Part shown: positions 1 through 64,000 of the stretch, one piece after another
How positions within the stretch are numbered: position 1 is the stretch's first letter
Layout: each line of letters starts with the position of its first letter
Sequence record: NC_017969.1
Strand: one strand, 5' to 3'
DNA: 64,000 nt
Source: Escherichia phage vB_EcoS_AKFV33
Translations under genes and position numbers: made by a program
Notes under the pieces: generated by a model
What the model saw: the letters and a program-made list of their open reading frames with translations, nothing else
Databases searched by the model: none
What the model was told of the DNA's origin: nothing

Positions 1-828
1 AGGATGGTGTTTGTAACCACGAACAGTAAAATCATCCTTACTTACCCAGGTCAATACATCCTCCAGAGTTCGGATATTTGGATTGATTTCTAGAGTAGGA
101 TGTGCAAAAGGTTCACGATCGAATTGCTTATGCTCCATCAAAACATTATACTGATCCTCATAGATATGAAGATTGATAATCTTCTGGCGTGCAATTCCTG
201 GTTTAAGGCCTGTAATCTGTGCCATTAATGCTAGAAGCGTATAGCACTGAACCATGTTAAATACTTGGCCTAACAGGAAGTCATTAGATCTCTGAAAAGA
301 GTTCAGGTATAATGTATCTCCCAAAATAGAGAACTGATGAGTGTGCATACATGGACGTAAGCAACCTTTCGAGAACTCTCCAGGATTCCAGAAGGTTAGA
401 ATTTCCCCACGATCATCAATGCCCTTCTTCAGGTTATGATAAATCTTGGCTAGTTGGTCAAACATAAGACCATCGGAATTAGTCCACTGACGTCCTTGAA
501 CACCATAGACTCGTCCCATATCATCCTCACCTTTGCGATATGGATTGTCTAGCCAAGCTAAGTTTTCATTTGCATTAGCATTCCATGTGTTAACACCAAT
601 AGCGCGGAATTGTGCTGCTGAATCATACCCACGCAGATACCCAATCATTTCCATTATTGCTTGTTTTGCAAACGCCTTACGAGTAGTAATAAGGGGGAAT
701 TCCCCTGCACCTACGTTAAAAGTAAAGTCTGCGTCAATAATGGTGAGGCAACGAACCCCCGTTCTAGGATTCGTTACCCACTGACCCTCTGATAGAATAT
801 GTTTTCCAACTTCGATATACTGATCCAT
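1..828 (-). CDS. thyA: thymidylate synthase (3' end cut by window edge)
   Basis: Minus-strand translation starts [11 protein letters not shown] at 826-828 and contains FPLITTRK and [10 protein letters not shown] blocks typical of ThyA; the reading frame runs off position 1; start overlaps the upstream stop (TAATG). Confidence 0.85.
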
Positions 829-1361
829 TAATAGGTAACCAATTCCTGTACAAATCGCAGGCTGTTATCACTGTTTGCGCCAGTTGCGTAAACTAAACGA
901 GTAGATTCATAGTTGTAATCTAGAATCGTATTATCCAGATGTACATCTGCCTCTAGTTTTTGATCACTAAAGATTGTGGATACGAAAGCACTTTCAATAT
1001 GACCATGAATATACATTTCGTACAGTAATGTTGCGCCACCTAAAACCACTGTCTGTTGATCTTTTAAGAATGTAGGCAATGTATCCCCAATCTTAGAAAT
1101 TGGAATGTAAATATCATGCGTAATATCGTCTGGCAGTGGACGATCAGCACGAATAAATAGATCAGAAGCCCCAATCATACGTTCCCTAACGGCGTATGGA
1201 AGAGCTAAATAAGTACCAGCACCAATGATGATGTTATCTGGATTCAACACGTCCAGTTGAGAATAGAAAGCATCTAGTTCTTCTTTGAAGGAACCCCATG
1301 GAAGTTTACCGTGGAGGCCGAACTCCCCATTCGGCCCAACTGCATACATTGCTGTAATCAT
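828..1361 (-). CDS. dihydrofolate reductase
   Basis: 177 aa; N-terminal GxxGxLPW-type motif ([11 protein letters not shown]); sits between thyA and nrdB as in T4/T5-type nucleotide metabolism clusters. Confidence 0.8.
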
Positions 1362-2503
1362 AAGAAATCTCCAAATTCATTACCCAGATCTTTCAGAGTA
1401 TCAGTAGAGGTTTCGGTGACTTGACCTACACGATATGCTGCACCAATCTGGATTTCTTGTGGAGCAGGCTGTAAAGAAGTGGTATCCAACCAGTTCATGA
1501 TCCACGGAATAGGGTTTTTGGTGATTACTGGTAAATGACTAGGCCATTCTACACCGATGTGCATAAATGCATTACGTCCCACAAAATACAGATATTCTTC
1601 TAGAAGTTCTGCATTTAAACCAATCAGACTACGACCTTTGAAAATGAAATGACCCCATTCAATTTCAGTTTTCAGAGTTTTCAGAAGCTGTGCGGGTGCT
1701 TTAGCCAATGCTTCATCCACCAGATCTTTGTCAAACTGCTGGAACATAATCTGGATGATTGCTTTAGACATCTGAGTGTGTAGAGCTTCATCTTTAGCGA
1801 TTAGTTGTAGGTTTTTAGCAATACCTTGCAGAATATCGTTCTCTGCTAATGCAAAGGTACATGCAAAGGATGCGTAAAACTGCATTGCTTCCAGACCGTA
1901 GATTGCAAAGTAAGCGTCTAATAGCTTAGCCTGAGTTTCACGTTTAACTTCAGGGAACTCAGTTTCTGGATACGTATTGTCGCCACGATGATCGCGTACT
2001 GCGATGAAATACTGACCTAACTGATATAGCTCATCAAATAGCTCAACAGAATCAGCGATGCGTGCGAATGCTTCCTGGTTTTTGGTTACAGAATCAATAA
2101 ATTCTGCTGGATCAGTCAGCACATTACGAATAATATTGCTATAAGCACGACTATGCAGATCTTCAAAATAGCTCCACTGCTTGAGCATACCTTCCAATTC
2201 TGGGCGACTTACAAGTGGCATAATAGCTGCTTCAGGGGCACGACTGATAAAGGAGTCAGTTTGAGTTTGCCATGCTAAGTTCAGGAGTGTAATTTCCTGA
2301 ATTTCACGCGGGAGATTACCCCACTGCTTTTTATCAGCTTCAAGACTAATTTCAGTTTCAGTCCAGAACTGGGAACGCTGCAACAGAGCTAATCGCTCTA
2401 GTTCGGGGTGTGCCACACGCACATAATCTGCGATACCCAAAGAATCACCTAGGAAAAGATCAGCGTTAGTATGGTCCCATTCTAAGTTAAGTAAAGTAGT
2501 CAT
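1358..2503 (-). CDS. nrdB: ribonucleotide reductase class Ia small subunit
   Basis: 381 aa; diiron-site-like KDEALH block; stop overlaps the DHFR start (ATGA). Confidence 0.88.
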   Translation of the reverse strand: MTTLLNLEWDHTNADLFLGDSLGIADYVRVAHPELERLALLQRSQFWTETEISLEADKKQWGNLPREIQEITLLNLAWQTQTDSFISRAPEAAIMPLVSRPELEGMLKQWSYFEDLHSRAYSNIIRNVLTDPAEFIDSVTKNQEAFARIADSVELFDELYQLGQYFIAVRDHRGDNTYPETEFPEVKRETQAKLLDAYFAIYGLEAMQFYASFACTFALAENDILQGIAKNLQLIAKDEALHTQMSKAIIQIMFQQFDKDLVDEALAKAPAQLLKTLKTEIEWGHFIFKGRSLIGLNAELLEEYLYFVGRNAFMHIGVEWPSHLPVITKNPIPWIMNWLDTTSLQPAPQEIQIGAAYRVGQVTETSTDTLKDLGNEFGDFL

Positions 2504-2997
2504 TTAGCTTCTCCGTTGTTTGCAAAGTCCCCATGAAGTTCTAGTAGTTTGATGTCTCTCCATTCTATAGCTTCTTCTAGGGTTTTAAAAGTTTTTGTGT
2601 AAGATTTGCCGTCTTTGCCTATCCTAACCTGAAATGAAGTGCCTTTTACACGAATATTTTTCATTCCAAGCTGGTTATCCGCTCTTGCACACGAGTTCAT
2701 AGAATTTTGAGAACTCGTGGCTTCACGGAGATTATCCCAGGCACAGTTGGACGGATTAGTATCTTTATGGTCGATTTTTCCTTCTGGTATTTCTCCAGTC
2801 ATATACAAGAAGGCTAGGCGATGAGCTAAATATTGAACTCCTTCAACTTTTATACGAAGATACCCTAATTTATCGTAGGTTCCTGCTTTAGCGTTCCATA
2901 AATGCTTTGCTAAAGTTTTTCTTGGGAGCCAGGTAAATTCGCCAGTTTCAGGGTCATAGGAGATTAGCTCTTTTAATCTACTCTGTGTTAATTTCAT
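2500..2997 (-). CDS. HNH homing endonuclease (free-standing)
   Basis: 165 aa; HKDTNPSNCAWDNLREAT block fits the HNH_3 motif; inserted between nrdB and nrdA; AGA/AGG/ATA-rich codon usage unlike its neighbours. Confidence 0.75.
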   Translation of the reverse strand: MKLTQSRLKELISYDPETGEFTWLPRKTLAKHLWNAKAGTYDKLGYLRIKVEGVQYLAHRLAFLYMTGEIPEGKIDHKDTNPSNCAWDNLREATSSQNSMNSCARADNQLGMKNIRVKGTSFQVRIGKDGKSYTKTFKTLEEAIEWRDIKLLELHGDFANNGEAK

Positions 2998-3078
2998 ATA
3001 GATATTATAGCAAATCTGGTAGCGATTAGCAAGTAAAATTTCAAAGAAAAAGGAGACCCGAAGATCTCCTTGTTTTTA

Positions 3079-5409
3079 TTAAATAGTACAACCACCGGAT
3101 GCACAACCGGCTGCTTCTTCTCCAGCACCTCCACCATTTGCGGTATTGAAGTTAGCGTAATACCAAGTTTTCCACCCATACTTAACAGCAGTCATGAAAT
3201 CACGAACTACTACTGGGCCAGGAATGATTTCATTCTCAAACTTGGTGTAGTCATAGTACATATTCGTACTGATAGACTGACTGAAGAATTTCTGCATAGT
3301 TGCTACCCATTTGATCCACTCGATACGATCTACATCATAAGCCAGTTTATAGCTCATTAACGTTTCCCAATCGGTTGCACCTGGAGCAATTGCAATTACT
3401 TTATTTACTGCACTACCTTTAATAGATACAATCTTACGAGGCGGTTCGATAGAGTTAGTAACTCCTAGCAGAACAGAAGAACTTTCTCCTGGCATCTGAG
3501 CAGTCAGAACAGAGTTACGCATACCATATTTCAGAATATCTGCACGCAGAGACTCCCAATCCATTTCTAGACCTACGGATACCAGTTCATCAACAGTTTT
3601 CTTGTACGTGTCGATTACCAGAATTCCTTTAGATGGTTTAGTGCGATCAAACCACTCGCATGCACCCTGTTCTTTAGCTAGGCGTACAGAGGCTTTATGC
3701 AGGAAGTAAGACAGTTTTTCAGCCTCACGGTGAATCCAGTTACGGGCTTCAATACCTTCATAAGCCAGACCTTCTGCTGCCATTGCACCTGCTGCGTTCA
3801 TTAGTCCAATACCAACATTACGACGTTTCTTAGCCGTATATTCCATAGTTGGGAACGGATAATCCTGAATTTCAATAATTGTATCAACGAATTTCAGAAG
3901 GATGTAGCAAGTTTTTTCCCACTCAGCCAGAGATTCCATGCGCCCAAGTACAACACCACCTAAGTTACACAGAGATACTTCACCAATATCCTCCGGCTTC
4001 ATTTGATCAAGCTGCTCTTTTGTCTTATACAGCTCTGTGATATGATGGAACGGGCGTGTAGGCTGAGTAATTTCAACACAAAGGTTTGTCATACGGATCG
4101 GATCAAGGAAGTTACCGTGACGATTAGATTCCCCGATGTGATGAGCATACATACGTCCTGTTTCCATTCGGATACGTAGCCAAGTATCTAGGATTTCTTT
4201 TGCAGAGACTTTAGGAGCTGCAGGAACTGTTTTTCCTTCGTGGTCGATCTTTGTAAGAGATGCCACACGTTTCTCCGCTGCCACGTAGATTTCTTCAAAT
4301 TTAGCCTCGTCATCACTATAAAACGCTTCATGAACTTCTGGAGCATAGAAGTATGACATTAGCGTAATATCTTCGTTTTTAAGATAACGTTTTAACAAAA
4401 GATTGTTAAAGCTCAGAGAATAATCCATCTTATCGATTTTATTCTCATCTGTAGCACGTTGTTGCTTAACCTGCATCAATTGAATGATTTCAGGGTCGAA
4501 GTATGGATAAGACACTGTAGCAGAACCACCACGAGTTTGCTGAGTATTGGCCTTTACTGAGCGGTCAATGTGTCGATAATATGGTAGTTTTCCGGAATGC
4601 GGGAATGCCCCATTTCGCACCGGATCAGCAATTGATCGGCTTTCAAGATGATACCCGATTCCCGCTCTGGCTGCGACCATTTTGAAGACGATGTGCTCGG
4701 CGGTGTCGATTGAATCCAACGTGTCAGTGGAATCCACGAGGCAGCAACTAGCAAATCCACGGTCACTAGAGCGCAGACCAACCAGTGGCGGCGTAGGAAC
4801 GTTGATTTTGTGGAGTGACATTGCGTTGTAGAGGTCGATTGCATCTAGAATTGTCCAGTTAGGTTGAGATAACATCGCCATTGCCATACCCATGTAGGCA
4901 AACTGCGGAGTTTCATAAATTTCACCAGTGGCTATGTTACGACGGGAATACTTATCAAAGAACTGCTTCAGTCCACCACTAGTAAAAAGACGGTCACGAT
5001 CATGGTCGATAACCTGATTCAGAGCTTCAAATTGCTCATCGGTAATCCATGCACTCATGTCTTCCCATGCACCTACGCTAACCATGTGGTCATGGAAGAA
5101 GCGCAGAGAAGGCGGTTCGAAGGAATCATAAAGGCGTTTACGCATTTGCGCAAGACGTAATTCCTTTGCTGGCACATCATATGCTGGATTATCTTTAATA
5201 AGACTTTCAGCAGCTTTAATTAATGCATCCATCAGAGTGTCGGAATCTACAACCCCTTTAGGCAGAGTTTTTTGAGCAGCCATAGTAATGGCTGACCAAC
5301 TTACATCAACTGTTTTGCAACCATACTCTGCCCAACCATTTAGTTTTTCAGGAGCAAAGTCTTCTACAGTACCGTCACGTTTAATTACTTTTTCAATGCG
5401 ATGGCTCAT
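3079..5409 (-). CDS. nrdA: ribonucleotide reductase class Ia large subunit
   Basis: N-terminal ATP-cone-like segment (VIKRDGTVEDF), active-site NLCVEI block, C-terminal Cys pair (CASGGCTI). Start placed at ATG 5407-5409, which has an AAGGAAA Shine-Dalgarno; the track ORF extends upstream to 5514 without one. Confidence 0.9.
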   Translation of the reverse strand: MSHRIEKVIKRDGTVEDFAPEKLNGWAEYGCKTVDVSWSAITMAAQKTLPKGVVDSDTLMDALIKAAESLIKDNPAYDVPAKELRLAQMRKRLYDSFEPPSLRFFHDHMVSVGAWEDMSAWITDEQFEALNQVIDHDRDRLFTSGGLKQFFDKYSRRNIATGEIYETPQFAYMGMAMAMLSQPNWTILDAIDLYNAMSLHKINVPTPPLVGLRSSDRGFASCCLVDSTDTLDSIDTAEHIVFKMVAARAGIGYHLESRSIADPVRNGAFPHSGKLPYYRHIDRSVKANTQQTRGGSATVSYPYFDPEIIQLMQVKQQRATDENKIDKMDYSLSFNNLLLKRYLKNEDITLMSYFYAPEVHEAFYSDDEAKFEEIYVAAEKRVASLTKIDHEGKTVPAAPKVSAKEILDTWLRIRMETGRMYAHHIGESNRHGNFLDPIRMTNLCVEITQPTRPFHHITELYKTKEQLDQMKPEDIGEVSLCNLGGVVLGRMESLAEWEKTCYILLKFVDTIIEIQDYPFPTMEYTAKKRRNVGIGLMNAAGAMAAEGLAYEGIEARNWIHREAEKLSYFLHKASVRLAKEQGACEWFDRTKPSKGILVIDTYKKTVDELVSVGLEMDWESLRADILKYGMRNSVLTAQMPGESSSVLLGVTNSIEPPRKIVSIKGSAVNKVIAIAPGATDWETLMSYKLAYDVDRIEWIKWVATMQKFFSQSISTNMYYDYTKFENEIIPGPVVVRDFMTAVKYGWKTWYYANFNTANGGGAGEEAAGCASGGCTI

Positions 5410-5551
5410 TTGGCTTTCCTTTTTATAGTTATCAGGATTTAAGGAATATTCTACTTTATTATCGGTCATTAGGCAAATAAAATTTTCTGATAGAAAAGGC
5501 CCGAGTATTTTCATACCCAGGCCCTGTATATTACCAGTCTAGCTTTTTAGC

Positions 5552-5773
5552 TTATTCAATTACTTTAGCTCTAGCTACTTCTTTTAATAGAATATCTATG
5601 GAGGTGCTCAGCTCGTTATAATTGAATGGTTTATTTGGATTTGAGGTTACAATTTTCCACGCTAGGGTTGTCTTAGGACTTTCTTCCCCTTCCTTACGTG
5701 TAATCATATTAGCAGCACTCAGTGAAGTACGATGTATTTTAGTTTTACGGCTCAGATGAACGACGTTTCCCAT
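5552..5773 (-). CDS. hypothetical small basic protein
   Basis: 73 aa from the internal Met (MGNVVHLSRK) that follows the phoH stop in a TAATATG arrangement; no recognisable motif. Confidence 0.35.
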   Translation of the reverse strand: MGNVVHLSRKTKIHRTSLSAANMITRKEGEESPKTTLAWKIVTSNPNKPFNYNELSTSIDILLKEVARAKVIE

Positions 5774-5774
5774 A

Positions 5775-6536
5775 TTACACCTTCCCCATGTCTTTAAAGA
5801 TGTCATAGAATGCTTTAGACTCAACAGAACGAACGTTATCAATCAATTCGATCATTGAGAATGGGGCATTTTCGTATTTCTCATAGACTTCCATAAGGAG
5901 TGCTAGACCTGAGTCACCTTTAATGTCTTTCTGAGCTATATCTCCGCAGATAATTAAACGGCAGTCTTGTCCTACACGAGTTAGAAGACAAATCATTGCC
6001 TCAACGGAAATATTCTGAGCTTCATCGACAATTACATAGGAGTTGTTGAAAGTTCTGCCACGAGCATGTTCGACAGCCAAAAATTTAATTTTCTGACGTT
6101 CGACATATCCCTTATAGGCATGATCGCCGATGGCCCATTTCATACCATCAGCTATTGGCTCCAACCAAGGCTCTAGCTTTTCTGCTAGATCACCAGGAAG
6201 CATACCAAGAGACTTACCTAGAGGTTCATTAGGACGTACGAGGATAACTTGCTCAATATCTGAGTGAATGTCTACGAGTTCCTGAGCTGCAAGAACGGAC
6301 GGAATAAAGGTTTTACCAGTACCTGGCTCACCGATACCCACAGTCACTGTGTTGTTCTTGATCATATTGATATATGATTTTTGCTCGCGGTTTTTACCTA
6401 CTAGGGATTTAGCAACTGGGTTAGCGTAATCATTAGAAAAATCAGCCTGAATTACGTTATTCTCATACTTGTTGCCACGCTTTCTTGAACCATTGCGGTT
6501 CTCTCTTTTTTGACGTGCTTTTCCCATAAATAACAC
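5775..6536 (-). CDS. phoH: PhoH-like ATPase
   Basis: 253 aa; Walker A GEPGTGKTF and Walker B-like VIVDEAQN; GGAG Shine-Dalgarno before the start. Confidence 0.85.
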   Translation of the reverse strand: MLFMGKARQKRENRNGSRKRGNKYENNVIQADFSNDYANPVAKSLVGKNREQKSYINMIKNNTVTVGIGEPGTGKTFIPSVLAAQELVDIHSDIEQVILVRPNEPLGKSLGMLPGDLAEKLEPWLEPIADGMKWAIGDHAYKGYVERQKIKFLAVEHARGRTFNNSYVIVDEAQNISVEAMICLLTRVGQDCRLIICGDIAQKDIKGDSGLALLMEVYEKYENAPFSMIELIDNVRSVESKAFYDIFKDMGKV

Positions 6537-6600
6537 TCCTATAGTGTACTTCGCTAACAGAGGATCAACAAAAAGATCTTGTTTATCAACTTACAAATAT

Positions 6601-6629
6601 ATTATACCAATATATACAGTAAAAAGCAA
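6601..6629 (-). promoter_or_regulatory. sigma70-type promoter for the minus-strand phoH/nrdA unit
   Basis: Reverse complement gives TTGCTT, 17 nt spacer, TATAAT, about 60 nt upstream of phoH. Confidence 0.6.
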
Positions 6630-6829
6630 CTACAATTTTAAATAAGCCTATGATATTGCATTTAAATAAAAAATTTGCTTGCTTTTAACGTGAGATGTGT
6701 GATACTAGATAATCATTTTATATCGCGTACACGAGTGCGTGATTATACAATCTTTAATAGAAATTGGCAAATAAAATTTTTTCAAAAATTGATTAAAGTC
6801 AAGTTATTTAAGAATGCTAAAAAATTTTA

Positions 6830-6858
6830 TTGACATAGTGGTATTTTTATATTATACT
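6830..6858 (+). promoter_or_regulatory. sigma70 promoter (TTGACA-17-TATACT)
   Basis: Consensus -35 and near-consensus -10 with 17 nt spacing, followed by an AGGAG Shine-Dalgarno and the ATG at 6882. Confidence 0.75.
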
Positions 6859-6881
6859 ATGTACTAAATAGGAGAAATAAA

Positions 6882-7550
6882 ATGCCAAAGAAATTGAGTA
6901 CGGAAGAAGTCAATAATAGACTTTTAGATAGAGGAATTGTCTTAGTTGGGGAGTATATAAATGCTAATACTAAGGCTAGTTTTAGATGTTCAGTGGGGCA
7001 TGTATGGGAAACAAAACCATCAGTGTTACTTAACATGGGATTTGGATGTCCATATTGCAGTGGGAAAGCTAAACTAACTCCTGAAGTAATAAACCAGGAA
7101 TTAAGTAATAAAGGAATACAAATAGTAGGCAAATATGTAAATAATAGAACTCCGACCCTTTTTAGGTGTGAAAATGGCCATGAGTGGAATACTACTATTA
7201 ATGCAGTGAAAAATTTAGACAGTAATTGCCCGATATGTAAAAAAGAAGGCAGGTCTAAAACAAAACTATATGTTATGTATAGTGAATCTTTAGGTACTAA
7301 GATTGGTATCTCTAATAAACCGGGAACTAGATTAGGAAAAATTAGCAGAAATGCTAATATACCAGATCTTAAATTATTTAAAGTATTTGATATCTTAGAT
7401 TATACTAAGTGCCGTAAAATTGAGAAAGCAGCACATGAGCATTTTAAAGAATGGAACTGCTATTATAAGGATTTTGATGGTGCTACAGAGTTTTTTGATA
7501 TTGAACCAGATACAGCAGTAAAATTTATTGAGGAAAATATTAATGACTGA
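6882..7550 (+). CDS. T5orf172-domain protein (GIY-YIG-like endonuclease candidate) with two N-terminal zinc-ribbon-like modules
   Basis: 222 aa; two tandem modules of the form GEYxN..TK..F.C..GH.W...CP.C, then a C-terminal TK(I/V)GIS...TEFF region resembling the T5orf172 domain; AT-rich rare-codon usage; paralog of 58536..59210. Confidence 0.7.
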   Translation: MPKKLSTEEVNNRLLDRGIVLVGEYINANTKASFRCSVGHVWETKPSVLLNMGFGCPYCSGKAKLTPEVINQELSNKGIQIVGKYVNNRTPTLFRCENGHEWNTTINAVKNLDSNCPICKKEGRSKTKLYVMYSESLGTKIGISNKPGTRLGKISRNANIPDLKLFKVFDILDYTKCRKIEKAAHEHFKEWNCYYKDFDGATEFFDIEPDTAVKFIEENIND

Positions 7551-9390
7551 AGCTGAATTATTCGATAATATCTATGGTATTACAGATGGCTTTGCAGACT
7601 CTACCCTAAAGCATAATAATGCTAATAAACCCTCTGAGCGTTTTCCTACTCAGCGGGATATGATTGCAGGTGAACTAAGTAAATTTTTAACCTTGCAAGA
7701 AATGCCCGTACAGATCAGGACAGCACACTCAATCGGAGATATTCATTTCCATGACTTGGATTATTCCCTTTTGGGCATGACTAACTGTTGTCTAGTAGCT
7801 CTGGAAGATATGCTAAAAAATGGTATGAAGGTTGGTAATGCTGAAATTAGCACTCCAAACTCTATCACTACTGCGGCGGCTATTACTGCTCAGATTATCA
7901 CTCAGGTTAGCTCCCATCAGTATGGTGGTACTTCTGTAGATCGCCTTGATGAAGTATTAGCCCCTTATGTTCGTAAATCCTATGACAAAAATCATGCGTT
8001 TGCAAAACGTTGGACTAAGGATGAAGCCAAAGCATCAGTAATGGCTACGGAGATGACTGAAAAAGAAGTCTATGACGCTTGTCAGGGTTTAGAATATGAA
8101 ATCAATACCATGTTCAACTCTAATGGTCAGAGTCCATTTATTACCTTTGGTTTTGGTCTAGGAACTTCCTGGGAAGCACGTCTAGTACAGAAAGCAGTAC
8201 TGAAAGTACGCATGGATGGTTTAGGTATCAATAAACGTACAGCTATCTTCCCGAAACTGGTATTTGTACTTCGCGATGGCGTAAATATGAAACCAGGAGA
8301 TGTTAATTATGACATCAAGAAGTTAGCTATGAAATGTACTGCTGAACGTATGTATCCAGATTATATCAGCTATGACAAGGTTGTAGAAGTTACTGGAGAC
8401 TATAAAGTTTCTATGGGCTGCCGTTCATTCCTAGCTGCTGCAGAAGATGGTGAAACTGCTGGCCGTAATAACTTAGGTGTTGTTTCTGTAAACTTGCCTA
8501 GAATTGCTATCGAAGCTGAAGGAAATATTGATCTATTCTTTGATTTGCTTGAGCTACGTGTGGATACAGCGTTAAAAGCATTGGAGTGGAGAGTTGATCG
8601 CTTAAAATACATCCAAGCTAAAGCTGCACCCATCCTCTATATGTCAGGAGCCTTTGGGTTACGCTTGGAGCCTGATGAATATGTATTCGATCATTTCTAT
8701 AACCGTGCTTCTGTATCTCTAGGGTATATTGGTTGCCATGAAATGCTACAGTTCATGTTCGGCAAAGATGTAGACACAATGTCAGAGACCTGCATCAAGT
8801 TTGTTCAGCGTGTATTGCAGTACATGCGAGATAGAGTCGATCAGAAGAAGGAAGAGACTAAGTTAGGTTATAGCCTGTATGCTACACCGTCAGAGTCCCT
8901 ATGTGATAGGTTTTGCCGTTTAGACCGTGAATATTTCCCAGAGCATGAAGATATTCTGTCTAAAGGATACTACACTAACTCGCACCACCTTGATGTAGAG
9001 CGTAAAGTTGCTCCTAACGTGAAATTTGATTATGAATCTAACTTTACGCCTATTGCTTCTGGTGGGTGCATTTCCTATGTAGAACTACCGGATATGAAAC
9101 GATTCCCAGATGCACTGGAATGGGTTATTAATTATGCTGCTAGTAAGGTTCATTACTTCGGTATTAATACCCCAGTGGATTCTTGTGGTAAATGTGGATT
9201 CTTAGGTGAAACAATAGCATCCGAAGATGGATTCAAGTGCCCTATCTGTGGTAATCATGACCCCGAAACTCTTGAAGTAACTCGTCGAGTTTGTGGGTAT
9301 CTTGGAAATCCAGGTGCTCGTCCGTTTAACCCAGGAAAACAACATGAGGTTATGGGCAGGGTGAAACATCAGGATATTCGAGCTAAGTAA
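7543..9390 (+). CDS. nrdD: anaerobic ribonucleoside-triphosphate reductase
   Basis: C-terminal glycyl-radical motif RVCGYLG preceded by a Cys zinc ribbon (CGKCGF...CPICG); start placed at ATG 7543 with a GAGGA Shine-Dalgarno (the track begins at TTG 7528). Confidence 0.9.
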   Translation: MTEAELFDNIYGITDGFADSTLKHNNANKPSERFPTQRDMIAGELSKFLTLQEMPVQIRTAHSIGDIHFHDLDYSLLGMTNCCLVALEDMLKNGMKVGNAEISTPNSITTAAAITAQIITQVSSHQYGGTSVDRLDEVLAPYVRKSYDKNHAFAKRWTKDEAKASVMATEMTEKEVYDACQGLEYEINTMFNSNGQSPFITFGFGLGTSWEARLVQKAVLKVRMDGLGINKRTAIFPKLVFVLRDGVNMKPGDVNYDIKKLAMKCTAERMYPDYISYDKVVEVTGDYKVSMGCRSFLAAAEDGETAGRNNLGVVSVNLPRIAIEAEGNIDLFFDLLELRVDTALKALEWRVDRLKYIQAKAAPILYMSGAFGLRLEPDEYVFDHFYNRASVSLGYIGCHEMLQFMFGKDVDTMSETCIKFVQRVLQYMRDRVDQKKEETKLGYSLYATPSESLCDRFCRLDREYFPEHEDILSKGYYTNSHHLDVERKVAPNVKFDYESNFTPIASGGCISYVELPDMKRFPDALEWVINYAASKVHYFGINTPVDSCGKCGFLGETIASEDGFKCPICGNHDPETLEVTRRVCGYLGNPGARPFNPGKQHEVMGRVKHQDIRAK

Positions 9391-9397
9391 GCTAATC

Positions 9398-9430
9398 AGC
9401 CGGGTTGCTAGTCGACCTGGCTTTTATTTT
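9398..9430 (+). terminator. rho-independent terminator after nrdD
   Basis: AGCCGGGT / ACCTGGCT stem (one G-U pair) followed by a T-rich run. Confidence 0.55.
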
Positions 9431-9432
9431 AT

Positions 9433-9461
9433 TTGCTTTCAGCCAAAAATTTATATATAAT
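9433..9461 (+). promoter_or_regulatory. T5-type early promoter (TTGCTT-17-TATAAT)
   Basis: Exact -10 consensus with 17 nt spacing, then the conserved leader AGATTTATAAATTTGAGGAGG shared by the other promoters of this family. Confidence 0.8.
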
Positions 9462-9490
9462 AGATTTATAAATTTGAGGAGGTAGGAATT

Positions 9491-9871
9491 ATGACTTTAA
9501 AACCGTATATAGTGGAGTCTACGTGTGGCAGTTTCCACCTGGGTGTGGATGATATTGCTGAGGCTGTCTTTGCTGCCACAGGTGATTACTCTCATATAGG
9601 GGGTGCTGGGTACCCCACCGTTATTGGCGATTGGGTGGAAACAAATCTAGATGTGTCGCCTTATAACCCGTATTGCTTGTTTGATGAAGACAGAGATGAG
9701 GTAAAGTGTAATCTTGAATTTGTGTATAATAGAGTATTAAAAGTATACCAACGTAGTCCCGAGGGGTACGAAGATATTACTTGTAGTATTAAACAGTATC
9801 TTAAAGATGTATACTCTAGTTTTTCTGACGAAGGCCTAGAAACAGTTGCAGTGGAGTTTAATAATGACTAA
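9491..9871 (+). CDS. hypothetical protein
   Basis: 126 aa; first gene after the promoter; no CxxxCxxC radical-SAM motif, so not an NrdG activase. Confidence 0.5.
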   Translation: MTLKPYIVESTCGSFHLGVDDIAEAVFAATGDYSHIGGAGYPTVIGDWVETNLDVSPYNPYCLFDEDRDEVKCNLEFVYNRVLKVYQRSPEGYEDITCSIKQYLKDVYSSFSDEGLETVAVEFNND

Positions 9872-10070
9872 GAATGTGAAACACCTTAAATATCGCTTAA
9901 TCTATAACGGACGTATGGAAACAGAAGATCTGGCCCAATTAGCTATTAATTCTAATGAGGTTATGGTGCGTGCGCTAGCAATTGAAAAGTTGCGTGCTTC
10001 TTATGAAAATCATGTTATGGAACTAGAGGAGAAACTGTATGGACTTCTTGAATCAGAGTCTAAAAAGTAA
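9864..10070 (+). CDS. hypothetical protein
   Basis: 68 aa from ATG 9864 with a GGAG Shine-Dalgarno; overlaps the upstream stop. Confidence 0.45.
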   Translation: MTKNVKHLKYRLIYNGRMETEDLAQLAINSNEVMVRALAIEKLRASYENHVMELEEKLYGLLESESKK

Positions 10071-10233
10071 TCCAGAAAACATGCTTATTGAGCAATGGAA
10101 CTTTGGTTATAATGCCGGTATAGCTACTTGTATTGCTAGATTGGATATGCTTATTAAGCAAGAAAAGGTACGCCCGGAGGAAGCAATTTTACTCCGAAAT
10201 ATTATCGAAGGATTTAAGCAAGGAATCGTATAG
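10039..10233 (+). CDS. hypothetical protein
   Basis: 64 aa; GAGGAG Shine-Dalgarno 7 nt upstream. Confidence 0.45.
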   Translation: MDFLNQSLKSNPENMLIEQWNFGYNAGIATCIARLDMLIKQEKVRPEEAILLRNIIEGFKQGIV

Positions 10234-11051
10234 TGCGTAGATTAATTATTATTAGCGGTGCAGGTTTGAGTGTTGAAAGTGGTGTACGAGCTTTTCGTAC
10301 TGATACTGCTAGTGGTAAAGCACTGTGGGATGATTATGATCTAGAAGAAGTATGTAATATTCATGCCTTTCGTGGTAATTTTTATCATAAAACCCATATG
10401 TTTTACAACAAGCGTCGTGAAGAGCTAAAAACTGTTGAACCCAATCTTGCACACTTGCGTATTGGTGAATGGTATAAACAATATCCAGGTCAAGTAGTAA
10501 ACTTGACTACCAACGTTGATGACCTTATTGAGCGTGCTGGCGTTCCACATAGTGACATTCTGCACATTCACGGATATTTAAAAGAGGTTGTTGTAGCTGA
10601 TAGCTACAATAGTAGCAATAAACGGATTATTGATGTAGGGTATAATTCTATTGATCCAGATGATTATAAATGGGTTAAACCTAATGTTATCTTCTTTGGT
10701 GAGGTTGCTCCTGCCTATAAAACAATGTATGAGGTTTTTGATGGTATCACCAGTCATGATATGATCATCATTGTTGGGTGCTCTAACCAAGTAATTAACT
10801 TCTACTGGGAGCTATTTCCTATTCTGAATCTTACTGCTGCAAAACTTATGGTAGTTAACTATTACGATAGTGCAGTAGCTATGGAACCAGGCTATCAGGG
10901 CATGACTCGTAGTGAAATGTATCAGTTAGAAGAACGTGGTATTCCTTACTGGAGTAAAGGTGCTGTGGATGCCTTTAGTGATCCCGATTTTATTGCTCGT
11001 GTGGAAGCTCATCTAGAAGGTAAACCCTATGTCCAACAAAAGCATGTGTGA
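10233..11051 (+). CDS. sirtuin-like (Sir2 family) protein lacking the zinc-ribbon module
   Basis: 272 aa; GTG start overlapping the upstream stop; sirtuin blocks in order: GAGLSVESGVRAFR, TTNVDDLIERAG, HIHGYL (catalytic His), PNVIFFGE, IIIVGCS; no Cys cluster where canonical sirtuins bind zinc. Confidence 0.7.
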   Translation: MRRLIIISGAGLSVESGVRAFRTDTASGKALWDDYDLEEVCNIHAFRGNFYHKTHMFYNKRREELKTVEPNLAHLRIGEWYKQYPGQVVNLTTNVDDLIERAGVPHSDILHIHGYLKEVVVADSYNSSNKRIIDVGYNSIDPDDYKWVKPNVIFFGEVAPAYKTMYEVFDGITSHDMIIIVGCSNQVINFYWELFPILNLTAAKLMVVNYYDSAVAMEPGYQGMTRSEMYQLEERGIPYWSKGAVDAFSDPDFIARVEAHLEGKPYVQQKHV

Positions 11052-11211
11052 TCTTTTAGTGTGGCCGGACGGTAGTTGGTGCTACCGTTTCGAATTTGCT
11101 ACCGATGATTTCTCATGGAAGAGTGATGATTTCTGTGTTATCTATGAAGATACAGCAGAATGGAAAGAGTTCCTTATTAAGGAGGGAGAATATGGTGAAG
11201 AAGATTTTTAA
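11029..11211 (+). CDS. hypothetical small acidic protein
   Basis: 60 aa, Asp/Glu-rich C-terminus; overlaps the Sir2-like stop. Confidence 0.4.
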   Translation: MSNKSMCDLLVWPDGSWCYRFEFATDDFSWKSDDFCVIYEDTAEWKEFLIKEGEYGEEDF

Positions 11212-11377
11212 GGGTATCTGGAAAGGTCTAGTATGGTTTGTCAACCTAATCGGTATGATTACCATTTATTCTCTGTTCCTATCTGTTATGTGGGGTAAAG
11301 GTGAATTGAAGGTTCCAGTTCCTTTTACTGATGAAGTTAAAGTCTGGACGTGGGATGCTACTGGTGGAAATAAGTAA
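11192..11377 (+). CDS. small membrane protein
   Basis: 61 aa from ATG 11192 with an AAGGAGGG Shine-Dalgarno; one hydrophobic helix (WFVNLIGMITIYSLFLSVMW). Confidence 0.5.
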   Translation: MVKKIFKGIWKGLVWFVNLIGMITIYSLFLSVMWGKGELKVPVPFTDEVKVWTWDATGGNK

Positions 11378-11870
11378 TACTCCTGTGATTTTCCTGGATA
11401 TTGATGGGGTGCTCAATTCGAGCATCTCCCACCATCATGCACCTGATGATGAAAAGATTTTCTTTGGGAGTGACTGGGTTTTCAAACCGCTTCTCAAGGC
11501 TTTTCAAGATTTTATTCGTCCTTCCTCGATAATGATTGTTGGGGTATCCTCATGGTTCTCTGTCAGGAATGAGATGGAGAACGTTCAGATTATGACCGGA
11601 TTAGGTCTTATCGATCGTTTTCTTGGTACAACGGATTTTACTGGTGGTGGATTATCTAGGGGTAATTCTGTTCTTCGCTTCGTTGAAAAGCATAAGCTCA
11701 AACATTGGTGTGTACTGGATGACGCTGGTGCTATGATGTATCAGTATCCAACGGTTATAGTCAATGGTAGAACTGGAATAAATCTTCAAGATTTAAAAGC
11801 TGTTAGCTATATGCTAGAATTTAGCCCAGATCTTGAAATGTGTAAATCCTTACAACAATTTAAGGTGTAA
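11331..11870 (+). CDS. HAD-superfamily-like hydrolase (phosphatase candidate)
   Basis: FLDIDGVLN near the N-terminus fits HAD motif I (DxDG); true start uncertain (ATG 11331, ATG 11355 or a later GTG). Confidence 0.45.
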   Translation: MKLKSGRGMLLVEISNTPVIFLDIDGVLNSSISHHHAPDDEKIFFGSDWVFKPLLKAFQDFIRPSSIMIVGVSSWFSVRNEMENVQIMTGLGLIDRFLGTTDFTGGGLSRGNSVLRFVEKHKLKHWCVLDDAGAMMYQYPTVIVNGRTGINLQDLKAVSYMLEFSPDLEMCKSLQQFKV

Positions 11871-11872
11871 AT

Positions 11873-12301
11873 ATGTTCAATAATGTATTCTCTAAAGAAG
11901 CTAACCCAATTTTGGTTAACTTTTGGCGTACTCTCCCAGCTAGCCTGTATAATGAGGCTATTAACTCTTTGAAAATATGGTGTGAGAATAACGAAATCTC
12001 CTTTGCTTTTAAAGATGATATTGATGAGGCTCCCTGTATTGGTTTAATTGTGCAGGTAGAGGAGGGTCTTGAAGAGATTGTGGGCTGGAAAGAGTTAGAC
12101 GAAATGGGCTTAGTTTTTGCGTTAAATTATAAACTGTTTATGCCTGCTAAGCATCGCCTTGTTGTTAACTATAAAACTAGTGAATCTCCTGGTTTTCAGG
12201 TTAATGAACGTTATGGTTGGTCTTACTCACCGGAAGAAGTAAATGAGGGGATTCAGAAACTTCGACGTTTCGGGTATATGATCCCGGGTTTAACTGCTTA
12301 A
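11873..12301 (+). CDS. hypothetical protein (tandem paralog A)
   Basis: 142 aa; shares PCIG, W.E...L..ALN..LF.P and Y.PGL blocks with the next ORF. Confidence 0.5.
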   Translation: MFNNVFSKEANPILVNFWRTLPASLYNEAINSLKIWCENNEISFAFKDDIDEAPCIGLIVQVEEGLEEIVGWKELDEMGLVFALNYKLFMPAKHRLVVNYKTSESPGFQVNERYGWSYSPEEVNEGIQKLRRFGYMIPGLTA

Positions 12302-12310
12302 GGAGGCAGG

Positions 12311-12703
12311 ATGGAACAAGTATATTGGCGTCAGATTGACCCTAGTTTGGTGAAACGTGCGGAGAAGCTGCTACAACGTTGGTTGGGGGTAAGGCAAGCC
12401 TCCTTCTCTTTTCCGGAGCAGCAAACGGATGATCCATGCATTGGCGTTTTCCTGTCTGGATATGCCGGGGAATGGGAGATGGATTGGAATGAATTGTCCG
12501 CTATGAGTTTAATTGTTGCCCTAAATTTCTCTTTGTTCCATCCACGTGGTTTGGCCATATGTCGTGTGCCTGATGACGGTTGTTCGCCCCATCTTTTACA
12601 GGTGGAAGATGATATTTGGGAGTACACTCCAGATATTCTCAAAGAAGCTAAAGAACAATTAAACCGTGTTGGGATTTATGTTCCAGGCCTAAATGATGAA
12701 TGA
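12311..12703 (+). CDS. hypothetical protein (tandem paralog B)
   Basis: 130 aa; paralog of 11873..12301; AGGAGG Shine-Dalgarno. Confidence 0.5.
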   Translation: MEQVYWRQIDPSLVKRAEKLLQRWLGVRQASFSFPEQQTDDPCIGVFLSGYAGEWEMDWNELSAMSLIVALNFSLFHPRGLAICRVPDDGCSPHLLQVEDDIWEYTPDILKEAKEQLNRVGIYVPGLNDE

Positions 12704-12794
12704 TTTTTATTAGCTGAAATTTGTAATCCGGGCTATTAGTGCTCGGATTATTACATAATCTTTCCAGTCGATTGACAGTCAAAATAAATTGTCG

Positions 12795-12825
12795 TTGACA
12801 ATTTGGATGGATTATGTAATAATAT
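12795..12825 (+). promoter_or_regulatory. sigma70 promoter for the HNH gene
   Basis: TTGACA at 12795-12800, about 17 nt spacer, TAATAT-type -10; flanked by TTGAC-containing inverted repeats. Confidence 0.55.
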
Positions 12826-12842
12826 ATGTATTGGAGGTGAGG

Positions 12843-13295
12843 ATGTCATTCACACAGCAAGAACTTTTAGATAACTTCCGATATGAAGATGGTAAGTTAT
12901 TTAGAACTACAGGAAGAAATGCAGGGAAAGAATGTTGTGTTTCTACGGGTAACGGATATTATCGTATATCTCTAGGGAATAGGACTATGCTTCGGCATAG
13001 AGCAATATTTTTAATGCATCATGGATACTTACCTGATTTAGTAGATCATGTGAATACTATAAAAGGTGATGATCGTATTGAAAATCTTAGAGAGCAGACA
13101 GTGTCCGGTAATCTAAGAAATATCAAATATAAGAAAGGAATGCATGTTTACCCTTCTGGTAGTAAGAACTGGCAAGTAGTATTTACTATTAACCGTAAAC
13201 GTATAGTTAAAGGAACATATGACAACTATGAGGTTGCATGTTCTATGGCCAAGATGTTTAGAGGTCAATTATACGGTAGGGAATCAATCCAGTAA
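12843..13295 (+). CDS. HNH homing endonuclease (free-standing)
   Basis: HHGYLPDLVDHVNTIKGDDRIENLREQT fits the HNH_3 motif; start placed at ATG 12843 with a GGAGGTGAGG Shine-Dalgarno; AGA/AGG/ATA-rich codons. Confidence 0.75.
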   Translation: MSFTQQELLDNFRYEDGKLFRTTGRNAGKECCVSTGNGYYRISLGNRTMLRHRAIFLMHHGYLPDLVDHVNTIKGDDRIENLREQTVSGNLRNIKYKKGMHVYPSGSKNWQVVFTINRKRIVKGTYDNYEVACSMAKMFRGQLYGRESIQ

Positions 13296-13303
13296 AATTT
13301 CAT

Positions 13304-13333
13304 TTGCAAGGGAGTATTATTTTATAGTATAAT
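13304..13333 (+). promoter_or_regulatory. T5-type early promoter (TTGCAA-18-TATAAT)
   Basis: Near-consensus elements followed by the ATAAATGAGAGA leader; it fires into a roughly 490 nt region with no convincing ORF. Confidence 0.6.
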
Positions 13334-13828
13334 ATTCCCATAAATGAGAGACATTAGTAAAAATTGATTTTGCTAATTTTTCTTGTTTACAATCCGCGAT
13401 ACGGAACAGTTAGGCTGCCCCATTAAGGGTTGTTTTAACTATTACTAGTGTTTATATTGCATTAGTTAATCTTCAATTAAGTGATCTGTGTACCCTGAAT
13501 TCGGAAAGGTAAATCCAAACCGTGCATATTTAGCTCGTTATATAGGCAGAGCTTTATATGGGGGTGCGAACGAAAAGAGCAGCGAATGGCGGCACGTACA
13601 GTAGTCACCTACCAATAGGATAGTGAGGACAAATAGAATCGGCTTAGCGGCCAATGACCTAGGTTCTATTCTGTATATGAGCGAAGAGAGCACAGCACTG
13701 AGATATGATAACTTATTCATATTGTTTGATGATAATTGATGTTTACGTAAATAGTAGTAATAGTTGTTCTATTCTTTCTGAATAGTCCTAAAGAAAAGAT
13801 TTCTATTAATCAACACAGGAGTATTGTT

Positions 13829-16618
13829 GTGTTTTCTATCCTCCAAGGTCACGCCGGGTTTTCTCGTGATTTAGCAACAGGTATTTGGCGAGAAATCAAA
13901 GCGGAAGATTATACCTTTGCCAAACGATTCTCGAAAGAGCATCCAGAAGGTAAACCAGCTTCTATGCCCTTCAAATTTGATGTAATAGAAGAGCACGACC
14001 CACAAAGCCTTGCCGAAATGTTACCACTTATGAGACGTTTAACGTCTGACCCTCATATCGTTGCGGTACGAGGTCGATGTCTTGCACCTAAAAATAATGT
14101 GCGACGTAAGAAAGGTAACTTTAATGTATCCAACCCTAGCAATATTATTGCTATGGACGTGGATGGTATCCTAGATACCGGTGGGTATGACAAGTTTAAT
14201 CTTGTAGGTATGGCTCGACATATTATTAGGATGTTAAATAGTATTAGTGAGGATATGTTTCCTCTTGATGCAGGGTTTATCGCTCATGCATCGTCTTCGG
14301 CTGGGCTAAAACCAGGTATCCGAATGCACTTAATACTAGAATCTAATGTTAAGGTAACTCAGGGTCAAATCAAATTCTTATTTACATCTATCAACGAAAG
14401 TAGTAGACAAAAGTATGGCTTTGATATTGCCGACTTAGCTTATTACTCTTCCGTACAGCTCCATTATTTTGCAGATCCGTTATTTACCGATGGTATAGTA
14501 GATCCGTTTAAAGCGGAGAGTAAGCCACGTCTGGTATATGTTAAAGGTTCGAAGGTAAATTTGCCCAATAATCTGGTTGACTATGAAACAACTAGAGGGG
14601 AATTTAAGGAAGAGTTTTATTCTTTACTTGATCAAATTAAAGGCAAAAAGATTGCTTCTGATAAAGTAGAAGAAACCATCAGCGAATTGGAAGAAGCCGA
14701 GGATGGGGTGTACTTGCGTATTATCCCCAAACTCTACCATAGAGCATTAGAGGATGGTGTTGATTTCGCATGGCTAGAACGTGAGATTAAACCCGCTTTA
14801 TCTGAATATATTGCAACTAAAGATAACAGTCGTAATATTCAAGATTACTTTAATAACGGTCGTAAGCAGGCTCTCAAAGCGTTTGTTAATAATTCTAAAC
14901 GTGAGATCCCATTAAATCTGAAGGGTGTTCCACTCAAGAAATTAGAAGTGGATTCTCCACCAGAAGTTCCGTACCTGAAGATTAACATTGTGCCTCCAAA
15001 AGGCCATATAACATTTGTTAAGGCAAGTCTTGGTACTGGTAAGACTACGGCAGTAACTAAATGGCTGGACGCAGGTGTTCTTCCTGGCAACTTTTTAGCA
15101 GTTACAAATACTAGAGCACTGGTATCTTCAAACGCTAAGAAATTTAGCGCAGGACAATATGATAAGTCTGTAGATATGCTCAACTTTAAACGTGGAGCTA
15201 TTGATCGTATGTCTACAACTATCCACTCTTTGCATAAGTTCAAAAGTTTTATTGGTCAAATAGATACCATTTTTATTGATGAATGTGATGCTGTAATGAA
15301 TGATCTATTATTCGCACCTGTTGTTAAGCAACGTCGCGAATGTATTCAAGTTCTACGTGACATCCTCATGACAGCTAAAACTGTAATTCTATCTGATGGG
15401 GATATTAGTGCAGAAACAATTGAAGCATATGGTTCTCTAATTGATTTTGATAAACCAGTAGCATTTTATAATCATCACCGTAAGATGCTGTCAAAAGCTC
15501 ATGCTTATGAGTTCCCGGATGAATCCAGTATTTGGGTTGCACTTCAGACCTCTCTAGAGATGGGTGAGAAATCTATCCTAGTATCTGATTGTGGGCCGGA
15601 TGAACTGAATGAGAAGGGCATGGCGTTGCGTCGTAATACGGGTGCGTTAGTTAAGGAAATCCACTCAAACTCTACGTCTGATGTAGATATTCGACGTATT
15701 CTGGATTACACAACTAATGAGCTAATTGACCAACAAATTGATTGCTTATTATGTAGTCCATCCGTAACTAGTGGTGTTGACTTCAACTATTTTGATAACG
15801 TATTCGTTATTACTAGAACCAGCAACCAAGCGCCAAACATGCGTTTCCAAGCAATCAGGCGCGACCGTGGTGCTCAGAACATTTATTATTTTATTGATAA
15901 ATCTACGAGTGGATTCTCCGCAGGTTCTGAACAATATAATATTGATGAGGGTTGGCTGGAGTTAGCACAGCAATTATACGCACGTCGTAGGGAGCTGGAA
16001 TCTAGGAATTATACTAGTACCTTACGTTATTACTTGCTTGATCAGGGTGCAACTATTGATATTTTCAGTGAAAGCTGGGGAACTATCGAAGGTGCAGGCA
16101 AAGAGTATACAGAAGAGCGAATCAAAGCCATTTTGTATTCAACTCCTGATTATTGCGCTCCACGTCATGCGGATGCGTATGAAGCTAAACTACTTCTTGT
16201 TCGCTACTATCATCTTGAGTCTATTAAAGATGTAACAGTTGAGCATGTTGAACAATATATCAAGGATAAACCTAATGATCGGGCTGCATTCTTCCATAAA
16301 ATGCACGAGATGTTCTGGGAAGATATTAAGAAGTGTTCAAATGTCACTATCAAACCATTCATAGAAGCTCTGAAAGGTAAGAAGAAAGATTTCTTCCTTA
16401 AAACAGGTCAGAGTGCTAACCCAAAATATGCCAGAATGTATCTTGGTATGATGGGTATTGGTAAAGATATGAACACGGAGAATATTGTAGACTGGTACAG
16501 AACTTATTGTAAAATCGAGTGTATGCCAATCCCATATAAGTTTATGACTGATGAGGAGAAACATATGCATGATGAAGCAATGGCAGAGCTAGGTGCTAGA
16601 AATGACAGTGAAGAATAA
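13829..16618 (+). CDS. helicase-like P-loop NTPase (putative replication origin-binding protein)
   Basis: 929 aa; GTG start with an AGGAG Shine-Dalgarno; Walker A SLGTGKTT and Walker B FIDECD; the product name comes from my recollection of T5-like annotations. Confidence 0.6.
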   Translation: MFSILQGHAGFSRDLATGIWREIKAEDYTFAKRFSKEHPEGKPASMPFKFDVIEEHDPQSLAEMLPLMRRLTSDPHIVAVRGRCLAPKNNVRRKKGNFNVSNPSNIIAMDVDGILDTGGYDKFNLVGMARHIIRMLNSISEDMFPLDAGFIAHASSSAGLKPGIRMHLILESNVKVTQGQIKFLFTSINESSRQKYGFDIADLAYYSSVQLHYFADPLFTDGIVDPFKAESKPRLVYVKGSKVNLPNNLVDYETTRGEFKEEFYSLLDQIKGKKIASDKVEETISELEEAEDGVYLRIIPKLYHRALEDGVDFAWLEREIKPALSEYIATKDNSRNIQDYFNNGRKQALKAFVNNSKREIPLNLKGVPLKKLEVDSPPEVPYLKINIVPPKGHITFVKASLGTGKTTAVTKWLDAGVLPGNFLAVTNTRALVSSNAKKFSAGQYDKSVDMLNFKRGAIDRMSTTIHSLHKFKSFIGQIDTIFIDECDAVMNDLLFAPVVKQRRECIQVLRDILMTAKTVILSDGDISAETIEAYGSLIDFDKPVAFYNHHRKMLSKAHAYEFPDESSIWVALQTSLEMGEKSILVSDCGPDELNEKGMALRRNTGALVKEIHSNSTSDVDIRRILDYTTNELIDQQIDCLLCSPSVTSGVDFNYFDNVFVITRTSNQAPNMRFQAIRRDRGAQNIYYFIDKSTSGFSAGSEQYNIDEGWLELAQQLYARRRELESRNYTSTLRYYLLDQGATIDIFSESWGTIEGAGKEYTEERIKAILYSTPDYCAPRHADAYEAKLLLVRYYHLESIKDVTVEHVEQYIKDKPNDRAAFFHKMHEMFWEDIKKCSNVTIKPFIEALKGKKKDFFLKTGQSANPKYARMYLGMMGIGKDMNTENIVDWYRTYCKIECMPIPYKFMTDEEKHMHDEAMAELGARNDSEE

Positions 16619-16835
16619 AAAATGGGAAACAAGGAAGTTCCCAGTAAAAGAACGTAAAGTTCCTGTTTACGACACTTCGGAAAAGCTATGTAGGGTGGTA
16701 CCGCCCAGATTAGCTGGCATCCCTAACATATCCGAATGGTTACTTAAACAACGGAAAACCAACGTGTCTCTTCGCATCGGCTTTGAGTTAGATAAAGTCT
16801 ATGCTGAACTTGCTTCTTTGCTCAAGGAATCGTAA
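16602..16835 (+). CDS. hypothetical protein
   Basis: About 77 aa; overlaps the end of the 929 aa gene; weak ribosome-binding site. Confidence 0.3.
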   Translation: MTVKNKKWETRKFPVKERKVPVYDTSEKLCRVVPPRLAGIPNISEWLLKQRKTNVSLRIGFELDKVYAELASLLKES

Positions 16836-16843
16836 AAATTTAT

Positions 16844-16872
16844 TTGCTTTCAGGAAAATTTTTCTGTATAAT
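16844..16872 (+). promoter_or_regulatory. T5 early promoter, PN25-like
   Basis: TTGCTT, 17 nt, TATAAT, then AGATTCATAAATTTGAGAGAGGAGTTTAAATATG; from memory this matches the classical T5 PN25 promoter and its leader nearly base for base. Confidence 0.85.
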
Positions 16873-16903
16873 AGATTCATAAATTTGAGAGAGGAGTTTA
16901 AAT

Positions 16904-17608
16904 ATGGCCGGTTCTCGCAGAAAGAAACATATCCATGAAATCCCGGATGAAGTCTTCAAAAAAGTTATAGAGCATCTAGAGAACGGTGGTACTAAGAAAG
17001 CAGCATGTGAAATGCTTGGCGTATCATCCAATCCAACTATGGAAAGGATGATTGAAGAATGGCAAGACCGCCAGATTCAAGTTGCCGAAATGAAGAAAAA
17101 GAAACGTGGCACACTCATTGAAGGCATTGAGTTAGCTAACGTTATTGAGCAGTATTTATCTGGTGATTCTTTTGAAGAGATTGCCGATCGTAATTATCGA
17201 TCTGTAGCAATGGTTAAATCTGTTCTGGAACGCTATGGTGCTTTGCTTCGTTTGAACGATATTGTAGACCCATTGAATCCTCCAATTATTCCTGATGATG
17301 CTGTAGCAGAAGAATTTGCAGTTGGTGAGCTTGTTTGGGTTCCTGGATACCAGTGTATCGGTGAAATCAAAAAAGCAATGGATAATCCTGTTGGTTGTTA
17401 CCGTGTATGGCTTCTATCAGAAGGCAAACAACAGAACGTTCATTATATGAATTACGAGCTGGCTTCTGTTAAACATCTGGAAAAGCTAGGGGTTGATGTA
17501 AAATCTCTGGGATACAAGTGGACTCGTGAAGAAGTAATTTCGTTGATTAACGAAGCTGTTAAGGCTGCCCTGAAACTTGATAAAGAAAAAGGAAAACGCC
17601 GTGAGTAA
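16904..17608 (+). CDS. putative DNA-binding protein with N-terminal helix-turn-helix
   Basis: 234 aa; the gene downstream of the PN25-like promoter; HTH-like KKAACEMLGVSSNPTMERM. Confidence 0.5.
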   Translation: MAGSRRKKHIHEIPDEVFKKVIEHLENGGTKKAACEMLGVSSNPTMERMIEEWQDRQIQVAEMKKKKRGTLIEGIELANVIEQYLSGDSFEEIADRNYRSVAMVKSVLERYGALLRLNDIVDPLNPPIIPDDAVAEEFAVGELVWVPGYQCIGEIKKAMDNPVGCYRVWLLSEGKQQNVHYMNYELASVKHLEKLGVDVKSLGYKWTREEVISLINEAVKAALKLDKEKGKRRE

Positions 17609-17852
17609 ACTAACAGATTTGCTTAAAGATGGGGAAGTAAAAACTCTGTATCGTAGAAGCTGGGATAATGACAATAATGGCTTAGTGTTACTAACTTTAG
17701 ACGCTGACTCAGATGTAGTTACCCAACATACCTGGGTAGCTGGTAGTTATCCCTATAGTGAGGTTGTTACGTTAACAGTATGCGAAGCTATTGCTGACGA
17801 TTGGGAGATTGCCAGCATTGATGATATGCTTGCTGTTGGCCTGGTGGAGTAA
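17601..17852 (+). CDS. hypothetical protein
   Basis: 83 aa from GTG 17601 with an AAGGA Shine-Dalgarno; overlaps the upstream stop. Confidence 0.4.
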   Translation: MSKLTDLLKDGEVKTLYRRSWDNDNNGLVLLTLDADSDVVTQHTWVAGSYPYSEVVTLTVCEAIADDWEIASIDDMLAVGLVE

Positions 17853-17868
17853 CTACAGAAAAATTTCA

Positions 17869-17898
17869 GTTGCTTAATCCTATAATTCTTGATATAAT
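17869..17898 (+). promoter_or_regulatory. T5-type early promoter (TTGCTT-18-TATAAT)
   Basis: Consensus hexamers upstream of the codon-optimised ORF at 17956. Confidence 0.65.
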
Positions 17899-17955
17899 AT
17901 TCTCATAGTTTGAAAGAACTATTCTGTTTAATTCTTAATTAAGGAAATATAAAAT

Positions 17956-18366
17956 ATGACTACTCCAACTCAGTGGACTGATGAACTGTTCGAAAAAATG
18001 TCTTCCGAATACGTTGCTCGTATGGAGCAATTCCCAGAGGATGAACGTCCGGGTGTTAGCATGGAAATTGTTAGCGAAATTGCCCAGGAAAATGGTGTAA
18101 CTCCGAACGGTTTTCGTATGAAGCTGACTAAAGCAGGTTTGTATATCAAGAAAGCTGCTGGCTCTGCTTCTAAATCTAGCGCATCTACTGGAGAAAAAGC
18201 TTCCGGTGGTTCTCGTACCTCCAAAGCCCAAGCTCACGCCGATCTTCGCTCAGCATTCTCTGATGCTGGCCTAGCACCAGATTTTCTGGATGATGCAATT
18301 ATCGACAAACTGACCGGTAAAGCGGCTGCTCATCTGGCAGAAGCAATCCGAGCTATCACTAAGTAA
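17956..18366 (+). CDS. hypothetical abundant early protein
   Basis: 136 aa; codon usage strongly biased to E. coli high-expression codons (CTG, CGT, GGT, AAA); own promoter. Confidence 0.55.
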   Translation: MTTPTQWTDELFEKMSSEYVARMEQFPEDERPGVSMEIVSEIAQENGVTPNGFRMKLTKAGLYIKKAAGSASKSSASTGEKASGGSRTSKAQAHADLRSAFSDAGLAPDFLDDAIIDKLTGKAAAHLAEAIRAITK

Positions 18367-18402
18367 TTTTTAGATAAATCCACCAACAAAAGGAACACAG
18401 TT

Positions 18403-18699
18403 ATGACCAAAGCTGAAATTATCGCACAATGTGAAAAATTTGGTGAGTTTTATCTTCATTACGAGAAACTTCGTCAGAAAGGAACCACGTACCTTCAGGG
18501 TACGATGGAATTTGATCCAGCCCAAGATAAATATCTAGCTGAGCGTATTAAACGTGAACGTATTCGTAAAGCGAAAGATGATGAGATCCTTGTCTTCTCT
18601 CGTACTAATGATAGCTTCCGTTTTATTCCTGTCGAGAAAGTCCGTCGTGTGACCAGCCTCCAATCAGAGTTAGATCGTGCTTCTCCAGTAGGCCGATAA
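18403..18699 (+). CDS. hypothetical protein
   Basis: 98 aa; AAAGGAACA ribosome-binding site; followed by a terminator. Confidence 0.5.
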   Translation: MTKAEIIAQCEKFGEFYLHYEKLRQKGTTYLQGTMEFDPAQDKYLAERIKRERIRKAKDDEILVFSRTNDSFRFIPVEKVRRVTSLQSELDRASPVGR

Positions 18700-18709
18700 G
18701 AAACCAATT

Positions 18710-18730
18710 AGCCCCTATATGGGGCTTTTT
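18710..18730 (+). terminator. rho-independent terminator
   Basis: GCCCC-TATAT-GGGGC hairpin followed by TTTTT. Confidence 0.75.
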
Positions 18731-18749
18731 GTGTATTTGGGATATGTAA

Positions 18750-19058
18750 ATGAGCGAACAGGTAAATCAAAACTATGAAGGACACGTTGATGACCAGTCC
18801 ATCATACTTTGGGAGAAGGAGGGGGAACAAGTAAGATTAACAGTATCTGAATTTCGTGGGAATCTATACATGGGTATTCGTTACTGGCTTCTTGATATTA
18901 ATGATGAATGGTTTCCAACGAAATCTGGCTTCTCTTTTCCTTACACCCTAGAAACAACATCACAGCTTTTCTATGCGTTTACACAGATTCTTAGCGAATC
19001 TGAGGTTTTACATGAAGTACAGAAACGAGCTGAAGAACTCAAAGCCAAGAATGCCTAG
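18750..19058 (+). CDS. hypothetical protein
   Basis: 102 aa. Confidence 0.45.
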   Translation: MSEQVNQNYEGHVDDQSIILWEKEGEQVRLTVSEFRGNLYMGIRYWLLDINDEWFPTKSGFSFPYTLETTSQLFYAFTQILSESEVLHEVQKRAEELKAKNA

Positions 19059-19072
19059 TTCTTGGCTTTTTC
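19044..19072 (+). terminator. rho-independent terminator overlapping the stop codon
   Basis: GCCAAGA / TCTTGGC stem followed by TTTTTC. Confidence 0.65.
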
Positions 19073-19085
19073 TTTATAAATGTAC

Positions 19086-19114
19086 TTGCTTTCAACTCAG
19101 TTTTGTTATATAAT
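19086..19114 (+). promoter_or_regulatory. T5-type early promoter (TTGCTT-17-TATAAT)
   Basis: Consensus elements upstream of ligA. Confidence 0.75.
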
Positions 19115-19145
19115 ATTTATATAAATTAACGAGAGATATAAATAA

Positions 19146-20117
19146 ATGACTAATGTAAAAGAATTTATTAAACGCTGTCAAGAAGCATATTATCAAGGTA
19201 TGTCTTTAATCTCTGATGAGGAGTATGATTGCCTGGTAAAACGCTTCCCATTAGAAGAAGAGATCGGACCTAAGGGTGATATTCCACATCTATATCGTAT
19301 GTATTCTTTACAGAAAGTTTATTATAATCGTGGAGATAAACCCCCATTTAACCCATTAGGTCAGGTAGAAACTGATAAGTTAGATGGTTGTGCGATTTCT
19401 CTGTTATATATTAATGGCGAATTTGTTCAAGCACTAACTCGTGGTAATGGTATTCTAGGGAATGATGTCACAAGCAACGTAAGATTGCTGAACATCCCTC
19501 AAAAGATTTCCCAAAAAGTACCTACTCAAATCACTGGTGAAGTTCTAATTACAAAAGAAGTAGAAAATAAACGTAACTTTGCCTCTGGTGCTATTAACCT
19601 CAAAGATAGCGATGATTTCGTACAACGTATCGGGGAAGGTGGTTTAATCTTCGTTGCATACGGTATCCAGTGTTCTGCTGAATCTGTAGGTATTACAGAA
19701 ACGTATTTAAAAGATATGCTTTGGCTAGAGAATGAGAACTTCTTAACAGTTGTTAATGTGCGTTCCTTCTTTAAATGGATTCCGACGGACGGTAAAGTTG
19801 TTCGTATTAATGATAACAACAAATTCTTCCGTGAAGGCTGGACTAATAAATTCCCTCGTGGAGCATTCGCTATTAAAGAGGATGAAGAAGGCGAGATTAC
19901 AACTCTTACTAAAGTTGAATGGCAGGTAGGAGCTTCTGGTAAAGTAACTCCAGTTGGTTATTTCGAACCGGTAATTATTGATGATGCTACAATTGTTAAA
20001 GCGACTCTTAATAACGTTGATTATATTAACTCTCTTGATCTAGAGATCGGTTGCCAGATTCGAGTGATTCGTGCTGGTGGTGTAATCCCGTGCATAGTAG
20101 AGCGAGTATATGATTAA
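19146..20117 (+). CDS. ligA: NAD-dependent DNA ligase, N-terminal part (Ia, adenylation and OB domains)
   Basis: 323 aa; N-terminal ISDEEYD-type Ia motif, KLDG adenylation lysine motif, OB-fold-like C-terminus; ends exactly at the domain boundary before the zinc finger. Confidence 0.85.
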   Translation: MTNVKEFIKRCQEAYYQGMSLISDEEYDCLVKRFPLEEEIGPKGDIPHLYRMYSLQKVYYNRGDKPPFNPLGQVETDKLDGCAISLLYINGEFVQALTRGNGILGNDVTSNVRLLNIPQKISQKVPTQITGEVLITKEVENKRNFASGAINLKDSDDFVQRIGEGGLIFVAYGIQCSAESVGITETYLKDMLWLENENFLTVVNVRSFFKWIPTDGKVVRINDNNKFFREGWTNKFPRGAFAIKEDEEGEITTLTKVEWQVGASGKVTPVGYFEPVIIDDATIVKATLNNVDYINSLDLEIGCQIRVIRAGGVIPCIVERVYD

Positions 20118-20167
20118 TACATAACCCTTTGCTACCCATCTACCATATAGGAATTATAAAGTGGTTA

Positions 20168-20196
20168 TTGACATTTTCGCCGCTTAGGTATATACT
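20168..20196 (+). promoter_or_regulatory. sigma70 promoter (TTGACA-17-TATACT) inside the ligase split
   Basis: Consensus -35 with 17 nt spacing in the 199 bp spacer between the ligase parts. Confidence 0.65.
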
Positions 20197-20260
20197 ATTA
20201 TCATTCAGTTGAGGGATAGAAAGTTATGGCGAGGGTAAGCAAAGTTAGTTAAAATTGTAG

Positions 20261-20289
20261 TTGCTAAATGCTTAAATACTTGCTATAAT
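20261..20289 (+). promoter_or_regulatory. T5-type early promoter (TTGCTA-17-TATAAT)
   Basis: Second promoter in the spacer, directly upstream of the second ligase ORF. Confidence 0.65.
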
Positions 20290-20316
20290 ATTTATATAAA
20301 TTGATAAGGAAGAAAT

Positions 20317-21090
20317 TTGATGAAAATCGAAATTCCAACACAATGTCCCTCTTGTGGTTCTAAGCTAGATCTTGTCAACGGACAATTATTCTGTCGGAAT
20401 AAGTCCAACTGTCCAGCGCAATCAAGTAAGTTAATTGAGAACTTCTGTACAAAAATGAAGTTAAAGGGCTTTGGTCCAAAAACTATTGAGAAGCTGGAGC
20501 TGACGAAGATTTCAGAACTATTTTACCTAACCGAAGAAGATTTGGTTAGAGCCGTGGGTAGCAAGGTTGCCGCTAAGTTAATTAGCGAATTAAATACTAA
20601 AGTTCGCGGAGACATTGACTTTGGTTCAGTTCTCGGTTCTTTAGGAATCCCTCTAATTGGAGAGGTTGCAGCAAAGAAATTATCCCAAAATTGCACTAGC
20701 TTCCACGATGTGAAGGCTGACGGCAAGGCTGGAGAAAATTATAAAGCCTGGCTAAATTCCCCACAGGGCAAGGATGTTATCGAATTACCGTGGAAATTCT
20801 CAACTGGTGCTAAAACTAAAACCGTCGTTACTGATGATTTAGTTGCCCAGCCAAATGGAATCGCGGTATGTATTACCGGATCTTTGCAAGATTTTGCAAA
20901 TCGAACGGATGCAACAAACTATTTAGAAGGTCTAGGATACACGGTTAAGAAATCCGTTACCAAAGACGTAAAATACCTGATCTGTGAGGATGAATCAAAA
21001 CGTTCTTCCTCATCTTATAAGAAAGCCGAAACGAATGGGATAGAAATCCTGTCGATTAAAGAACTATTGGAGAAAAATAATAATGTCTAA
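20317..21090 (+). CDS. ligB: NAD-dependent DNA ligase, C-terminal part (zinc finger, HhH, BRCT)
   Basis: 257 aa; Cys4 zinc finger (CPSCGS...CRNKSNC), helix-hairpin-helix LKGFGPKTIEKL, BRCT-like C-terminus. Confidence 0.8.
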   Translation: MMKIEIPTQCPSCGSKLDLVNGQLFCRNKSNCPAQSSKLIENFCTKMKLKGFGPKTIEKLELTKISELFYLTEEDLVRAVGSKVAAKLISELNTKVRGDIDFGSVLGSLGIPLIGEVAAKKLSQNCTSFHDVKADGKAGENYKAWLNSPQGKDVIELPWKFSTGAKTKTVVTDDLVAQPNGIAVCITGSLQDFANRTDATNYLEGLGYTVKKSVTKDVKYLICEDESKRSSSSYKKAETNGIEILSIKELLEKNNNV

Positions 21091-21850
21091 ACTGAACTGG
21101 AACGTAGAAGGTGTAACCGAGTCTCTGAAAGCAAAAGCCACTGCTCTGGGTGTTTCTGTAATCTCTCAAGAACAAGTAGCCGCTATCGCTGCTGAACTGG
21201 CTGCTGAAACTGGCAAAGATGTTACCGCTCGCTCTGTTGGCTCTAAACTGCGTAAAGAAGGTTTTGAAGTACAGAAAGCTAACGAAGTACAGAAATCCCC
21301 GTGGACTCCTGAGCAGGAAGCTGAACTGGTTGATTTCCTGAACGCTCATGCTGGTCAGTATACCTATGCTGAAATCGCTGCTGCTGTAGCTGGTGGTCAG
21401 TTCGGTGCTAAGCAGGTACAGGGTAAGATTCTGAGCCTGGAAATGACCGCTTCTGTTAAGCCAACCGAAAAAGCTGCTGCTGTTCGTTCCTTCACTCCGG
21501 ATGAAGAAACTGATTTTGTTAATCAGGTTGTTGCTGGCGCTACTATTGAAGCTATCGCTGCTCACTTCGGTCGTAATATCAAGCAGATCCGTGGTAAAGC
21601 TCTGAGTTTGCTTCGTGAAGGTCGTATCGCTGCTATGCCGGTACAGGAAACTTCAAGTGCTAAAACTCGTGAAGATCTGTTAGAAGGTCTGGATCTGGTT
21701 AACATGACTGTTGCTGAGATCGCTGAGAAAACTGGTAAGTCTGAGCGCGGTGTTAAATCTATGCTGTCTCGTCGTGGTCTGGTTGCTAAGGACTATGATG
21801 GTGCCGCTAAGCGTGCTAAACTGGATGCAAAAGCTGCGGCTGCTGAATAA
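21083..21850 (+). CDS. Ala-rich protein with four tandem HTH-like repeats (abundant early DNA-binding protein candidate)
   Basis: 255 aa; four repeats of the form xTxAEIAxxxGxxxxxVxGKxLSxxxxG; codon usage strongly biased to high-expression codons. Confidence 0.55.
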   Translation: MSKLNWNVEGVTESLKAKATALGVSVISQEQVAAIAAELAAETGKDVTARSVGSKLRKEGFEVQKANEVQKSPWTPEQEAELVDFLNAHAGQYTYAEIAAAVAGGQFGAKQVQGKILSLEMTASVKPTEKAAAVRSFTPDEETDFVNQVVAGATIEAIAAHFGRNIKQIRGKALSLLREGRIAAMPVQETSSAKTREDLLEGLDLVNMTVAEIAEKTGKSERGVKSMLSRRGLVAKDYDGAAKRAKLDAKAAAAE

Positions 21851-21867
21851 TCTGGTAAATTAAACCT

Positions 21868-21899
21868 AAGGGGAGGGGGCTATGCTCCTTCCCCTTTTT
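21868..21899 (+). terminator. rho-independent terminator
   Basis: AAGGGGA...TCCCCTT stem followed by TTTTT. Confidence 0.7.
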
Positions 21900-21932
21900 G
21901 CATTTAGAAGGCACGAAAGCGTGCAAAGGAGA

Positions 21933-23405
21933 ATGACCTTGTTTAACGTGCAAGCTGTAGTGTTGAAGATGCTTCTAGCTTCCGAACAGAAGCAAATAGC
22001 ATTGGAAACATTCTCAAAACTGCATAAAGATCATTTTAATGACGCTTTCTCCTCAATTTACCAAGCCGTCCAGAATTATTATAAAAAATATAACACAATG
22101 CCGTCCATTGACGCACTTATGCTTGAAGCTAATAGGAACGCCCGCCTTTCTCAAGCTCTAGTCGTCTTAGCTAACACTCAAATTCCAGAAGTGAGCATGG
22201 AACAGGCACTTGAAGTCCTAGAGGCTGAATATACACAGGATTTATTCCTGAAGCTTCTAGAAACAGACGTGCTTCAAGATTTAACAATGCTGGATCAGGG
22301 AGAAATTCTCAACCGAGTTGCCTCCCTTCACTTAAAATTAGAAGAGAAAGTAACGAATACTGGAAAAGTATTCAACGCAGATAACATGCGTATTTTCCAG
22401 AGAGAAGAAGATACCAAACTGAACTTAATCGCTCTTGGTATTTGTAATGAGTTCGACGCTCAAATTGGTTTAGCTCGCACAGAAACGTTACTGCTTGGTG
22501 GTTGGCGTGGTACTGGTAAATCCATTATCTGTTCAAACATACAGGTTCAGCAATATTTGAATGGAGATATTGCTCCATACTTCTCAATTGAGATGAAAGA
22601 ACATGAAGTATTTAGACGTAATCTAGCCATGTTAGCCGGGGTATCAGCACTAGCAATGCGTAATAATACTCTAGAAGGTGCAGCTCTATTGAGATTAGCC
22701 AGAACTAGAGCTAGAATGTTTAATGGGGGTGAAGAGCTTTTTGATAACTTCGTTAAACAGTACACAATGGCTAAGATGAGTGATTTCTACGATATGGAGA
22801 GTAAGCTAATAGAGGGATATGAACTACATACTCCTATGATTATCGTTTATGACCCTGAACTGTCCATTACAACAGTTGACGTAGAATTAAATAAATTAGT
22901 TGCTAGATATGGTGATAAAGTTACAGTAGCTTTACTGGACTATATTAACCAAACCCGACTTCCAGATTCTAAAACCATTGATATGTATGACTGGAAAGAA
23001 CAGATGGTTGTTAGCTCGTCTTTCAAATCTATCTGCCAGAAACATAACGTGGCTGGTGTAGCTCCTTACCAGATCGATCAAGATGGTAGAACACGTATGT
23101 CAAAGGGTATTCTTGATTCCGCAGACATGGCTGCTAATCTTAATGCTGCAAAAGCTGATAATGGTCAAGGTGCTATTATGTTTGACTTCGTTAAGACTCG
23201 TTCTTCTGATAGCGTGAAGTTTATGCCTAAAATGAACTGGGAAACCTTGCGGATGGATAACACTACCAACCTAGCGATGGAAGATATATCTCAAATGGAA
23301 GCTGAGTTCGTTATCCCTATTGAGAAGGATAAGCCGGCTCAACCTAAACGTGCTAAGAAAGACAAAACCGAAAATTCAACAGGTGAACAGGCCAGCGATA
23401 TATGA
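21933..23405 (+). CDS. replicative DNA helicase (DnaB-like)
   Basis: Walker A GGWRGTGKS in the C-terminal half; directly upstream of the primase with overlapping stop and start; start uncertain (track begins at 21882 inside the terminator). Confidence 0.6.
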   Translation: MTLFNVQAVVLKMLLASEQKQIALETFSKLHKDHFNDAFSSIYQAVQNYYKKYNTMPSIDALMLEANRNARLSQALVVLANTQIPEVSMEQALEVLEAEYTQDLFLKLLETDVLQDLTMLDQGEILNRVASLHLKLEEKVTNTGKVFNADNMRIFQREEDTKLNLIALGICNEFDAQIGLARTETLLLGGWRGTGKSIICSNIQVQQYLNGDIAPYFSIEMKEHEVFRRNLAMLAGVSALAMRNNTLEGAALLRLARTRARMFNGGEELFDNFVKQYTMAKMSDFYDMESKLIEGYELHTPMIIVYDPELSITTVDVELNKLVARYGDKVTVALLDYINQTRLPDSKTIDMYDWKEQMVVSSSFKSICQKHNVAGVAPYQIDQDGRTRMSKGILDSADMAANLNAAKADNGQGAIMFDFVKTRSSDSVKFMPKMNWETLRMDNTTNLAMEDISQMEAEFVIPIEKDKPAQPKRAKKDKTENSTGEQASDI

Positions 23406-24292
23406 GTAGAATAACAGAACTACTTGATCTGAAAGGCATTGAATATAAAGACACAGGTGGGGACATCCTCATCTGTTGTCTCAATCCAGATCATGACGAT
23501 AAACACCCAAGTTTGCGTATTGATCCTGAAACAGGTATTATGCACTGCTTGAGTTGTGGCTTCGGTAAAGGTATACCGAGCATTTACCATTATTTTAATG
23601 AGACTCAGTACCGACAGTCTCCAAGACTATCGCAGGTACGTAAAAAGATTTCAGAGATTAGGAATGGATCTACAAATCTTGCAATTCCTGAATCTGCTTA
23701 CCTTTTCGAAGGTGATTTCCGAGGTATAAGTTCTAAGACCTTGAAGAAATATTTTGCTTTCCAACACCAAGCAGACTGGGAAGGCAGAATTGTATTCCCA
23801 ATCACAGATGCTGTTGGACGCAATATCCTATTTTTGGGTCGTTCTATAAACAGTTCTGCCCCTCCTAAATACTTAGTAAAACCAAAACAAGTTTCACCAC
23901 CGATTTTCCCTGTACGATATAATACTCCAGTTCTTATTCTAGTTGAAGGTATCTTTGATATGCTGAACCTAGAGGATAATGGTATAGACTATGCTTCTTG
24001 CTGCTTTGGTACACATCAGTTTACTTCAGATAACATTGCAGATAAGTTTAGCCCTTATATTATTGCTGGTGTTAAAGTTGTTGTTATCTTACTAGATAAT
24101 GATGCTTCTGGTAATAAAGCTGCACAAGCACTGGCTAAGCTAATTCGTACAAAAACGCGTTTAACACCTGTAGTTGCTAACTTTCTTCTACCTGAAGGTA
24201 AAGACCCAGGTGACTTAAATAAAGAAGAAATTGATATGTTAGCAAAACGTATTGAAATTTTAGTTGCTGAATCGCTTAAAGATTTGGTATAA
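23402..24292 (+). CDS. DNA primase (zinc finger and TOPRIM)
   Basis: 296 aa; N-terminal zinc-binding CxH...CxxC segment, TOPRIM-like EGIFD and LLDNDASG blocks. Confidence 0.8.
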   Translation: MSRITELLDLKGIEYKDTGGDILICCLNPDHDDKHPSLRIDPETGIMHCLSCGFGKGIPSIYHYFNETQYRQSPRLSQVRKKISEIRNGSTNLAIPESAYLFEGDFRGISSKTLKKYFAFQHQADWEGRIVFPITDAVGRNILFLGRSINSSAPPKYLVKPKQVSPPIFPVRYNTPVLILVEGIFDMLNLEDNGIDYASCCFGTHQFTSDNIADKFSPYIIAGVKVVVILLDNDASGNKAAQALAKLIRTKTRLTPVVANFLLPEGKDPGDLNKEEIDMLAKRIEILVAESLKDLV

Positions 24293-24354
24293 TATATTGG
24301 TAAGTTAGAGAAGAAACACTGAAGTTATACTTACTTACCAAGAGGAGATTAAAT

Positions 24355-26922
24355 TTGAAAATCGCAGTAGTTGATAAAGCCCTAAACAACACTCGTTACG
24401 ATAAACATTTCCAGCTATACGGCGAGGAAGTTGATGTATTTCATATGTGTAACGAGAAGTTATCTGGTCGTTTGCTTAAAAAGCACATTACTATTGGAAC
24501 ACCAGAAAACCCATTTGATCCGAATGATTATGATTTTGTTATACTAGTAGGTGCCGAACCTTTCCTGTATTTCGCAGGTAAGAAAGGCATTGGTGACTAT
24601 ACTGGTAAACGTGTAGAATATAATGGATACGCTAACTGGATTGCGAGTATTAGCCCAGCCCAGTTACACTTTAAACCTGAAATGAAACCAGTTTTCGATG
24701 CAACAGTAGAGAATATCCACGATATTATCAATGGTCGTGAGAAGATTGCAAAAGCTGGTGATTACCGTCCTATTACTGACCCTGATGAGGCAGAAGAATA
24801 TATCAAGATGGTGTATAATATGGTTATCGGACCTGTCGCATTCGACTCCGAAACCTCAGCACTATACTGTCGAGATGGTTATCTGCTTGGTGTTTCTATG
24901 TCTCACCAAGAGTATCAGGGTGTATATATCGATTCTGATTGTCTCACAGAGGTTGCAGTATATTATCTCCAGAAAATTCTGGATAGTGAAAACCATACTA
25001 TTGTTTTTCACAACTTGAAGTTTGATATGCACTTTTATAAGTACCATCTGGGACTTACTTTTGATAAAGCGCATAAAGAACGCAGGCTTCATGATACCAT
25101 GTTGCAACACTATGTTCTAGATGAACGTCGTGGTACTCATGGCTTGAAATCTCTAGCAATGAAGTATACCGATATGGGTGACTATGACTTTGAACTAGAT
25201 AAGTTCAAGGAGGATTACTGCAAAGCACATAAAATCAAGAAAGAAGATTTCACCTATGATTTAATTCCGTTTGATATTATGTGGCCTTACGCTGCGAAAG
25301 ATACTGATGCCACCCTACGTTTGCACAACTTCTTCTTACCAAAAATTGAGAAGAATGAAAAACTTTGTAGTCTGTATTATGATGTCCTAATGCCTGGTTG
25401 TGTATTTCTCCAGCGTGTTGAGGATCGTGGTGTACCTATTTCTATTGATCGTTTAAAAGAAGCTCAGTACCAGTTAACCCATAATCTGAATAAAGCTCGT
25501 GAAAAACTGTATACTTATCCAGAAGTCGTTCAGCTAGAGAAAGATCAGAACGAAGCGTTTAACCCAAACTCTGTTAAACAACTCCGTGTTCTTCTGTTTG
25601 ATTATGTTGGCTTAACTCCAACAGGTAAATTGACGGATACTGGAGCAGATTCTACGGATGCAGAAGCTCTGAACGAACTGGCTACGCAGCATCCAATTGC
25701 TAAGACTCTACTAGAGATTCGTAAGCTGACTAAGCTGATCTCTACTTATGTTGAGAAGATTCTTCTGAGTATTGATGCAGATGGTTGCATTCGTACTGGT
25801 TTCCACGAACATATGACTACTTCTGGTCGTCTGAGTTCTTCTGGTAAACTGAACTTGCAACAGCTACCTCGTGATGAATCTATTATCAAGGGTTGTGTAG
25901 TAGCTCCTCCTGGGTATCGTGTAATCGCATGGGACTTAACAACTGCGGAAGTTTATTATGCTGCTGTTCTATCTGGTGATAGAAATATGCAACAGGTATT
26001 TATCAACATGAGAAATGAACCTGATAAATACCCGGACTTCCACTCTAACATCGCACACATGGTATTTAAGCTCCAATGCGAACCCCGTGATGTTAAAAAG
26101 CTGTTCCCAGCTTTGCGTCAAGCAGCTAAAGCAATCACCTTTGGTATTCTGTATGGTTCTGGCCCAGCTAAAGTAGCTCATTCTGTTAACGAAGCTCTTC
26201 TGGAACAGGCTGCTAAGACAGGAGAACCGTTTGTTGAATGTACTGTTGCGGATGCGAAGGACTATATTGAAACTTACTTCGGTCAGTTCCCGCAGCTTAA
26301 GCGTTGGATTGATAAGTGCCACGATCAGATCAAGAATCATGGATTTATCTATAGTCACTTTGGTCGTAAACGTCGTCTGCATAATATCCATTCCGAAGAC
26401 CGTGGTGTTCAGGGTGAAGAAATTCGTTCTGGATTTAACGCAATCATTCAGTCTGCTTCTTCTGATAGTCTCCTTTTAGGTGCTGTAGATGCAGATAATG
26501 AGATCATTTCTCTTGGCCTAGAACAAGAGATGAAGATTGTTATGCTGGTTCATGACTCCGTAGTTGCTATTGTTCGTGAGGATTTGATCGACCAATACAA
26601 TGAAATCCTGATTCGTAATATTCAGAAAGACCGTGGTATCAGTATTCCTGGCTGTCCGATTGGTATTGATTCAGATTCTGAAGCTGGAGGTTCTCGTGAC
26701 TATTCTTGTGGTAAGATGAAGAAACAGCATCCATCAATCGCTTGTATTGATGATGATGAATATACTCGTTATGTCAAGAGTGTATTACTTGATGCAGAGT
26801 TCGAGTATAAGAAACTAGCTGCAATGGATAAAGAGCATCCAGATCATAGCAAATACAAGGATGATAAGTTTATTGCTGTATGTAAAGATTTGGATAACGT
26901 GAGAAGGATTCTCGGTGCTTGA
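24355..26922 (+). CDS. DNA polymerase, family A, with 3'-5' exonuclease
   Basis: 855 aa (the length I recall for T5 DNA polymerase); exo I motif FDSET, polymerase motif B RQAAKAITFGILYG; TTG start with a GAGGAG Shine-Dalgarno. Confidence 0.9.
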   Translation: MKIAVVDKALNNTRYDKHFQLYGEEVDVFHMCNEKLSGRLLKKHITIGTPENPFDPNDYDFVILVGAEPFLYFAGKKGIGDYTGKRVEYNGYANWIASISPAQLHFKPEMKPVFDATVENIHDIINGREKIAKAGDYRPITDPDEAEEYIKMVYNMVIGPVAFDSETSALYCRDGYLLGVSMSHQEYQGVYIDSDCLTEVAVYYLQKILDSENHTIVFHNLKFDMHFYKYHLGLTFDKAHKERRLHDTMLQHYVLDERRGTHGLKSLAMKYTDMGDYDFELDKFKEDYCKAHKIKKEDFTYDLIPFDIMWPYAAKDTDATLRLHNFFLPKIEKNEKLCSLYYDVLMPGCVFLQRVEDRGVPISIDRLKEAQYQLTHNLNKAREKLYTYPEVVQLEKDQNEAFNPNSVKQLRVLLFDYVGLTPTGKLTDTGADSTDAEALNELATQHPIAKTLLEIRKLTKLISTYVEKILLSIDADGCIRTGFHEHMTTSGRLSSSGKLNLQQLPRDESIIKGCVVAPPGYRVIAWDLTTAEVYYAAVLSGDRNMQQVFINMRNEPDKYPDFHSNIAHMVFKLQCEPRDVKKLFPALRQAAKAITFGILYGSGPAKVAHSVNEALLEQAAKTGEPFVECTVADAKDYIETYFGQFPQLKRWIDKCHDQIKNHGFIYSHFGRKRRLHNIHSEDRGVQGEEIRSGFNAIIQSASSDSLLLGAVDADNEIISLGLEQEMKIVMLVHDSVVAIVREDLIDQYNEILIRNIQKDRGISIPGCPIGIDSDSEAGGSRDYSCGKMKKQHPSIACIDDDEYTRYVKSVLLDAEFEYKKLAAMDKEHPDHSKYKDDKFIAVCKDLDNVRRILGA

Positions 26923-27412
26923 TTTCAAATTGCCCGTATATGCTTTACGGGCTTTTGTATCAATTGAGCAAGAAGGTGATTATTCCGTAATTACAACAAG
27001 ATATAATAAATATGTGCTAGATAACAGGAAGTTGCCTGGCACTTTTTCTCAACGTAGGCTTATTCTATTTGAGAAACGGAAAGAATTACCATATAAGCTC
27101 TATCCTATTAGGGGTAGAATATCAATGTTGTCTCAATTAGTTGGGTCAAAGCGTAGCCAATTTATAGATTCTGATGGAAATCTTATTAACTGGAAGAAAA
27201 CTACATTTTATGATGTTGTCACCTCTAAAGTTTTGCATTCAGCTAGAATTTATAACGGAAAATACCAATGCTATGTAGCTAAAGTTCCATATCCATTTGT
27301 ATTATCCTATGTTCCAGCTTATATAAGCTATATTCTGGTAAATAATAGCCCTGTTATTTACCAAGTCCATCAAGAGGAGCCTGAAATTCCTAGACTTAGA
27401 ATAAAATTATGA
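26915..27412 (+). CDS. hypothetical protein, atypical codon usage (possible mobile insertion)
   Basis: 165 aa; GTG start overlapping the polymerase stop; rich in AGG/AGA/ATA codons unlike the flanking replication genes; no recognisable motif. Confidence 0.45.
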   Translation: MLDFKLPVYALRAFVSIEQEGDYSVITTRYNKYVLDNRKLPGTFSQRRLILFEKRKELPYKLYPIRGRISMLSQLVGSKRSQFIDSDGNLINWKKTTFYDVVTSKVLHSARIYNGKYQCYVAKVPYPFVLSYVPAYISYILVNNSPVIYQVHQEEPEIPRLRIKL

Positions 27413-28761
27413 AGGTTGTTATATCTAATAAAGCCTATTTCAAGCCCGATGATGAACTTTGGGATTATTGTAGTAAGCAAACCACTTATCACATTGAGAC
27501 AATGACTAGTAAATACCCTATTATGTATAAGAATAGTGGTGTTGTTGCTAAAGAGATTAAGTGGATTCCTATCACGCGTCTGGATTTACTAGATGCTAAA
27601 GGAGTAAAATACGAATTAGTCGATAAACGCACATTAGCTCCGGTAGATATACCAAAACCTAAGTTCAAGCTGCGCGAAGAAGATCAGCTTCCAATATACG
27701 AAGAATGCGATGATACCTGTATTATTAATGGTAAGCCTGGATTTGGTAAAACTATCCTAGCCCTTGCACTTGCGTATAAATTTGGCCAGAAAACTTTGGT
27801 AATTTGTACCAACACATCTATTCGTGAAATGTGGGCGGCAGAAGTTCGTAAATGGTTTGGGTTTGAACCAGGTATCATAGGTTCTGGGAAATACAATATT
27901 GATCCACCAATTGTGGTCAGTAATATTCAAACAGTGAATAAACATGCGAATAATCTTTCTAAAGTATTCGGTACTGTTATAGTTGATGAAGTTCACCATT
28001 GTGTGGCTACAACTTTCACTAACTTCCTAGAAATATCATGTGCTCGCTATAAGATCGGACTATCTGGAACATTAAAACGGAAAGATGGTCTACAAGTCAT
28101 GTTCAAAGATTTCTTTGGATATAAGATCTTTAGCCCACCGGTTAATAATACTATTGCTCCTACAATCCATAGGTACTCCGTGCCTGTTGAGCTATCAGGA
28201 AACCAAAACGTACCGTGGGCATTACGTGCTAATGATGTGTATAATCATCCTGAATATAGGGAGACTATTATAAATCTAGCACATTTATATGTGAATATGG
28301 GGCATAAAGTACTCATTGTAAGTGACAGAACAGAGTTAATCCAAACAGTACTAGAAGCTCTTGCACAGCGTGGTGTTACAACATATGAAATTATAGGGGC
28401 AACTCACTTAGATGACCGATTAAAAATTCAGGAAGATATAGCAAAAGGTGGACCTTGTGTACTTGCAGCCGCTCAAAGTATCTTCTCTGAGGGTATTTCC
28501 CTTAATGAATTATCTTGCTTAATAATGGGCAGTCTCATTAATAATGAGTCTCTCATTGAACAGCTCGCAGGCCGTGTTCAACGTATTGTCGATGGTAAAC
28601 TAGACCCTATTGTTGTGGATCTAATTATGAAAGGCGGCACTGGACTAAGACAGGCTTCTGGACGTATGGCAGTATATCGTAACAACGGGTGGAAAACTAT
28701 TACCATGACTCCTGAGAAAGCAGTTCAATTAGCTAAAATTGCATTTGGCAACAGCTCATAA
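27409..28761 (+). CDS. SF2 DNA helicase (T5 D10-like)
   Basis: 450 aa; Walker A GKPGFGKT and DEVH box (VDEVHH). Confidence 0.8.
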   Translation: MKVVISNKAYFKPDDELWDYCSKQTTYHIETMTSKYPIMYKNSGVVAKEIKWIPITRLDLLDAKGVKYELVDKRTLAPVDIPKPKFKLREEDQLPIYEECDDTCIINGKPGFGKTILALALAYKFGQKTLVICTNTSIREMWAAEVRKWFGFEPGIIGSGKYNIDPPIVVSNIQTVNKHANNLSKVFGTVIVDEVHHCVATTFTNFLEISCARYKIGLSGTLKRKDGLQVMFKDFFGYKIFSPPVNNTIAPTIHRYSVPVELSGNQNVPWALRANDVYNHPEYRETIINLAHLYVNMGHKVLIVSDRTELIQTVLEALAQRGVTTYEIIGATHLDDRLKIQEDIAKGGPCVLAAAQSIFSEGISLNELSCLIMGSLINNESLIEQLAGRVQRIVDGKLDPIVVDLIMKGGTGLRQASGRMAVYRNNGWKTITMTPEKAVQLAKIAFGNSS

Positions 28762-28773
28762 ATGATGTATAAT
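28745..28773 (+). promoter_or_regulatory. T5-type early promoter (TTGGCA-17-TATAAT)
   Basis: Overlaps the helicase 3' end; followed by the ACATAAATTTGAGAGAG leader. Confidence 0.55.
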
Positions 28774-28844
28774 ATATACATAAATTTGAGAGAGAAAGTT
28801 TCGGATTGATAAGAAAGTCCGAAGCAGAAAAATAAAAATTTTAG

Positions 28845-28874
28845 TTGCTAAATTCTCTCGAAATCTAGTATAAT
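28845..28874 (+). promoter_or_regulatory. T5-type early promoter (TTGCTA-18-TATAAT)
   Basis: Second copy 100 bp downstream with the same ACATAAATTCGAGGAG leader. Confidence 0.6.
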
Positions 28875-28981
28875 ATATACATAAATTCGAGGAGAAAATA
28901 AAAATTAAATTCTTCGATTATGAAAAGCTATACTTACTAGCTAGAGGAAATTCCGACCTAATTATTAAGCTATTCAAAAGA

Positions 28982-29266
28982 ATGCTTACAGAGCCTGATG
29001 CTCACCAATTATTGGTCGGTTCCTCATTCATTTTGAATGAATCAACAATAGTTGATAATCCAAATAAATTGTCTAACAGACAACTGGCAGAATATCTAGG
29101 AATTTTAAGTCTACGAAATTATGCCGAATACAAGTTTACAAACGATCCTAGTTTGGACATACAATATGTTCCAGTATGGATACCACGTTTAGTAATCGAC
29201 ACTAACCCACTAATCGCAATTAACAAATCAAAATTAATCTTTAAAGAGGAAATAAAATATGGCTAA
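28982..29266 (+). CDS. hypothetical protein
   Basis: 94 aa; no in-frame ATG upstream back to the preceding stop. Confidence 0.4.
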   Translation: MLTEPDAHQLLVGSSFILNESTIVDNPNKLSNRQLAEYLGILSLRNYAEYKFTNDPSLDIQYVPVWIPRLVIDTNPLIAINKSKLIFKEEIKYG

Positions 29267-30032
29267 GTCTTGGGGCGAAACTACTGGCGGTTCTAACGAT
29301 AAAATCGAATTCCTGAAGTTCAACAACGGTATCACTCGTGTTCGTATCGTTTCTGGTGTTCTTCCACGTTATGTCTATTGGCTGACTAATAAAGAGGGTA
29401 ACGTAGCTCCTTTCGAATGTCTCCGTTTTAACCGTGACAAAGAGAGCTTTGTTCGTGGTAAAGCTGACCCGGTTCATGAGATGGGCTTCTTTGAGAAAGA
29501 GCTGGATAAAGATGGTAATCGTGTTCCCCTGAAACCGAAGAAAAACTATATCGCTTTTGTTATCGACCGTTCTGATAACAAACTGAAAGTAATGGAAGTC
29601 AAGGCTACTATTCTGAAGGGCATCCAGTCTATCATGAAGCAGCTGAGCCTGGCAACTCCGTTTGATATTGATATTTCTATCGAGAAAAAAGGTAAAGGTT
29701 TCGATACTGAGTATGATGTACAGCAGATTGCTGCTATGCAGTTCCAGATTAAGCTGCAAGATCCTAACAGTGCAGAATCTAAGCAATATGCTGCGGATGT
29801 CGATCTGATCGGTGAAGCTATGTGTGATAAAGATGGCGACATCATTAAGTTCGAAAAAGTTCCTTCTCTGGAACAAACCTATCCGGTTCCTACCTATGAA
29901 GAGCAGAAAGAAGCAATTCTAGCCTTCATGGAGGGTCGCGAGAATAAAGATGATGATGCCAAATCTGGTAATAGCAATGCAGGTTCCCAGAAAGGTATTG
30001 ACTCAGAAGCTGCAAGCGATCTGGACGACTAA
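29259..30032 (+). CDS. hypothetical abundant protein with acidic C-terminal tail (ssDNA-binding protein candidate)
   Basis: 257 aa; high-expression codon bias; Asp/Glu-rich C-terminus ending ASDLDD, as seen in phage SSBs; the function is inferred only. Confidence 0.4.
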   Translation: MAKSWGETTGGSNDKIEFLKFNNGITRVRIVSGVLPRYVYWLTNKEGNVAPFECLRFNRDKESFVRGKADPVHEMGFFEKELDKDGNRVPLKPKKNYIAFVIDRSDNKLKVMEVKATILKGIQSIMKQLSLATPFDIDISIEKKGKGFDTEYDVQQIAAMQFQIKLQDPNSAESKQYAADVDLIGEAMCDKDGDIIKFEKVPSLEQTYPVPTYEEQKEAILAFMEGRENKDDDAKSGNSNAGSQKGIDSEAASDLDD

Positions 30033-30038
30033 TAAATA

Positions 30039-30064
30039 GAGGGGCTTCGGCCCCTTTCTTTTTA
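30039..30064 (+). terminator. rho-independent terminator
   Basis: GGGGC-TTCG-GCCCC hairpin followed by TTTCTTTTT. Confidence 0.8.
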
Positions 30065-30068
30065 ACCA

Positions 30069-31046
30069 ATGAGAATATTATTTAGTGCTGATCATCATAT
30101 CAAACTAGGACAAGATAAAATTCCAAAGGAATGGCAGAAGCGTCGCTTCCTGATGCTAGGAGAACGGTTAAATGATATATTCCATAATCATAACTGTGAT
30201 CTTCATATTGCTGGTGGTGATATACTTGATGTTGCCGACCCGTCGTCAGAAGAAATAGAACTGCTTGAACAGTTCATGTCAAGACTTGACCATCCAGGCA
30301 AAATCTTTACTGGAAATCATGAAATGTTAACGAAAACCATTTCATGCCTATATCATTATGCAGGAGTTATTAATAAAGTAACGAGTGGGAAGTGGGAGGT
30401 AGTTACCAAACCATATCGTTCCCCTGAATTTGATATTGTTCCGTATGATGAAATCCATAAGTCTAAGTGGAAACCATCTGAATCAAAACTATGTTTCACG
30501 CATGTTCGTGGTGAAATCCCTCCACATGTAAAACCAGAAATTGATCTAACTAAGTACAACTGTTATGATACTGTAATTGCTGGCGATTTACACTCTTATA
30601 CTAATAGCCAGACTATCGGATCTACCAGACTCCTCTACCCAGGGTCTCCATTAACTACATCGTTCCATAGAGAACGCACAAAAGGTACAAATGGTTGCTT
30701 TATCGTTGATACCGACACATTAAAAGTAGAATGGATTGAACTAGGTGATTTACCACAACTGATTCGTAAAACAATCGGAGTTGGTGAAGAGATGGAACCT
30801 AGTGATTATGATCGTGTAGTCTATGAAGTTACTGGTGACGTTGTTCAATTAAAGTCTATCAAAGACTCTGATTTATTAGATAAGAAGATTAACCATCGAG
30901 TTACTAAAGACGCTAAGTTAAATCTTGTTGATCTTGATATGTTAGGTGAACTTGAACTTTACTTCCGTGAAGTTGAGAAGCTATCTCAAGGCGACATTGA
31001 TAGAATCTTGGCTAGAGCTGCGAAATATGTCAAAGATTACAATTAA
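30069..31046 (+). CDS. SbcD/Mre11-like nuclease
   Basis: 325 aa; calcineurin-like phosphoesterase motifs SADHH, GGDILD, GNHE. Confidence 0.85.
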   Translation: MRILFSADHHIKLGQDKIPKEWQKRRFLMLGERLNDIFHNHNCDLHIAGGDILDVADPSSEEIELLEQFMSRLDHPGKIFTGNHEMLTKTISCLYHYAGVINKVTSGKWEVVTKPYRSPEFDIVPYDEIHKSKWKPSESKLCFTHVRGEIPPHVKPEIDLTKYNCYDTVIAGDLHSYTNSQTIGSTRLLYPGSPLTTSFHRERTKGTNGCFIVDTDTLKVEWIELGDLPQLIRKTIGVGEEMEPSDYDRVVYEVTGDVVQLKSIKDSDLLDKKINHRVTKDAKLNLVDLDMLGELELYFREVEKLSQGDIDRILARAAKYVKDYN

Positions 31047-32865
31047 GACACTAAAATTTAGTAACGTTATGTCTTACGGTAAGGACATCGTAATCCATTT
31101 CGATAAGAATCCAGTTACTCAACTAATTGGGGGCAATGGGCTAGGGAAATCCACCATTGCTACTGTTATTGAAGAACTCTTTTATAATAAGAACTCACGC
31201 GGTATTAAGAAAGATGCTCTGTTCTCTTGGTCTTCCCCGAAAAAAGAGTATGATATGCACGCTTACTTCTCGAAAGATGAAGATGAGTACGAACTGCATA
31301 AAGTAGTTAAATCAACTGCTAAAGTAACTCTTATTAAGAATGGAGAAGATATTAGTGGACACACGGCAACTCAAACATACAAGATGATTGAAGAGATTAT
31401 GGGTGGTGACTTCCAAACATTCACCAAACTGATTTATCAATCAGTGGGTTCCAATCTAGACTTTCTAAAAGCAACAGATGCAACACGTAAGGCTTTTCTT
31501 GTTAACTTGTTCAATCAAGAACAGTATAAAGAAATGTCAGAAACTATTAAGGCTGACCGTAAAGAAATAGCAAATACCTTAAATAATTTGCAGGGCCAAA
31601 TGGCTGTAATTACGAAAATCCTTAATGGAAAGAATAATCTGGGAACTTTGCAGGAACCTGTAGAAGTACCAGAGTTTGATGAAGAGCCATTAGCACAAGA
31701 ACTTACTGAATCGAAAATTAAGGCGGCATTAGCCAAGTCTCAAGAGGCTAATATTACTAAATTGCGTAATTTGGACAAAGCTGTACAAGTTGCCGAACAA
31801 TCTTTCGAGCCTTTCAAAAATTTACCCGCGCCCACTGACCAAAATGAAGAGATCTCGAGTGTTACGCGTGACCTAACGATTGTGACCTCACGTGCGAGCG
31901 AAGTTAAGAAACGTTATCAGAAGTTCAAGCAAGAGGCTTCAAATACTGAATGTCCTACCTGTGGTACTCATCTGGATACAACTGCTGCGCAAAAAGCAAT
32001 GGATATGGCTAGAACAGAATATGATCCTCTGTTCAAAGAGAAGCAATCTCTTGAAGCTAAGCTAGAACAGTTGAAGAAAGAACAACTTGAGTACGTTGCA
32101 TATACTAGAGCAAAGGATGCTTTGGATAAGGCAGTAGCAGCTAGAGACGAGTTCAAAAATTCAATGAGTGATGCTTCTTTTGAAGAACTCAATGTGCAAA
32201 TCCTACAGGTGCAAATCCGACAATTAGAACAGGAAATAGCTGATGGACGTTCTAAGGTTGCAATTGCTAAAGAACATAATGCAAATGTTGAGTTAGCCAA
32301 TGCAAAATATAAGGCGAAACTAGAACAGATTGAGAAAGCTGAGGCAGAAATGTCTGAGATTACTTCCAAACTGGATGGAGTATCAGAAGCTGTTGCTGAT
32401 CTCGATATTCTGATTGCTGCATTAAAGAATCTAGTAGGATATAAGCTAGAGCATAGTGTGAAAGTATTTGAAGAACTAATTAATAAATACCTTTCCATTA
32501 TGACTGGTGGTAAGTTCGCACTTGGATTTGAGCTTGATGAAACAAAATTACAAGTAGTAATCTTCAATGATGGAAATCGTACCAGTATGGAGAACTGCTC
32601 TACTGGTCAACAGAGTAGAATTAACCTAGCAACCCTGTTAGCTATTCGGATGCTGTTAACATCTATTAGTAAAGTTAATATTAATCTTCTATTCCTTGAT
32701 GAAGTAATTAGCTTTATTGATACAAAAGGACTTGATACTCTTGTTGAATTATTAAATGAGGAAGAAAGTCTAAATTCTATCATTGTTTCTCATGGGCATA
32801 CGCATCCACTAGCTCATAAGATTACTGTCAAAAAAGATGCAGAAGGATTTTCCTACTTAGAATAA
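31027..32865 (+). CDS. SbcC/Rad50-like ATPase
   Basis: N-terminal Walker A GGNGLGKST, long central coiled coil, C-terminal Walker B LLFLDEV; start placed at ATG 31027 (track begins at 30946, overlapping sbcD). Confidence 0.85.
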   Translation: MSKITIKTLKFSNVMSYGKDIVIHFDKNPVTQLIGGNGLGKSTIATVIEELFYNKNSRGIKKDALFSWSSPKKEYDMHAYFSKDEDEYELHKVVKSTAKVTLIKNGEDISGHTATQTYKMIEEIMGGDFQTFTKLIYQSVGSNLDFLKATDATRKAFLVNLFNQEQYKEMSETIKADRKEIANTLNNLQGQMAVITKILNGKNNLGTLQEPVEVPEFDEEPLAQELTESKIKAALAKSQEANITKLRNLDKAVQVAEQSFEPFKNLPAPTDQNEEISSVTRDLTIVTSRASEVKKRYQKFKQEASNTECPTCGTHLDTTAAQKAMDMARTEYDPLFKEKQSLEAKLEQLKKEQLEYVAYTRAKDALDKAVAARDEFKNSMSDASFEELNVQILQVQIRQLEQEIADGRSKVAIAKEHNANVELANAKYKAKLEQIEKAEAEMSEITSKLDGVSEAVADLDILIAALKNLVGYKLEHSVKVFEELINKYLSIMTGGKFALGFELDETKLQVVIFNDGNRTSMENCSTGQQSRINLATLLAIRMLLTSISKVNINLLFLDEVISFIDTKGLDTLVELLNEEESLNSIIVSHGHTHPLAHKITVKKDAEGFSYLE

Positions 32866-32868
32866 AAC

Positions 32869-33351
32869 ATGGCTGTAGATAGTAGAGAGAAAGGTAAACG
32901 CGGTGAATATCAGGTAAGAGATATTCTACGTGAGCGTACAGGTCTTGAGTGGGAACGTGTTCCTGGCTCTGGTGCTTTTGGCCAGAGCCATGGACTGAAG
33001 GGTGACATCTACCTTCCACCACAAAGTGGACACATTAGTAAATACTGCTTCGAAGTTAAGTGGTATAAAGATGATAATATATCAAGTAATTTATTTAATG
33101 TTGGTGAATCCACTCTAGAGAAGTGGTGGCAGCAGTGCTCACGTGAAGGTGAGCAGATGAACTCAAAACCTGCATTAATATTCAAGAAAGACAGAGGACA
33201 GTGGTTAATAGCTTTGGATAGCTCAGACCCGATGGTTGACAACTTAATGAGTCGTACCCATATGGTGTTAAATAAGAAAGACATGGAAATCGTAATTGGT
33301 TTATTTGAGCCGTGGCTACATCATGCATCTGTTGAGGACTTAATTAAATAA
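32869..33351 (+). CDS. putative nuclease (possible PD-(D/E)xK fold)
   Basis: 160 aa; GDIYL ... FEVK spacing suggests a restriction-endonuclease-like motif; sits between sbcC and the flap endonuclease. Confidence 0.35.
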   Translation: MAVDSREKGKRGEYQVRDILRERTGLEWERVPGSGAFGQSHGLKGDIYLPPQSGHISKYCFEVKWYKDDNISSNLFNVGESTLEKWWQQCSREGEQMNSKPALIFKKDRGQWLIALDSSDPMVDNLMSRTHMVLNKKDMEIVIGLFEPWLHHASVEDLIK

Positions 33352-34226
33352 TGAGTAAATCCTGGGGAAAATTTATTGAAGAAGAGGAAGCTGAAATGGC
33401 TTCCCGTCGTAACCTAATGATTGTCGATGGAACTAACTTAGGCTTTCGCTTCAAACATAACAATAGTAAAAAACCATTTGCCTCAAGTTATGTTTCCACT
33501 ATTCAGTCTCTAGCAAAATCTTATTCTGCTAGAACTACAATAGTTTTAGGGGATAAAGGGAAGTCTGCATTCCGCTTAGAGCATCTACCAGAGTATAAAG
33601 GGAATCGAGATGAGAAATACTCTCAGCGTACGGAAGAGGAGAAAGCGTTAGATGAGCAGTTCTTCGAGTATTTGAAAGATGCTTTCGAACTATGTGAAAC
33701 TACATTCCCAACTTTCACTATTCGTGGTGTAGAAGCAGATGATATGGCAGCTTATATTGTTAAGCTGATCGGGCATCTATATGATCACGTTTGGCTGATT
33801 TCTACTGACGGTGACTGGGATACTTTATTAACTGATAAAGTATCTCGCTTCTCTTTCACAACACGTCGTGAATACCATCTTCGTGATATGTATGAGCATC
33901 ATAATGTTGACGATGTAGAGCAGTTTATCTCTCTGAAAGCAATTATGGGTGATTTAGGAGATAATATCCGTGGTGTTGAAGGTATTGGGGCAAAACGCGG
34001 ATATAATATTATTCGTGAATTTGGTAACGTTCTGGATATTATTGATCAGCTTCCACTGCCTGGAAAACAGAAATATATACAGAATTTAAATGCTTCGGAA
34101 GAATTGCTTTATCGAAACCTAATTCTGGTTGATTTACCTACCTACTGTGTGGATGCTATTGCTGCTGTAGGTCAAGATGTATTAGATAAGTTTACAAAAG
34201 ATATTTTGGAGATTGCAAAACAATGA
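33351..34226 (+). CDS. flap endonuclease / 5'-3' exonuclease (T5 D15-like)
   Basis: 291 aa; the N-terminus MSKSWGKFIEEEEAEMASRRNLMIVDGTNLGFRF matches my recollection of T5 D15 almost residue for residue. Confidence 0.93.
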   Translation: MSKSWGKFIEEEEAEMASRRNLMIVDGTNLGFRFKHNNSKKPFASSYVSTIQSLAKSYSARTTIVLGDKGKSAFRLEHLPEYKGNRDEKYSQRTEEEKALDEQFFEYLKDAFELCETTFPTFTIRGVEADDMAAYIVKLIGHLYDHVWLISTDGDWDTLLTDKVSRFSFTTRREYHLRDMYEHHNVDDVEQFISLKAIMGDLGDNIRGVEGIGAKRGYNIIREFGNVLDIIDQLPLPGKQKYIQNLNASEELLYRNLILVDLPTYCVDAIAAVGQDVLDKFTKDILEIAKQ

Positions 34227-34669
34227 TTAAAATTAAACTAACTCATCCAGATTGTATGCCTAAGATTGGTTCCGAAGATGCCGCAGGTATGGATCTGCGA
34301 GCATTCTTTGGTACTAACCCTGCTGCAGATTTACGTGCTATTGCACCAGGCAAATCCTTAATGATTGACACCGGTGTCGCGGTAGAAATTCCGCGAGGTT
34401 GGTTCGGTTTGGTAGTTCCACGTAGTTCTTTAGGTAAACGCCATCTGATGATTGCAAATACAGCAGGGGTGATCGACTCAGACTATCGTGGAACTATTAA
34501 GATGAACCTGTTCAACTACGGTTCTGAAATTCAAACTCTGGAGAATTTTGAAAGACTTTGTCAGCTAGTAGTAGTACCACACTACTCAACTCATAATTTT
34601 GAAATCGTTGACGAACTAGGAGAGACTAATCGTGGGGAAGGTGGATTTGGAAGTTCAGGAAGCAAATAA
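34223..34669 (+). CDS. dut: dUTPase
   Basis: 148 aa; dUTPase motifs AAGMDLRA, IANTAGVIDSDYRG, RGEGGFGSSG. Confidence 0.9.
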   Translation: MIKIKLTHPDCMPKIGSEDAAGMDLRAFFGTNPAADLRAIAPGKSLMIDTGVAVEIPRGWFGLVVPRSSLGKRHLMIANTAGVIDSDYRGTIKMNLFNYGSEIQTLENFERLCQLVVVPHYSTHNFEIVDELGETNRGEGGFGSSGSK

Positions 34670-34895
34670 TTTTACTGATCCTAATATGATAGGTATTGAT
34701 ACTAATATGTCAACTTATCAGATTAAAACTGCTGAACCAGAAACGGTTGTACTAAAAACAGATAAAGAAGGTAATGTTATTTTCTGGGATCCTGAAGGTT
34801 TTGTGAATCTTTGTACTAATACAGATAATGAGCATTTAAAAATACTATTAGCTATTTATAATCTTGGTATTATAGAAGGTTGTAGAAGAGAATAA
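34632..34895 (+). CDS. hypothetical protein
   Basis: 87 aa; GTG start with an AGGAG Shine-Dalgarno inside the dut 3' end; last plus-strand early ORF. Confidence 0.4.
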   Translation: MGKVDLEVQEANNFTDPNMIGIDTNMSTYQIKTAEPETVVLKTDKEGNVIFWDPEGFVNLCTNTDNEHLKILLAIYNLGIIEGCRRE

Positions 34896-34896
34896 T

Positions 34897-34936
34897 AGAA
34901 AAAACCCCAGCGGATTTTGTCCGCTGGGGTTTCTTA
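34897..34936. terminator. bidirectional rho-independent terminator at the early/late convergence point
   Basis: CCCCAGCGG-ATTTTGT-CCGCTGGGG hairpin flanked by an A-run upstream and a T-run downstream. Confidence 0.85.
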
Positions 34937-35270
34937 TTATGATATTAGCTAATATTTTTAGTTTGCCCCTATTTGAGTGGGTTATTTAGATGTTTTTAGT
35001 GCCACTATCCCTGCCACCAAATCCTACGTTTGTCTACTTAGATACTAGACAAATCCTAGTAGACTACAAGGGTTGGGGCTACTCTAGGCCTATCTCTACC
35101 ATGCCAGGATCATGAATGCCTTTTAAGCTCCGTTGTTATATTTGGTATATTAAAATACTATACCCTCTCGTTGGCGATAACACCGAAGTTGGCCATACAT
35201 ATTACGGCCAACATCAGAATAGGATAGAAAATTCTACATCTACAGAATTTTTATAGGAATCCAGGTAACG

Positions 35271-36944
35271 TTACTTCTGTACCATTAGGTTGACCAGCTC
35301 TCTGAGTTCAGCTAATTCAGCTTTCACCTCAGCCAACTCCCTATCCTGCTCCTGTACTACTGCCACGATATCTGCTAGTATCGCACGATCGTTCAGGTTG
35401 AGCATTCCAGACATGCTACCGGAAAACGCGTAAATCTCATCCGCTTCTTTAGCTTCCTGAGCAATAAATCCTCGATCTTTACGCCCATCTGATAGCCATT
35501 CAAACTCACGCGCAATAAGGTGGTTAATACGGTCGCGGGGGGTGTTACCTTCCGTATTGGTGATGTCTGTGATCTTGTCTTTTAGGCGACGATCTGAACC
35601 GCCAGGTTGGATAAGGCCTAAATTAGTGTCGATACATGAATTTTCCCATTTAAACGCCCAATATTTATTACCGCCTACGGCTCTAGTAATATTTAGTTGT
35701 ACGGCTCTAAATTGTGTACTACCTTCACGTATGCCACCAAATTCCCATCTATCATCATACCAATGACCACGAATAATATTTACGTAGGTATTACCTTCGC
35801 TACTAGGAGTAACATTGAAAAACTCGATGGCGTTGGGCTCTCCAGTATTACCTACATAGAAACCACCTAGCCCTGGAACCGTTACCGCACCACCTGAGCT
35901 AACAGACATTACCTCCCTAGACGTACCTTCTTGTCCTTTCACTTCAAGCGCAGAATAAAAATCTGTCCCAAAACGGATCTTGGTACGCAATTGTGAGACG
36001 TATGCTTCCGCACCTGCAATATTGTACACAGATCGCACAGCGCCGCCATATGCCGTTACGCCGCTTGCGGGTTCGGTTGCATCGCCATTAATGACACTCC
36101 ATGATGTATTTGCTGCAATAAATCCACCGGACGCACGGATTACCCACACACCGACAAAGTTGCGCGTAAGGATTTCATCAGTGGATGCGCCATAAATCGG
36201 ACTTGAAATTGAAGCATTGAAGTCACAGGTGTTATAACGTCCAGAAAGAGCTGTACTTCCTGGTGGGATTCCGTCACCTCTTCCGTCAGGGAAAGCATTA
36301 TTGCTTGCATTAAAACAACCACCTGTTTGACCTAATACTTGGCCGTAGGTTTGAGAGGCATAAGTGGTGAAAAAACCTGTAATATTAGGCGCAGCGGATT
36401 CGAACAGTTGCCCATTTGCACCACTATTCCCACCATCTCCACGGCCATAAAGAGCACGTATTGATCCCTCCTGCACCCCATTCTTATCTGGAACACGAAA
36501 GGTTGTTGTCCCATCCCCAGATGAGTACTTACCACGCTGAAATTTATCCGCTAACCATACGGAATCCTCTATAACACCAACCATTTGAGCGTATGCCCAA
36601 AGCTCCGGCCAGTCAGCCCTGTTAAGAAGCTGCCCATCAGAAACTACTTCATAAGGTTGAATATACGCACGGCTATCGCGAAGGTGGAAATCACCAACAC
36701 CGTAATTCATAACACCATTCATAGTGGGACCGACTGTACCGGTGTTAATCTTATTCTCTACCCAACGTTTAGTTGCGGCATCATAGTCCCCAACAGGATC
36801 TCCCGCAAGAGGGGTGGACCCAATAGGACGCACATTTAACCATGCTGCTGCACGGTCTGCAAGATCGGATAAATTGTTGTTTTTATCCATCTTTTCGTCT
36901 TTAAGTTTTGTAATATCCTGGGGGATATTAGTATAAGTAGTCAT
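35271..36944 (-). CDS. tail fiber protein with C-terminal intramolecular chaperone (peptidase S74-like) domain
   Basis: 557 aa; C-terminal GGSDRRLKDKITDI ... coiled-coil tail typical of auto-cleaving fiber chaperone domains; Gly-rich beta-rich body. Confidence 0.7.
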   Translation of the reverse strand: MTTYTNIPQDITKLKDEKMDKNNNLSDLADRAAAWLNVRPIGSTPLAGDPVGDYDAATKRWVENKINTGTVGPTMNGVMNYGVGDFHLRDSRAYIQPYEVVSDGQLLNRADWPELWAYAQMVGVIEDSVWLADKFQRGKYSSGDGTTTFRVPDKNGVQEGSIRALYGRGDGGNSGANGQLFESAAPNITGFFTTYASQTYGQVLGQTGGCFNASNNAFPDGRGDGIPPGSTALSGRYNTCDFNASISSPIYGASTDEILTRNFVGVWVIRASGGFIAANTSWSVINGDATEPASGVTAYGGAVRSVYNIAGAEAYVSQLRTKIRFGTDFYSALEVKGQEGTSREVMSVSSGGAVTVPGLGGFYVGNTGEPNAIEFFNVTPSSEGNTYVNIIRGHWYDDRWEFGGIREGSTQFRAVQLNITRAVGGNKYWAFKWENSCIDTNLGLIQPGGSDRRLKDKITDITNTEGNTPRDRINHLIAREFEWLSDGRKDRGFIAQEAKEADEIYAFSGSMSGMLNLNDRAILADIVAVVQEQDRELAEVKAELAELRELVNLMVQK

Positions 36945-36954
36945 TAATCACCTC

Positions 36955-37221
36955 TTATGCCCATTTGCGTACACCGGGATTCTCAATAATGAATTGTTCG
37001 ATGTCTGACAAGTCTATATTATCTCCTACTATCCTTATATTTATGTAATAACCTTCTTTACCAATAATAGCAGGGGTTTTACTTTTAGGGTCGTCTACCA
37101 TGGGGATAAAACCAATTTCATCTATAAACACGTTACCGTAGTTTGTCTTAAGCCACCCACTATCAACGACAACATCCCGATAATGTTTTTCATCCTTGAA
37201 TTGTAAATTAATATCTTTCAC
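36955..37221 (-). CDS. hypothetical protein between the two fiber genes
   Basis: 88 aa. Confidence 0.4.
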   Translation of the reverse strand: MKDINLQFKDEKHYRDVVVDSGWLKTNYGNVFIDEIGFIPMVDDPKSKTPAIIGKEGYYINIRIVGDNIDLSDIEQFIIENPGVRKWA

Positions 37222-39576
37222 TTAAACTTTCTCCCGCATTTGACTATCTGTTAATACTCTATTCCATATTCTAAGGTTACGAATATGACCATACAATTTA
37301 GTTGAATCTGAAGGTCTACCGCCTATTTCTACTAACGAGTCCGAGTCCGTTCCTTTCCAGGTAGAACCGTGTGAGGTACCACCCTTATTCCCATTAACAA
37401 ACGAGGTGACATCTCCATTACCACTAAAAATAAAACCAAATACATGAGGAGAAAATTGTTTTTCAAATGCATAACCTCTGGATAATATAGTTGATCCACC
37501 CTCATTTACCACATACGCGTAAGGTGTAGCGGAGGTACTGTCAAATTCCGCAACAAATGCTTTTCCTTCTACGTAGTATGGCTTATTATCAATTATCATT
37601 GGGTATGTATTATTTAGTTGAAAGCTATCCCAGTTAATACTTACCTCAGCAAGTAATGAAATATTAGTTCCTGAGAAATTATTTCTTGCAGGTATAGTAA
37701 TATAATCTACAGCCCTTGTTGCAGGTGTACTCCCCGTAATAATGAAGGAGGATGCACAAAACCCTTTTTCAAATTGCGGGGTACAAAATGATATTGTATC
37801 TCCAACCTGTACAGGTTGATCATTCTCCCTACAATAATTTACAGATCCAATAGAGTTACCACCACGTTCTACAAATTTACATGTAGCTTCAACTTTCAAC
37901 CATCCGTTGTCTTCTCTATATATTCTATGTGTTATAGTACCTCTCCCTTCTACTACAGAAGAAACTTCACCGGTTTCGCAACTTATGAAAGATCTAGCGC
38001 CGAGAATAAGACCTCCGTCCTCACCTACTAAATAAAATTGCGGTGTGATATAGATACCCAAGTTTGCTTTTACTCGTATAGATAAAGAAACGTATTCATT
38101 TTGCTGACAGTTGATTGCATTTACTGTTTCACAATAAAATAATGAAGGATACTCACCTTGTGCTTTTTCGTTTACTGTCGCCGTTGCATATGCAAAACCA
38201 TACTTATCAATATTATAAGTAACATCACTACGGTATTTATCCGTATTTAATGAAGCGGGGTCATTACTATAAGTGATATAGTTTGTCCGCTGGCCTTCAA
38301 TTAAGAGTCCTTGCTTTTCAAATCTAGGCTCATCGATATTGGCAATACAAAACTCACCGTGTTTGTTTATATATGTTGCATTTGATGCGCGGGAGAAACT
38401 GACAACCTTATCCGAGGGCATTGTAATAACATCTTCACCAACTGTTATTTTCTTGTATCCTGGCGAGTAACCTGCAAGCATATCAAGCGAGTCATTAAAG
38501 GGAATCCATACGTCAGGGAATGGTTGAAGATCCGGACCCCTGTTAGCTGCAACTTCCGCACGGTCTGCTTCTGCTTTTGCACGGTCTGCTTCTGCCTTAG
38601 AGCTGTTTGCACTACCAGCAGCATTGCTAGCTTGTTGCCCGGCCTCAATAGCACTATTACCAGCTTGTGTAGCAGAAGCAGCAGCTTGGTTTTTTAAAGC
38701 TGTTGTATCAGATACCGCGCTATCCTTAATACCTTGTGTATCCGTTTTTAATTGCTCAACATCTGCTTTTAAAGTTGTTATCTCGGATACCGCGCTATTT
38801 TTAATGGCCTGGGTATCAGATTTTAACTGTTCTACATCCGCTTTTAAAGCTGTTGTCTCTGTTACAGCACTATTTTTAATGGCCTGGGTATCAGATTTTA
38901 ACTGTTCGACATCTGATTTAAGTCCTTGAATAGCAGCTACAGATTGGCTGGCAGAAGTTGCAGATCCAGCAGCATTAGTTTCACTAGTCTTCGCATTAGT
39001 TTCGCTAGTCTTCGAGTTGGTTTCAGAGATTTTTGCCGCAGATGCCGATGCAGCAGCTTGCCCAGAAAATATTTCCGCCTCATTCCTAAAACCGCTAGAA
39101 TCAGCCGCTGATTGAGCTGCATTAGTCTCACTTGCCTTTGCATTAGTCTCACTAATTTTTGCAGCAGCAGCTGATGCGTCTTCACTAGTCTTCGCATTAG
39201 TTTCGCTAGTCTTCGAGTTGGTTTCAGAGGTTTTTGCAGCTGCAGCTGATTCTGCAGATTTAGTAGCAGAAGCGGCAGACTGAGTAGCAGAAGTAGCTGA
39301 TTGAGTAGCAGAAGCTTCTGAAGCTCCAGCGGAAATAGCAGCATCATTTTCAGATTCTTTAGCATTAAGTTCTGAGGTTTTAGCAGCTATTTCAGAATCT
39401 TTTGCAGCCGCAGCAGATTTAGCGGCGGCCTCTATAGAAGATACTAACTCATTAGCAGTAATAGAGCTAATAGAATTTCCAAGAGTTACTGTGTATCTAG
39501 GAAATTTACTAGCAGTAGCTTTAGTATCATCAATATTTAATATTTGTTGTACAATAATCTTAGTAGTTATTGCCAT
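37222..39576 (-). CDS. L-shaped tail fiber protein (pb1 N-terminal-like) with C-terminal LamG-like domain
   Basis: 784 aa; N-terminus [17 protein letters not shown]...SKFPRYTVTLGNSISSITA and the SETNAKTSE repeats resemble T5 pb1 as I recall it; C-terminal GHIRNLRIWNRVLTDSQ is typical of a LamG jelly-roll. Confidence 0.75.
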   Translation of the reverse strand: MAITTKIIVQQILNIDDTKATASKFPRYTVTLGNSISSITANELVSSIEAAAKSAAAAKDSEIAAKTSELNAKESENDAAISAGASEASATQSATSATQSAASATKSAESAAAAKTSETNSKTSETNAKTSEDASAAAAKISETNAKASETNAAQSAADSSGFRNEAEIFSGQAAASASAAKISETNSKTSETNAKTSETNAAGSATSASQSVAAIQGLKSDVEQLKSDTQAIKNSAVTETTALKADVEQLKSDTQAIKNSAVSEITTLKADVEQLKTDTQGIKDSAVSDTTALKNQAAASATQAGNSAIEAGQQASNAAGSANSSKAEADRAKAEADRAEVAANRGPDLQPFPDVWIPFNDSLDMLAGYSPGYKKITVGEDVITMPSDKVVSFSRASNATYINKHGEFCIANIDEPRFEKQGLLIEGQRTNYITYSNDPASLNTDKYRSDVTYNIDKYGFAYATATVNEKAQGEYPSLFYCETVNAINCQQNEYVSLSIRVKANLGIYITPQFYLVGEDGGLILGARSFISCETGEVSSVVEGRGTITHRIYREDNGWLKVEATCKFVERGGNSIGSVNYCRENDQPVQVGDTISFCTPQFEKGFCASSFIITGSTPATRAVDYITIPARNNFSGTNISLLAEVSINWDSFQLNNTYPMIIDNKPYYVEGKAFVAEFDSTSATPYAYVVNEGGSTILSRGYAFEKQFSPHVFGFIFSGNGDVTSFVNGNKGGTSHGSTWKGTDSDSLVEIGGRPSDSTKLYGHIRNLRIWNRVLTDSQMREKV
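38693..38917 (-). repeat. 3 x 75 bp in-frame tandem repeat inside the fiber gene
   Basis: Three near-identical 75 bp units encoding the 25 aa repeat DVEQLKSDTQAIKNSAV(T/S)E(T/I)T(A/T)LKA; further degenerate Ala/Ser/Thr-rich repeats lie at 38970-39300. Confidence 0.8.
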
Positions 39577-39998
39577 TATCTAGTTACCCCATCACTGATA
39601 AATACTTTACCCTCCATTATACGAAAAGAGCTAATAGCTGATCCTATGACATCTCGTGTCATAATTATATCATAGTATCCTGCAAAACGTTGGCGAGGGT
39701 TATACTTATCTCTCTCTTTGGTAGCTTTTTCACCGATATTATCTATAGCCTCTACAGGTAAACTTATAGCTATAGCACCTTGAGCAGCATCAATAATTTT
39801 AGTAGTAAAAGATGCCAAAGTTTCCGCGTTCTCATCAAGCCCGGCCTTTATAGTACCCCTTAGGGAATACCCTGTTAAGTTAACAGGGGTATTTGTAGGT
39901 GGATAAGTACTATCATCAACATCTAAGAATTGCATCATTAGACCATAAGGTACTTTCTCATCTATCACTAAGTCTATAACTCTATTTTCAGTACTCAT
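39576..39998 (-). CDS. tail tip collar protein (p132-like, by synteny)
   Basis: 140 aa; position between pb4-like and the fiber gene as in T5. Confidence 0.45.
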
Positions 39999-40004
39999 TA
40001 TTTA

Positions 40005-42077
40005 TTACCTTATATGGATATACCCACTATTTAGGTCTATCTTCATCTTGTAGTATGCCTCAGGATTTCCTGATAACGCAGCGTTCCTATCATAAATGAT
40101 GTTAACACCGATCTGAGATAAGAAAGCATTTCCTGCTACAATTTTATCTGCCGTCACCGTCCCGTTAACAATCATGTTTCCGTGGAGAACCATTGCAGGG
40201 TTAACCCAACCAGACCCGTTCCATTGCCTTGTAAATGCTGATTGTGGGGCATTACTGTTAAATTCAGTTAATACATCATATTTAACTGGGGGAGAACCGA
40301 AGTTACTTTGAAAGAAGGAATTAGCTTGTCCATCATCCCAACCACCTAAACCTGCTATACCTACAGAGTACATCCCAGGACCACGTTGTCCATCATGCCC
40401 TATAGTACCTTCAGTACCACTCCACTGAACCACATCTGACCAGCTAGTACCCTCTAATAACCTATTAGTAACTGGATCAAGCGTACCTGTAGTGGTATAG
40501 ATATTTTGTGTCATATCTGTACGGTTAGGTGGAGTTTTTGACCAACTAGGAGGCGGATAATCTTGTTCTAGTGGTTTAGCGGGTAGAGATGTTGCTAACT
40601 TATAAACAAATACTGTTTGCTTACCTTGCATACCAGTACCCAGATCTACATCGCCATTAGGAGTTCCAATAACTACTCCACTAGAAATACGTAGCACATC
40701 ACCATCATAACGTATCCATTGTGTGGCGTTACCAATGTCTAGTTTAGCTTTGGCAGAAGTATTATCCATACCCATCCAAATACCGGAGTTATTATCACCC
40801 CAAGATTTACCTTGAGTGTAAATTGCTGGATTATCCTTACCAGATAAGTTAGTCATGATAAAGTTCGCAGCATTAATATCTCTAGTAATTACTTTACCAT
40901 CAACGTTAACAACACGGTTTATAGGATCAAAAGAAATAGGTGCTTTTCCTTCTTCATCTAGCAGACCAATGTTAATAGCACCAGTAGCTGCGTCGATTAA
41001 GAATGTCTGTCTCCAGATTTCTCCATCTTTCATGCTGCCCTTAATAAAGGCATAATTAACATCAATACCCGTCTCATTGACAAAGCTGTTGTCTAGAGGA
41101 GTATCTTCATTCAATATAAATGTTACAGGAGCTGATTCTGTTATATCTTGCTTATTTGGTCCCCAGGCAATTGATGATACCTTAAAAGTATGCTCAACTT
41201 TCCATGGGAATGATATAATTGTTGCAGCTCTAGCAGCCCCAACGTTTATCTTTTGAGCTTTAGCCCAACCAGTCTTAGCGTATTCTTCAGAGTTTATATA
41301 AGTAACCAGAAATTCACGGACATTAGCACCAGCACCACGTTCCCAGTCCCATTCTATTCTAACATCATATCGTTCCTTACCGTCTGCGATTCGTGCAGCT
41401 TTAAAGGCAATGTTAGTAGGTGCAGTAGGTGGTACGAAATTATAAGCTACAGTGAAAACGCTAGGATATTCATAATAACCAGATGAGTCAACTGTAACAC
41501 CATCTGGCATCGTAACTTGACCAGATATTCTGATCTTATAGTCACCAACAGGAACACCACCAAATTTGATAGTAGGTCCCAGTGCGCCTATATAATATTT
41601 AACCCATTCACTATCTTCTGACGCAGTACTTTTTAATTCAATAGTGCAGTAACTAGCTTCACCAGCAGTCTCTACAACAACTATTGGAGCACCAACACCA
41701 ACGTCAACGGGTTCTGATTCAGATCTTGCTGCAGTAATTATTGGCTTTTCCTTTGTTCTAAAGTTAGTTTCATTAGAGAGGTTGATACCAATCTTAGCTT
41801 CCAGTAACTCTGAGTCAATAATTGAGTCATAGAAAGCCCCCTGAATCTCATAGGAAGTAGAGGGGGTTAGATTATTAATCATTACGAAGAAAGTATCTAT
41901 ACCGGTGTAATCACGTCTATCTATACTTTCTCCTCTTTTTAACCAAAAAGATCTACCAATAACATCATAATCAGTATAAATGGAGTGCTGGACATAAGCC
42001 AAAGTATATCCAGTCATTATACTATTTAAGACCATTTTGGCTGGTGCATTATTTGAAATCATTAAATGGATGCCCAC
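40005..42077 (-). CDS. tail tip protein pb4-like
   Basis: 690 aa (pb4 is about this size in T5 as I recall); follows the pb3-like gene with overlap. Confidence 0.55.
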   Translation of the reverse strand: MGIHLMISNNAPAKMVLNSIMTGYTLAYVQHSIYTDYDVIGRSFWLKRGESIDRRDYTGIDTFFVMINNLTPSTSYEIQGAFYDSIIDSELLEAKIGINLSNETNFRTKEKPIITAARSESEPVDVGVGAPIVVVETAGEASYCTIELKSTASEDSEWVKYYIGALGPTIKFGGVPVGDYKIRISGQVTMPDGVTVDSSGYYEYPSVFTVAYNFVPPTAPTNIAFKAARIADGKERYDVRIEWDWERGAGANVREFLVTYINSEEYAKTGWAKAQKINVGAARAATIISFPWKVEHTFKVSSIAWGPNKQDITESAPVTFILNEDTPLDNSFVNETGIDVNYAFIKGSMKDGEIWRQTFLIDAATGAINIGLLDEEGKAPISFDPINRVVNVDGKVITRDINAANFIMTNLSGKDNPAIYTQGKSWGDNNSGIWMGMDNTSAKAKLDIGNATQWIRYDGDVLRISSGVVIGTPNGDVDLGTGMQGKQTVFVYKLATSLPAKPLEQDYPPPSWSKTPPNRTDMTQNIYTTTGTLDPVTNRLLEGTSWSDVVQWSGTEGTIGHDGQRGPGMYSVGIAGLGGWDDGQANSFFQSNFGSPPVKYDVLTEFNSNAPQSAFTRQWNGSGWVNPAMVLHGNMIVNGTVTADKIVAGNAFLSQIGVNIIYDRNAALSGNPEAYYKMKIDLNSGYIHIR

Positions 42078-44911
42078 TCCACAGACTGTTCTCCATCATC
42101 CCCTTCAGCTCTAATACGAAAATACAATTTTCTATTTATACCTAGAGCACCACTGTTCTGGAGAGCAAAATCTGCCTTATTATATGTTAATAAATAGTCA
42201 TAAGTATACTGATTTTCAATACGTACACTTCTTAACATCCTATTTTGCGAATCGTGTATTTCAAGGGTATAAAATATACTCTCTATTATATCTTCTTCAG
42301 GTATTCTATCCCAGGCTAGTTTCACATCTGGGCCAACAAACTCAGTTACATCTCCAGAAGCAGTATTAATTACCCTAAAATTAGATACTACACTAAGGTT
42401 TTTAGCAGAGTTAAGTTCTATAGACAGAGTCACCGGGGAACTTCTTCTACCATTAATATCTACTGCCCTTATCTCAAATATAGCCAGACCTGCTGGTTCT
42501 CCAATTATTTCTTGGATCATACGTTCGTTAGGGTTGGTCTCTAACTGTTGTACTATGTAAGGTTCGGCATGGCCTGAGTGCACAATAGAGTAATAGACTA
42601 CATTATTGGTTAGACTCGGAAGCCAGGATAACTCACCATTTTTACCTATAGAACCTACTAAACCGCCAGGAGTAGGGGTATACTTAAAGTCTCTAGGAGG
42701 AAGCACATTGTTACTAATATCTGGTATATCATTACCACTATTATCTACTTGATCAGAGTTGATAAATACATCCTCTCCATACTCTTGTAGGGTAACATTT
42801 ATCTTTCCTTCCCTAGAGTTTTCCACTTCGTCTACTAGGAAGTACTTCTTATCCCATCCGTAACGGTCGTATGTAAATGCAATAGCATCATTAGGCTCAA
42901 TACCGATGAATTGATATGGCAATGAGAAAGAAAGTGTTCTTGAGTATCTAGATTTCTTAAGTTCCCTATCAGCAAAACTTCTTGCAGTATAATAATTAGT
43001 AATATTAGCAAAAGATAGTTGTAGTTTTTTATCCAGGTTCTTGTCTTGTTCCTTATACTTGGAGTTATAGAATGTAATGGAATTAGTTTTCCAGCTAAGG
43101 GCTGGGTCTACGATAGATGCTTGAACTGAGTTGAATTTATTTCTACCAGTAGTATCTGATAGCTCCAAATCACCATAAGTATCTAGAAAATTAATCTCTA
43201 ATGGAGTATTAGAGTATTTTTCTACAGTAACCCTGTACTGGCCAGATAAGTTGTTAATAGCCCCACCGTAGGACTCTAATAAACCTTGCACATTTTTAAA
43301 TACTGATTCAGATGTATCCAGAATAGTATTCATTTGTACTATTTGTCTATTTTCTGCTAGTGGATCAGTCCACCCAACGTATCTCCAATATGGCTGCCAA
43401 GATACCTGATAGGATTCATCTATAATATCTAAAATAGCTGCTTCCTGTATTAATTGCTGAAGGGGGAACTGATCAATGGTAATATTAGCACCGTATCTAT
43501 CAGAGGTTAAGTAATCAAGTGTTTGCCAAATACCATTTAAACTAGTACTATTAGCAGTTACTCTACCATCAGAATGATAGACTTTTACTTTTTTACCTTG
43601 AATTTCAGCACTAACTTCAGGAATCTCAGTCCTATTTTCATTAATAGTGAAGCGCACCACTGCGTATGCAGTATCTAATAGTTTATACCTAGCATCCCAG
43701 TACTCCGGTCCATTGCCATTCATATTCTGAAGGTAGAACCCACGTTCTTTAGCTATATCTACTAGTACTTCAGAAGCCGTTTGATCAGATTTTCCATGAT
43801 ACGTCCAAATTCTTATGTCACCATTACCATCATTATACTTATACTCCTGCCCATGCACGGAAGGACTACTAGAAGGTGTTCCTGACGCTATTCTTTGCAT
43901 GGTGTCCCCAGCCACTTTTTTAGTACCAAAGCAGGTTCTAGCGGAGCTATCATTAGCATCTACGCAGATCATAGGGTTATCACCAAAAGAGAAATCAAGA
44001 AAACCATCAATCTCCCCCTCAGCAAAGGCGTATACGACATAAACTATGTTGGGATTGTGTAGTTCTGTATCAGCAAAAATTGGTATTCCTGGTATTTTCT
44101 GTACTCCATAAACTACTGGGATATATTTAGCAGCAAGGTTAAAATCTATATCTACTTCCTTAGTGACAGTTTCATAGTATTTTTTAAGGCTGTAGCTTCT
44201 AGATAAGCCAAATAGTTTTTTCTTTGATTTTAGCTTATACCTTTCTTCCTGTACTTGGTACTTTGCTAGTATAGATATACTCTTATTAGAATGAAAGAAC
44301 CCATAGTCTTCTTGGTACTCAGGTCTTTTAGCACCATTAGATGGTACTAACTGTCCAGCTACAACTTCAAGTCCCCTATGGGAGGCGTCATCAGTATATC
44401 TACCATTAACTCTATCAAAATCATAGAATTGGTTAGAACAATTCCAGGTAATTGTAGAGGTTCCTACTCCAGAGGTACTAATGTTATCTTTAATGCCCCC
44501 TCCAGTAATCCTCCCCCTAAAGTATAGTAGAGGACCATTTGTATCTGGGTCTACTGGTAGAATAGAACCATCTTCGGTAATAATTGCTTGATGAATTGAT
44601 ACGGTTCTATCTAAGAAGGATACACCATTTTGCACTAGTTTTAGTACTTCATCCTGTGCTGTACCAGTAATAGTAAAAGATAGACTACCAATAGATAAAT
44701 CTCTATTTTGTTTGTGTGTGCTAATAGACTTAACTTTACCCGCCTGGTATAGGATGCCATTATATAGTACATCCCTAAAATAATCAGTTAAATAAATAAA
44801 AGCAGTACTAGTACCAGTAGAGCCAGGTAACTCTAGAGAAATTAGACTAGCAGTTTTTATTCTGCTATTATTTTTTAAGTAGTTTCTAGCACTATCTAGT
44901 ATTTTTTTCAT
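42062..44911 (-). CDS. baseplate hub protein pb3-like
   Basis: 949 aa, the length I recall for T5 pb3; position between Dit and pb4. Confidence 0.6.
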   Translation of the reverse strand: MKKILDSARNYLKNNSRIKTASLISLELPGSTGTSTAFIYLTDYFRDVLYNGILYQAGKVKSISTHKQNRDLSIGSLSFTITGTAQDEVLKLVQNGVSFLDRTVSIHQAIITEDGSILPVDPDTNGPLLYFRGRITGGGIKDNISTSGVGTSTITWNCSNQFYDFDRVNGRYTDDASHRGLEVVAGQLVPSNGAKRPEYQEDYGFFHSNKSISILAKYQVQEERYKLKSKKKLFGLSRSYSLKKYYETVTKEVDIDFNLAAKYIPVVYGVQKIPGIPIFADTELHNPNIVYVVYAFAEGEIDGFLDFSFGDNPMICVDANDSSARTCFGTKKVAGDTMQRIASGTPSSSPSVHGQEYKYNDGNGDIRIWTYHGKSDQTASEVLVDIAKERGFYLQNMNGNGPEYWDARYKLLDTAYAVVRFTINENRTEIPEVSAEIQGKKVKVYHSDGRVTANSTSLNGIWQTLDYLTSDRYGANITIDQFPLQQLIQEAAILDIIDESYQVSWQPYWRYVGWTDPLAENRQIVQMNTILDTSESVFKNVQGLLESYGGAINNLSGQYRVTVEKYSNTPLEINFLDTYGDLELSDTTGRNKFNSVQASIVDPALSWKTNSITFYNSKYKEQDKNLDKKLQLSFANITNYYTARSFADRELKKSRYSRTLSFSLPYQFIGIEPNDAIAFTYDRYGWDKKYFLVDEVENSREGKINVTLQEYGEDVFINSDQVDNSGNDIPDISNNVLPPRDFKYTPTPGGLVGSIGKNGELSWLPSLTNNVVYYSIVHSGHAEPYIVQQLETNPNERMIQEIIGEPAGLAIFEIRAVDINGRRSSPVTLSIELNSAKNLSVVSNFRVINTASGDVTEFVGPDVKLAWDRIPEEDIIESIFYTLEIHDSQNRMLRSVRIENQYTYDYLLTYNKADFALQNSGALGINRKLYFRIRAEGDDGEQSVEWASI

Positions 44912-45522
44912 AAACTTTCCCGTAAATTTAATGAGATGCCGGAATATGTTCCGTTATTATTTAATGTAGATCCGAAAGCATCACCATTCATGAGTTTTGT
45001 TCTAAATAGTATCCCATTAAATACTGGTTTTTCAGCTCCAGTAGTAGTTACAAATAAATCAGGATATACGTTAATAGACCATGAATTACCAGATCTATTA
45101 AATGATGTTATTTTATAAACTTTTGGGTGATTGGATAACTTAAATAAATCACCTGGTTTAGGAATACCGGTAAGAACACCTTTTGTATCCATAGTAATAT
45201 TGGAACCTTTCTGTCCAGCAGGTATATTTACTAAGTTAGTATTACCCCTAACCCTAAAAGCCTCATACTGAGGTAGTATAACATCAATGTAGCCTCCTGT
45301 CCTCTTATACTCTAGAATAAAGGAATCTAGAACACTGAATTCATCAGGAAACAATTCTGGGTAAGAAATGTTTATACCCCAGTACTGAGCGGATACCTTA
45401 ACTTCGTTAACTTTACCATTAGGTAACTCATCACGAATTACTGGGTCATTATCAATCAGGTTAACATTTTCGAATCCTAAGCCTGAAAGTTCTGGATTCG
45501 TGTATGGGTCTGGTAATCTCAT
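44908..45522 (-). CDS. distal tail protein (Dit, pb9-like)
   Basis: 204 aa; directly downstream of the tape measure gene; strong AAAGAGGAG ribosome-binding site. Confidence 0.6.
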   Translation of the reverse strand: MRLPDPYTNPELSGLGFENVNLIDNDPVIRDELPNGKVNEVKVSAQYWGINISYPELFPDEFSVLDSFILEYKRTGGYIDVILPQYEAFRVRGNTNLVNIPAGQKGSNITMDTKGVLTGIPKPGDLFKLSNHPKVYKITSFNRSGNSWSINVYPDLFVTTTGAEKPVFNGILFRTKLMNGDAFGSTLNNNGTYSGISLNLRESL

Positions 45523-45549
45523 AGTTAATTTCTCCTCTTTAATAACAAT

Positions 45550-45578
45550 ATTATAATAGTATTAGAAAATTTTATCAA
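45550..45578 (-). promoter_or_regulatory. sigma70-consensus promoter inside the tail gene cluster
   Basis: Minus strand reads TTGATA, 17 nt, TATAAT, followed by the leader ATTGTTATTAAAGAGGAGAAATTAACTATG. Confidence 0.55.
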
Positions 45579-45595
45579 GAAATTTTTATTTTTCC

Positions 45596-45625
45596 ATAAA
45601 GAAAAGGAGGACTCAAAGTCCTCCT
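45596..45625 (-). terminator. rho-independent terminator after the tape measure gene
   Basis: Minus strand: AGGAGGAC-TTTGA-GTCCTCCT hairpin followed by TTTTCTTT. Confidence 0.7.
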
Positions 45626-45631
45626 CCAGTT

Positions 45632-48600
45632 TTAAGAATTTCCTAATGTTTTCAGACTAGCACCGTTCTCATTCAGAGCTAATTCTACTGCGTCTCTCAG
45701 AGCACCACTATTACTAGAGGCAAACTCTCTAAAACTTGCAGCATCCATAGCACTAATATTCAGGATGATAGGTCTTCCTGAAGTTGAGTTAGACGAGGTT
45801 TTTAGCTCATCATTAGGTGTAGCTTTCATAGGAACCATAGGGGTAACTACTTCTGTACCATGCTCACCCATTTGATAGCTAACCCCTGGATACATATTAC
45901 CCCCCTCAGCACGAGGAACGAAAGAGTTGGCACTACCTATACCTTGATCGCCACGAATATAAGATAGTTCACCTGCATTAGCAGACATGGACACATCTAT
46001 ATTCTTCTGACGCTCTCCTAAGGTTAAGTAACTAGTTGTATCCGCCCCAGAATCCGCAATACTTGACATACTAGATGCAGAGGATGCCTGAGCAAGAGCT
46101 AATGCACCTGCCAAACCTGCCGCTACCATCAGAGGGATAGAGAACGGGTATGGTACAGCTGTTGCTGCCTGCATAACTGCTACTGCAGTTTGGATGATAA
46201 TCTGCTTCTTAGCTGCATCTTGTTGAATCTTCAGCTTTTCAGCTTCCAACTTCTTCAACTTAGCTTTAGATGCTTCTGATTTACCATCTCGTTTCTGCTC
46301 TGCTGCAATAGCCTGATCAATCGCACTAACCTGTTGACTAGTACTATATTGAATCATAGAGGCTACAGTCTGCATACCTGCTGCGATCGTGGAAGTAGTG
46401 TCTAAAGACCCCATAGAGAACTGAATCATAGCATTGGTTAAATTACCCATGCTTTGAGCTACAGCAGTTGCTTCGGAATTTAACTCAGATAGTTTAGAAA
46501 TTGCCTGATCATAAGAAGCCATTCTATTTCCCATATCAGCAAAATCTTTATCTTCTCCAGATAGTCCAGTTGTAGGAGTATACACAGCACCTAAAGAAGA
46601 TCCAACAGAAGCTTGCATCTCCGCATTTCTCTGTGCCCTTAAACCTGCTAGTTGTGCCCTAGTTTCAGCTATCTTTTTATTATACTCCGCTTGTGCCGCA
46701 GCATTACCTAATGTTTTCTGCTTTAAGTCTTCATATAATTTTAGCTGTTCCTGTAAGCGCTCCGCATTTCCCATTAGTGGTTTAGCAGTAAATTGTCTTT
46801 GCTGTTCTTCCTCTCTACCAGCAGCCATTGAAGCAATCTGATCTTGGCGGAATTTCCAGATTTCACGTTCAATTTGGGCTTGAGCACGTCTAGACTGTTC
46901 AGCCTCTTTCTGTTTATCAGCTTGTTTTGTATACCATTCGTACTTCTCCTTTTCAATGGTCAATTCAAGATTTAACTGTGCTAGACGATACTGAGTATCT
47001 GTCATAGTACGGTTATTTAAGAGAGCTATCTCACGATCTACACCCAGGATTTTATCTGTATAATCCTTAACCTTCTTCTGAGCCTCCATACCCTGATTAG
47101 TAAGTTTAAGTTTCTCCAGCTGAATTTTTTCAATTTCTTTCTCAACAGCTTTATTTCCCTGATTAGTTTGAAGTACACGGCGTAAAGCAGCTTCTTGCTC
47201 TTCTAACTGTTGGAGTTCTAAACGCCTACCAGCTTCCTGTGCTTTTTCTTTATCTTTAGTTTGGTTGTATACATCAGCTATCTTCTGTTGAACTGCTAAC
47301 TGGTTCTTAGTCTCATTACCAGTTAGTTTAACGTACTCAGATAAGGCCTGAGACGCAGTTTTCATTTCAGACAGAGTATTATAGCCTAGGTTAAGATTTT
47401 TAACGTATTCATCAGCACTCTTACCAGTACCTAGAGATAGAGATTCTATGTTTTTTATAGCATCTGCTAAAGTAGCACTAGTTTTAGCAGCAGTATCTGT
47501 ATTCTGAGCAACGTTCTGTATATCATTAGCTAAGTCACTAGCAGTTTTCTTAGTCTGATTGTATGCTTTCTGCTGCTCAGTTAGTCCTTTTAATACAGTA
47601 GAGTTAAAATCATATACAGCACCAGGATCAGTAGTATCTCTCTGTAGATTAATTTGCTTCTGAAACTCTGGACTAGCCTTTGCAGCAGCAGCCCCGGCAG
47701 CTTGATACGCTGATTTCCAAGCATTGAGGTTCTCTGTAGAATCCTCTACTTCTTTACCAAGTCTAGTTACTTGTAAACCCATAGCTGCAGTTTCTGCTAC
47801 AAATTGCTTATTGGCCTCCGAAGCACCTGCTGCTGCAAGACCAACAGGAATACCTTCACCAACTTGACGTATAGCTAGTTTTGTATAGAAATCTGCTTGT
47901 TCCATTCGTTTATCGAACTCAGATTTTAGCTTATTACGCTTATCAAGAGATTCCTTATACATATCTAGAGCTTTATTATAGCCTTCTTCAGAAGCAGCTA
48001 AACTTAAAGCAACAGCACCAACGTTGGTAGGGTCTATCTGTCTATTAGTTTTTTCTTGGGCCCTAGCTGCCTCAGCAGATATAGAAGCCTGAGATGTATA
48101 AAATACTGTGTTGATAGCATCAATTACTGGCCCTAAATACTTAGCAGCAGCTTGTTGTATTTTTCTTAGTGCAGCATCTGCATTAGCAGCAAATTGCTCC
48201 CATGGAGTTGCACGTAGTACTTCATCTAGGTAGCCAAACCGCTTAGTAGATTCAGCAATTACCGCGTTAGCGTATGCTTGTTGTTTCTGGAAAGTGGTAA
48301 GACTATTAACATTATATGTTATACCTGTGTTTGCAGCATTTAACTGTTTAACATAATCAGCGTATGCGTCATTAAGACGGATGGTGACACCAAGTTCATC
48401 CAGAAGTTCGATTTCTTGTTTAGATACGCCCTTAATTACACGGTTAAGTGCATCAGTCATATCAACGCCAAGAACAGCAGCCGCACGACGAGCTACTAAA
48501 CCAAATTTATTAAGTTGTTCAGCATCAAATCCATAAGCAGATGCTGAAGATGCCTGTCTCATTGCTTCCTCAAAAGAAATAGCATATCCAGCAGCTTCTT

Positions 48601-49312
48601 GTAGTGATCTAGCAAGGGTCTGAACAGGAGTACCTGTCTGAGTACCTACTATAACACCAAATTTTTCTAGACGATTCAGCTGATCACCTAGTTTAAGTTG
48701 TTCGAATGCAGATTGCAAAACGAAGATGTTGGAAGCAAGAGCTGCGTACATAATAGGTAAACTACCACCGATCTTAGCCATTGCCGCAAAATCACGAGTT
48801 GCACCACGTGCTGAACCAGAAGTATTACCAATAGCTCTAGAAGCTCTACCAGCGGCACCAGCAGTGTCATTAAAACCTCTAGCTGTACCACCTAATGCTC
48901 TATTAGTATCATATAGTCTATCCTGTACTTTTTCTGTTGCAGCTGCAACATCATTACCCATTGTTTTAACAGATCTAGAAACTCCATCGAATCCAATTTC
49001 TAGTTTATCTGTTACTTCAATAAGCTGGATAGCCAGGTAGTCTAGCTTATCACCAATACCATCAATGGATTTAGTGATACCAGCCATACCCCTACTAGCT
49101 TGCATTTTAGTAAGACTTTTCGCTGCTCTGTCTGCTGCCCTCTCAATGGAATAAAGAGTTCTGGGCATTTTACCTAACTGCTCATTTGTCAGTTCGGAAG
49201 CAGCAGCAGCATTTTCCAACGCATCAGATACGTTTTCAATAGACTTTGCAGTACGAGTTGCCCCCTTCTGTTTAACGTCTATTAGTAATTCTCGTATTAG
49301 CTTATCAGTCAT
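45632..49312 (-). CDS. tail tape measure protein (pb2-like)
   Basis: 1226 aa; long Ala/Gln/Lys-rich coiled-coil centre; position upstream of Dit. Confidence 0.85.
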   Translation of the reverse strand: MTDKLIRELLIDVKQKGATRTAKSIENVSDALENAAAASELTNEQLGKMPRTLYSIERAADRAAKSLTKMQASRGMAGITKSIDGIGDKLDYLAIQLIEVTDKLEIGFDGVSRSVKTMGNDVAAATEKVQDRLYDTNRALGGTARGFNDTAGAAGRASRAIGNTSGSARGATRDFAAMAKIGGSLPIMYAALASNIFVLQSAFEQLKLGDQLNRLEKFGVIVGTQTGTPVQTLARSLQEAAGYAISFEEAMRQASSASAYGFDAEQLNKFGLVARRAAAVLGVDMTDALNRVIKGVSKQEIELLDELGVTIRLNDAYADYVKQLNAANTGITYNVNSLTTFQKQQAYANAVIAESTKRFGYLDEVLRATPWEQFAANADAALRKIQQAAAKYLGPVIDAINTVFYTSQASISAEAARAQEKTNRQIDPTNVGAVALSLAASEEGYNKALDMYKESLDKRNKLKSEFDKRMEQADFYTKLAIRQVGEGIPVGLAAAGASEANKQFVAETAAMGLQVTRLGKEVEDSTENLNAWKSAYQAAGAAAAKASPEFQKQINLQRDTTDPGAVYDFNSTVLKGLTEQQKAYNQTKKTASDLANDIQNVAQNTDTAAKTSATLADAIKNIESLSLGTGKSADEYVKNLNLGYNTLSEMKTASQALSEYVKLTGNETKNQLAVQQKIADVYNQTKDKEKAQEAGRRLELQQLEEQEAALRRVLQTNQGNKAVEKEIEKIQLEKLKLTNQGMEAQKKVKDYTDKILGVDREIALLNNRTMTDTQYRLAQLNLELTIEKEKYEWYTKQADKQKEAEQSRRAQAQIEREIWKFRQDQIASMAAGREEEQQRQFTAKPLMGNAERLQEQLKLYEDLKQKTLGNAAAQAEYNKKIAETRAQLAGLRAQRNAEMQASVGSSLGAVYTPTTGLSGEDKDFADMGNRMASYDQAISKLSELNSEATAVAQSMGNLTNAMIQFSMGSLDTTSTIAAGMQTVASMIQYSTSQQVSAIDQAIAAEQKRDGKSEASKAKLKKLEAEKLKIQQDAAKKQIIIQTAVAVMQAATAVPYPFSIPLMVAAGLAGALALAQASSASSMSSIADSGADTTSYLTLGERQKNIDVSMSANAGELSYIRGDQGIGSANSFVPRAEGGNMYPGVSYQMGEHGTEVVTPMVPMKATPNDELKTSSNSTSGRPIILNISAMDAASFREFASSNSGALRDAVELALNENGASLKTLGNS

Positions 49313-49325
49313 GTTTTATTTTTCC

Positions 49326-49360
49326 CAATAAAAAAGGCTCTGGGCAAATCACCCAGAGCC
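49326..49360 (-). terminator. rho-independent terminator immediately upstream of the tape measure start
   Basis: Minus strand: GGCTCTGGG / CCCAGAGCC stem followed by TTTTTTATTGGGAAAAATAAAAC and then the ATG. Confidence 0.7.
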
Positions 49361-49395
49361 AAGCCTCATCGTGGAACGCCCATTGGAGGAAACTT

Positions 49396-49764
49396 TTATC
49401 GTGCACGAGATCTAGCATGTGGCTTAACGTTAGGAATTCTTCCGTTTTGCGGTTTATGCTTCTCAGCACGTTTACGTGCAGCATCTACAGCTTTAGCATC
49501 AAATATATTGATAATGTGTAGAACAAATTCTTTCTCTATAGGATCAGTAATCCCATAAATATCGAATAAAACACCTAGAGCAGCTTTGTCTTTGCCTATA
49601 AATATAGGAAAGTCACCCGGTATGAAACAGTCAACTAGACTGTTATAGATATTCATACTAATAGCTACAATAGGTGGAAAGTCTTCAAGTTCAACAGGCA
49701 TAGCCTTAGGGTCGGGTTCTATACCCATTGACTCACAAAGTATTAAATATTGTTGTTTAGTCAT
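49396..49764 (-). CDS. tail assembly chaperone candidate (T-like segment)
   Basis: 122 aa; immediately upstream of the tape measure gene; weak Shine-Dalgarno; its frame stays open 29 codons upstream of the ATG. Confidence 0.4.
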   Translation of the reverse strand: MTKQQYLILCESMGIEPDPKAMPVELEDFPPIVAISMNIYNSLVDCFIPGDFPIFIGKDKAALGVLFDIYGITDPIEKEFVLHIINIFDAKAVDAARKRAEKHKPQNGRIPNVKPHARSRAR

Positions 49765-49825
49765 TTTAGATGCTGAGCTTTTAATACACTTATCTGCAAA
49801 ATCAGCAACAGCATCTAGTAGTTCT

Positions 49826-50230
49826 TTACGCTTTTGGGCTACGAAAAGTATCTAAGTGGAACACTGTCTGGTTGATCCAAGAATCAAACGCAGCAGAGTT
49901 CTGCATAAGCATTACAGCATTATCACGACTAAAGGGAACTTCAGTAGCGGGATCAGCGTCTGTTTCAATCAGCATCAGTTTTTCAACATCACCAACAGTT
50001 AAGCCAGTCCAGCCTTTAATAGCTGCGTCAATAAATGCTTCAATGAACTTATCATCATCCTGTACCTGAACCAAAGTACCATTAACCCATTCATCGCGTT
50101 TAGCAGAAGAAATAACACGTTTAGAGGTAGCACGAGACATATAGTTAAGTTCTAGTTTAAAATTCGGCATACCTGGGTAGGAAAGAGTAATAGTACGAGT
50201 ATCAAGAGTAATATCTTTTAAATTAATCAT
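49826..50230 (-). CDS. tail assembly chaperone candidate (G-like segment)
   Basis: 134 aa; position between the tail tube region and the tape measure gene. Confidence 0.4.
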   Translation of the reverse strand: MINLKDITLDTRTITLSYPGMPNFKLELNYMSRATSKRVISSAKRDEWVNGTLVQVQDDDKFIEAFIDAAIKGWTGLTVGDVEKLMLIETDADPATEVPFSRDNAVMLMQNSAAFDSWINQTVFHLDTFRSPKA

Positions 50231-51126
50231 TTTTTAATTTCTCCAAAGAAATCTATTCTCACTGGGTCTGAAGAAGCAGTAGGTATAATATCCCACTCAA
50301 CTCTATACACATCTGAGAACTCTAGGCGTTTTGTAATACGTGCTGAAGGAAAATCTATAGAAATATTATTATTTCTTATATTTAAAGGTACATCTGTCTC
50401 CGGTTCGATATTGTAAACCATATCTCCTGCAAAACGTTTTAGGTAATATAGAGAAATGGTTGCCGAAGCATTCATTTCATTTACATAAGCTCTTTTATTA
50501 TTATAAATTTTATTTATATCAAAAACACTCTTATCCTCTCTCCAGGAGCACTGCTGTTGGAAAGACAAAGAGGCAGAAATAAGACCGGGTAAGATGCTGC
50601 CATTAGTAGAAGCTATTACTGGGCTGTAAGACATTACTTCACCCTGTATAATAGAAGAAGCTTCTCTATAGGTAGATACTTCTGAGAATTTCCCAGACTC
50701 AATACCAACATTAAGAATTGGTATATTCTTATCTAAAGAAAAATCTACTGTAGATACATAGCAGTTTTCAAAATATACACAGTTATTATCTTTGTTTACT
50801 ATATAGATATTGAACATAATAGGTTCAATATTACTACTATATAGTGGGAGTAAGAAAGTATTACCTTTTCTATCAAAACCTAACCATTCAAAGAAGTTAG
50901 CTTCAGTAAGAGTATTACTAAAATTTACTGCTAGAGAGATAGAAGAGGGGGTTTGAGCATTTATAATAGAGTCTGCATAGTTAGTTCTACGATGAACAGT
51001 CCTACGAAGAGTCTTGAATTCCTCGTAGGAAGTCTGTATATCATAGTTTGATAGGGCATCAAAATGAAATGCCCTACCATCATACTCAACTATAACTTTT
51101 GACTCTCTCATTAGAGAGTAGTACAT
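50227..51126 (-). CDS. tail protein (collar/p140-like, by synteny)
   Basis: 299 aa; directly downstream of the tail tube gene. Confidence 0.4.
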   Translation of the reverse strand: MYYSLMRESKVIVEYDGRAFHFDALSNYDIQTSYEEFKTLRRTVHRRTNYADSIINAQTPSSISLAVNFSNTLTEANFFEWLGFDRKGNTFLLPLYSSNIEPIMFNIYIVNKDNNCVYFENCYVSTVDFSLDKNIPILNVGIESGKFSEVSTYREASSIIQGEVMSYSPVIASTNGSILPGLISASLSFQQQCSWREDKSVFDINKIYNNKRAYVNEMNASATISLYYLKRFAGDMVYNIEPETDVPLNIRNNNISIDFPSARITKRLEFSDVYRVEWDIIPTASSDPVRIDFFGEIKK

Positions 51127-51130
51127 TTAA

Positions 51131-52528
51131 TTAGCCACCTGCTGTTACAGTAATCTGTTTAGTACCTTTAACTCCAGAACCATCTTTAGCAGTAGCTTCT
51201 ACAGTTACTTCACCAGTTTTAGTGGTGTCCGCAGTTAATAGGCCAGATTCTGGATCAATTGTGGCTGCATCACCGGCGGTGATAGCCCAAGTAACCTCCT
51301 TATTCTTTGCAGAAGAAGGAGTAACTTCAACACTCATTTGAAGAGTAGCCGAGTTGTTTACTGTAGTAGTATCACCAGCAGATTTAACAGTAATTGCGGT
51401 TACAGCATTAGTAGCACCATCACCATTAACAATCAAGTTATTAATAGTTGTTTTGGTATATTTACTAGAGAAGCCTAAGTAACCTTCATCACCAGCATCC
51501 AGATCAGATGGAATAGCTTTAAATTCTACTGAAGTACCAAGTACATCATCAGTTTCAATAGTAGGAATATTAACGTGTGCTTGTTTAGCTACTAGAATAG
51601 CCGCAGGACGTTCTTCATCGTATTCACCACCAAGTACTAGAGCAATTTCGAAGCGGTTAACTACCTTCAGAGTTTTGATAAGATCTTTATACAGCTCCAT
51701 AGAACCAAGAGATTTATCATTCAGATAAGCAGTTAATGAACCAGTTAGTTCAAATGCGCCAGTAAATGAACCGATCGGAATATTCACACGGGACATAATA
51801 TTCGGGGTTAGGTACGTGATGTTGTTATTAATAGTGAAAGTACCACCAGTAATAGGAATATCATATGCTTTACCAGAATCCATATCCTTAATTTTCAGGA
51901 TAGTAAGTTTGTTCTTAATATAAGAACTCTGGATAGTCATATAAGTTTCATCATCAATACCTAATTCATCTGGGTCAAATGGTTGCGCATCCAGAGGAAT
52001 AAGCTGATTACCATTACCAGACCAAGTTACACGACCAATATCCTCAATATCAACGTTAACTTCTGCCTGATTAATCTGACATGAATCGATATAACTCCAT
52101 GCTTTATCAGTCAGAATATAAATATGTAACATTGCTAACTCGTGATAAGAGTTATCTTTGAAGTTAACCATAAAGTTAGCTTCGTTATTGTGTGCCCCTG
52201 TATTACCTTCTAAGTTAATAGCTTTACCACTAGAAAGTGCATGCCATAACATATAGTCAGGAACGATTTGCTTCTGATCCTCTTTATTGATATAGGGCAG
52301 GATGTAAGTAGAGAAACTCCACTCAGCTGCGTTTAAAGAGTCATTAAAACGTTTAGAACCACGAGTTGGACGCGGACCAGCTTCATTAACAGTAATATCT
52401 GTTGAGTTACTGTCCTGACCCCAAGAAATATCATCCTGAACTAGAATCTCTTGCGTGTTGGTCTTATTATGACCAGTCTTAACCGTAGACACGAAGATTC
52501 GAGTATTACGTAATAGTTGTAAAGACAT
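51131..52528 (-). CDS. major tail tube protein (pb6-like) with C-terminal Ig-like domain
   Basis: 465 aa; C-terminal Big_2-like segment (TAITVKSAGDTTTVNNSATLQMSVEVTPS...KEVTWAI); high-expression codon usage. Confidence 0.7.
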   Translation of the reverse strand: MSLQLLRNTRIFVSTVKTGHNKTNTQEILVQDDISWGQDSNSTDITVNEAGPRPTRGSKRFNDSLNAAEWSFSTYILPYINKEDQKQIVPDYMLWHALSSGKAINLEGNTGAHNNEANFMVNFKDNSYHELAMLHIYILTDKAWSYIDSCQINQAEVNVDIEDIGRVTWSGNGNQLIPLDAQPFDPDELGIDDETYMTIQSSYIKNKLTILKIKDMDSGKAYDIPITGGTFTINNNITYLTPNIMSRVNIPIGSFTGAFELTGSLTAYLNDKSLGSMELYKDLIKTLKVVNRFEIALVLGGEYDEERPAAILVAKQAHVNIPTIETDDVLGTSVEFKAIPSDLDAGDEGYLGFSSKYTKTTINNLIVNGDGATNAVTAITVKSAGDTTTVNNSATLQMSVEVTPSSAKNKEVTWAITAGDAATIDPESGLLTADTTKTGEVTVEATAKDGSGVKGTKQITVTAGG

Positions 52529-52554
52529 TTAATTATTTTCTCCTAATCTGTAAC

Positions 52555-53040
52555 TTATCTGCGAAGTGACCTACGTGGAGGCTGATACCTCACTGTTACA
52601 TTTATTTCTGCTAAACCATATGGGGCCAGTAGACCCTCATCTGTACTAACTGATGTAATGATCATATCAGTTGCCTCACATGGGAAGGTCGATCCATTAG
52701 GTTTACTAACAGTATATTCTAAATTTCCACCTGTGTCAATAACGGTTTTTATATCCGCTACGAGTTTTTCAAGTTGCTCTTGAATGTCTGTTTTCTCTTT
52801 ATCATACACCAGGATAGGAAGTTCTAAAAACATCCACTGTTGACCTGAGGGAAGATACTGCCCAGTTTCAGTTCCGATATGAACTGCCACATAAGGAAAC
52901 TCTCGTATTTCCTCAAATTTATAAGTTTGACGAGAAACGTTTCCATATAGGTTATTAAAATATTCGTCAGGTTGAGAACCGTCCAACTGTTTAGATATAC
53001 GGTCAACCAGAGCTTGTGCAATACTTGTTCTATGATCCAT
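52555..53040 (-). CDS. tail terminator / tail completion protein candidate
   Basis: 161 aa; position between head-completion genes and the tail tube. Confidence 0.35.
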   Translation of the reverse strand: MDHRTSIAQALVDRISKQLDGSQPDEYFNNLYGNVSRQTYKFEEIREFPYVAVHIGTETGQYLPSGQQWMFLELPILVYDKEKTDIQEQLEKLVADIKTVIDTGGNLEYTVSKPNGSTFPCEATDMIITSVSTDEGLLAPYGLAEINVTVRYQPPRRSLRR

Positions 53041-53043
53041 TTA

Positions 53044-53811
53044 TTAGGTTCCTTGATTAACCTTGATTTTATATCTAGAGTGAATCAGGTCTCTTGCAGC
53101 TTTTGCTATAGCCTCACCAATAAGTTTTTGTGGGTTTCTAGCACCTGGGTAGGGTCGTAAAGATAATCTTCTATATGTAGATACTGCTGGATTAAATACA
53201 GAATATGGACGTACCATATAATTATACGTCACGTTTAGTTCGGGGGCACCTTTACTAGTCTCTGCATCCCTAAGCATAACATCTTTAATTTTTAGAGAAT
53301 TTGCAAATCTACCAGTTCTAAACTTTAATGGCGCTCCTGCCTTTTTCATATCTTTTATCAAATATTCCTTAGCAACTATTTCAAGAATAGTACGCATATT
53401 ACTATTTGATACAAAACGACCGGAAGCACCTGTTACTGCACCAGAATAACCATCTTCCACATCTCTAGGATCACCGAAGTTTACCTGTACTCTACCTGTA
53501 GAACGTTTTTTACCTACAGCAGATTTTTTACCAGCGGTTGCTTGTATTAAGTTCTCTAGAGCACCTAAATCTCCCGAAAGATCTAAACTAGAGGATACCG
53601 CTTTTAGTATAGAGGCTGTTCTAACATCAAGAAGATCTTGTGATACGGGTTTTGAAAACTTAAAAGATACTTGAGCAACAGTACCATCTCTGGTAGGATC
53701 TTTCAGTCCTGTTTCAACAGAATATACAACAGTATTCTTATTGTTCTCGGAACGCCCAACATTATCTAGCTGCTCCTTAATAATTTGTGTAGCTAAATCA
53801 GAAAGAGACAT
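53044..53811 (-). CDS. head-tail joining protein candidate
   Basis: 255 aa; synteny only. Confidence 0.3.
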   Translation of the reverse strand: MSLSDLATQIIKEQLDNVGRSENNKNTVVYSVETGLKDPTRDGTVAQVSFKFSKPVSQDLLDVRTASILKAVSSSLDLSGDLGALENLIQATAGKKSAVGKKRSTGRVQVNFGDPRDVEDGYSGAVTGASGRFVSNSNMRTILEIVAKEYLIKDMKKAGAPLKFRTGRFANSLKIKDVMLRDAETSKGAPELNVTYNYMVRPYSVFNPAVSTYRRLSLRPYPGARNPQKLIGEAIAKAARDLIHSRYKIKVNQGT

Positions 53812-54323
53812 TATACTCTCCTGTAAACTTCAATAATAGTACGAATATGCTCTGGAATACCAGACTTAGTATTATTAAAAGTAACTGTTTCTCCGCCAAT
53901 TGTTTTAGCTTGACGGTAATCCTGTTTATGCCAATGATCTACTAGCATACATGCTGCAAGTTTGAGATCCTCAGGTATTGGATTAAATCCACCTTGTGTG
54001 TATTCTACATCCATATAACCTTCTGGAGGATTAAATTTGAGAAGGATAATACCGTCAGAGTATAGCTTATACTGCTCTGGGTCAATCTCATTATCGTTAA
54101 TCGTCACTTTAGTTACGGAGGTAGCAGATGGTGAACTAAGAAAATATTTCCTACGTGTAGGTTTTGTATTGATTAACTGATCTACCGCATCAGCATCATC
54201 CATGCCTAGAAGGCTCGTAATCAGCGCATTGGCAGCAGTAATCATCATTTCTACACCAGACTCTAATTCAGGTCGTTTTAAACTACCGTATAATCTATAA
54301 TCTTCGGCTGTGATGATTTGCAT
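53811..54323 (-). CDS. head completion / adaptor protein candidate
   Basis: 170 aa; begins 10 nt after a terminator that follows the capsid gene. Confidence 0.3.
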   Translation of the reverse strand: MQIITAEDYRLYGSLKRPELESGVEMMITAANALITSLLGMDDADAVDQLINTKPTRRKYFLSSPSATSVTKVTINDNEIDPEQYKLYSDGIILLKFNPPEGYMDVEYTQGGFNPIPEDLKLAACMLVDHWHKQDYRQAKTIGGETVTFNNTKSGIPEHIRTIIEVYRRV

Positions 54324-54333
54324 TTATTTTTCC

Positions 54334-54362
54334 CAATAAAAAAGGAGAGCCGAAGCTCTCCT
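54334..54362 (-). terminator. rho-independent terminator after the major capsid gene
   Basis: Minus strand: AGGAGAGC-TTCG-GCTCTCCT followed by TTTTTTATTGGGAAAAATAA and then ATG. Confidence 0.8.
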
Positions 54363-54382
54363 TATCGGCTGAAAAGCCTGTA

Positions 54383-55759
54383 TTAAGATGCAGCGTAAGC
54401 ACCAGATACAACGCCATTACTAAAGTAACGTTGCAGGTTAACACGCTGAGTAACGTAGTACGCATCACGCTGTTTACCAGCTTGACGCTCACGTTCAACA
54501 GTAACAGCACGCTGACGAGGCATTACAAAGTTATCTTTGTAAACAATAACTGCGAACTCTTTATCTGCTGCTTTAGCTGGGAAATACTCAGAAACTACAA
54601 CCGGAAGACCGTAAATACGACCAACCTGACCTTGCAGTTTAACAGCATCATTACCAACCTGTGCAACATCCTGCCATTCTTCATCTTCCAGCAGATCGTA
54701 GTAAGCATCCATAGATACGATCAGTACCAGTTTGCTCAGTTTCAGACCATGACGGCCCAGTTTACGACGCAGTTTAGAAATGGTTTTAGCAGTTACTAGT
54801 ACAGAACCATCAGCTTTAGCTTCGGTGGTAACTTTAGCACTATCTTCACTAGCCAGAGTCAACAGACCTTTCGGCTGACCAGTACCATTACCAGTCATAA
54901 ACGCTTCTTCGATAGAAACGGCATGTGCTTCGATCAGACGCTTACGCAGCAGAGGCAGCAGGGAGAAGATTGCATCTTCTTCAGTTTCATCAGTGATGAA
55001 GGACTTAGCAGCCAGCTTGTAAGTTTTGAAACTAATCTCAGTCAGAGTACCTTTAACTTCGTCACCAACAGTTTCGTCAGTACCGAATTTGGAAGCATCT
55101 ACCCAAGTAGCTTTTCCAGCTTCTGGTTCAACGAGCATAGTAAGAATTTTGCTGGACATTGGCAGCTCATCGAACAGTGCACCAACTACTAATTCTTTCT
55201 GCAGATCACGGATAATACGGGTGGAAAAGATGGTTTCGTATGCTTCGCTAGACATAGAAACAGAAGAAGAACCATTAACAGCCTTAACGTGGGCTTTACC
55301 ATGCTCAGTTTCGAATACATCCTTCTCCATCATATAGGACAGAAGAACTAGTTTTTCAACTTCGTCTTCGAAAGCTTCCTGAGTACCATACAGTGCTTTA
55401 GCTACGCTATCACCAACGAAGGAACGACCTTCACGAGCTGCTAGCAGAGATTTGATTTCGTCCTGAAGACCAACAATAGTTTCCTGCTGTTTTTCTACAG
55501 TCTGTGCAAACAGTTCTGCGCTCTTCTTGGATTTTTCATCCAGGGATTTAACCAGTTCCAGAGCTTCTTCTAGCTTCTGACGATCTTCGCCAACTGCTTT
55601 AGAAACCAGATCATTCATACGAGCCAGTTCTTTTTCTTCCTGCTCTTTACGCATACGTTCAGCTTCAGCAGCTTTCTGAGCAGCAGTAAGACCTTCCAGA
55701 GATTTAGCCAGATCACCCAGACCAAGTTCTTCTTTCAGCTTATTAATATCAATAGTCAT
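54383..55759 (-). CDS. major capsid protein precursor (pb8-like) with N-terminal scaffold-like delta domain
   Basis: 458 aa; N-terminal ~120 aa strongly coiled-coil and charged, consistent with a fused scaffold domain; high-expression codon usage. Confidence 0.8.
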   Translation of the reverse strand: MTIDINKLKEELGLGDLAKSLEGLTAAQKAAEAERMRKEQEEKELARMNDLVSKAVGEDRQKLEEALELVKSLDEKSKKSAELFAQTVEKQQETIVGLQDEIKSLLAAREGRSFVGDSVAKALYGTQEAFEDEVEKLVLLSYMMEKDVFETEHGKAHVKAVNGSSSVSMSSEAYETIFSTRIIRDLQKELVVGALFDELPMSSKILTMLVEPEAGKATWVDASKFGTDETVGDEVKGTLTEISFKTYKLAAKSFITDETEEDAIFSLLPLLRKRLIEAHAVSIEEAFMTGNGTGQPKGLLTLASEDSAKVTTEAKADGSVLVTAKTISKLRRKLGRHGLKLSKLVLIVSMDAYYDLLEDEEWQDVAQVGNDAVKLQGQVGRIYGLPVVVSEYFPAKAADKEFAVIVYKDNFVMPRQRAVTVERERQAGKQRDAYYVTQRVNLQRYFSNGVVSGAYAAS

Positions 55760-55776
55760 TTTTAAATAATTCTCCG

Positions 55777-56409
55777 TTATTCTTTAACGTAGCCTAAAGC
55801 TATCGCAAGTTTTTCTAGTTCAGAAAGATTACGTTCTTGAGCTGGGACAGCTTTAGAACTTATTGCAGTAAAAGATTTACGCCATTCAGTATAATCATGA
55901 CCATTCATGCTCTTAGCGAGATTGAATGTTGAGTCCTGATTACAAGGTACAGAAACTACCGAAACTTCGTATAGTTCTAAATCTTTAATAATAAATATAT
56001 CAGTAGCTTCATCCCATTCTGCATCTAGGCAGCGGAATCCGATACTAAAAGTTTTCAGTACACCGTTTTTAATTAGTGAAAAGATGGCCGGGTCAGAACT
56101 CTCATAGATCTCGCATTCGATTTCGAGACCCATTTCAGTAGGATTAAGATCAATACACTTGCCGATTGGACGACGATGGTCGTGTCCAAAAAGAATAATC
56201 GGGTTTTTCATGTAGTTAGCAAGTGCATTAGATGTTTTCCACGCAGAAGCAGGAATTACATCACCAGCGCGATCTTTACTAATTGTATTAGCGAATCCAC
56301 GGATTTTTACAACACCCTCTTTGGATTCGCTATCAATAGATTTAATATAAGCATCTAAATGAACGGGTGCTGATTTTAACTTGTTATAGTCAATAGCAGC
56401 TTGTGTCAT
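55777..56409 (-). CDS. prohead maturation protease candidate (pb11-like)
   Basis: 210 aa; located between the decoration/portal genes and the capsid gene. Confidence 0.55.
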   Translation of the reverse strand: MTQAAIDYNKLKSAPVHLDAYIKSIDSESKEGVVKIRGFANTISKDRAGDVIPASAWKTSNALANYMKNPIILFGHDHRRPIGKCIDLNPTEMGLEIECEIYESSDPAIFSLIKNGVLKTFSIGFRCLDAEWDEATDIFIIKDLELYEVSVVSVPCNQDSTFNLAKSMNGHDYTEWRKSFTAISSKAVPAQERNLSELEKLAIALGYVKE

Positions 56410-56412
56410 TTA

Positions 56413-56895
56413 TTAGCCTCCAACCCCAGGGTTAACTGTCACAGTACACGCAGTAGAATCCTTACTTACTCGCTTACTATCTGTTACAGTTACTTTATAA
56501 GAGCCGGCATCCTCAGCTGCTGCTGTAGGCTTAGTATAGGTAGCTCCTGAAGCATCCGGAATAGGAGAACCATCTTTAGTCCATGCATAAGTATATGGAC
56601 CAGTACCACCAGTTGCAGTAACAGAAAGTGTTAATGCTGCTCCCTCTTCAACGGACATGCTAGCAATTAAATCTTTAGAAAGAGTTAATGGTGGAGCAGG
56701 AGGAACTGCTTTACCATATGCCTCTACAAATTTCTTCCATACTTTGCGGTTAGTATGCGCAGATGAAAGTCCTAATTCTCTACGCAGAAAAGCATAGCTA
56801 GGAACATATTTATGCGCAGCAACCGTAGCAAAGAAGATATGAGATTCTGGTAGTTTTTCACCAAAAATGGTCTTTAGACCACTATAATCAATCAT
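56413..56895 (-). CDS. capsid decoration protein with Ig-like domain (pb10-like)
   Basis: 160 aa; C-terminal Ig-like segment TLSVTATGGTGPYTYAWTKDGSPI. Confidence 0.6.
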   Translation of the reverse strand: MIDYSGLKTIFGEKLPESHIFFATVAAHKYVPSYAFLRRELGLSSAHTNRKVWKKFVEAYGKAVPPAPPLTLSKDLIASMSVEEGAALTLSVTATGGTGPYTYAWTKDGSPIPDASGATYTKPTAAAEDAGSYKVTVTDSKRVSKDSTACTVTVNPGVGG

Positions 56896-58109
56896 TCTTT
56901 ATCTCCCTCGGTGGAACCTTGAGGTCTACCACCTTCTTGACCGGATACGCCTGTTGCAGAACCAGCGACGTTAGCAGGAATACGAATCTTACTCATCTGC
57001 TCATCATCTAAAGGCTCAAGGTTCAGCTCTAAACGAGCTTCGTTACCAGTTATAATACCATTATTAACCAATGAGGTTAAATGTTTAGCCTCAGATTCTT
57101 TATCTGGTGTTAATGCAGCTACTTCCTTAGTATTAGGAGTAATCTTATAACCAAAAAAGAAAGTAAGAGAACTAGTCAGTTTGTTCAGCATAGGAATGAT
57201 AGTCATATAATAGAACAATTCGATGTTTGGTCGAATATTCGCATTATTACCACCATCAAGCAGTACTTGCGGAACTCCAAAGGCTAGACAAATAGATTTA
57301 TTAAATCCTTCGATGTCTTCCTTAAAGTCTAGATCTTTAAAAGAGGATATTTGGGAGTACGGTTTAGCTTTCATACCACCATCTAGAATCAGGACAGAAG
57401 ACTGACCAGTACTAGGATTATAATCGAGTTGTAATTCTTCTTGTTTACGCTCACGCAATTTCTTGTTCAGGATTTCATCCGTCTCAAGAATAAGACCAAT
57501 CACGGTTCCGTTATCTAGGAATTTCTCTTTAAAGTTAAGCATCTTAGAACGCTTTTCAAGAGAATCAATAACAGTAGCAACACGAGATTGTCCAGAAATT
57601 TGAGAATTTGTGCCACACACGTAACTGTTATCCTTTATAAAGATAATCTCATCTACGCGATAGTCTATCTGATTATTAAATATAAACTTTTTGATAAACT
57701 TATTGGCATCTGCCTCGACCTGCATAAGAGCAGCCGGGACATGGTAAAGCGATGTGCCATCCCAATAGATGTATGCACAACCTTCAAAAAGTAGGTCAGT
57801 GACTACAAGTCTACGGAATGTGCTTATATCCATGAATGGATTAGGTCGTACATTTAAGAGAGTGTCTAGAGTCTTTGTTTTGACGCCATTAGCGTACGTA
57901 ACAATATTATATTTATCTCCGACAGTATAAGAACACTCCGCCGCACTATCTATAACCATATTAGCAGTTCTATTGAGAATCTCAATTTTACTGTAGGCTT
58001 GTCCAGTGGTAAAAGGCTTACGGTTAGTGCGATGACTAACTGGTTCCATGTCTCTTATAATACGTTGACCCGGATTTAACTTTTCAGTAATCCAGCTTTT
58101 TAAACCCAT
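56892..58109 (-). CDS. portal protein (pb7-like)
   Basis: 405 aa; upstream of the decoration, protease and capsid genes. Confidence 0.65.
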   Translation of the reverse strand: MGLKSWITEKLNPGQRIIRDMEPVSHRTNRKPFTTGQAYSKIEILNRTANMVIDSAAECSYTVGDKYNIVTYANGVKTKTLDTLLNVRPNPFMDISTFRRLVVTDLLFEGCAYIYWDGTSLYHVPAALMQVEADANKFIKKFIFNNQIDYRVDEIIFIKDNSYVCGTNSQISGQSRVATVIDSLEKRSKMLNFKEKFLDNGTVIGLILETDEILNKKLRERKQEELQLDYNPSTGQSSVLILDGGMKAKPYSQISSFKDLDFKEDIEGFNKSICLAFGVPQVLLDGGNNANIRPNIELFYYMTIIPMLNKLTSSLTFFFGYKITPNTKEVAALTPDKESEAKHLTSLVNNGIITGNEARLELNLEPLDDEQMSKIRIPANVAGSATGVSGQEGGRPQGSTEGDKE

Positions 58110-58561
58110 TATAAGAACCTTGCGAATCCTGATTTTGTTTCAGTCTTGACTTGTGTCTTTTCTTGAGGATTCTGTAATTTGTCTTTCTGCTTTTGAACCC
58201 ACGCTTTTTGCTTATTAGCAGAAAATAAAGGAGGTTCTTTTGTGTAAACCTTATGTAATAATTGGTGATGGTGCTGGCACAATGTTACCACATCCCTAAC
58301 TAACTCATGCTCATATTTCTTGTAGAATGCTTCCCTATTTGAAAGGACGATATTCTCATCAGTGAAATCCAGCTGGAGTTCTTTAGCAAATTTTTTTATT
58401 AGCTGAGATATAGTATGATAATGGTGAAGTTCTAGGTCTTCACTACTACCACATATAGCACAGCAACCATCCTTACTATACCTAGATTTTATACCATCCC
58501 TCATTATGGAAATGGCATCACGTTTGTACTTAGTATTAGTGGCCATAATCCTCCAATCCAA
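58109..58561 (-). CDS. HNH endonuclease
   Basis: 150 aa; Cys/His-rich HNH-like blocks (CAICGSSEDLELHHYH ... CQHHHQLLH); overlaps the portal start. Confidence 0.6.
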   Translation of the reverse strand: MDWRIMATNTKYKRDAISIMRDGIKSRYSKDGCCAICGSSEDLELHHYHTISQLIKKFAKELQLDFTDENIVLSNREAFYKKYEHELVRDVVTLCQHHHQLLHKVYTKEPPLFSANKQKAWVQKQKDKLQNPQEKTQVKTETKSGFARFL

Positions 58562-59210
58562 AGCTACTTAGAAAGATTACTATATCCTCAGGAGCAACAT
58601 TAAAAAATTCCGTGCTTCCTGTAAAATTAGAAAACCCACAGTTTTTATTATAATATTCTCTGTGAACTTCCTTTTCTAAATCTAAAGCAGTCTCTCTATC
58701 TGGCAGATGATACATGGTGAACAAGTATAGGTCAGAAAATCCAGATTCTCTTTTAACTTCATTCAGCCGTTTCTCAGGGTATAAGCTTATGCCTACTTTA
58801 GTACCACTAGAGGAGGACATGATATAGAGGAATCCGCCATTCTCCCACTTAAGAGAACAATAAGGACATCTCTTACCTTGAGTCAATCCATCTAAGGTAA
58901 TTAAACAGTCATGCCCCTTATTGCAGCGTAGATGTAGTTTTGTTTTAGCATTAGTATAGCTGCTTAACAGAGTATACCCTATATTAGATATTCTGTTATT
59001 AACTTCATCTAACGATATTGTATTATTGGAGCAGTGTGGACAACCTCTCCCCATATGGAGTATAGAATGTGGTGTTGCTTCCCAAACGTGTGCTCTCTGG
59101 CATTTAAATACTGTTTTTGTACGTTGGTTTACATATTCACCGACAATTTGGATTCCACGATCAGCTAATCTAATATTTATATCTTTTATTGTTAGCTTTT
59201 GTCGACTCAT
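58536..59210 (-). CDS. T5orf172-domain protein (second paralog)
   Basis: 224 aa; same two-zinc-ribbon plus T5orf172-like architecture as 6882..7550 (shared GEYVN.RTK..F.C...H.WE, CP.CS, TK.GIS, STEFF blocks). Confidence 0.7.
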   Translation of the reverse strand: MSRQKLTIKDINIRLADRGIQIVGEYVNQRTKTVFKCQRAHVWEATPHSILHMGRGCPHCSNNTISLDEVNNRISNIGYTLLSSYTNAKTKLHLRCNKGHDCLITLDGLTQGKRCPYCSLKWENGGFLYIMSSSSGTKVGISLYPEKRLNEVKRESGFSDLYLFTMYHLPDRETALDLEKEVHREYYNKNCGFSNFTGSTEFFNVAPEDIVIFLSSFGLEDYGH

Positions 59211-59381
59211 AGAATCTCCTACACCCCATGTAGAGCATTAATTTTTCTTGTTTACGTTCTATTATGGGAGAAGTTCTCCCGATCAATGAATATAGTATAC
59301 ATAATCGTATCGAATTTGTAAAGGGGATTTTAAAATGCAGGAATGGGATACCAACTGAGTAGTATCCCATCCTATACTTAT

Positions 59382-60698
59382 TTATTTACCACGGGAAATA
59401 GAGTAAATTCCATAGCGCAGAGCATCACAGAGGTGAGAGTTAGCATCATGACGTGGTTTTTCACGTGATAATTTTTCTTCACCTTCTTGGAAATCCCACT
59501 TGTAATTCTGCAATGCGTGAATTAATGAGGAACATGAAGCATCCACAATAATCTTGCCCTGCTGGAATAGCGCTTGCAAGCATGCTAGACCATCTAGGAC
59601 AGATTTTTTAGCTGGAGCCGATGCAATTTCATGCTCATACGCTAAGTCCTGACGGAACTGAGCTGCGGCAGAGTCAACAAAAACACGATCAACTTTATAA
59701 CGATCTATACAGTGTTGAATATACGCAGCATGCTGAGCTGTGGTTTTCTCCGCCTGCTGGTACTCTTCTAATACATAGTAAGTATCCGTATCGTAATGAT
59801 ATTTAATAGTAAGAACTGCTGTAGGATCACGATAACCAACGTCAATGCCAAGTAAGGTTTCGAATGCTTCGTCATCTTTAAAGAAGTGACGCATACCTTT
59901 GAGGTCTTTAACATGATCGATAGCGTTAAAGGTATCAAAGATCTGACCTTCGAATACAGAGAAATCAGCCTCATATTCCTGACGGAAGTAGTTTTTACTA
60001 ACTGTGCGACGTGCTTCTTCTATGTCATTCAGGTCAGCACGTGGGTTATCACGATACGTACCATGAATAGATACCCAGTTAGGCAATGTATCATCAAATC
60101 CATAGGCGTAAAACTCTTTAAACCAGTTACCACCACGAGGAGTAGAGATAAATAGAGCCTTAGAGTTTGGTTTATCTAGGGTAGGGCGCAACTGAACTCT
60201 AAAGGCATCGCCACCAACATCGGAAATTGCCGCCTCATCGAAGATGATAAAGTCATATGAACGTCCAACTGCGGAGTCAGCCTGCGCCGCAGAAGCTAGT
60301 TTAAACAGAGAACCATTAGCTAACTCAATCTCTTTATCTTTAGCGTTCTCACGTTCAGTTTGTAGGCCATACTTCTTAATAAGACCACGAATCTGAGACC
60401 ATCCGATATTGGCCAGTGAGTAGTTAGGGGCAACTACTAGCACCTTCACATTAGGTTCCAGCAATTTTAGGAACCCAAGAGTATACGCTATAAAAGACTT
60501 GCCCACACGGCGTGATACACACGCCGTTACAAAACGATGTCTAGGGTCTTCTAGAGCATTGATGATCGCTATTTGAGGACCATTAGGTGTAATACCTTCT
60601 TGTGCTAGTATTCCGGAAACAGGTAGACGAAAGAAACGTTTGTCTATTCCGAAATCAATAACATCTACTGTATTAACGTAGGGTCTTGATACTTCCAT
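59382..60698 (-). CDS. terminase large subunit
   Basis: 438 aa; Walker A-like SRRVGKS near the N-terminus; nuclease-like C-terminal half. Confidence 0.8.
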   Translation of the reverse strand: MEVSRPYVNTVDVIDFGIDKRFFRLPVSGILAQEGITPNGPQIAIINALEDPRHRFVTACVSRRVGKSFIAYTLGFLKLLEPNVKVLVVAPNYSLANIGWSQIRGLIKKYGLQTERENAKDKEIELANGSLFKLASAAQADSAVGRSYDFIIFDEAAISDVGGDAFRVQLRPTLDKPNSKALFISTPRGGNWFKEFYAYGFDDTLPNWVSIHGTYRDNPRADLNDIEEARRTVSKNYFRQEYEADFSVFEGQIFDTFNAIDHVKDLKGMRHFFKDDEAFETLLGIDVGYRDPTAVLTIKYHYDTDTYYVLEEYQQAEKTTAQHAAYIQHCIDRYKVDRVFVDSAAAQFRQDLAYEHEIASAPAKKSVLDGLACLQALFQQGKIIVDASCSSLIHALQNYKWDFQEGEEKLSREKPRHDANSHLCDALRYGIYSISRGK

Positions 60699-61180
60699 TA
60701 CTTCTTACCTCCAGTAGCCAGGGAAGTAATTAAGTCCATATAGTTTTGATCCCCAGCTCCAGCAATAATGTTATTCTGGATATTGGTCTGGTTAGCAGGA
60801 GTACGGGCTGCTGCCTTCACTTTCTCCAATTCTACCATCATTTTCATTTCTTCCATCTTCATCTTGTGTGCCTTCCAGAGAATGTCCATAATATCCTGGT
60901 CAGAACCCATGCCGGTTTCTTCTAGTTCCTCTAGTTTACGCTTAATAACTTCATCTAGAACACCAAACAAACGATCTCTGTTACGGAATCCACTTTCCAT
61001 AAAAATATCGTTTAAGTAGTTCTTAACTTCGCTACGATTCATAATATCTCGGAAAGCAATTTCGGACATTCCAAGACTACGTGCGGCAGAAGGCACATCG
61101 CTACCACACTGTAAATAAGCTTCAATTACATCCATCCCTTCAGGGGACATAAGATCTGGTACTAATACATCATTTGCCAT
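60698..61180 (-). CDS. terminase small subunit candidate
   Basis: 160 aa; HTH-like N-terminus; directly upstream of and overlapping the large subunit. Confidence 0.55.
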
Positions 61181-61190
61181 ATTTCCTCCT

Positions 61191-62948
61191 TTAGGTAAGG
61201 CGTTGAACTGTTACTCTTAATCTAGGTAGGAAAACTGCACTACCTAAACTTACGTGCATAACTACCCCTAATTCTACATTTCCATTTCCTAGATTTTTAA
61301 CTGTATATATGAAACTATTTCTACTTAGTGCATTATTAGGTGTGTATCTAAATGCAGATGTAGTATGAAAGGGTACTAAGTAACCTACAGGTAATGTTAA
61401 AATCTGGTGGAATATTGCATCTCCATTACTATAGCTATAAGCCCTTCTTCCCTGCACCTGAAATACACCGTTATTCCATGTATTAGCTGGAACACCAGCA
61501 CAATTAAGATTACCAGATATAACTTCAGTAGTAAGAATAACGGTAGCATTACCTCCTGGAATTCCTAGTCCAATAGTAGATAAAGCCACATATCTATCTC
61601 CAGTTCCTGGATAGTAAGGAGTAATATCATCCCCCATGTAAGAACTACCAACATTTCCACTAAAAAGTCTCAGAGGAACTGAAGAGGGCCCCCAAACAAC
61701 ACCATGTTCGTTACCAATAGTATTATTACTTGAGTTTACGTACCATTGCTTACCAGCTCCGAATTTGTAAATACTAATTTGAGACTTAGCCCCTCCGTGA
61801 TCTACAGGAGACCATAAACTCCCGTTACTAGAACCTACAAGTTCACACCTTGCAGTGGTATCTCCGAAGGCTCCAGTGTACGCTGCGTTATTTCCAATGA
61901 ATTCCATATCTGGCCTATAGCCTAAGTTACCAAAAGCATTTTGGTTGATAAACTTATACCCAGTATTCGGTAAACTAACCCCTTTTATAGTAAAATTAGA
62001 GGGAGAAATAAGAATATCTGAACCAGTAAAAGGATTACCAGAAATACCCATATTACCATTAGAATACCTCAGATTAAGTACATACCAAATAACCTTAGTA
62101 GGAGTTATGTTATACCAATCCTGTAATATTGTAGCATTACCAGATTGATTAGCTAAATTAGTTGTAGAACCTCTACAAACAAATCTATTACCCCCATCAT
62201 GATACATAGTATTTACATTACCAGGAAGACCTTGTCTTACCCCACCATACCCACGTATATTAGAGCTACAAACATAAAACCAATCGTGTCCTCTGTATGC
62301 TGATCCTAAAGGAGACATCCATCCTGGGTCCCAGTAATATTGGTTATTACCATCTATAGGTACTGTACTACTATTAGTAGGAAAACCCAGCTGTGCAAAA
62401 GCTTCTGCAACAGTAATACCTACTGGAGCTCCTGCACCTGGCCTAACTATACCATGATAAGTACTATGTAGGGTGGTTCCACCAGTACCATTTCTAGAGA
62501 TAGATTCTTCATGCCCTATAGATGGGTTATAGTTATATGTTCCAGATGCCAGGCTATTACCAAATGCAAATCCACTAGTTTGGGAAACGCTAGCAAAAGA
62601 TCTAAAGGGGTCTGCTTGAGTAGCAACTATAGTTTGACCTACCTTACTCTGAGTACCATTAAGAAAAGCCCTATGAGTACCATTAATCTCAATAGCAGTT
62701 AGTATAACTCTACCTGGGTCATTAGATTTAATATTTATTATGTCAGAGGGCATCTGACATACAAAAAACCCATTTCCAGCATCACCTAACCCAGCCTCAT
62801 AAGTACCATCAACTAGGACAAATGGCATATCACTATGAAAAATACTATTATTATTTGGACTATAGTGACTATTAATGTCACCACCAGATTCAGTATTTAA
62901 AGATAGTACGGTCTTACCATCGCTATATTTTCCAGCGAAAAAACCCAT
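61191..62948 (-). CDS. receptor-binding tail protein (pb5-like)
   Basis: 585 aa, Gly/Asn/Ser-rich; transcribed divergently from an llp-like lipoprotein gene, the arrangement I recall for T5 oad/llp. Confidence 0.55.
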
Positions 62949-62973
62949 ATAATCTCCTATTATAAAAATGTAT

Positions 62974-63002
62974 TTGCTTTCATCCCTCTATTTTGCTATA
63001 AT
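62974..63002 (+). promoter_or_regulatory. T5-type early promoter (TTGCTT-17-TATAAT) for llp
   Basis: Consensus elements followed by the AGATTCATAAATTAGAAATGGAGAG leader and the llp ATG at 63034. Confidence 0.8.
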
Positions 63003-63033
63003 AGATTCATAAATTAGAAATGGAGAGATAAAT

Positions 63034-63300
63034 ATGAAAAAGTTTGTGATTGCACTAGTTGCCGCAGTTATGTTATCTGGTTGTGCACCTGCTCCTAAAC
63101 CATTTTGTACGGGATTTGTAAAATCTTTTGGCGGTGCGGGAGAAGAACATTACGGTCTCAAGGTTCAAAAAGTTCGTATTAAGGGAGATCGCTTTCCAGT
63201 AGTACAGCTCCGTACTAAGTTTGGGTGGTGGGATCTCAGTCAGTTTGACCTTAAATATGGTGATTGTAAATTTAAACTAGAGCAATCTAACTACCTGTAA
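63034..63300 (+). CDS. llp: receptor-blocking lipoprotein (Llp-like, superinfection exclusion)
   Basis: 88 aa; signal peptide with lipobox (VMLSGC); small, divergent from the receptor-binding protein gene. Confidence 0.7.
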   Translation: MKKFVIALVAAVMLSGCAPAPKPFCTGFVKSFGGAGEEHYGLKVQKVRIKGDRFPVVQLRTKFGWWDLSQFDLKYGDCKFKLEQSNYL

Positions 63301-63477
63301 TTAGTATAAAGCAAAAAGACATCTAAGTAAACTAAATTTTTTATTTCTTGGATGGTATATTGGCAGAAAACACTATGCAAGAAAGTGAAAAGTCCTTCTA
63401 GGAAGTCACGAGCATGGTTGGTTATGCACAAACTATAAAATATTTTAAAATAGCATATTTACAGGAGTATGAAAGAT

Positions 63478-63606
63478 ATGTCAAATAAAAGAAAGAACAG
63501 ACGCGGAGAAGTGTACGAAGCGTGGATTAATATTTATGGATTTGGTTTTGTATTATTCCTAATCTTCGTAGGCTTTTGGTTAGCAGCTATGGCGGGGTGG
63601 ATATAA
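63478..63606 (+). CDS. small membrane protein
   Basis: 42 aa, below the track cutoff; AGGAG Shine-Dalgarno 8 nt upstream; basic N-terminus then one transmembrane helix. Confidence 0.45.
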   Translation: MSNKRKNRRGEVYEAWINIYGFGFVLFLIFVGFWLAAMAGWI

Positions 63607-63710
63607 TGGGAGTAATAATTATTGTTTTATTAGTTGTGGTAATTCTAGGGCAGTGTGTCTTGGATAACCACTTAGCTCGTATTGAACGTAAGCTACGGGA
63701 ATATAAATAA
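63606..63710 (+). CDS. small membrane protein
   Basis: 34 aa; start overlaps the previous stop (TAATG); hydrophobic N-terminal helix and basic C-terminus. Confidence 0.4.
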   Translation: MGVIIIVLLVVVILGQCVLDNHLARIERKLREYK

Positions 63711-63955
63711 TGTTTAGTATTATAATTGCTTTTATTATCGGGATACTCGCGGGAGTTTTCGGGACGACTGCGGCAATCAATAAGCATCGGGAATATATTG
63801 CGGGGGTGACGCGGGAGATTGCGGAAAGGGAGCGGAAGTTTGACGAGAAACGTGCGGAGTTTGAGAGAGAATGGTCGGATGGATCTCGGGCGTCGCGGAA
63901 GAGATTTCGTGAGTTTAAACCTGAACATCGTTTTGATGACCCTTCTATGCGCTAA
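63710..63955 (+). CDS. small membrane protein
   Basis: 81 aa; start overlaps the previous stop (TAATG); N-terminal transmembrane helix and Arg/Glu-rich C-terminus. Confidence 0.45.
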   Translation: MFSIIIAFIIGILAGVFGTTAAINKHREYIAGVTREIAERERKFDEKRAEFEREWSDGSRASRKRFREFKPEHRFDDPSMR

Positions 63956-64000
63956 TTTGACTTTTTGCCAAATTTCATAAGATTACACATGGAGGTGTGT

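Follow-up and report, generated by a model that had tools for sequence, protein, structure and literature searches.

Intrinsic terminators and adjoining expression signals at three junctions of the late structural operon of the T5-like phage vB_EcoS_AKFV33

Introduction

The window analysed here, 64,000 nucleotides of Escherichia phage vB_EcoS_AKFV33 (NC_017969.1), comes from a T5-like phage (Tequintavirus). An earlier note on this DNA had described, three times on the minus strand, a GC-rich hairpin followed by a nearly identical A/T tract, with a start codon within about 10 nt in two of the copies; both observations were confirmed, each at the position where it had been placed. The question raised by this locus is whether the tract is a regulatory element in its own right or the meeting point of signals of known kinds. 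The repeated motif is real, but it consists of three already annotated terminators abutting either the weak ribosome-binding site of the next gene or the late promoter P-G25, so that the modules are ordinary operon punctuation and no new element. The reading preferred here, with good confidence, is that three intrinsic terminators punctuate the late structural operon and that the tract is the next expression signal butted against the terminator.

The three junctions

The hairpin and T-tract terminators follow the major capsid gene (M1), the tail chaperone gene (M2) and the tape-measure gene (M3), and a terminator scan found them to be the only strong terminator-like sites on the minus strand between 45 and 58 kb, in the block of structural genes. 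A weaker fourth candidate on that strand lies at 59372..59341. All features given below are on the minus strand.

At M1, the upstream gene encodes the major capsid protein (pb8 homologue, 54383..55759; open reading frame, synteny with T5.149/T5p145). Between its stop codon (54385..54383) and the terminator, a small hairpin, GGCT-TTTC-AGCC (54367..54378), can be read from the sequence; its pairing is retained with altered bases in Enterobacter phage KKP_3711 (GGCA/TGCC) and with another loop in Klebsiella phage IME260, and some phages have an endonuclease gene inserted at this hairpin. The M1 terminator hairpin, AAGGAGAGC-TTCG-GCTCTCCTT (54342..54363), has 9 bp, a UUCG loop and an energy of -15 kcal/mol, and is annotated as a rho-independent terminator in T5. 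The tract, TTTTTTATTGGGAAAAATAAA (54323..54343), is made up of a U-tract plus AU (54343..54336), a putative weak Shine-Dalgarno (SD) sequence GGGA (54334..54331) and an A-rich spacer, its final A being the A of the ATG at 54323. The 170-aa head-completion/head-tail adaptor gene (53811..54323, open reading frame) starts inside the tract; its full-length product, beginning MQIIT, is the sequence deposited in the solved structures 8hqo and 9ilp.

The M2 hairpin, GGCTCTGGGTGATTTGCCCAGAGCC (that is, GGCTCTGGG-TGATTTG-CCCAGAGCC; 49336..49360), reaches -20 kcal/mol and is also annotated as a terminator in T5. Its tract (49315..49335) is a 21-mer identical to that of M1 and ends 2 nt (AC) short of the ATG at 49312; GGGA, with a spacing of 9 nt to this codon, would serve as a weak SD. 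The open reading frame that follows is the 1226-aa tape measure gene (pb2 homologue, 45632..49312); the N-terminus of T5 pb2 was confirmed by N-terminal sequencing (note in AY692264). Directly upstream of the M2 terminator, cross-genome comparison revealed a near-invariant 29-nt element, TTTCCTCCAATGGGCGTTCCACGATGAGG (49364..49392), forming a hairpin that abuts that of M2; it occurs as a single copy per genome in 33 T5-like contigs and has no match in Rfam.

M3 is built differently downstream of its hairpin, GGAGGAGGAC-TTTGA-GTCCTCC (45603..45627; -16 kcal/mol; a terminator in the T5 annotation). The tract, TTTCTTTATGGAAAAATAAAAA (45583..45604), comprises an interrupted U-tract and then an A-run at about -40..-50 of P-G25, an offset counted by hand from the -35 hexamer. 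There is no nearby start codon: a sigma-70 promoter comes next, TTGATA-17-TATAAT (45550..45578; 11/12 in the promoter scan), the homologue of the annotated T5 late promoter P-G25, and the ATG is reached only at 45522. It opens the first gene of the P-G25 unit, that of the distal tail protein (pb9 homologue, 44908..45522), preceded by a strong ribosome-binding site, AAAGAGGAGAAATTAACT-ATG (SD -9.1 kcal/mol). A further sigma-70 promoter, TTGACA-17-TATACT (52711..52739; promoter scan), lies inside the tail-terminator gene and is the homologue of the annotated T5 late promoter P-J5. In T5, transcripts from both P-G25 and P-J5 have been found in vivo 30 min post infection, and the late activity of P-G25 has been shown by primer extension (PMC7472727).

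Composition of the tract

The identification of the hairpins as intrinsic terminators is supported by the GC-rich stem with its U-tract and by stem covariation, which amounts to five pairs with compensatory changes on both sides and retained pairing at M2, and to one compensatory pair (G-C to A-T) at M1, where the variant AGAGAGC/GCTCTCT is found in L012/L013. The conserved tract itself combines signals of ordinary kinds. For strong terminators the motif GC(U)7RU has been described, in which position -2 is a purine and position -1 a U (bioRxiv 10.64898/2026.05.29.728758); this release motif is matched by M2, which reads GC-CUUUUUU-AU. TTTTTTAT would correspond to the U-tract of the terminator followed by a purine-U site of release. 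Judging from the sequence, GGGA probably acts as a weak SD, and the A-rich run as the spacer before the ATG at M1 and M2 or, at M3, as an UP-like A-tract upstream of P-G25. For the genes that start at M1 and M2, an SD strength of -4.2 kcal/mol is predicted, at spacings of 6 and 9 nt, while most other late genes lie between -5.4 and -9.3 kcal/mol.

Conservation among relatives

Terminators are present at the same three junctions in Demerecviridae of Escherichia, Salmonella, Klebsiella, Enterobacter, Proteus and Vibrio, and the hairpin plus T-tract was found there in six genus-level relatives, including L037, L039 and Vibrio D122. In these last three the hairpins are unrelated in sequence, yet the same order of T-run, AT, GG, A-rich run and ATG follows (e.g. 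TTTTTATAGGTAAAATATG, TTTATAGGGGAAAATAATG). T5 itself (NC_005859/AY543070, AY587007, AY692264) has orthologous terminators and P-G25/P-J5 at the same junctions and in the same gene order, the three terminators being annotated in NC_005859 and AY587007 and the two promoters in NC_005859 and AY692264; the shared tract is unmentioned in the annotations of the T5 GenBank records examined. The T5 sequence is identical to that of AKFV33 at M1 and differs at a few bases in the M3/P-G25 region, whereas at M2 a 250-aa endonuclease gene stands between the terminator and pb2, its insertion point in the tract falling precisely at the boundary of TTTTTTATT and GGGAAAA. The terminator keeps the T-run and pb2 retains a GGAAAAC-type leader; AKFV33 is without that gene, so its M2 tract is intact. 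Moreover, the distance from tract to coding sequence differs among relatives (AAATG, AAAACATG, AAAATATG, AAATTATG), and this variable spacer, together with the natural insertion in T5, argues that the tract is separable into parts.

The terminator-then-start layout is generic and is used by unrelated phages too. Pseudomonas phage TIETA reads GGGGAGC-TTCG-GCTCCC-TTTTTCATT-GGAG-ATAAAAA-ATG, and a pattern combining the M1 hairpin core with T5 has matches in more than 120 unrelated metagenome contigs. Among the 17 annotated T5 terminator tails, read by eye, about 5 have an ATG no more than roughly 20 nt away and about 7 lead to a promoter. Elsewhere in T5, early-region pairs such as terminator 18607-18637 with promoter 18550-18624 and terminator 27219-27251 with P10a share the architecture of M3 and P-G25, the terminator tail merging into the A/T-rich upstream region of the next sigma-70 promoter, but differ in having no GGAAAAATAAA block.

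Other readings of the shared tract

That the resemblance arose by chance in low-complexity, A/T-rich sequence after terminators might be expected from an AT-rich genome, in which terminator tails are T-rich by definition, and versions of the 11-mer with one mismatch are only weakly enriched (7 vs 3.3 expected), which is not striking. The exact 11-mer GGAAAAATAAA, however, has 3 occurrences in the 64 kb where 0.13 would be expected, in each case directly after one of the three terminators and nowhere else in the window, and 0 of 100 shuffles reach 3. In addition, the 21-mer common to M1 and M2 is found twice against 0.01 expected, and the other 14 annotated T5 terminators lack the GGAAAAATAAA-bearing tail. 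Chance is ruled out by these shuffling controls and its probability is negligible.

It has also to be considered that the tract is a discrete late-specific element, either a late promoter or UP element common to the three sites or a point at which an RNase separates the mRNAs. The 11-mer occurs solely after these late terminators, also in the 112 kb read of the T5 genome, where it is found only at M1 and M3, the inserted gene having displaced the M2 copy. At M3, 6 nt separate it from the -35 hexamer of the proven late promoter downstream, and at the same offset CTGATA can be read at M2 and TCATCA at M1. Furthermore, in the T5 record AY587007 M1 bears the label 'putative late promoter T5P40', and an AU-rich single strand beside a stable hairpin, as at the tract, is the classic context for RNase E. 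Against this, T5P40 accompanies the mis-called short ORF137, and the promoter scan found no sigma-70-like -35/-10 pair of at least 9/12 after the M1 or M2 tract, the best -10 candidates (TTATAC/TATACG and ACTAAT/CTAATA) lacking A-11 or T-7. The bases that follow these two tracts belong to coding sequence, and conserved protein N-termini account for them; transcripts starting there would begin downstream of the ATG, without a start codon. The spacing between tract and gene shifts by 1-3 nt among relatives (3 nt in Sepoy), and T5 remains viable with its M2 tract split. The suggestion of the earlier note that the tract may be a late promoter or processing element is not supported at M1 and M2, where the ATG lies inside the tract or 2 nt past it and no promoter pair follows, and stands in part at M3, where the A-rich half occupies an UP-element-like position, at -40 to -50 of P-G25, and may act as such. 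As a general account of the three sites, it is very unlikely.

A further possibility is that the identity of M1 with M2, and near-identity with M3, reflects common descent or gene conversion of duplicated modules, perhaps promoted by homing endonucleases, with no sequence function beyond terminator and ribosome-binding site. It concerns origin rather than function and is compatible with the punctuation reading. A composite of signals by itself leaves two facts unaccounted for: M1 equals M2 over 21-23 nt in Tequintavirus and Epseptimavirus, and the M1 hairpin and tract keep 92-95% identity across T5-like, Klebsiella and Proteus phages against 62-76% in flanking coding DNA. Terminator stems are normally free to covary. 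The likeness of M1 and M3 reaches into the 3' stem arm (CTCC), and their local alignment (CTCCTTT--TTTATTGGGAAAAATAAA) exceeds 2000 of 2000 shuffles; the upstream parts of M1 and M2 are weakly similar (GAGAGCTTCGGCTCT vs GAG-GCTT-GGCTCT, p ~0.04). Homologous CapR/T5orf172 endonuclease genes (36% identity, E 3e-34) occupy M2 in T5 and M1 in L012, L013, L019, JLBYU43 and PHZ191, and one such gene occurs together with one variant tract in both a Tequintavirus and an Epseptimavirus, the outcome expected of co-conversion during homing. In more distant genera, however, the two modules M1 and M2 no longer resemble each other beyond TTTTTTAT(T)GG, so that there is no ongoing homogenisation, and M1 variants (ATTATTAGG) have no counterpart in M2 of the genomes that carry them. 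Descent or conversion without further function is considered unlikely as the whole explanation. The near-invariant 29-nt element upstream of M2 also falls outside the composite model.

Attenuation and comparison with known systems

Attenuation setting protein stoichiometry, as the earlier note had proposed, is plausible and has precedent. M1 follows the gene of the most abundant protein, the major capsid protein, and precedes low-copy neck proteins, while M2 separates the upstream tail tube and chaperone genes from that of the low-copy tape measure, a placement between abundant and low-copy genes that fits attenuation. Mass-spectrometry intensities of BF23 virions fall about 190-fold across M1 (capsid 4.0e10 vs head completion 2.1e8) and from 4.6e9 for the tube to 9.7e8 for the tape measure.

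Similar arrangements exist elsewhere. In T7, the intrinsic terminator T-phi lies directly after the major capsid gene 10 and the downstream tail genes are served by read-through; the likeness is that of a terminator right after the most abundant structural gene, although T7 uses its own RNA polymerase and T5 the host sigma-70 enzyme. In E. coli, partial terminators combined with poor ribosome-binding sites keep a low-copy product far below the upstream one in rplL-rpoB and rpsU-dnaG (weak dnaG ribosome-binding site), but these attenuators are bacterial and do not lie within ~10 nt of the next start codon. The phiX174 terminators TJ, TF, TG and TH, likewise intrinsic and placed between co-directional structural genes, are leaky and produce a stepwise step-down leading to unequal amounts of capsid proteins (bioRxiv 10.1101/2020.03.05.979765). 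They have been measured and are weak (20-40% each), whereas those of AKFV33 look strong by hairpin energy and U-tract. Read-through at M1 and M2 may for this reason be very low, a point against the preferred reading; the downstream genes might be fed instead by an unrecognised promoter, the predicted candidates in the T5 records being one at the end of the adaptor gene (AY692264) and T5P40 over M1 (AY587007). The literature searched yielded no 3'-end or read-through data for T5-like phages.

Concluding remarks

If the modules are terminators abutting the next signal, host RNA polymerase transcribing the late strand would form the GC-rich hairpin and pause at the U-tract, and TTTTTTAT would be explained because the RNA would be released at about ...UUUUUUAU. 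A minority of polymerases would read through, and at M1 and M2 the read-through RNA would continue directly with GGGA as a weak SD (-4.2 kcal/mol) and then, after 6-9 nt of A-rich spacer, with the AUG, in U/A-rich surroundings that may aid ribosome loading. At M3, where no such start follows, the A-rich block lies upstream of P-G25, and this promoter would restart transcription for the distal tail and baseplate genes through a strong ribosome-binding site; P-J5 would likewise re-boost transcription ahead of the tail tube gene. Expression of the head-completion protein and the tape measure, two low-copy products, would therefore be lowered at two levels, first by the terminator and then by the weak ribosome-binding site behind it.

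Terminators of the late region

Across the 300 bases that surround the tape-measure start, identity is 99% to many T5-like phages (Tequintavirus) and 80-90% to Salmonella Epseptimavirus phages. The minus-strand ORFs between 58 and 42 kb are arranged as in the late region of T5: portal, decoration protein, protease, major capsid, head-completion/adaptor, tail completion and tail terminator, and then tail tube, p140, two chaperone ORFs, tape measure, distal tail protein and baseplate hub. A terminator scan of this late block returned three strong minus-strand sites made of a hairpin and a T-tract, at just the places given in the earlier note, which are the modules considered here: M1, between the major capsid gene and the 170-aa head-completion/adaptor gene (start at 54323); M2, between the tail chaperone gene and the tape-measure gene (pb2 homologue, ATG at 49312); and M3, after the tape-measure gene, followed by promoter P-G25 and the distal tail gene (pb9 homologue, ATG at 45522).

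The stems are GC-rich, have 9-11 bp and energies of -15 (M1), -20 (M2) and -16 kcal/mol (M3), and are directly followed by U-rich tails, UUUUUUAUU at M1 and M2 and UUUUCUUUAU at M3. Among relatives, both sides have changed in 5 of the 22 predicted pairs at M2, and one compensatory pair (G-C to A-T) was found in the M1 stem of two compared phages, L012 and L013. Judged by hairpins, U-tracts and compensatory substitutions, the earlier note's reading of these sites as putative intrinsic (rho-independent) terminators is correct. Distant relatives carry wholly different hairpins at the corresponding junctions; in Demerecviridae of Klebsiella, Enterobacter, Proteus and Vibrio, as well as in three IMG/VR contigs, a hairpin with a T-run is found at all three. 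All three sites have been entered as putative rho-independent terminators in NC_005859 and AY587007, and the promoter behind M3 bears the name P-G25 in NC_005859 and AY692264 and is listed by AY587007 as T5P39, a putative late promoter, so that both the terminators and the late promoters are already known from T5. No usable transcript-end, Term-seq or RNA-seq data at this resolution were found in the literature for T5-like phages.

According to a recent preprint (Battaglia et al. 2026), strong intrinsic terminators bear GC(U)7RU, a motif in which positions -2 and -1 of the released RNA are a purine and U. Compared by eye, M2 (GC-CUUUUUU-AU) is one U short and otherwise fits, M1 (UC-CUUUUUU-AU) is without the -11G, and M3 is a poor match; release sequences of this type at M2 and M1 would account for TTTTTTAT. 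RNA 3' ends would be expected at ...UUUUUUAU behind each hairpin. A bidirectional terminator is rejected because the opposite strand, as read from the sequence, has no T-run after the hairpin, and so are T5 nick sites, whose consensus in the T5 annotation, 5'-NPu pGCGCN-3', occurs nowhere in the modules.

The M1 hairpin core, GAGAGC-TTCG-GCTCTC followed by five T, also occurs in Erwinia, Paenibacillus and Pseudomonas phages and in over 120 unrelated metagenome contigs, where its flanks are unrelated too, which speaks against the hairpin sequence as the site of a T5-specific factor; only 4 of 122 such contigs continue with ATT..GG. Hence the hairpin is a common optimum to which the tract is not tied.

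Outside the late block, a paralogous hairpin, AAGGAGATC-TTCG-GGTCTCCTT (3046..3071, minus strand), differs from that of M1 at three positions, one stem pair having changed from G-C to U-G, and is followed by a TTGCTA-17-TATAAT promoter with extended TG (3004..3032, minus strand), 3004-3071 thus forming a further terminator-then-promoter junction. In the head-gene region, a 13-bp hairpin, GGATGGGATACTACTCAGTTGGTATCCCATTC (59341..59372, minus strand), matched the terminator scan without a proper T-tract.

Composition of the shared tract

The A/T-rich tract behind the hairpins had been noted as a recurring module, and this recurrence is real and non-random. The 21-mer TTTTTTATTGGGAAAAATAAA has two copies against 0.01 expected, the alignment of M1 with M3 scored above 2000 of 2000 shuffles, and a motif search over the 64-kb window found the core GGAAAAATAAA three times against 0.13 expected, exclusively behind the M1-M3 hairpins. 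The proximity of a start codon in two copies also holds: the last A of the M1 tract is the A of the ATG (0 nt), and at M2 a further 2 nt (AC) precede the ATG. Behind the M3 tract come TTGATA-17-TATAAT and, after it, AAAGAGGAGAAATTAACT-ATG.

On four lines of evidence drawn from sequence comparison, this tract is a composite of ordinary signals and not a unit. In T5, a 250-aa endonuclease gene is inserted at M2 exactly between TTTTTTATT and GGGAAAA, in such a way that the T-run remains with the hairpin and pb2 retains its ...CAGGAAAACATTAG-ATG leader. Relatives with unrelated hairpin sequence keep the order of the tail, namely T-run, AT, GG, A-rich run and ATG. Among close relatives, the bases from tract to ATG vary (AAATG, AAAACATG, AAAATATG, AAATTATG; GGGAAAATAAAA; a 13-T run in one phage), a variability in spacing which fits a ribosome-binding-site spacer and not promoter geometry. 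Lastly, the parts can each be explained in ordinary terms: the T-run with AT by the release sequence described above, the A-run of M3 by its UP-like position (below), and GGGA as a weak Shine-Dalgarno sequence. The GGGA of M1 and M2 is complementary to the 3' end of the 16S rRNA (-4.2 kcal/mol) and lies 6 nt (M1) and 9 nt (M2) before the start, within the 5-10 nt before AUG usual for a Shine-Dalgarno sequence, and is among the weakest of the late block, most of the other late genes having -5.4 to -9.3.

The hairpin-tail-start layout itself is generic. The unrelated Pseudomonas phage TIETA has a similar one with its own sequence, GGGGAGC-TTCG-GCTCCC-TTTTTCATT-GGAG-ATAAAAA-ATG, and by our own reading of the 17 annotated terminator tails of T5, about five have an ATG no more than about 20 nt downstream (one with TTTGGGATATGTAAATG) and about seven lead into a promoter, as at M3.

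Promoters at and near the modules

The M3 promoter, TTGATA-17-TATAAT, matches the -35 and -10 hexamers at 11 of 12 positions with a 17-bp spacer, and the M3 A-run lies at about -40 to -50 of P-G25, with ATAAAAATT at -46 to -38. ATAAAAATT resembles the consensus of the proximal UP subsite, whose position the run shares, and the run is a UP-like candidate that may stimulate P-G25 through the alpha-CTD, as A/T-rich blocks at -40 to -60 do in UP elements. The leader downstream of P-G25, ATTAAAGAGGAGAAATTAACTATGAGA (45522..45546, minus strand), looks identical to the 'RBSII' of the pDS/pQE expression vectors. A homologue of P-J5, a late promoter in the T5 annotation, is found inside the tail-terminator gene (TTGACA-17-TATACT, 52739..52711, minus strand). 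In T5, transcripts from P-G25 and P-J5 have been detected by primer extension 30 min after infection, and host sigma-70 RNA polymerase serves all gene classes (Klimuk et al., PMC7472727).

The suggestion that the tract is also a late-promoter or processing element does not carry over to M1 and M2, where a separate element of either kind is not supported. The promoter scan gave no sigma-70 site of at least 9/12 at M1 or M2, and manual alignment to P-G25 at equal offset gave no usable -10; the -10 candidates are poor, lack A-11 or T-7 and are not conserved, the distance from tract to gene is variable, and the start codon lies inside the M1 tract and 2 nt past that of M2. AY587007 (L200) nevertheless carries a 'putative late promoter T5P40' (408..497) spanning both terminator and tract of M1, and shortens the head-completion gene by 26 codons to ORF137 (535..871). 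What PDB 8hqo and 9ilp have as their deposited sequence is the full-length protein of 170 aa, which begins at the tract ATG and has an N-terminus conserved across genera; given this start and the poor, unconserved -10, T5P40 is regarded as unsupported, and both T5P40 and ORF137 look like annotation errors.

Attenuation and protein stoichiometry

M1 and M2 lie between co-directional genes with no promoter-like site before the next gene, as would be expected of attenuators; M3 differs in that P-G25 comes next. Gene identities and BF23 virion mass spectrometry place an abundant product upstream and a scarce one downstream, with intensities of 4.0e10 for capsid against 2.1e8 for head completion, and of 4.6e9 for tube against 9.7e8 for tape measure. 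Because essential genes follow M1 and M2 without a recognisable promoter, we infer that termination is partial (<100%) and that read-through feeds the downstream genes. The proposal that attenuation at M1 and M2 sets structural-protein stoichiometry is a reasonable one, and the BF23 intensities fit such a stepwise scheme, for which the attenuation measured in phiX174 is a precedent (bioRxiv 10.1101/2020.03.05.979765).

Polymerases starting at the promoter that precedes the receptor-binding-protein gene would cross the head genes and mostly stop at M1, just past capsid, read-through RNA covering the low-copy genes for head completion, tail completion and tail terminator. P-J5 would then boost transcription again for tail tube, p140 and chaperones, and M2 would make a second cut ahead of the tape measure, the weak GGGA ribosome-binding sites behind M1 and M2 providing a further reduction. 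Finally, M3 would close this unit, and P-G25 would set off a new round of transcription into the genes of the distal tail and baseplate.

At 49826..49850 (minus strand), in the gene pair before M2, the first tail-chaperone ORF (134 aa) is linked to the second (122 aa) in the +1 and not the -1 frame. The frame of the second ORF is open from 49850 on, so that it overlaps the final 8 codons of the first, which include C-CCA-AAA-G; a slip candidate, CCCAAAAG, lies at 49838..49831, and the second ORF has essentially no Shine-Dalgarno sequence (-0.1 kcal/mol). This arrangement suggests a product of +1 (or -2) programmed frameshifting.

Conserved elements and endonuclease genes at the modules

An improbable alternative is that M1 and M2 are sequence-specific cis-RNA elements through which a phage factor would regulate read-through or tape-measure translation or, in a variant, that the tract is part of a homing site of CapR/T5orf172 endonucleases. 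It is kept in view by three features. When this phage is compared with Klebsiella or Proteus phages, M1 (hairpin with tract) shows 92-95% identity, against 62-76% in the flanking coding DNA; M1 equals M2 over 21-23 nt in two genera; and a 29-nt element, TTTCCTCCAATGGGCGTTCCACGATGAGG (49364..49392, minus strand), stands directly upstream of the M2 terminator, past the stop codon of the chaperone gene, carrying an anti-SD-like CCUCC and folding into a hairpin that abuts the terminator. This element, present once per genome, is nearly invariant (TTTCCTCCA..GGGCGTTCCACG..GAGG) from T5 to Klebsiella, Enterobacter and Proteus phages. An Rfam search of 45-55 kb at E<=1 gave two meaningless sub-threshold matches and none for the element, and a search for pairing partners or extra copies gave only chance 9-10-mers. 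Its CCAAU can pair with the AUUGG of the tract in this phage; this pairing was dismissed as its role, not being conserved, by eye, in the Klebsiella, Enterobacter and Proteus phages, and so was coding or stop-codon read-through, as the frame, also by eye, is unconserved between close relatives.

Regarding the homing variant, the endonuclease gene at M2 of T5 (L002 15497..16272), with CapR and T5orf172 domains, has homologues at M1 (36% identity, E 3e-34). The endonucleases at both modules are CapR/T5orf172, GIY-YIG-like, and the occupied module differs by phage. At M1, the genes of L012 (1305..1877), L013, L019 (1289..1888), JLBYU43 and PHZ191 lie inside the small hairpin that separates the capsid stop codon from the terminator; the L019-type gene, just upstream of the terminator, occurs in about 6 of 505 T5-like records, and a second type is present in L012/L013. 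The five M1 alleles with an endonuclease gene that were read have all lost the tract GGG (ATTATTAGG or ATTGGAAAAA), and one endonuclease gene together with one variant tract is common to a Tequintavirus and an Epseptimavirus, the pattern that co-conversion during homing would give. Endonuclease-bearing genomes retain an intact consensus tract at their other module, and hence the tract alone cannot be the recognition site. The endonuclease-free phages DT57C, DT571/2 and Gostya9 are 97-99% identical to the variant M1 region, against 94.6% for consensus phages, the ATTATTAGG tract among endonuclease-free phages having been read directly only in L011. The L012 cassette has, at 1222..1304, its own hairpin (CCCCCTCGATAGAGGGGG) and, upstream of the endonuclease start, a 36-bp perfect palindrome, ATATTATATTAGTATGACGTCATACTAATATAATAT, which may be an operator or a recognition site.

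Significance

No new kind of element is revealed by this analysis, which illustrates that a repeat right behind terminators can be merely the terminator tail fused to the translation signals of the next gene; it also flags two errors in the annotation of an old T5 record, T5P40 as a promoter and ORF137 as a gene called too short. M1-M3 offer concrete positions open to transcript-end testing of the attenuation scheme, under which a T5-like phage using only the host RNA polymerase would obtain very unequal levels of its structural proteins by combining a small number of terminators with two internal late promoters and ribosome-binding sites of graded strength.

What the first reader, a model, noticed from the sequence alone, without database searches (positions are those of the whole stretch)
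58109..59210. HNH plus T5orf172 gene pair wedged between terminase and portal
Two overlapping putative nuclease genes lie directly between the terminase large subunit and the portal gene. HNH proteins next to terminases assist DNA packaging in several phages, and T5-type genomes are known for site-specific single-strand nicks; either gene is a candidate nicking or packaging-accessory enzyme rather than a passive selfish element.
Basis: inference. Interest (0 to 1): 0.4.

Follow-up and report, generated by a model that had tools for sequence, protein, structure and literature searches.

The report
T5 nickase SciA plus homing endonuclease
The two genes between terminase and portal are the already characterised T5 nicking enzyme SciA, found in every T5-like phage, and a selfish homing-endonuclease gene inserted just upstream of it in a minority of them, so the locus is ordinary and already explained.

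Summary
Two overlapping minus-strand ORFs lie between terL (59382-60698) and portal (56892-58109).

The downstream gene (58109-58546, 145 aa from its ATG) is SciA, the T5 site-specific nicking endonuclease. It is 144/145 identical to T5's protein. My model superposes at 0.7 Å on PDB 9QGV/9QGX, [quoted passage not shown], released 2026-03-25. It occurs as one copy in 898 phage records.

The upstream gene (58536-59210, 224 aa) has two CapR-type zinc-finger repeats plus a T5orf172 (GIY-YIG-like) nuclease domain. It behaves as a free-standing homing endonuclease gene:
- It is complete in only 72 of about 440 close relatives, and 340 have an intact empty site.
- Decayed remnants exist.
- It sits exactly between the late promoter and the sciA ribosome-binding site.
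- It travels with the first ~280 nt of sciA as one cassette across genus backgrounds.
- A 38%-identical paralogue lies next to nrdD in this window.

BF23, which is known to be nicked, lacks the T5orf172 gene.

No packaging role is supported. Already known; low interest.

The parts
58109..58546 (-). sciA: HNH-type site-specific nicking endonuclease, 145 aa. The ATG is at 58546. The stop overlaps the portal ATG by 1 nt (TAATG).
58268..58546 (-). sciA codons 1-93, the part that travels with the insert (co-conversion tract). It contains the zinc knuckle, the catalytic HH and the helical insertion.
   Evidence: Filled and empty phages are 60-83% identical here and 96-100% identical just beyond it, with the same boundary in Tequintavirus and Epseptimavirus backgrounds. 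pS is 0.76 here against 0.00 in codons 94-145. There are three allele classes, F, E and H.
58536..59210 (-). Free-standing homing-endonuclease-like gene, 224 aa, with its own RBS (GGAG) and ATG at 59210. Its last 11 nt overlap the sciA start, and it supplies the RBS now used by sciA (GGAGGATTATG).
   Evidence: Pfam hits are CapR, DUF4379, MUG113 and T5orf172, all above cut-off. It matches phrog_681 'endonuclease' at 5e-60. It is present at >=80% identity in only 80 records. dN/dS is 0.11.
58845..59210 (-). N-terminal DNA-binding region of the T5orf172 protein: two tandem CapR/DUF4379-type zinc-ribbon repeats (C37/H41...C57-x2-C60 and C96/H100...C115-x2-C118).
   Evidence: Pfam CapR matches in 2 stretches and DUF4379 matches residues 29-62. 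The Cys/His residues are invariant in four homologues. This architecture is described for T5orf172 homing endonuclease genes in PMC10448857.
58578..58835 (-). T5orf172 (GIY-YIG superfamily) nuclease domain, residues 126-211.
   Evidence: Pfam T5orf172 matches residues 126-211 and MUG113 matches 138-210. Invariant residues are LY129xM, G136-T-K-x-G140, R148, R154, E179, H183 and T-E201-F-F. dN/dS for this domain is 0.05.
58547..59285 (-). Inserted DNA relative to empty-site phages: 739 nt replacing 18 nt. The left junction lies between 59286 and 59285.
   Evidence: Alignment of the window, T5, Gostya9, slur09 and TrudiGerster, and segment identities.
59286..59381 (-). Conserved 96-nt terL-distal intergenic region shared by filled and empty phages. 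It holds a terminator-like hairpin (59341-59372) and a promoter-like TTTACA-17-TATACT (59294-59322). The insertion point is 8 nt after the -10 box.
   Evidence: It is 100% identical to slur09 and 96% to TrudiGerster. The consensus scan found both elements. The T5st0 record annotates a putative promoter here.
59382..60698 (-). terL, terminase large subunit (upstream neighbour).
   Evidence: Pfam Terminase_6N/6C and phrog_2.
56892..58109 (-). Portal gene (downstream neighbour, start overlapping the sciA stop).
   Evidence: Pfam Phage_portal at 5.6e-50.
31825..31832 (-). Substrate site of SciA within the window. It is the orthologue of the T5 major single-chain interruption (the '64.8%' nick), TGG|GCGCGGG, with the nick between 31832 and 31831 on the minus strand.
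   Evidence: AY543070 annotates the nick at 78573|78574 on the minus strand. This maps to the window by BLAST. The pattern matched. The core is conserved in phages of all three sciA allele classes.

Best explanation
The locus holds two unrelated nucleases with different biology.

(1) sciA (58109-58546) is the conserved T5-family HNH nickase. It is transcribed late from the promoter just after terL, and its stop codon overlaps the portal start codon. It introduces the site-specific single-strand interruptions of virion DNA at R|GCGC-type sites on one strand. One such site is in this window at 31831|31832.

(2) The T5orf172 gene (58536-59210) is a free-standing homing endonuclease gene inserted into the 5' untranslated leader of the sciA-portal operon. 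Its two zinc-finger repeats are expected to recognise a long target in insert-less relatives, at or near the terL-sciA junction or the 5' part of sciA. Its GIY-YIG-like domain is expected to cut there during mixed infection. Recombinational repair would then copy the gene and about 280 nt of the adjacent sciA allele into the recipient.

Shown: the identity of SciA; the distribution, junctions, remnants and cassette boundaries of the insert; purifying selection on the insert ORF.

Inferred: actual cleavage activity, the target site and homing.
For: SciA:
- It matches PDB 9QGV/9QGX 'SciA(H42Q/H42A) endonuclease from Escherichia phage T5 in complex with 10 bp DNA (GCGC sequence)'.
- It is 144/145 identical to T5.
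- It is in 898 records, 897 of them full length, one copy each.
- Its family is small and phage-restricted.
- The annotated T5 major nick maps to a conserved site in the window.
- sciA and sciB were mapped to the late region, and viable nick-less mutants are known (PMC3517423).

T5orf172 gene:
- Pfam domains are above cut-off.
- 72 records carry the full insert, 340 have an intact empty junction and 12 are HildyBeyeler-type.
- The junctions are precise.
- Gostya9 keeps only the two ends of the gene. HildyBeyeler keeps about 47 nt of the left end.
- TrudiRoth (Epseptimavirus, filled) is 93% identical to the window in sciA nt 1-330 but 75% identical to its congener TrudiGerster. In sciA nt 331-438 it is 96% identical to TrudiGerster.
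- The boundary is sharp at about 58270 in both backgrounds.
- Synonymous sites are saturated in sciA codons 1-93 against zero changes in codons 94-145.
- dN/dS of the ORF is 0.11.
- Klebsiella phage Sugarland has a 53%-identical gene at the same site.
- A 38%-identical paralogue lies beside nrdD in this window.
- Related genes occur in many unrelated phages.
- PMC10448857 describes T5orf172 homing endonuclease genes as abundant in T5-like phages, next to terminase and ribonucleotide-reductase genes, with CapR zinc-finger repeats and at recombination boundaries.
- BASEL records annotate it 'putative homing endonuclease'.
- PMC10194208 notes its absence in phage Key.
Against: No experiment on this T5orf172 protein was found, so cleavage, target site and homing are untested. 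The paper behind 9QGV/9QGX is not in the searchable library. What SciA does biochemically is therefore taken from the deposit titles, T5 record annotations and older literature cited second-hand. The strict linkage between the insert and one sciA allele could also arise from ordinary recombination between lineages without nuclease action. The database counts include GenBank/RefSeq duplicates.
Confidence: 0.88

Rival explanations
1. Packaging-accessory HNH (HK97 gp74-like). SciA, placed between terL and portal, stimulates or completes terminase cleavage and is needed for DNA packaging. Nicking would be a by-product.
For: The position between terL and portal is conserved in all 898 records. The sciA stop overlaps the portal start. 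HNH proteins adjacent to terminase genes assist cos cleavage in HK97 (PMC13595911, citing Kala 2014). The T5st0 record labels the small terminase gene 'probable sciB, involved in formation of single-chain interruptions', which hints at a link between nicking and the terminase.
Confidence: 0.07
2. The T5orf172 protein is a domesticated regulator or competition factor rather than an active homing enzyme. It might repress the late promoter next to it, as I-TevI and PLE CapR repress their targets. It might cut co-infecting rival phages without self-propagation. It might modulate nick frequency (the sciB phenotype).
For: The CapR homology domain is the DNA-binding domain of a domesticated T5orf172-family repressor (PMC8096241 title and abstract; PMC10448857). 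The gene sits 8 nt downstream of the -10 box of the operon promoter. Purifying selection is strong, with dN/dS 0.11. A homologue at the same site in the distant Sugarlandvirus genus suggests long-term retention.
Against: About 80% of close relatives lack it, and 340 have clean empty sites. Remnants show repeated loss. The putative catalytic residues of the nuclease domain are all kept, and that domain is the most constrained part, with dN/dS 0.05. BF23 nicks its DNA without it (PMC10644984).
Confidence: 0.1
3. The T5orf172 ORF is an inert relic: a dead insertion carried along by linkage and no longer encoding an active protein.
For: Decayed versions exist in Gostya9/DT57C-type and HildyBeyeler-type phages. 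T5 records differ from the window by a 1-nt indel just upstream of the ORF. Degeneration after fixation is the expected life cycle of homing endonuclease genes.
Against: The ORF is intact in 72 records. It is 90% identical in protein across genera, with dN/dS 0.11 and 0.05 in the nuclease domain. Its RBS and ATG are conserved. The upstream indel lies outside the ORF.
Confidence: 0.05

Closest known systems
SciA nicking endonuclease of Escherichia phage T5 (gene T5.153 / T5p149; PDB 9QGV, 9QGX)
   Different: One conservative substitution, L124 here against I in T5. The deposits additionally carry engineered H42Q or H42A changes.
T5 gene T5.154 / T5p150 and the T5orf172-family homing endonuclease genes of T5-like, ICP1-like and other phages (PMC10448857)
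   Same: It is the orthologue of the T5 gene, with 98.1% nt identity over the insert. The architecture is the same, zinc-finger (CapR/DUF4379) repeats followed by a C-terminal T5orf172 nuclease domain. It shows the same habits: variable presence, decay, and location beside terminase and ribonucleotide-reductase genes at recombination boundaries.
   Different: The T5 records annotate 277 aa. The window's extra G limits the ORF to 224 aa, which fits the conserved RBS and ATG and the promoter lying inside the 277-aa annotation. No member at this site has been tested biochemically as far as I could find.
Free-standing GIY-YIG homing endonucleases of phage T4 (Seg proteins, I-TevI)
   Same: These are also intergenic insertions next to conserved genes. 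They also show co-conversion of flanking markers, a modular DNA-binding part plus a nuclease domain, and sporadic distribution. This rests on established knowledge and on PMC10448857.
   Different: The nuclease subfamily differs (T5orf172 rather than canonical GIY-YIG). The DNA-binding modules differ (tandem zinc ribbons). Cleavage and homing are not shown here.
HK97 gp74 and other terminase-associated HNH proteins (Kala et al. 2014, cited in PMC13595911)
   Same: It is a small HNH protein encoded within the packaging gene cluster. It has a helical insertion inside the ββα-metal motif, as SciA has about 45 residues between the HH hairpin and the final helix.
F-TflI / F-TflII / F-TflIV, the HNH nicking homing endonucleases of the T5 tRNA region (Akulenko 2004, cited in PMC10644984)
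   Same: They are HNH enzymes of T5 that cut one strand. They are probably the source of the 'nicking site-specific endonuclease' wording in many annotations.
   Different: Those are mobile and variably present. SciA is a fixed, single-copy core gene of the whole family.

Membership tests
SciA / T5-type virion-DNA nickase (Pfam PF26848 label in the protein database) | Sequence and fold identity with the crystallised T5 SciA | tested here: met
SciA / T5-type virion-DNA nickase (Pfam PF26848 label in the protein database) | HNH catalytic and zinc-binding residues intact, including H42, the residue mutated in the deposits | tested here: met
   C29, C32, E39, H41, H42, C90, H93, H94 and H98 are invariant in 45 homologues and present here.
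SciA / T5-type virion-DNA nickase (Pfam PF26848 label in the protein database) | Conserved single-copy gene between terL and portal in T5-like phages | tested here: met
   898 records hold 900 places, 897 of them full length. The synteny holds in T5, Gostya9, slur09, TrudiGerster, TrudiRoth, Sugarland, HildyBeyeler and BF23.
SciA / T5-type virion-DNA nickase (Pfam PF26848 label in the protein database) | Presence of cognate R|GCGC nick sites in the genome | tested here: met
   The annotated T5 major nick maps to window 31831|31832 with the core conserved. The count of 8-mer consensus matches is not above chance, 3 against 1.85 expected, so the consensus alone does not define sites.
SciA / T5-type virion-DNA nickase (Pfam PF26848 label in the protein database) | Nicking activity of this protein on this genome | not testable with these tools
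   This needs alkaline gels or nick sequencing of virion DNA.
Free-standing homing endonuclease gene (T5orf172 / GIY-YIG class) | Nuclease domain of a family associated with homing endonuclease genes, plus a DNA-binding module | tested here: met
   Pfam T5orf172 scores 34.4 bits (cut-off 20), MUG113 35.9, CapR 38.3 and DUF4379 36.0. Motif residues are conserved.
Free-standing homing endonuclease gene (T5orf172 / GIY-YIG class) | Sporadic presence among close relatives, with a precise empty site | tested here: met
   72 records are full, 340 empty and 12 HildyBeyeler-type, out of about 440. The junctions are defined to the base.
Free-standing homing endonuclease gene (T5orf172 / GIY-YIG class) | Degenerate copies, as expected from the invasion-decay-loss cycle | tested here: met
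   Gostya9 keeps about 55 codons at the 5' end and about 20 at the 3' end. HildyBeyeler-type phages keep about 47 nt of the left end.
Free-standing homing endonuclease gene (T5orf172 / GIY-YIG class) | Co-conversion of flanking sequence and transfer across lineages | tested here: met
   The insert plus sciA nt 1-~280 form one unit in Tequintavirus and Epseptimavirus backgrounds. The boundaries are sharp and the synonymous-site contrast is 0.76 against 0.00.
Free-standing homing endonuclease gene (T5orf172 / GIY-YIG class) | Multiple paralogues at other conserved loci of the same and related genomes | tested here: met
   Window 6882-7550 lies beside nrdD at 38% identity. Paralogues below 60% identity occur at other positions in T5-like genomes.
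Free-standing homing endonuclease gene (T5orf172 / GIY-YIG class) | Site-specific cleavage of the insert-less allele and super-Mendelian inheritance in mixed infection | not testable with these tools
   This needs purified protein and phage crosses. No published test of this gene was found.
Terminase-associated HNH packaging factor (HK97 gp74 type) | HNH motif protein encoded next to terminase genes | tested here: met
   The HNH signature is present. The gene lies between terL and portal.
Terminase-associated HNH packaging factor (HK97 gp74 type) | Sequence or structural relatedness to gp74-type HNH proteins | tested here: inconclusive
Terminase-associated HNH packaging factor (HK97 gp74 type) | cos-type genome ends whose cleavage needs the HNH protein, which is essential for packaging | tested here: not met
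   Tested only against the literature. T5 and BF23 have ~10-kb direct terminal repeats (PMC10644984), and viable nick-less mutants exist (PMC3517423, citing Rogers 1979).

The most novel reading that the evidence does not exclude
The T5orf172 enzyme may target the common (E-type) terL-sciA junction or the 5' part of sciA. The three deeply diverged N-terminal sciA allele classes (F, E, H) would then be cleavage-immunity alleles. These classes are 69-77% identical over residues 1-93 and 94-100% identical afterwards. On this reading a selfish nuclease repeatedly replaces the catalytic and DNA-recognition two-thirds of the phage's own nickase. That could shift minor-nick patterns or nick frequency between T5-like phages, even though the major site tested here is conserved.
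Probability: 0.2. Interest if true: 0.4.

Novelty: already known. Interest (0 to 1): 0.12.

Why it matters
It matters little as a discovery. SciA is a named and crystallised enzyme. T5orf172 homing endonuclease genes next to terminase genes in T5-like phages have been surveyed in print.

The practical value lies in annotation:
- The 145-aa gene should be called sciA (nicking endonuclease). It should not be called 'hypothetical' or 'homing endonuclease'.
- The upstream gene should be a 224-aa homing-endonuclease-like gene, not the 277-aa ORF in the T5 records.

The one observation I did not find stated elsewhere is that the insert drags the first ~93 codons of sciA with it. This creates discrete nickase allele classes joined at the C-x-x-H-H motif. 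It gives a simple natural experiment for asking which part of SciA sets nick-site choice.

Tried and rejected
- I searched four times for the primary paper on SciA or 9QGV. It is not in the library, and 'scia' mostly matched 'sciadv'. PMC254472 (Rhoades 1984) is not held.
- Pfam-A and NCBIfam scans of the nickase gave nothing. The PF26848 label seen on its homologues is absent from the local Pfam copy.
- The T5 nick consensus RGCGCRGG is not enriched in the window: 3 matches against 1.85 expected, and 28 of 100 shuffles reached 3 or more. Only the site that T5's own record annotates is meaningful.
- I considered an RBS-occluding hairpin upstream of the T5orf172 ATG, as in T4 homing endonuclease genes. 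It appears in the MFE fold but not in the centroid, and the region's z-score is only -2.4. I do not claim it.
- Salmonella phage SP3 and Escherichia phage BUCT632 looked like further site variants. In both, portal and sciA are fragmented together, so these are probably assembly frameshifts.
- I looked for a donor lineage for the F-type sciA 5' allele among 74 homologue clusters. None is closer than 77% identity, so the origin is unresolved.
- A weak tblastn hit of SciA at 32554-32832 (E 0.19) lies inside the D13 gene and is spurious.
- One fold search with a placeholder model id failed.
Full report
**What is there.** The window is the late region of a T5-like phage (Tequintavirus). All genes discussed here are on the minus strand. 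The order is terS (60698-61180), terL (59382-60698), a 171-nt gap, a 224-aa ORF (58536-59210), a 145/150-aa ORF (58109-58546/58561), portal (56892-58109), decoration protein, prohead protease and major capsid protein. The region is 96% identical to T5 and about 97% identical to several E. coli and Salmonella T5-like phages. The finding's coordinates are therefore exact.

**The downstream gene is SciA.** The local Pfam-A and NCBIfam copies do not recognise it. A sequence search of the PDB finds two entries called 'Nicking endonuclease' at E 1e-95.
- The entry titles are 'SciA(H42Q)' and 'SciA(H42A) endonuclease from Escherichia phage T5 in complex with 10 bp DNA (GCGC sequence)', released 2026-03-25.
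- The window protein differs from T5's at one residue, L124 against I.
- The family alignment shows an HNH signature with a Cys/His zinc knuckle: C29-x2-C32, H41-H42, C90-x2-H93-H94 and H98. About 45 residues of helical insertion lie within it.

The real start is the ATG at 58546, not the TTG at 58561. All relatives and the crystallised protein have 145 residues, and a GGAGG lies 5 nt upstream.

**SciA is a core gene.** tblastn finds it in 898 phage records, 897 at full length, with 900 places in all. The hosts include Escherichia, Salmonella, Klebsiella, Vibrio, Proteus, Providencia and Aeromonas. In every locus I opened it sits immediately upstream of portal with overlapping stop and start codons. 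In 5.8 billion proteins the family has only 74 clusters at 90% identity. The named members are all T5-like phages, apart from one 351-bp 'Enterococcus faecalis PhoH' contig that looks like a contaminant or chimera.

The literature I could reach gives four facts:
- T5 and BF23 virion DNA carries site-specific nicks in one strand (PMC10644984).
- The consensus for the major nicks is 5'-R/GCGCRGG (PMC3517423).
- Two genes, sciA and sciB, were mapped to the late region (PMC3517423).
- Viable nick-less mutants exist (PMC3517423, citing Rogers 1979 and Rhoades 1984).

T5's own record annotates a major nick at 78573|78574 on the minus strand. This maps to window 31831|31832 inside TGG|GCGCGGG.

**The upstream gene is a homing-endonuclease-type insert.** Its product has two tandem zinc-ribbon repeats (Pfam CapR and DUF4379) and a C-terminal T5orf172/MUG113 domain, all above the Pfam cut-offs. 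The motif residues are intact. Its distribution is very different from that of SciA.

| State of the terL-sciA site, among about 440 megablast-detectable relatives | Records |
|---|---|
| Complete insert | 72 |
| Uninterrupted empty junction | 340 |
| HildyBeyeler-type, keeping about 47 nt of the insert's left end | 12 |
| Gostya9/DT57C-type remnants, keeping only the two ends of the gene | a handful |

The alignment fixes the junctions. A 96-nt segment after terL is shared by all phages. It contains a terminator-like hairpin and a TTTACA-17-TATACT promoter (annotated as a promoter in T5st0). In empty phages it is followed directly by the sciA RBS. In filled phages 739 nt replace 18 nt. The insert brings its own RBS and ATG and, at its 3' end, a new RBS for sciA. 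The ORF's stop codon lies 7 nt inside sciA.

The T5 records' 277-aa version of this gene runs through the terminator and promoter. It depends on a 1-nt difference upstream of the ORF. The 224-aa ORF is the credible one.

**The insert moves as a cassette with part of sciA.** The table gives nucleotide identity by segment.

| Pair compared | terL | 96-nt spacer | insert | sciA nt 1-330 | sciA nt 331-438 | portal |
|---|---|---|---|---|---|---|
| window (filled) vs slur09 (empty), both Tequintavirus | 93.4% | 100% | n/a | 75.5% | 99.1% | 97.3% |
| TrudiRoth (filled) vs TrudiGerster (empty), both Epseptimavirus | 89.6% | 97.9% | n/a | 75.2% | 96.3% | 93.7% |
| TrudiRoth vs window, both filled | 85.3% | 97.9% | 89.4% | 93.0% | 88.9% | 94.6% |

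A 60-nt sliding window places the right-hand boundary at about 58270 in both backgrounds. That is codon 93, at the conserved C-x-x-H-H motif.

Synonymous differences are saturated in codons 1-93 (pS 0.76). They are zero in codons 94-145 and 0.11-0.29 in the flanking genes. The alleles are therefore old and have been joined by recombination. They are not recent local divergence.

At the protein level there are three N-terminal classes: F (T5 and this window), E (the majority, closest to the family consensus) and H (HildyBeyeler). They are 69-77% identical over residues 1-93. No donor lineage for the F class was found.

The tblastn identity distribution for SciA is bimodal. 81 records are at 95% or more, none fall between 90 and 95%, and 336 lie between 80 and 90%. 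The high class is about the same size as the number of records carrying the insert or a remnant of it.

**The insert ORF is maintained, not decaying, where it is complete.** dN/dS between the window and TrudiRoth is 0.11 overall. It is 0.05 in the nuclease domain and 0.21 in the zinc-finger repeats.

**Family context.**
- A 38%-identical paralogue with the same architecture lies at 6882-7550 in this window. It sits between a phoH-like gene and nrdD and overlaps the nrdD start.
- A 53%-identical gene occupies the same terL-sciA site in Klebsiella phage Sugarland.
- More distant relatives occur in many unrelated phages, one of them annotated as a homing endonuclease inside an RNA polymerase gene of phage AR9.
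- PMC10448857 reports T5orf172 homing endonuclease genes as abundant in T5-like phages. It finds them most often next to terminase (35% of neighbourhoods) and ribonucleotide reductase (33%) genes, usually with CapR-type zinc-finger repeats, and at boundaries of genetic exchange.
- BASEL records already call this gene 'putative homing endonuclease'. PMC10194208 notes its absence in phage Key.

**Does either gene serve packaging, and does the T5orf172 gene serve nicking?** BF23 is experimentally nicked (PMC10644984) and has the empty site. The T5orf172 gene is therefore not needed for nicks. The major nick-site core is identical in phages of all three sciA classes, so the classes probably share at least that specificity.

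A gp74-like packaging role for SciA is not supported. T5-like phages are not cos phages, nick-less mutants are viable according to the cited genetics, and no structural relationship to other HNH proteins was detectable. One open lead remains: the T5st0 record labels the small terminase gene 'probable sciB'. That hints nicking may be coupled to the packaging machinery, but I could not test it.

**Verdict.** One half of the interpretation, that the HNH gene is a nicking enzyme, is correct and already established. The other half, that the T5orf172 gene is not a selfish element, is contradicted by the comparative data. The pair is an ordinary and previously described feature of T5. The only modest addition here is the cassette structure linking the insert to discrete sciA N-terminal alleles.

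Noticed in passing
window 6882-7550 (+): A second T5orf172-type gene (222 aa) is 38% identical to the one in the finding and has the same two zinc-ribbon repeats plus nuclease domain. It sits between a phoH-like gene (5775-6536, -) and nrdD (7528-9390, +) and overlaps the nrdD start by 23 nt. It is probably another free-standing homing endonuclease gene.
   Followed up: partly
window 31825-31832 (-): This is the orthologue of the annotated T5 major single-chain interruption (AY543070 78573|78574), TGG|GCGCGGG inside the D13 (SbcC-like) gene. The core is identical in T5, slur09, HildyBeyeler and TrudiGerster, although the flanks drop to 85% identity.
   Followed up: yes
window 60281-60288 (-), inside terL: GGCGCAGG is a perfect match to the published nick consensus on the nicked strand. 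T5's record annotates no nick at the corresponding position. It could be a minor nick site or simply a chance match.
   Followed up: partly
window 59211-59381; L001 3145-3978; L011 1774-2607: T5 records annotate the T5orf172 gene as 277 aa, running through the post-terL hairpin and the promoter. The window has one extra G (ACATGGGG against ACATGGG), which closes that frame. The 224-aa ORF with its conserved RBS and ATG is the likely real gene, so the T5 annotation is probably over-extended.
   Followed up: yes
L008 (Salmonella phage SP3) and L009 (Escherichia phage BUCT632): Both portal and sciA are split into several short ORFs in these records. Because portal is essential, these are probably sequencing or assembly frameshifts rather than biology.
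   Followed up: partly
L007 3039-3298 (HildyBeyeler) and 11 similar records: This is a third state of the site. The terL-sciA gap is 260 nt, keeps about 47 nt of the insert's left end, and is linked to a third sciA N-terminal allele (class H). What fills the rest of the gap was not worked out.
   Followed up: partly
L006 3001-3681 (Klebsiella phage Sugarland): A T5orf172 gene only 53% identical occupies the same terL-sciA site in a different genus (Sugarlandvirus). Other Klebsiella T5-like phages seem to lack it. This is either an old association or repeated invasion of the same site.
   Followed up: partly
protein P0063: A 351-bp contig is labelled 'PhoH family protein, partial [Enterococcus faecalis]'. 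It encodes a 117-aa product that is 100% identical to the N-terminal part of SciA. It is probably T5-like phage contamination or a chimeric call in that assembly.
   Followed up: no
L013 3282-3791 and 6581-7111 (HildyBeyeler), L014 6636-7055 (TrudiGerster): Further 'putative homing endonuclease' genes flank the recombination-nuclease (D12/D13) genes in some phages but are absent from slur09 in the same interval. This shows how pervasive such insertions are in this phage family.
   Followed up: no
L001 5306-5788 (T5st0 T5p152) = window 60698-61180: The gene now recognised as the small terminase subunit (phrog_3802, 6.5e-91) is labelled 'probable sciB protein, involved in formation of single-chain interruptions' in the T5st0 record. 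If correct, this would link nick frequency to the terminase.
   Followed up: no

Follow-up and report, generated by a model that had tools for sequence, protein, structure and literature searches.

A BF23-type host-recognition and lytic-conversion module, most likely directed at BtuB, in the T5-like phage vB_EcoS_AKFV33

Beside its terminase genes, Escherichia phage vB_EcoS_AKFV33 carries a gene for a pb5-like receptor-binding protein (RBP) and, transcribed away from it, a gene for a small lipoprotein (llp), which raises the question of which receptor the tail protein uses and whether the lipoprotein blocks that same receptor. We analyzed a stretch of 64,000 nucleotides of this genome (NC_017969.1), hereafter the window, which comes from a T5-like phage (Tequintavirus) and over 24 kb matched KS_S14 best (94.7%), with Cit2 at 93.9%. 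The original prediction described a 585-aa frame and a lipoprotein frame transcribed divergently from a common region, and both were present in the ORF list at exactly the positions it gave, on opposite strands and separated by a spacer of 85 bp (Table 1). The ATG of the RBP gene is preceded by AGGAG 5 nt upstream, and its stop codon lies 10 nt before the start of the small terminase subunit gene; the RBP gene heads the late terminase gene string; the position immediately upstream of the small terminase gene is the one found in all T5-like phages, and the placement of the RBP gene beside the terminase genes has been formulated as a rule (PMC8594841). The llp gene is flanked by the RBP gene and small membrane ORFs and does not belong to a lysis cassette. 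Judged by their sequence matches, neither frame is a chance ORF, because the larger product matched phrog_4815 ('receptor binding tail protein') over residues 1-585 (E 5.7e-272), the smaller matched phrog_1119, a group named after Cor, over its full length (E 1.8e-26), and tblastn returned homologues in 539 phage records for the RBP and 439 for the lipoprotein.

Table 1. Features of the RBP/llp locus and its surroundings (positions in the window)
Feature	Position	Strand	Basis
Receptor-binding tail-tip protein gene (hrs/oad; pb5 family, assigned by identity to the BtuB class), 585 aa	61191..62948	-	ORF, phrog_4815, T5 pb5 match
llp, predicted outer-membrane lipoprotein for receptor blocking (superinfection exclusion); precursor of 88 aa, mature form of 72 aa	63034..63300	+	
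Divergent intergenic control region, 85 bp	62949..63033	.	Sequence and comparison with BF23, Lindwurm, T5
Small terminase subunit (TerS), directly 3' of the RBP gene	60698..61180	-	phrog_3802, E 6.5e-91
TerL	59382-60698	-	Downstream of the RBP gene, same strand
RBP residues ~91-270, where BtuB-class alleles vary most; likely loops in contact with the receptor (inferred)	62139..62678	-	Block identity to BF23-type Hrs
RBP residues ~450-570, second variable segment, with the pb5 loop L4 equivalent	61239..61601	-	Block identity to BF23-type
llp promoter: -35 TTGCTT (62974-62979), 17-nt spacer, extended -10 TGcTATAAT (62994-63002)	62974..63002	+	Direct reading, conserved with T5
Codon of Cys17, lipid-modified first residue of mature Llp; +2 = Ala	63082..63084	+	Lipobox LSGC, LPAM_1

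Sequence and predicted structure agree that the large protein is a member of the pb5/Hrs family with the pb5 fold, elongated and built around a large central beta-sheet. It aligned with the PDB chain of T5 pb5 (8b14_B) at ~30% identity (E 8.8e-47), and its AF2 model (pLDDT 90.6, pTM 0.90) yielded significant Foldseek matches in the PDB to pb5 only (8b14_B and 8a8c_B, E 5e-32 and 1e-28, TM 0.61-0.69 overall and 0.65-0.69 for the match at E 5e-32); the expectation of a pb5-like receptor-binding protein was thus borne out by both. No family was returned for the RBP by a scan against the Pfam copy used, and PF26860 is listed in the protein database for all RBP homologues. As a member of this family, the RBP would be expected to sit at the straight-fibre tip of the virion and to be required for irreversible adsorption; the BF23 counterpart, Hrs, has been found in virions by proteomics (PMC10644984).

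Comparison with pb5-type proteins of known receptor, run as originally proposed, assigned the RBP by sequence to the BtuB class and not to the FhuA class, and BtuB is the most likely receptor. The RBP of T5_ev212 (LR597659.1) is 97% identical (567/585), and its 18 differences all fall outside residues 100-217; RB-TnSeq experiments in both K-12 and O157:H7 mapped the receptor of EV212, equated with the GenBank T5_ev212 by name alone, to btuB (including bioRxiv 10.64898/2026.04.02.716166). Identity was 73% to the RBP of DT57C, for which BtuB dependence was shown genetically (PMC4728585), 66% to Hrs of BF23, whose receptor is BtuB (PMC10644984), and 55% to that of phiR2-01, a BtuB-class reference phage (PMC8624392), compared with only 28-30% to the RBPs of the FepA-binding H8 (28%) and the FhuA-binding T5 (~30%). 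The RBP therefore groups, in this identity comparison, with those of BtuB-requiring phages and apart from the FhuA and FepA clusters. Published phylogenies resolve three clean RBP clusters from which the receptor is predicted (PMC8594841), and a survey of 25 Demerecviridae found FhuA use only in phages with pb5 itself (bioRxiv 10.64898/2026.04.02.716166). The suggestion that AKFV33 might use a receptor different from that of T5 was therefore correct. The T5 pb5 length given in its support, roughly 640 aa, is also right (640 aa), but shortness relative to pb5 is the wrong yardstick, since proven BtuB-binders measure 585 to 595 aa; by our comparisons, the class is marked by the ~30% identity to pb5 and not by length.

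Divergence within the BtuB class is concentrated in two segments. When compared with BF23-type Hrs in 30-aa blocks, identity was 73-83% over residues 1-90 and 77-93% over residues 271-420, falling to 37-70% over residues 91-270 and 53-67% over residues 450-570. It is the first of these segments, too, that fails to align with T5 pb5. Loop L1 of T5 pb5 (tip Gln115) corresponds to RBP residue 114, and L4, the loop inserted into FhuA (570-590; loop residues as given in bioRxiv 10.1101/2022.06.28.497910), corresponds to residues 536-540, so we infer that the variable loops near residues 91-270 and 536-540 contact the receptor. At the L4 equivalent, the 585-aa allele lacks 7 residues that are found in BF23 Hrs, which accounts for most of the difference between 585 and 595 aa.

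The small protein is, by sequence, a receptor-blocking lipoprotein of the BF23 type. Its N-terminus reads MKKFVIALVAAVMLSGC, with the lipobox L-S-G-C placing the lipidated cysteine at residue 17, and Pfam LPAM_1 scored 23.9 bits against a cut-off of 20 bits, in agreement with the clear lipobox noted at the outset. Under the Lol sorting rule of E. coli, Ala rather than Asp at position +2 predicts sorting to the outer membrane, and Llp, with its +2 Ala, would accordingly be an outer-membrane lipoprotein. All 88 of its 88 residues are identical to those of BF23 Llp (OR083247, BF23_00171). With the Llp of DT57C, a one-residue variant, DT57C and BF23 plated over 100-fold less efficiently and T5 was unaffected (PMC4728585), and exclusion by BF23 llp exceeded 6 logs in Mondigler 2006, as cited in the same paper. 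The proposal of a superinfection-exclusion pair, in which the lipoprotein blocks the receptor of the tail protein, is accordingly upheld through this identity with a protein of published exclusion activity. C17, C25 and C78 were invariant in 12 family members. Across 18 loci, codon differences in llp amounted to ~118 synonymous versus 13 non-synonymous, which places Llp under strong purifying selection next to a variable RBP, a pattern in keeping with an Llp whose binding partner is the receptor and not the RBP.

One near-invariant Llp allele adjoins four BtuB-class RBP alleles of 66-98% identity, and near-invariant Llp beside diverged RBP alleles is already in the literature. It is conceivable, albeit rather improbable, that this RBP diversity beside a constant Llp reflects phage-versus-phage selection, with remodelled loops, the shortened L4 equivalent among them, partly escaping the Llp-induced conformation of BtuB, or widening use to the BtuB orthologues of Escherichia, Salmonella, Shigella and Citrobacter; if so, the exclusion between phages of the BtuB class would fall short of full reciprocity.

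The description 'Llp-like' holds for function and position; at the level of sequence, a direct relation to T5 Llp was undetectable (23% identity; hhalign of the mature BF23-type against the T5-type proteins, E 0.13, not significant). Neither phmmer with the lipoprotein nor hmmsearch with its 12-member profile found T5 Llp among all PDB chains, and Foldseek with the Llp model did not retrieve it, while T5 Llp was the best structural match of that model. T5 Llp itself matched phrog_1119 (E 1.1e-19), but the phrog_1119 matches are not independent proof of kinship because the profile may itself contain both types. By hhalign, mature Cor aligned with mature T5-type Llp (probability 91%, E 1.3e-6) and, over only the N-terminal 31 columns, with mature BF23-type Llp (probability 72%, E 3.4e-5), so that the link between the two Llp types is visible only through the Cor proteins and, tentatively, the fold, and the homology is weak. 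The three subtypes, represented by 49 collected sequences, shared without exception (49/49) a lipid Cys, a second Cys 8-10 residues on and a third near the C-terminus; in T5 Llp, Cys11 and Cys58 form a disulfide. A HMMER search of the lipoprotein family profile against 1.84 billion representatives gave only 3 hits, among them a bridging 86-aa lipoprotein (P0045) and a repetitive 541-aa artefact (P0044), indicating that the BF23-type Llp family, as captured by sequence, is very narrow.

The 85-bp spacer is almost identical in BF23 and Lindwurm and partially conserved in T5, and in the records of both T5 and BF23 a promoter is annotated within it for each direction, those of BF23 being software predictions. 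The promoter expected ahead of llp was upheld on sequence alone: its elements are of T5 type and recur, conserved, in the oad/llp spacer of T5 where a promoter region is annotated, and it is one of 10 TTGCT-N17-19-TATAAT sites within the window, against 0.34 expected by chance, sharing with this family an A/T-rich upstream block and a downstream ATTCATAAATT. A generic promoter scan of the window did not call it, because TTGCTT agrees with TTGACA at only 3/6 positions; since that scan gave promoter counts no higher than in shuffled sequence, the T5-specific pattern was used instead. No intrinsic terminator was found after llp by a generic terminator scan. Early expression of llp, as originally suggested, would follow from the T5 literature (Decker 1994, as cited in PMC8624392).

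In T5 and BF23, this module is typified by the divergent orientation of its RBP and llp genes (PMC8624392), and a diverged hrs accompanied by a BF23-type llp has been described before in DT57C (PMC4728585). One close counterpart is hrs-llp of BF23 (Mondigler et al. 1996, 2006; OR083247, Skutel et al. 2023), which shares with AKFV33 the Llp, the spacer, the place upstream of the terminase genes and the BtuB receptor class, and differs in its RBP allele, with the divergence confined mainly to the two variable segments and the L4-equivalent deletion described above. The same 585-aa RBP allele (95-99%) occurs in T5_ev212 and ~100 more records (L6jm, Lindwurm, WP85, SSP1, SP01, Cit2 and others), with the same layout, only point differences and an Llp that is identical or differs by at most 2 residues. 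In DT57C and DT571/2 (Golomidova et al. 2016), where BtuB was identified genetically, Llp differs by one residue and the DT57C RBP has 586 aa. The oad (pb5)-llp module of T5 (structures 8B14, 8A8C, 8A60, 7QJF) has the same architecture, divergent promoters and RBP fold, and its Llp is likewise a small lipoprotein with a lipid Cys and one disulfide pair, but the receptor there is FhuA and its Llp has 77 aa. The Cor lipoproteins of T1-like and phi80-like phages belong to the same PHROG, have the same Cys pattern and are encoded beside receptor-binding genes; they are 73-76 aa long, have FhuA as their target and do not carry the C-terminal extension KFKLEQSNYL of BF23-type Llp.

Two other receptors have to be weighed against BtuB. 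It is very unlikely that the RBP binds FhuA like T5 pb5, with the lipoprotein blocking FhuA, even though it shares fold and family with pb5, Cor, the namesake of phrog_1119, is a FhuA blocker, the related Sepoy record is annotated 'FhuA receptor-binding tail protein', and FhuA has been inferred for the RBP of Cit2, which is 96% identical, in a paper citing '96.9% identity to T5' (PMC12980165). In our identity matrix, the Cit2 RBP was 30.6% identical to true T5 pb5 and 96.9% to T5_ev212; because the published value is obtained against the latter, the FhuA assignment looks like a comparator mix-up. The low identity to pb5, with a receptor-contacting stretch that fails to align, also speaks against FhuA, as do the confinement of FhuA use to pb5 carriers and an Llp that is the same as in BtuB-dependent BF23, given that BF23-type Llp confers no protection against T5 (PMC4728585). 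It is harder still to credit that the 585-aa allele uses neither BtuB nor FhuA but FepA or some other TonB-dependent transporter, with Llp a relic of a BtuB-using ancestor: the low identity and indels in the putative contact segments relative to BF23 Hrs and the documented recombination of hrs and llp (PMC4728585) would allow it, but EV212, whose RBP is 100% identical over residues 100-217, maps to btuB, identity to the FepA-binding H8 is only 28%, the three RBP clusters predict the receptor, and DT57C is as divergent from BF23 and yet uses BtuB (PMC4728585).

For the lipoprotein, a lysis function (o-spanin) or an unrelated moron has a negligible chance of being the right reading. Small phage outer-membrane lipoproteins are often o-spanins, and family members showed weak PHROG matches to Rz-like spanins (E 0.04-0.2), but these are limited to the signal peptide (residues 1-30), the full-length match is phrog_1119, llp stands outside any lysis cassette and has no partner i-spanin, and the identical protein excludes phages (Mondigler 2006, as cited in PMC4728585). 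On the evidence listed against each, the spanin, FhuA and FepA readings were rejected. A different question is how Llp acts, and we consider it unlikely, if less so than the foregoing, that it blocks BtuB by direct extracellular masking or another route (e.g. BtuB levels) instead of periplasmic 'reverse allostery'. An older in vitro study put T5 Llp on the cell surface, the allosteric mechanism is solved for FhuA only, and direct sequence comparison with T5 Llp gave no significant homology. Against this, Lol sorting that depends on the lipobox, with Ala at +2, leads into the outer membrane's inner leaflet, on the periplasmic side; T5 Llp, a family relative and the top structural match of the Llp model, is periplasmic in the crystal structure, and a near-invariant Llp beside variable RBPs fits a conserved periplasmic binding surface.

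Collectively, we hold with a probability of about 0.93 that the locus serves a T5-like phage in host recognition and lytic conversion and represents the BF23 (BtuB) version of this module. The present analysis supplies the gene anatomy, the membership in families, the assignment to the BtuB class on grounds of near-identity and the identity with BF23 Llp, while BtuB dependence and exclusion by BF23-type Llp come from the literature on relatives. The RBP, a monomeric tail-tip protein with the pb5 fold, would most likely use the variable loops at one of its ends to bind BtuB, the vitamin B12 transporter, on its extracellular side and thereby trigger DNA ejection. Soon after infection, llp would be transcribed from its T5-type sigma-70 promoter, and the lipoprotein made would bind BtuB and render it unusable by BtuB-dependent T5-like phages, so that superinfection would be excluded and progeny spared from sticking to debris. 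By analogy with the FhuA-Llp complex, the only case in which the periplasmic allosteric mechanism has been solved, Llp probably binds BtuB at its periplasmic face and plug and brings about the closure of the extracellular loops by allostery.

Published work already covers the module, the class of its receptor and what this exact lipoprotein does, and the value of the analysis lies in naming them correctly: the RBP should be annotated as BtuB-specific and the lipoprotein as BF23-type Llp, since a name like 'FhuA receptor-binding protein', or 'Cor' on its own, could give a wrong idea of the receptor. The probable error in a recent paper that gives FhuA to the 585-aa RBP allele (PMC12980165) matters for receptor-based cocktails of T5-like phages. 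Finally, BF23-type Llp, Cor and T5 Llp are connected weakly but consistently, which supports the view that one small lipoprotein fold may have been retargeted to different TonB-dependent transporters.

The divergent pair of receptor-binding tail-tip protein (RBP) and lipoprotein (Llp) was confirmed as genuine and rightly interpreted, with BtuB as its very probable receptor. Both ORFs are genuine genes, as their matches to PHROG protein families indicate, and they lie on opposite strands separated by 85 bp. The Llp N-terminus, MKKFVIALVAAVMLSGC, comprises a signal peptide and the lipobox LSGC with the lipidated cysteine at residue 17, and the Pfam LPAM_1 match exceeds the family cut-off; ORF reading and LPAM_1 thus upheld the coordinates, lengths, orientation and lipobox of the original prediction. 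The small and large terminase subunit genes lie downstream of the RBP ORF on the same strand. The 2.5-kb pair region matches 275 phage records, with L6jm (98.3%) and Lindwurm (97.1%) followed by fp01, SSP1, SP01 and T5_ev212, and because the best matches are Tequintavirus genomes, the window belongs to a T5-like phage. Over 24 kb (window 40000-64000), no INPHARED genome is identical, the closest being E. coli phage KS_S14 (94.7%), and the closest RBP is that of Salmonella phage WP85 (99.1%).

Features of the divergent pair, its surroundings and the Cit2 counterpart
Feature	Position	Strand	Evidence
RBP ORF, 585 aa	61191-62948	minus	ORF reading; phrog_4815 'receptor binding tail protein', E 5.7e-272
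llp ORF, 88 aa	63034-63300	plus	ORF reading; phrog_1119, E 1.8e-26
llp promoter	-35 TTGCTT 62974-62979, 17-nt spacer, TGcTATAAT 62994-63002	plus	sequence reading
Nine further T5-type promoters (pattern starts)	3004, 6601, 9433, 16844, 17870, 19086, 20261, 24264, 28845		TTGCT-N17-19-TATAAT with common flanks
Three small ORFs 3' of llp	63469-63606, 63576-63710, 63710-63955	plus	single membrane helices; phrog_8596, phrog_6369, phrog_6447 'membrane protein'
224-aa ORF adjoining large terminase gene	58536-59210	minus	CapR, zinc-ribbon and T5orf172/MUG113 domains; phrog_681 'endonuclease'
Locus L038, RBP/llp of Citrobacter phage Cit2 (OP745948.1), counterpart of window 61191-63300	561-2670

The RBP belongs to the family of T5 pb5 at about 30% identity, since both sequence and model retrieve pb5, as had been proposed. 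Its match to pb5 in the PDB (E 8.8e-47) covers conserved residues 1-100 and 270-532, with the middle not aligning, and Foldseek of an AlphaFold model built with 31 homologues (pLDDT 90.6) found pb5 alone in the PDB (8b14_B, E 5e-32, TM 0.65-0.69). In tblastn over phage genomes, identities fell in steps: about 100 records at 90-99%, 293 at 60-80% including DT57C (73%), phiR2-01 at 55%, and T5, H8 and Klebsiella phages at 27-31%; compared directly, the RBP is 66% identical to Hrs of BF23. BtuB is the receptor of BF23 (PMC10644984), DT57C (PMC4728585) and phiR2-01 (PMC8624392), and is used by every tested relative whose RBP is more than 55% identical to ours. RBP phylogenies form three clusters predictive of BtuB, FhuA or FepA (PMC8594841), and a 2026 screen reported 23 BtuB-binding Demerecviridae whose protein shares about 30% identity with pb5 (bioRxiv 10.64898/2026.04.02.716166). 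The nearest receptor-tested relative, T5_ev212, shares 567 of 585 RBP residues, with no differences across residues 100-217; RB-TnSeq in both K-12 and O157:H7 pointed to btuB for 'EV212', which equals this GenBank entry by name only. The suspicion of a receptor other than that of T5 was therefore borne out by RBP class (97% to T5_ev212, 30% to pb5). Binding of BtuB by the tail-tip RBP and triggering of ejection are established for close relatives, and we infer the same here. RBPs P0036-P0038, at 38-43% identity, may represent a further receptor class.

A conflicting assignment concerns Cit2, for which a 2026 paper deduced FhuA from a 585-aa RBP '96.9% identical to T5', leaving the RBP decoupled from a BtuB-type Llp (PMC12980165). 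In our identity matrix, the Cit2 RBP shares 30.6% with genuine T5 pb5, and the value of exactly 96.9% arises from its comparison with the RBP of T5_ev212, a BtuB phage. The further identities given in the same paper (BF23 66.7%, DT57C 73.2%, H8 27.7%) are those of a BtuB-class RBP, and both the FhuA deduction and the decoupling most likely reflect a comparator mix-up.

Llp is 100% identical to the Llps of BF23, T5_ev212, Cit2 and Lindwurm, and DT57C llp equals BF23 llp save one residue (Golomidova et al., PMC4728585). DT57C llp cuts plating more than 100-fold for DT57C and BF23, with T5 unaffected (PMC4728585), and the drop quoted there from Mondigler 2006 for BF23 llp exceeds 6 logs. The proposed superinfection-exclusion function has thus already been demonstrated for this exact protein. 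In the likely course of events, the RBP at the tail tip would bind BtuB, with ejection following; Llp, produced early and lipidated at Cys17, would be sorted to the outer membrane because its +2 residue is Ala, and would inactivate BtuB there. With FhuA-Llp as a model, Llp would most likely bind the periplasmic face and plug of BtuB, its extracellular loops folding inward.

The llp promoter is followed by GGAGAG and ATG, and the same elements are kept between oad and llp in T5, whose record has promoters annotated there in both directions. TTGCT-N17-19-TATAAT occurs at 10 sites in the window versus 0.34 expected by chance, all ten sharing an upstream A/T-rich block and a downstream ATAAATT motif. 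Site 16844-16872 with its flanks resembles the classic T5 P_N25 promoter of expression vectors. A generic promoter/terminator scan did not call the llp promoter and found no terminator 3' of llp. Early llp expression is reported for T5 (Decker 1994, as cited by a later paper) and by analogy would apply here.

In a set of 29 loci from IMG/VR, a single Llp allele (identity at least 97.7%) adjoins four RBP alleles with 66-98% identity to the window RBP, a pairing seen at loci L005-L026 (RBP plus upstream llp): 585 aa (95-98.5%), 586 aa of DT57C type (73%), 595 aa (72%) and 595 aa of BF23 type (66.6%). With a 593-aa RBP comes a second Llp allele (68%), and T5-type RBPs accompany T5 Llp. The llp DNA differs by 0-12 nt between loci, nearly all silent; of the codon differences counted in 18 loci, about 118 are synonymous and 13 non-synonymous, these events not being independent. 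The L011 Llp has 90 aa with an additional 'AP' repeat. RBP divergence is focused in residues 91-270 and 450-570, and the pb5 loops inserting into FhuA, L1 (tip Gln115), L2 (tip Phe170) and L4 (570-590) (bioRxiv 10.1101/2022.06.28.497910), map inside these segments; the L4 equivalent is residues 536-540, where the window allele lacks 7 residues found in BF23 Hrs. This fits fast-evolving RBP contact loops and a blocker bound to a conserved region of BtuB. That hrs and llp can be uncoupled was already known from DT57C (PMC4728585).

T5 Llp is only 23% identical to the window Llp, direct sequence searches gave no link between the two, and hhalign of BF23-type and T5-type mature domains was not significant (E 0.13). 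Both match phrog_1119 (T5 Llp, E 1.1e-19), the family of the Cor exclusion lipoproteins of T1-like and phi80-like phages, whose mature domains align with BF23-type Llp at 72% probability (E 3e-5) and with T5-type Llp at 91%. A lipid-bearing Cys, another Cys 8-10 residues further on and a C-terminal Cys recur in 49/49 collected members. Judged from sequence, the two Llps are probably remote homologues inside a Cor/Llp family, short of proof. The literature is divided: some papers term the T5 and BF23 Llps non-homologous (PMC10644984, PMC4728585), while others assign T5 Llp to the Cor family, and a 2026 paper already mentions Cor-like proteins in BtuB-using Markadamsvirinae. A lipoprotein of 86 aa, P0045 (L039 856-1116, on a 111-kb Logan contig from SRR27755633), bridges BF23-type Llp and Cor (phrog_1119, E 1e-11). 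Its gene, in a T5-like genome not yet characterised, likewise diverges from an RBP gene, which the contig end truncates.

The three ORFs downstream of llp have homologues in T5 (T5.159-162). In SP01 and HMD-P4 the first bears the label 'receptor blocking protein', which found no support here. The 224-aa ORF probably encodes a homing endonuclease that has entered the string of packaging genes. Upstream of the 637-aa H8/FepA-type RBPs (L030, L031) and of the 658-aa Klebsiella-phage-like type (L032, L033), no Llp/Cor-like lipoprotein was seen; the divergent neighbours are, respectively, an acidic protein of 103-108 aa devoid of a signal peptide and a protein of 74 aa whose N-terminus bears a single membrane helix. 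If these are exclusion factors, they would be of a different kind from Llp/Cor. The window pair itself is already known: a textbook module whose lipoprotein has been published in identical form and whose RBP is 97% identical to one with a known receptor.
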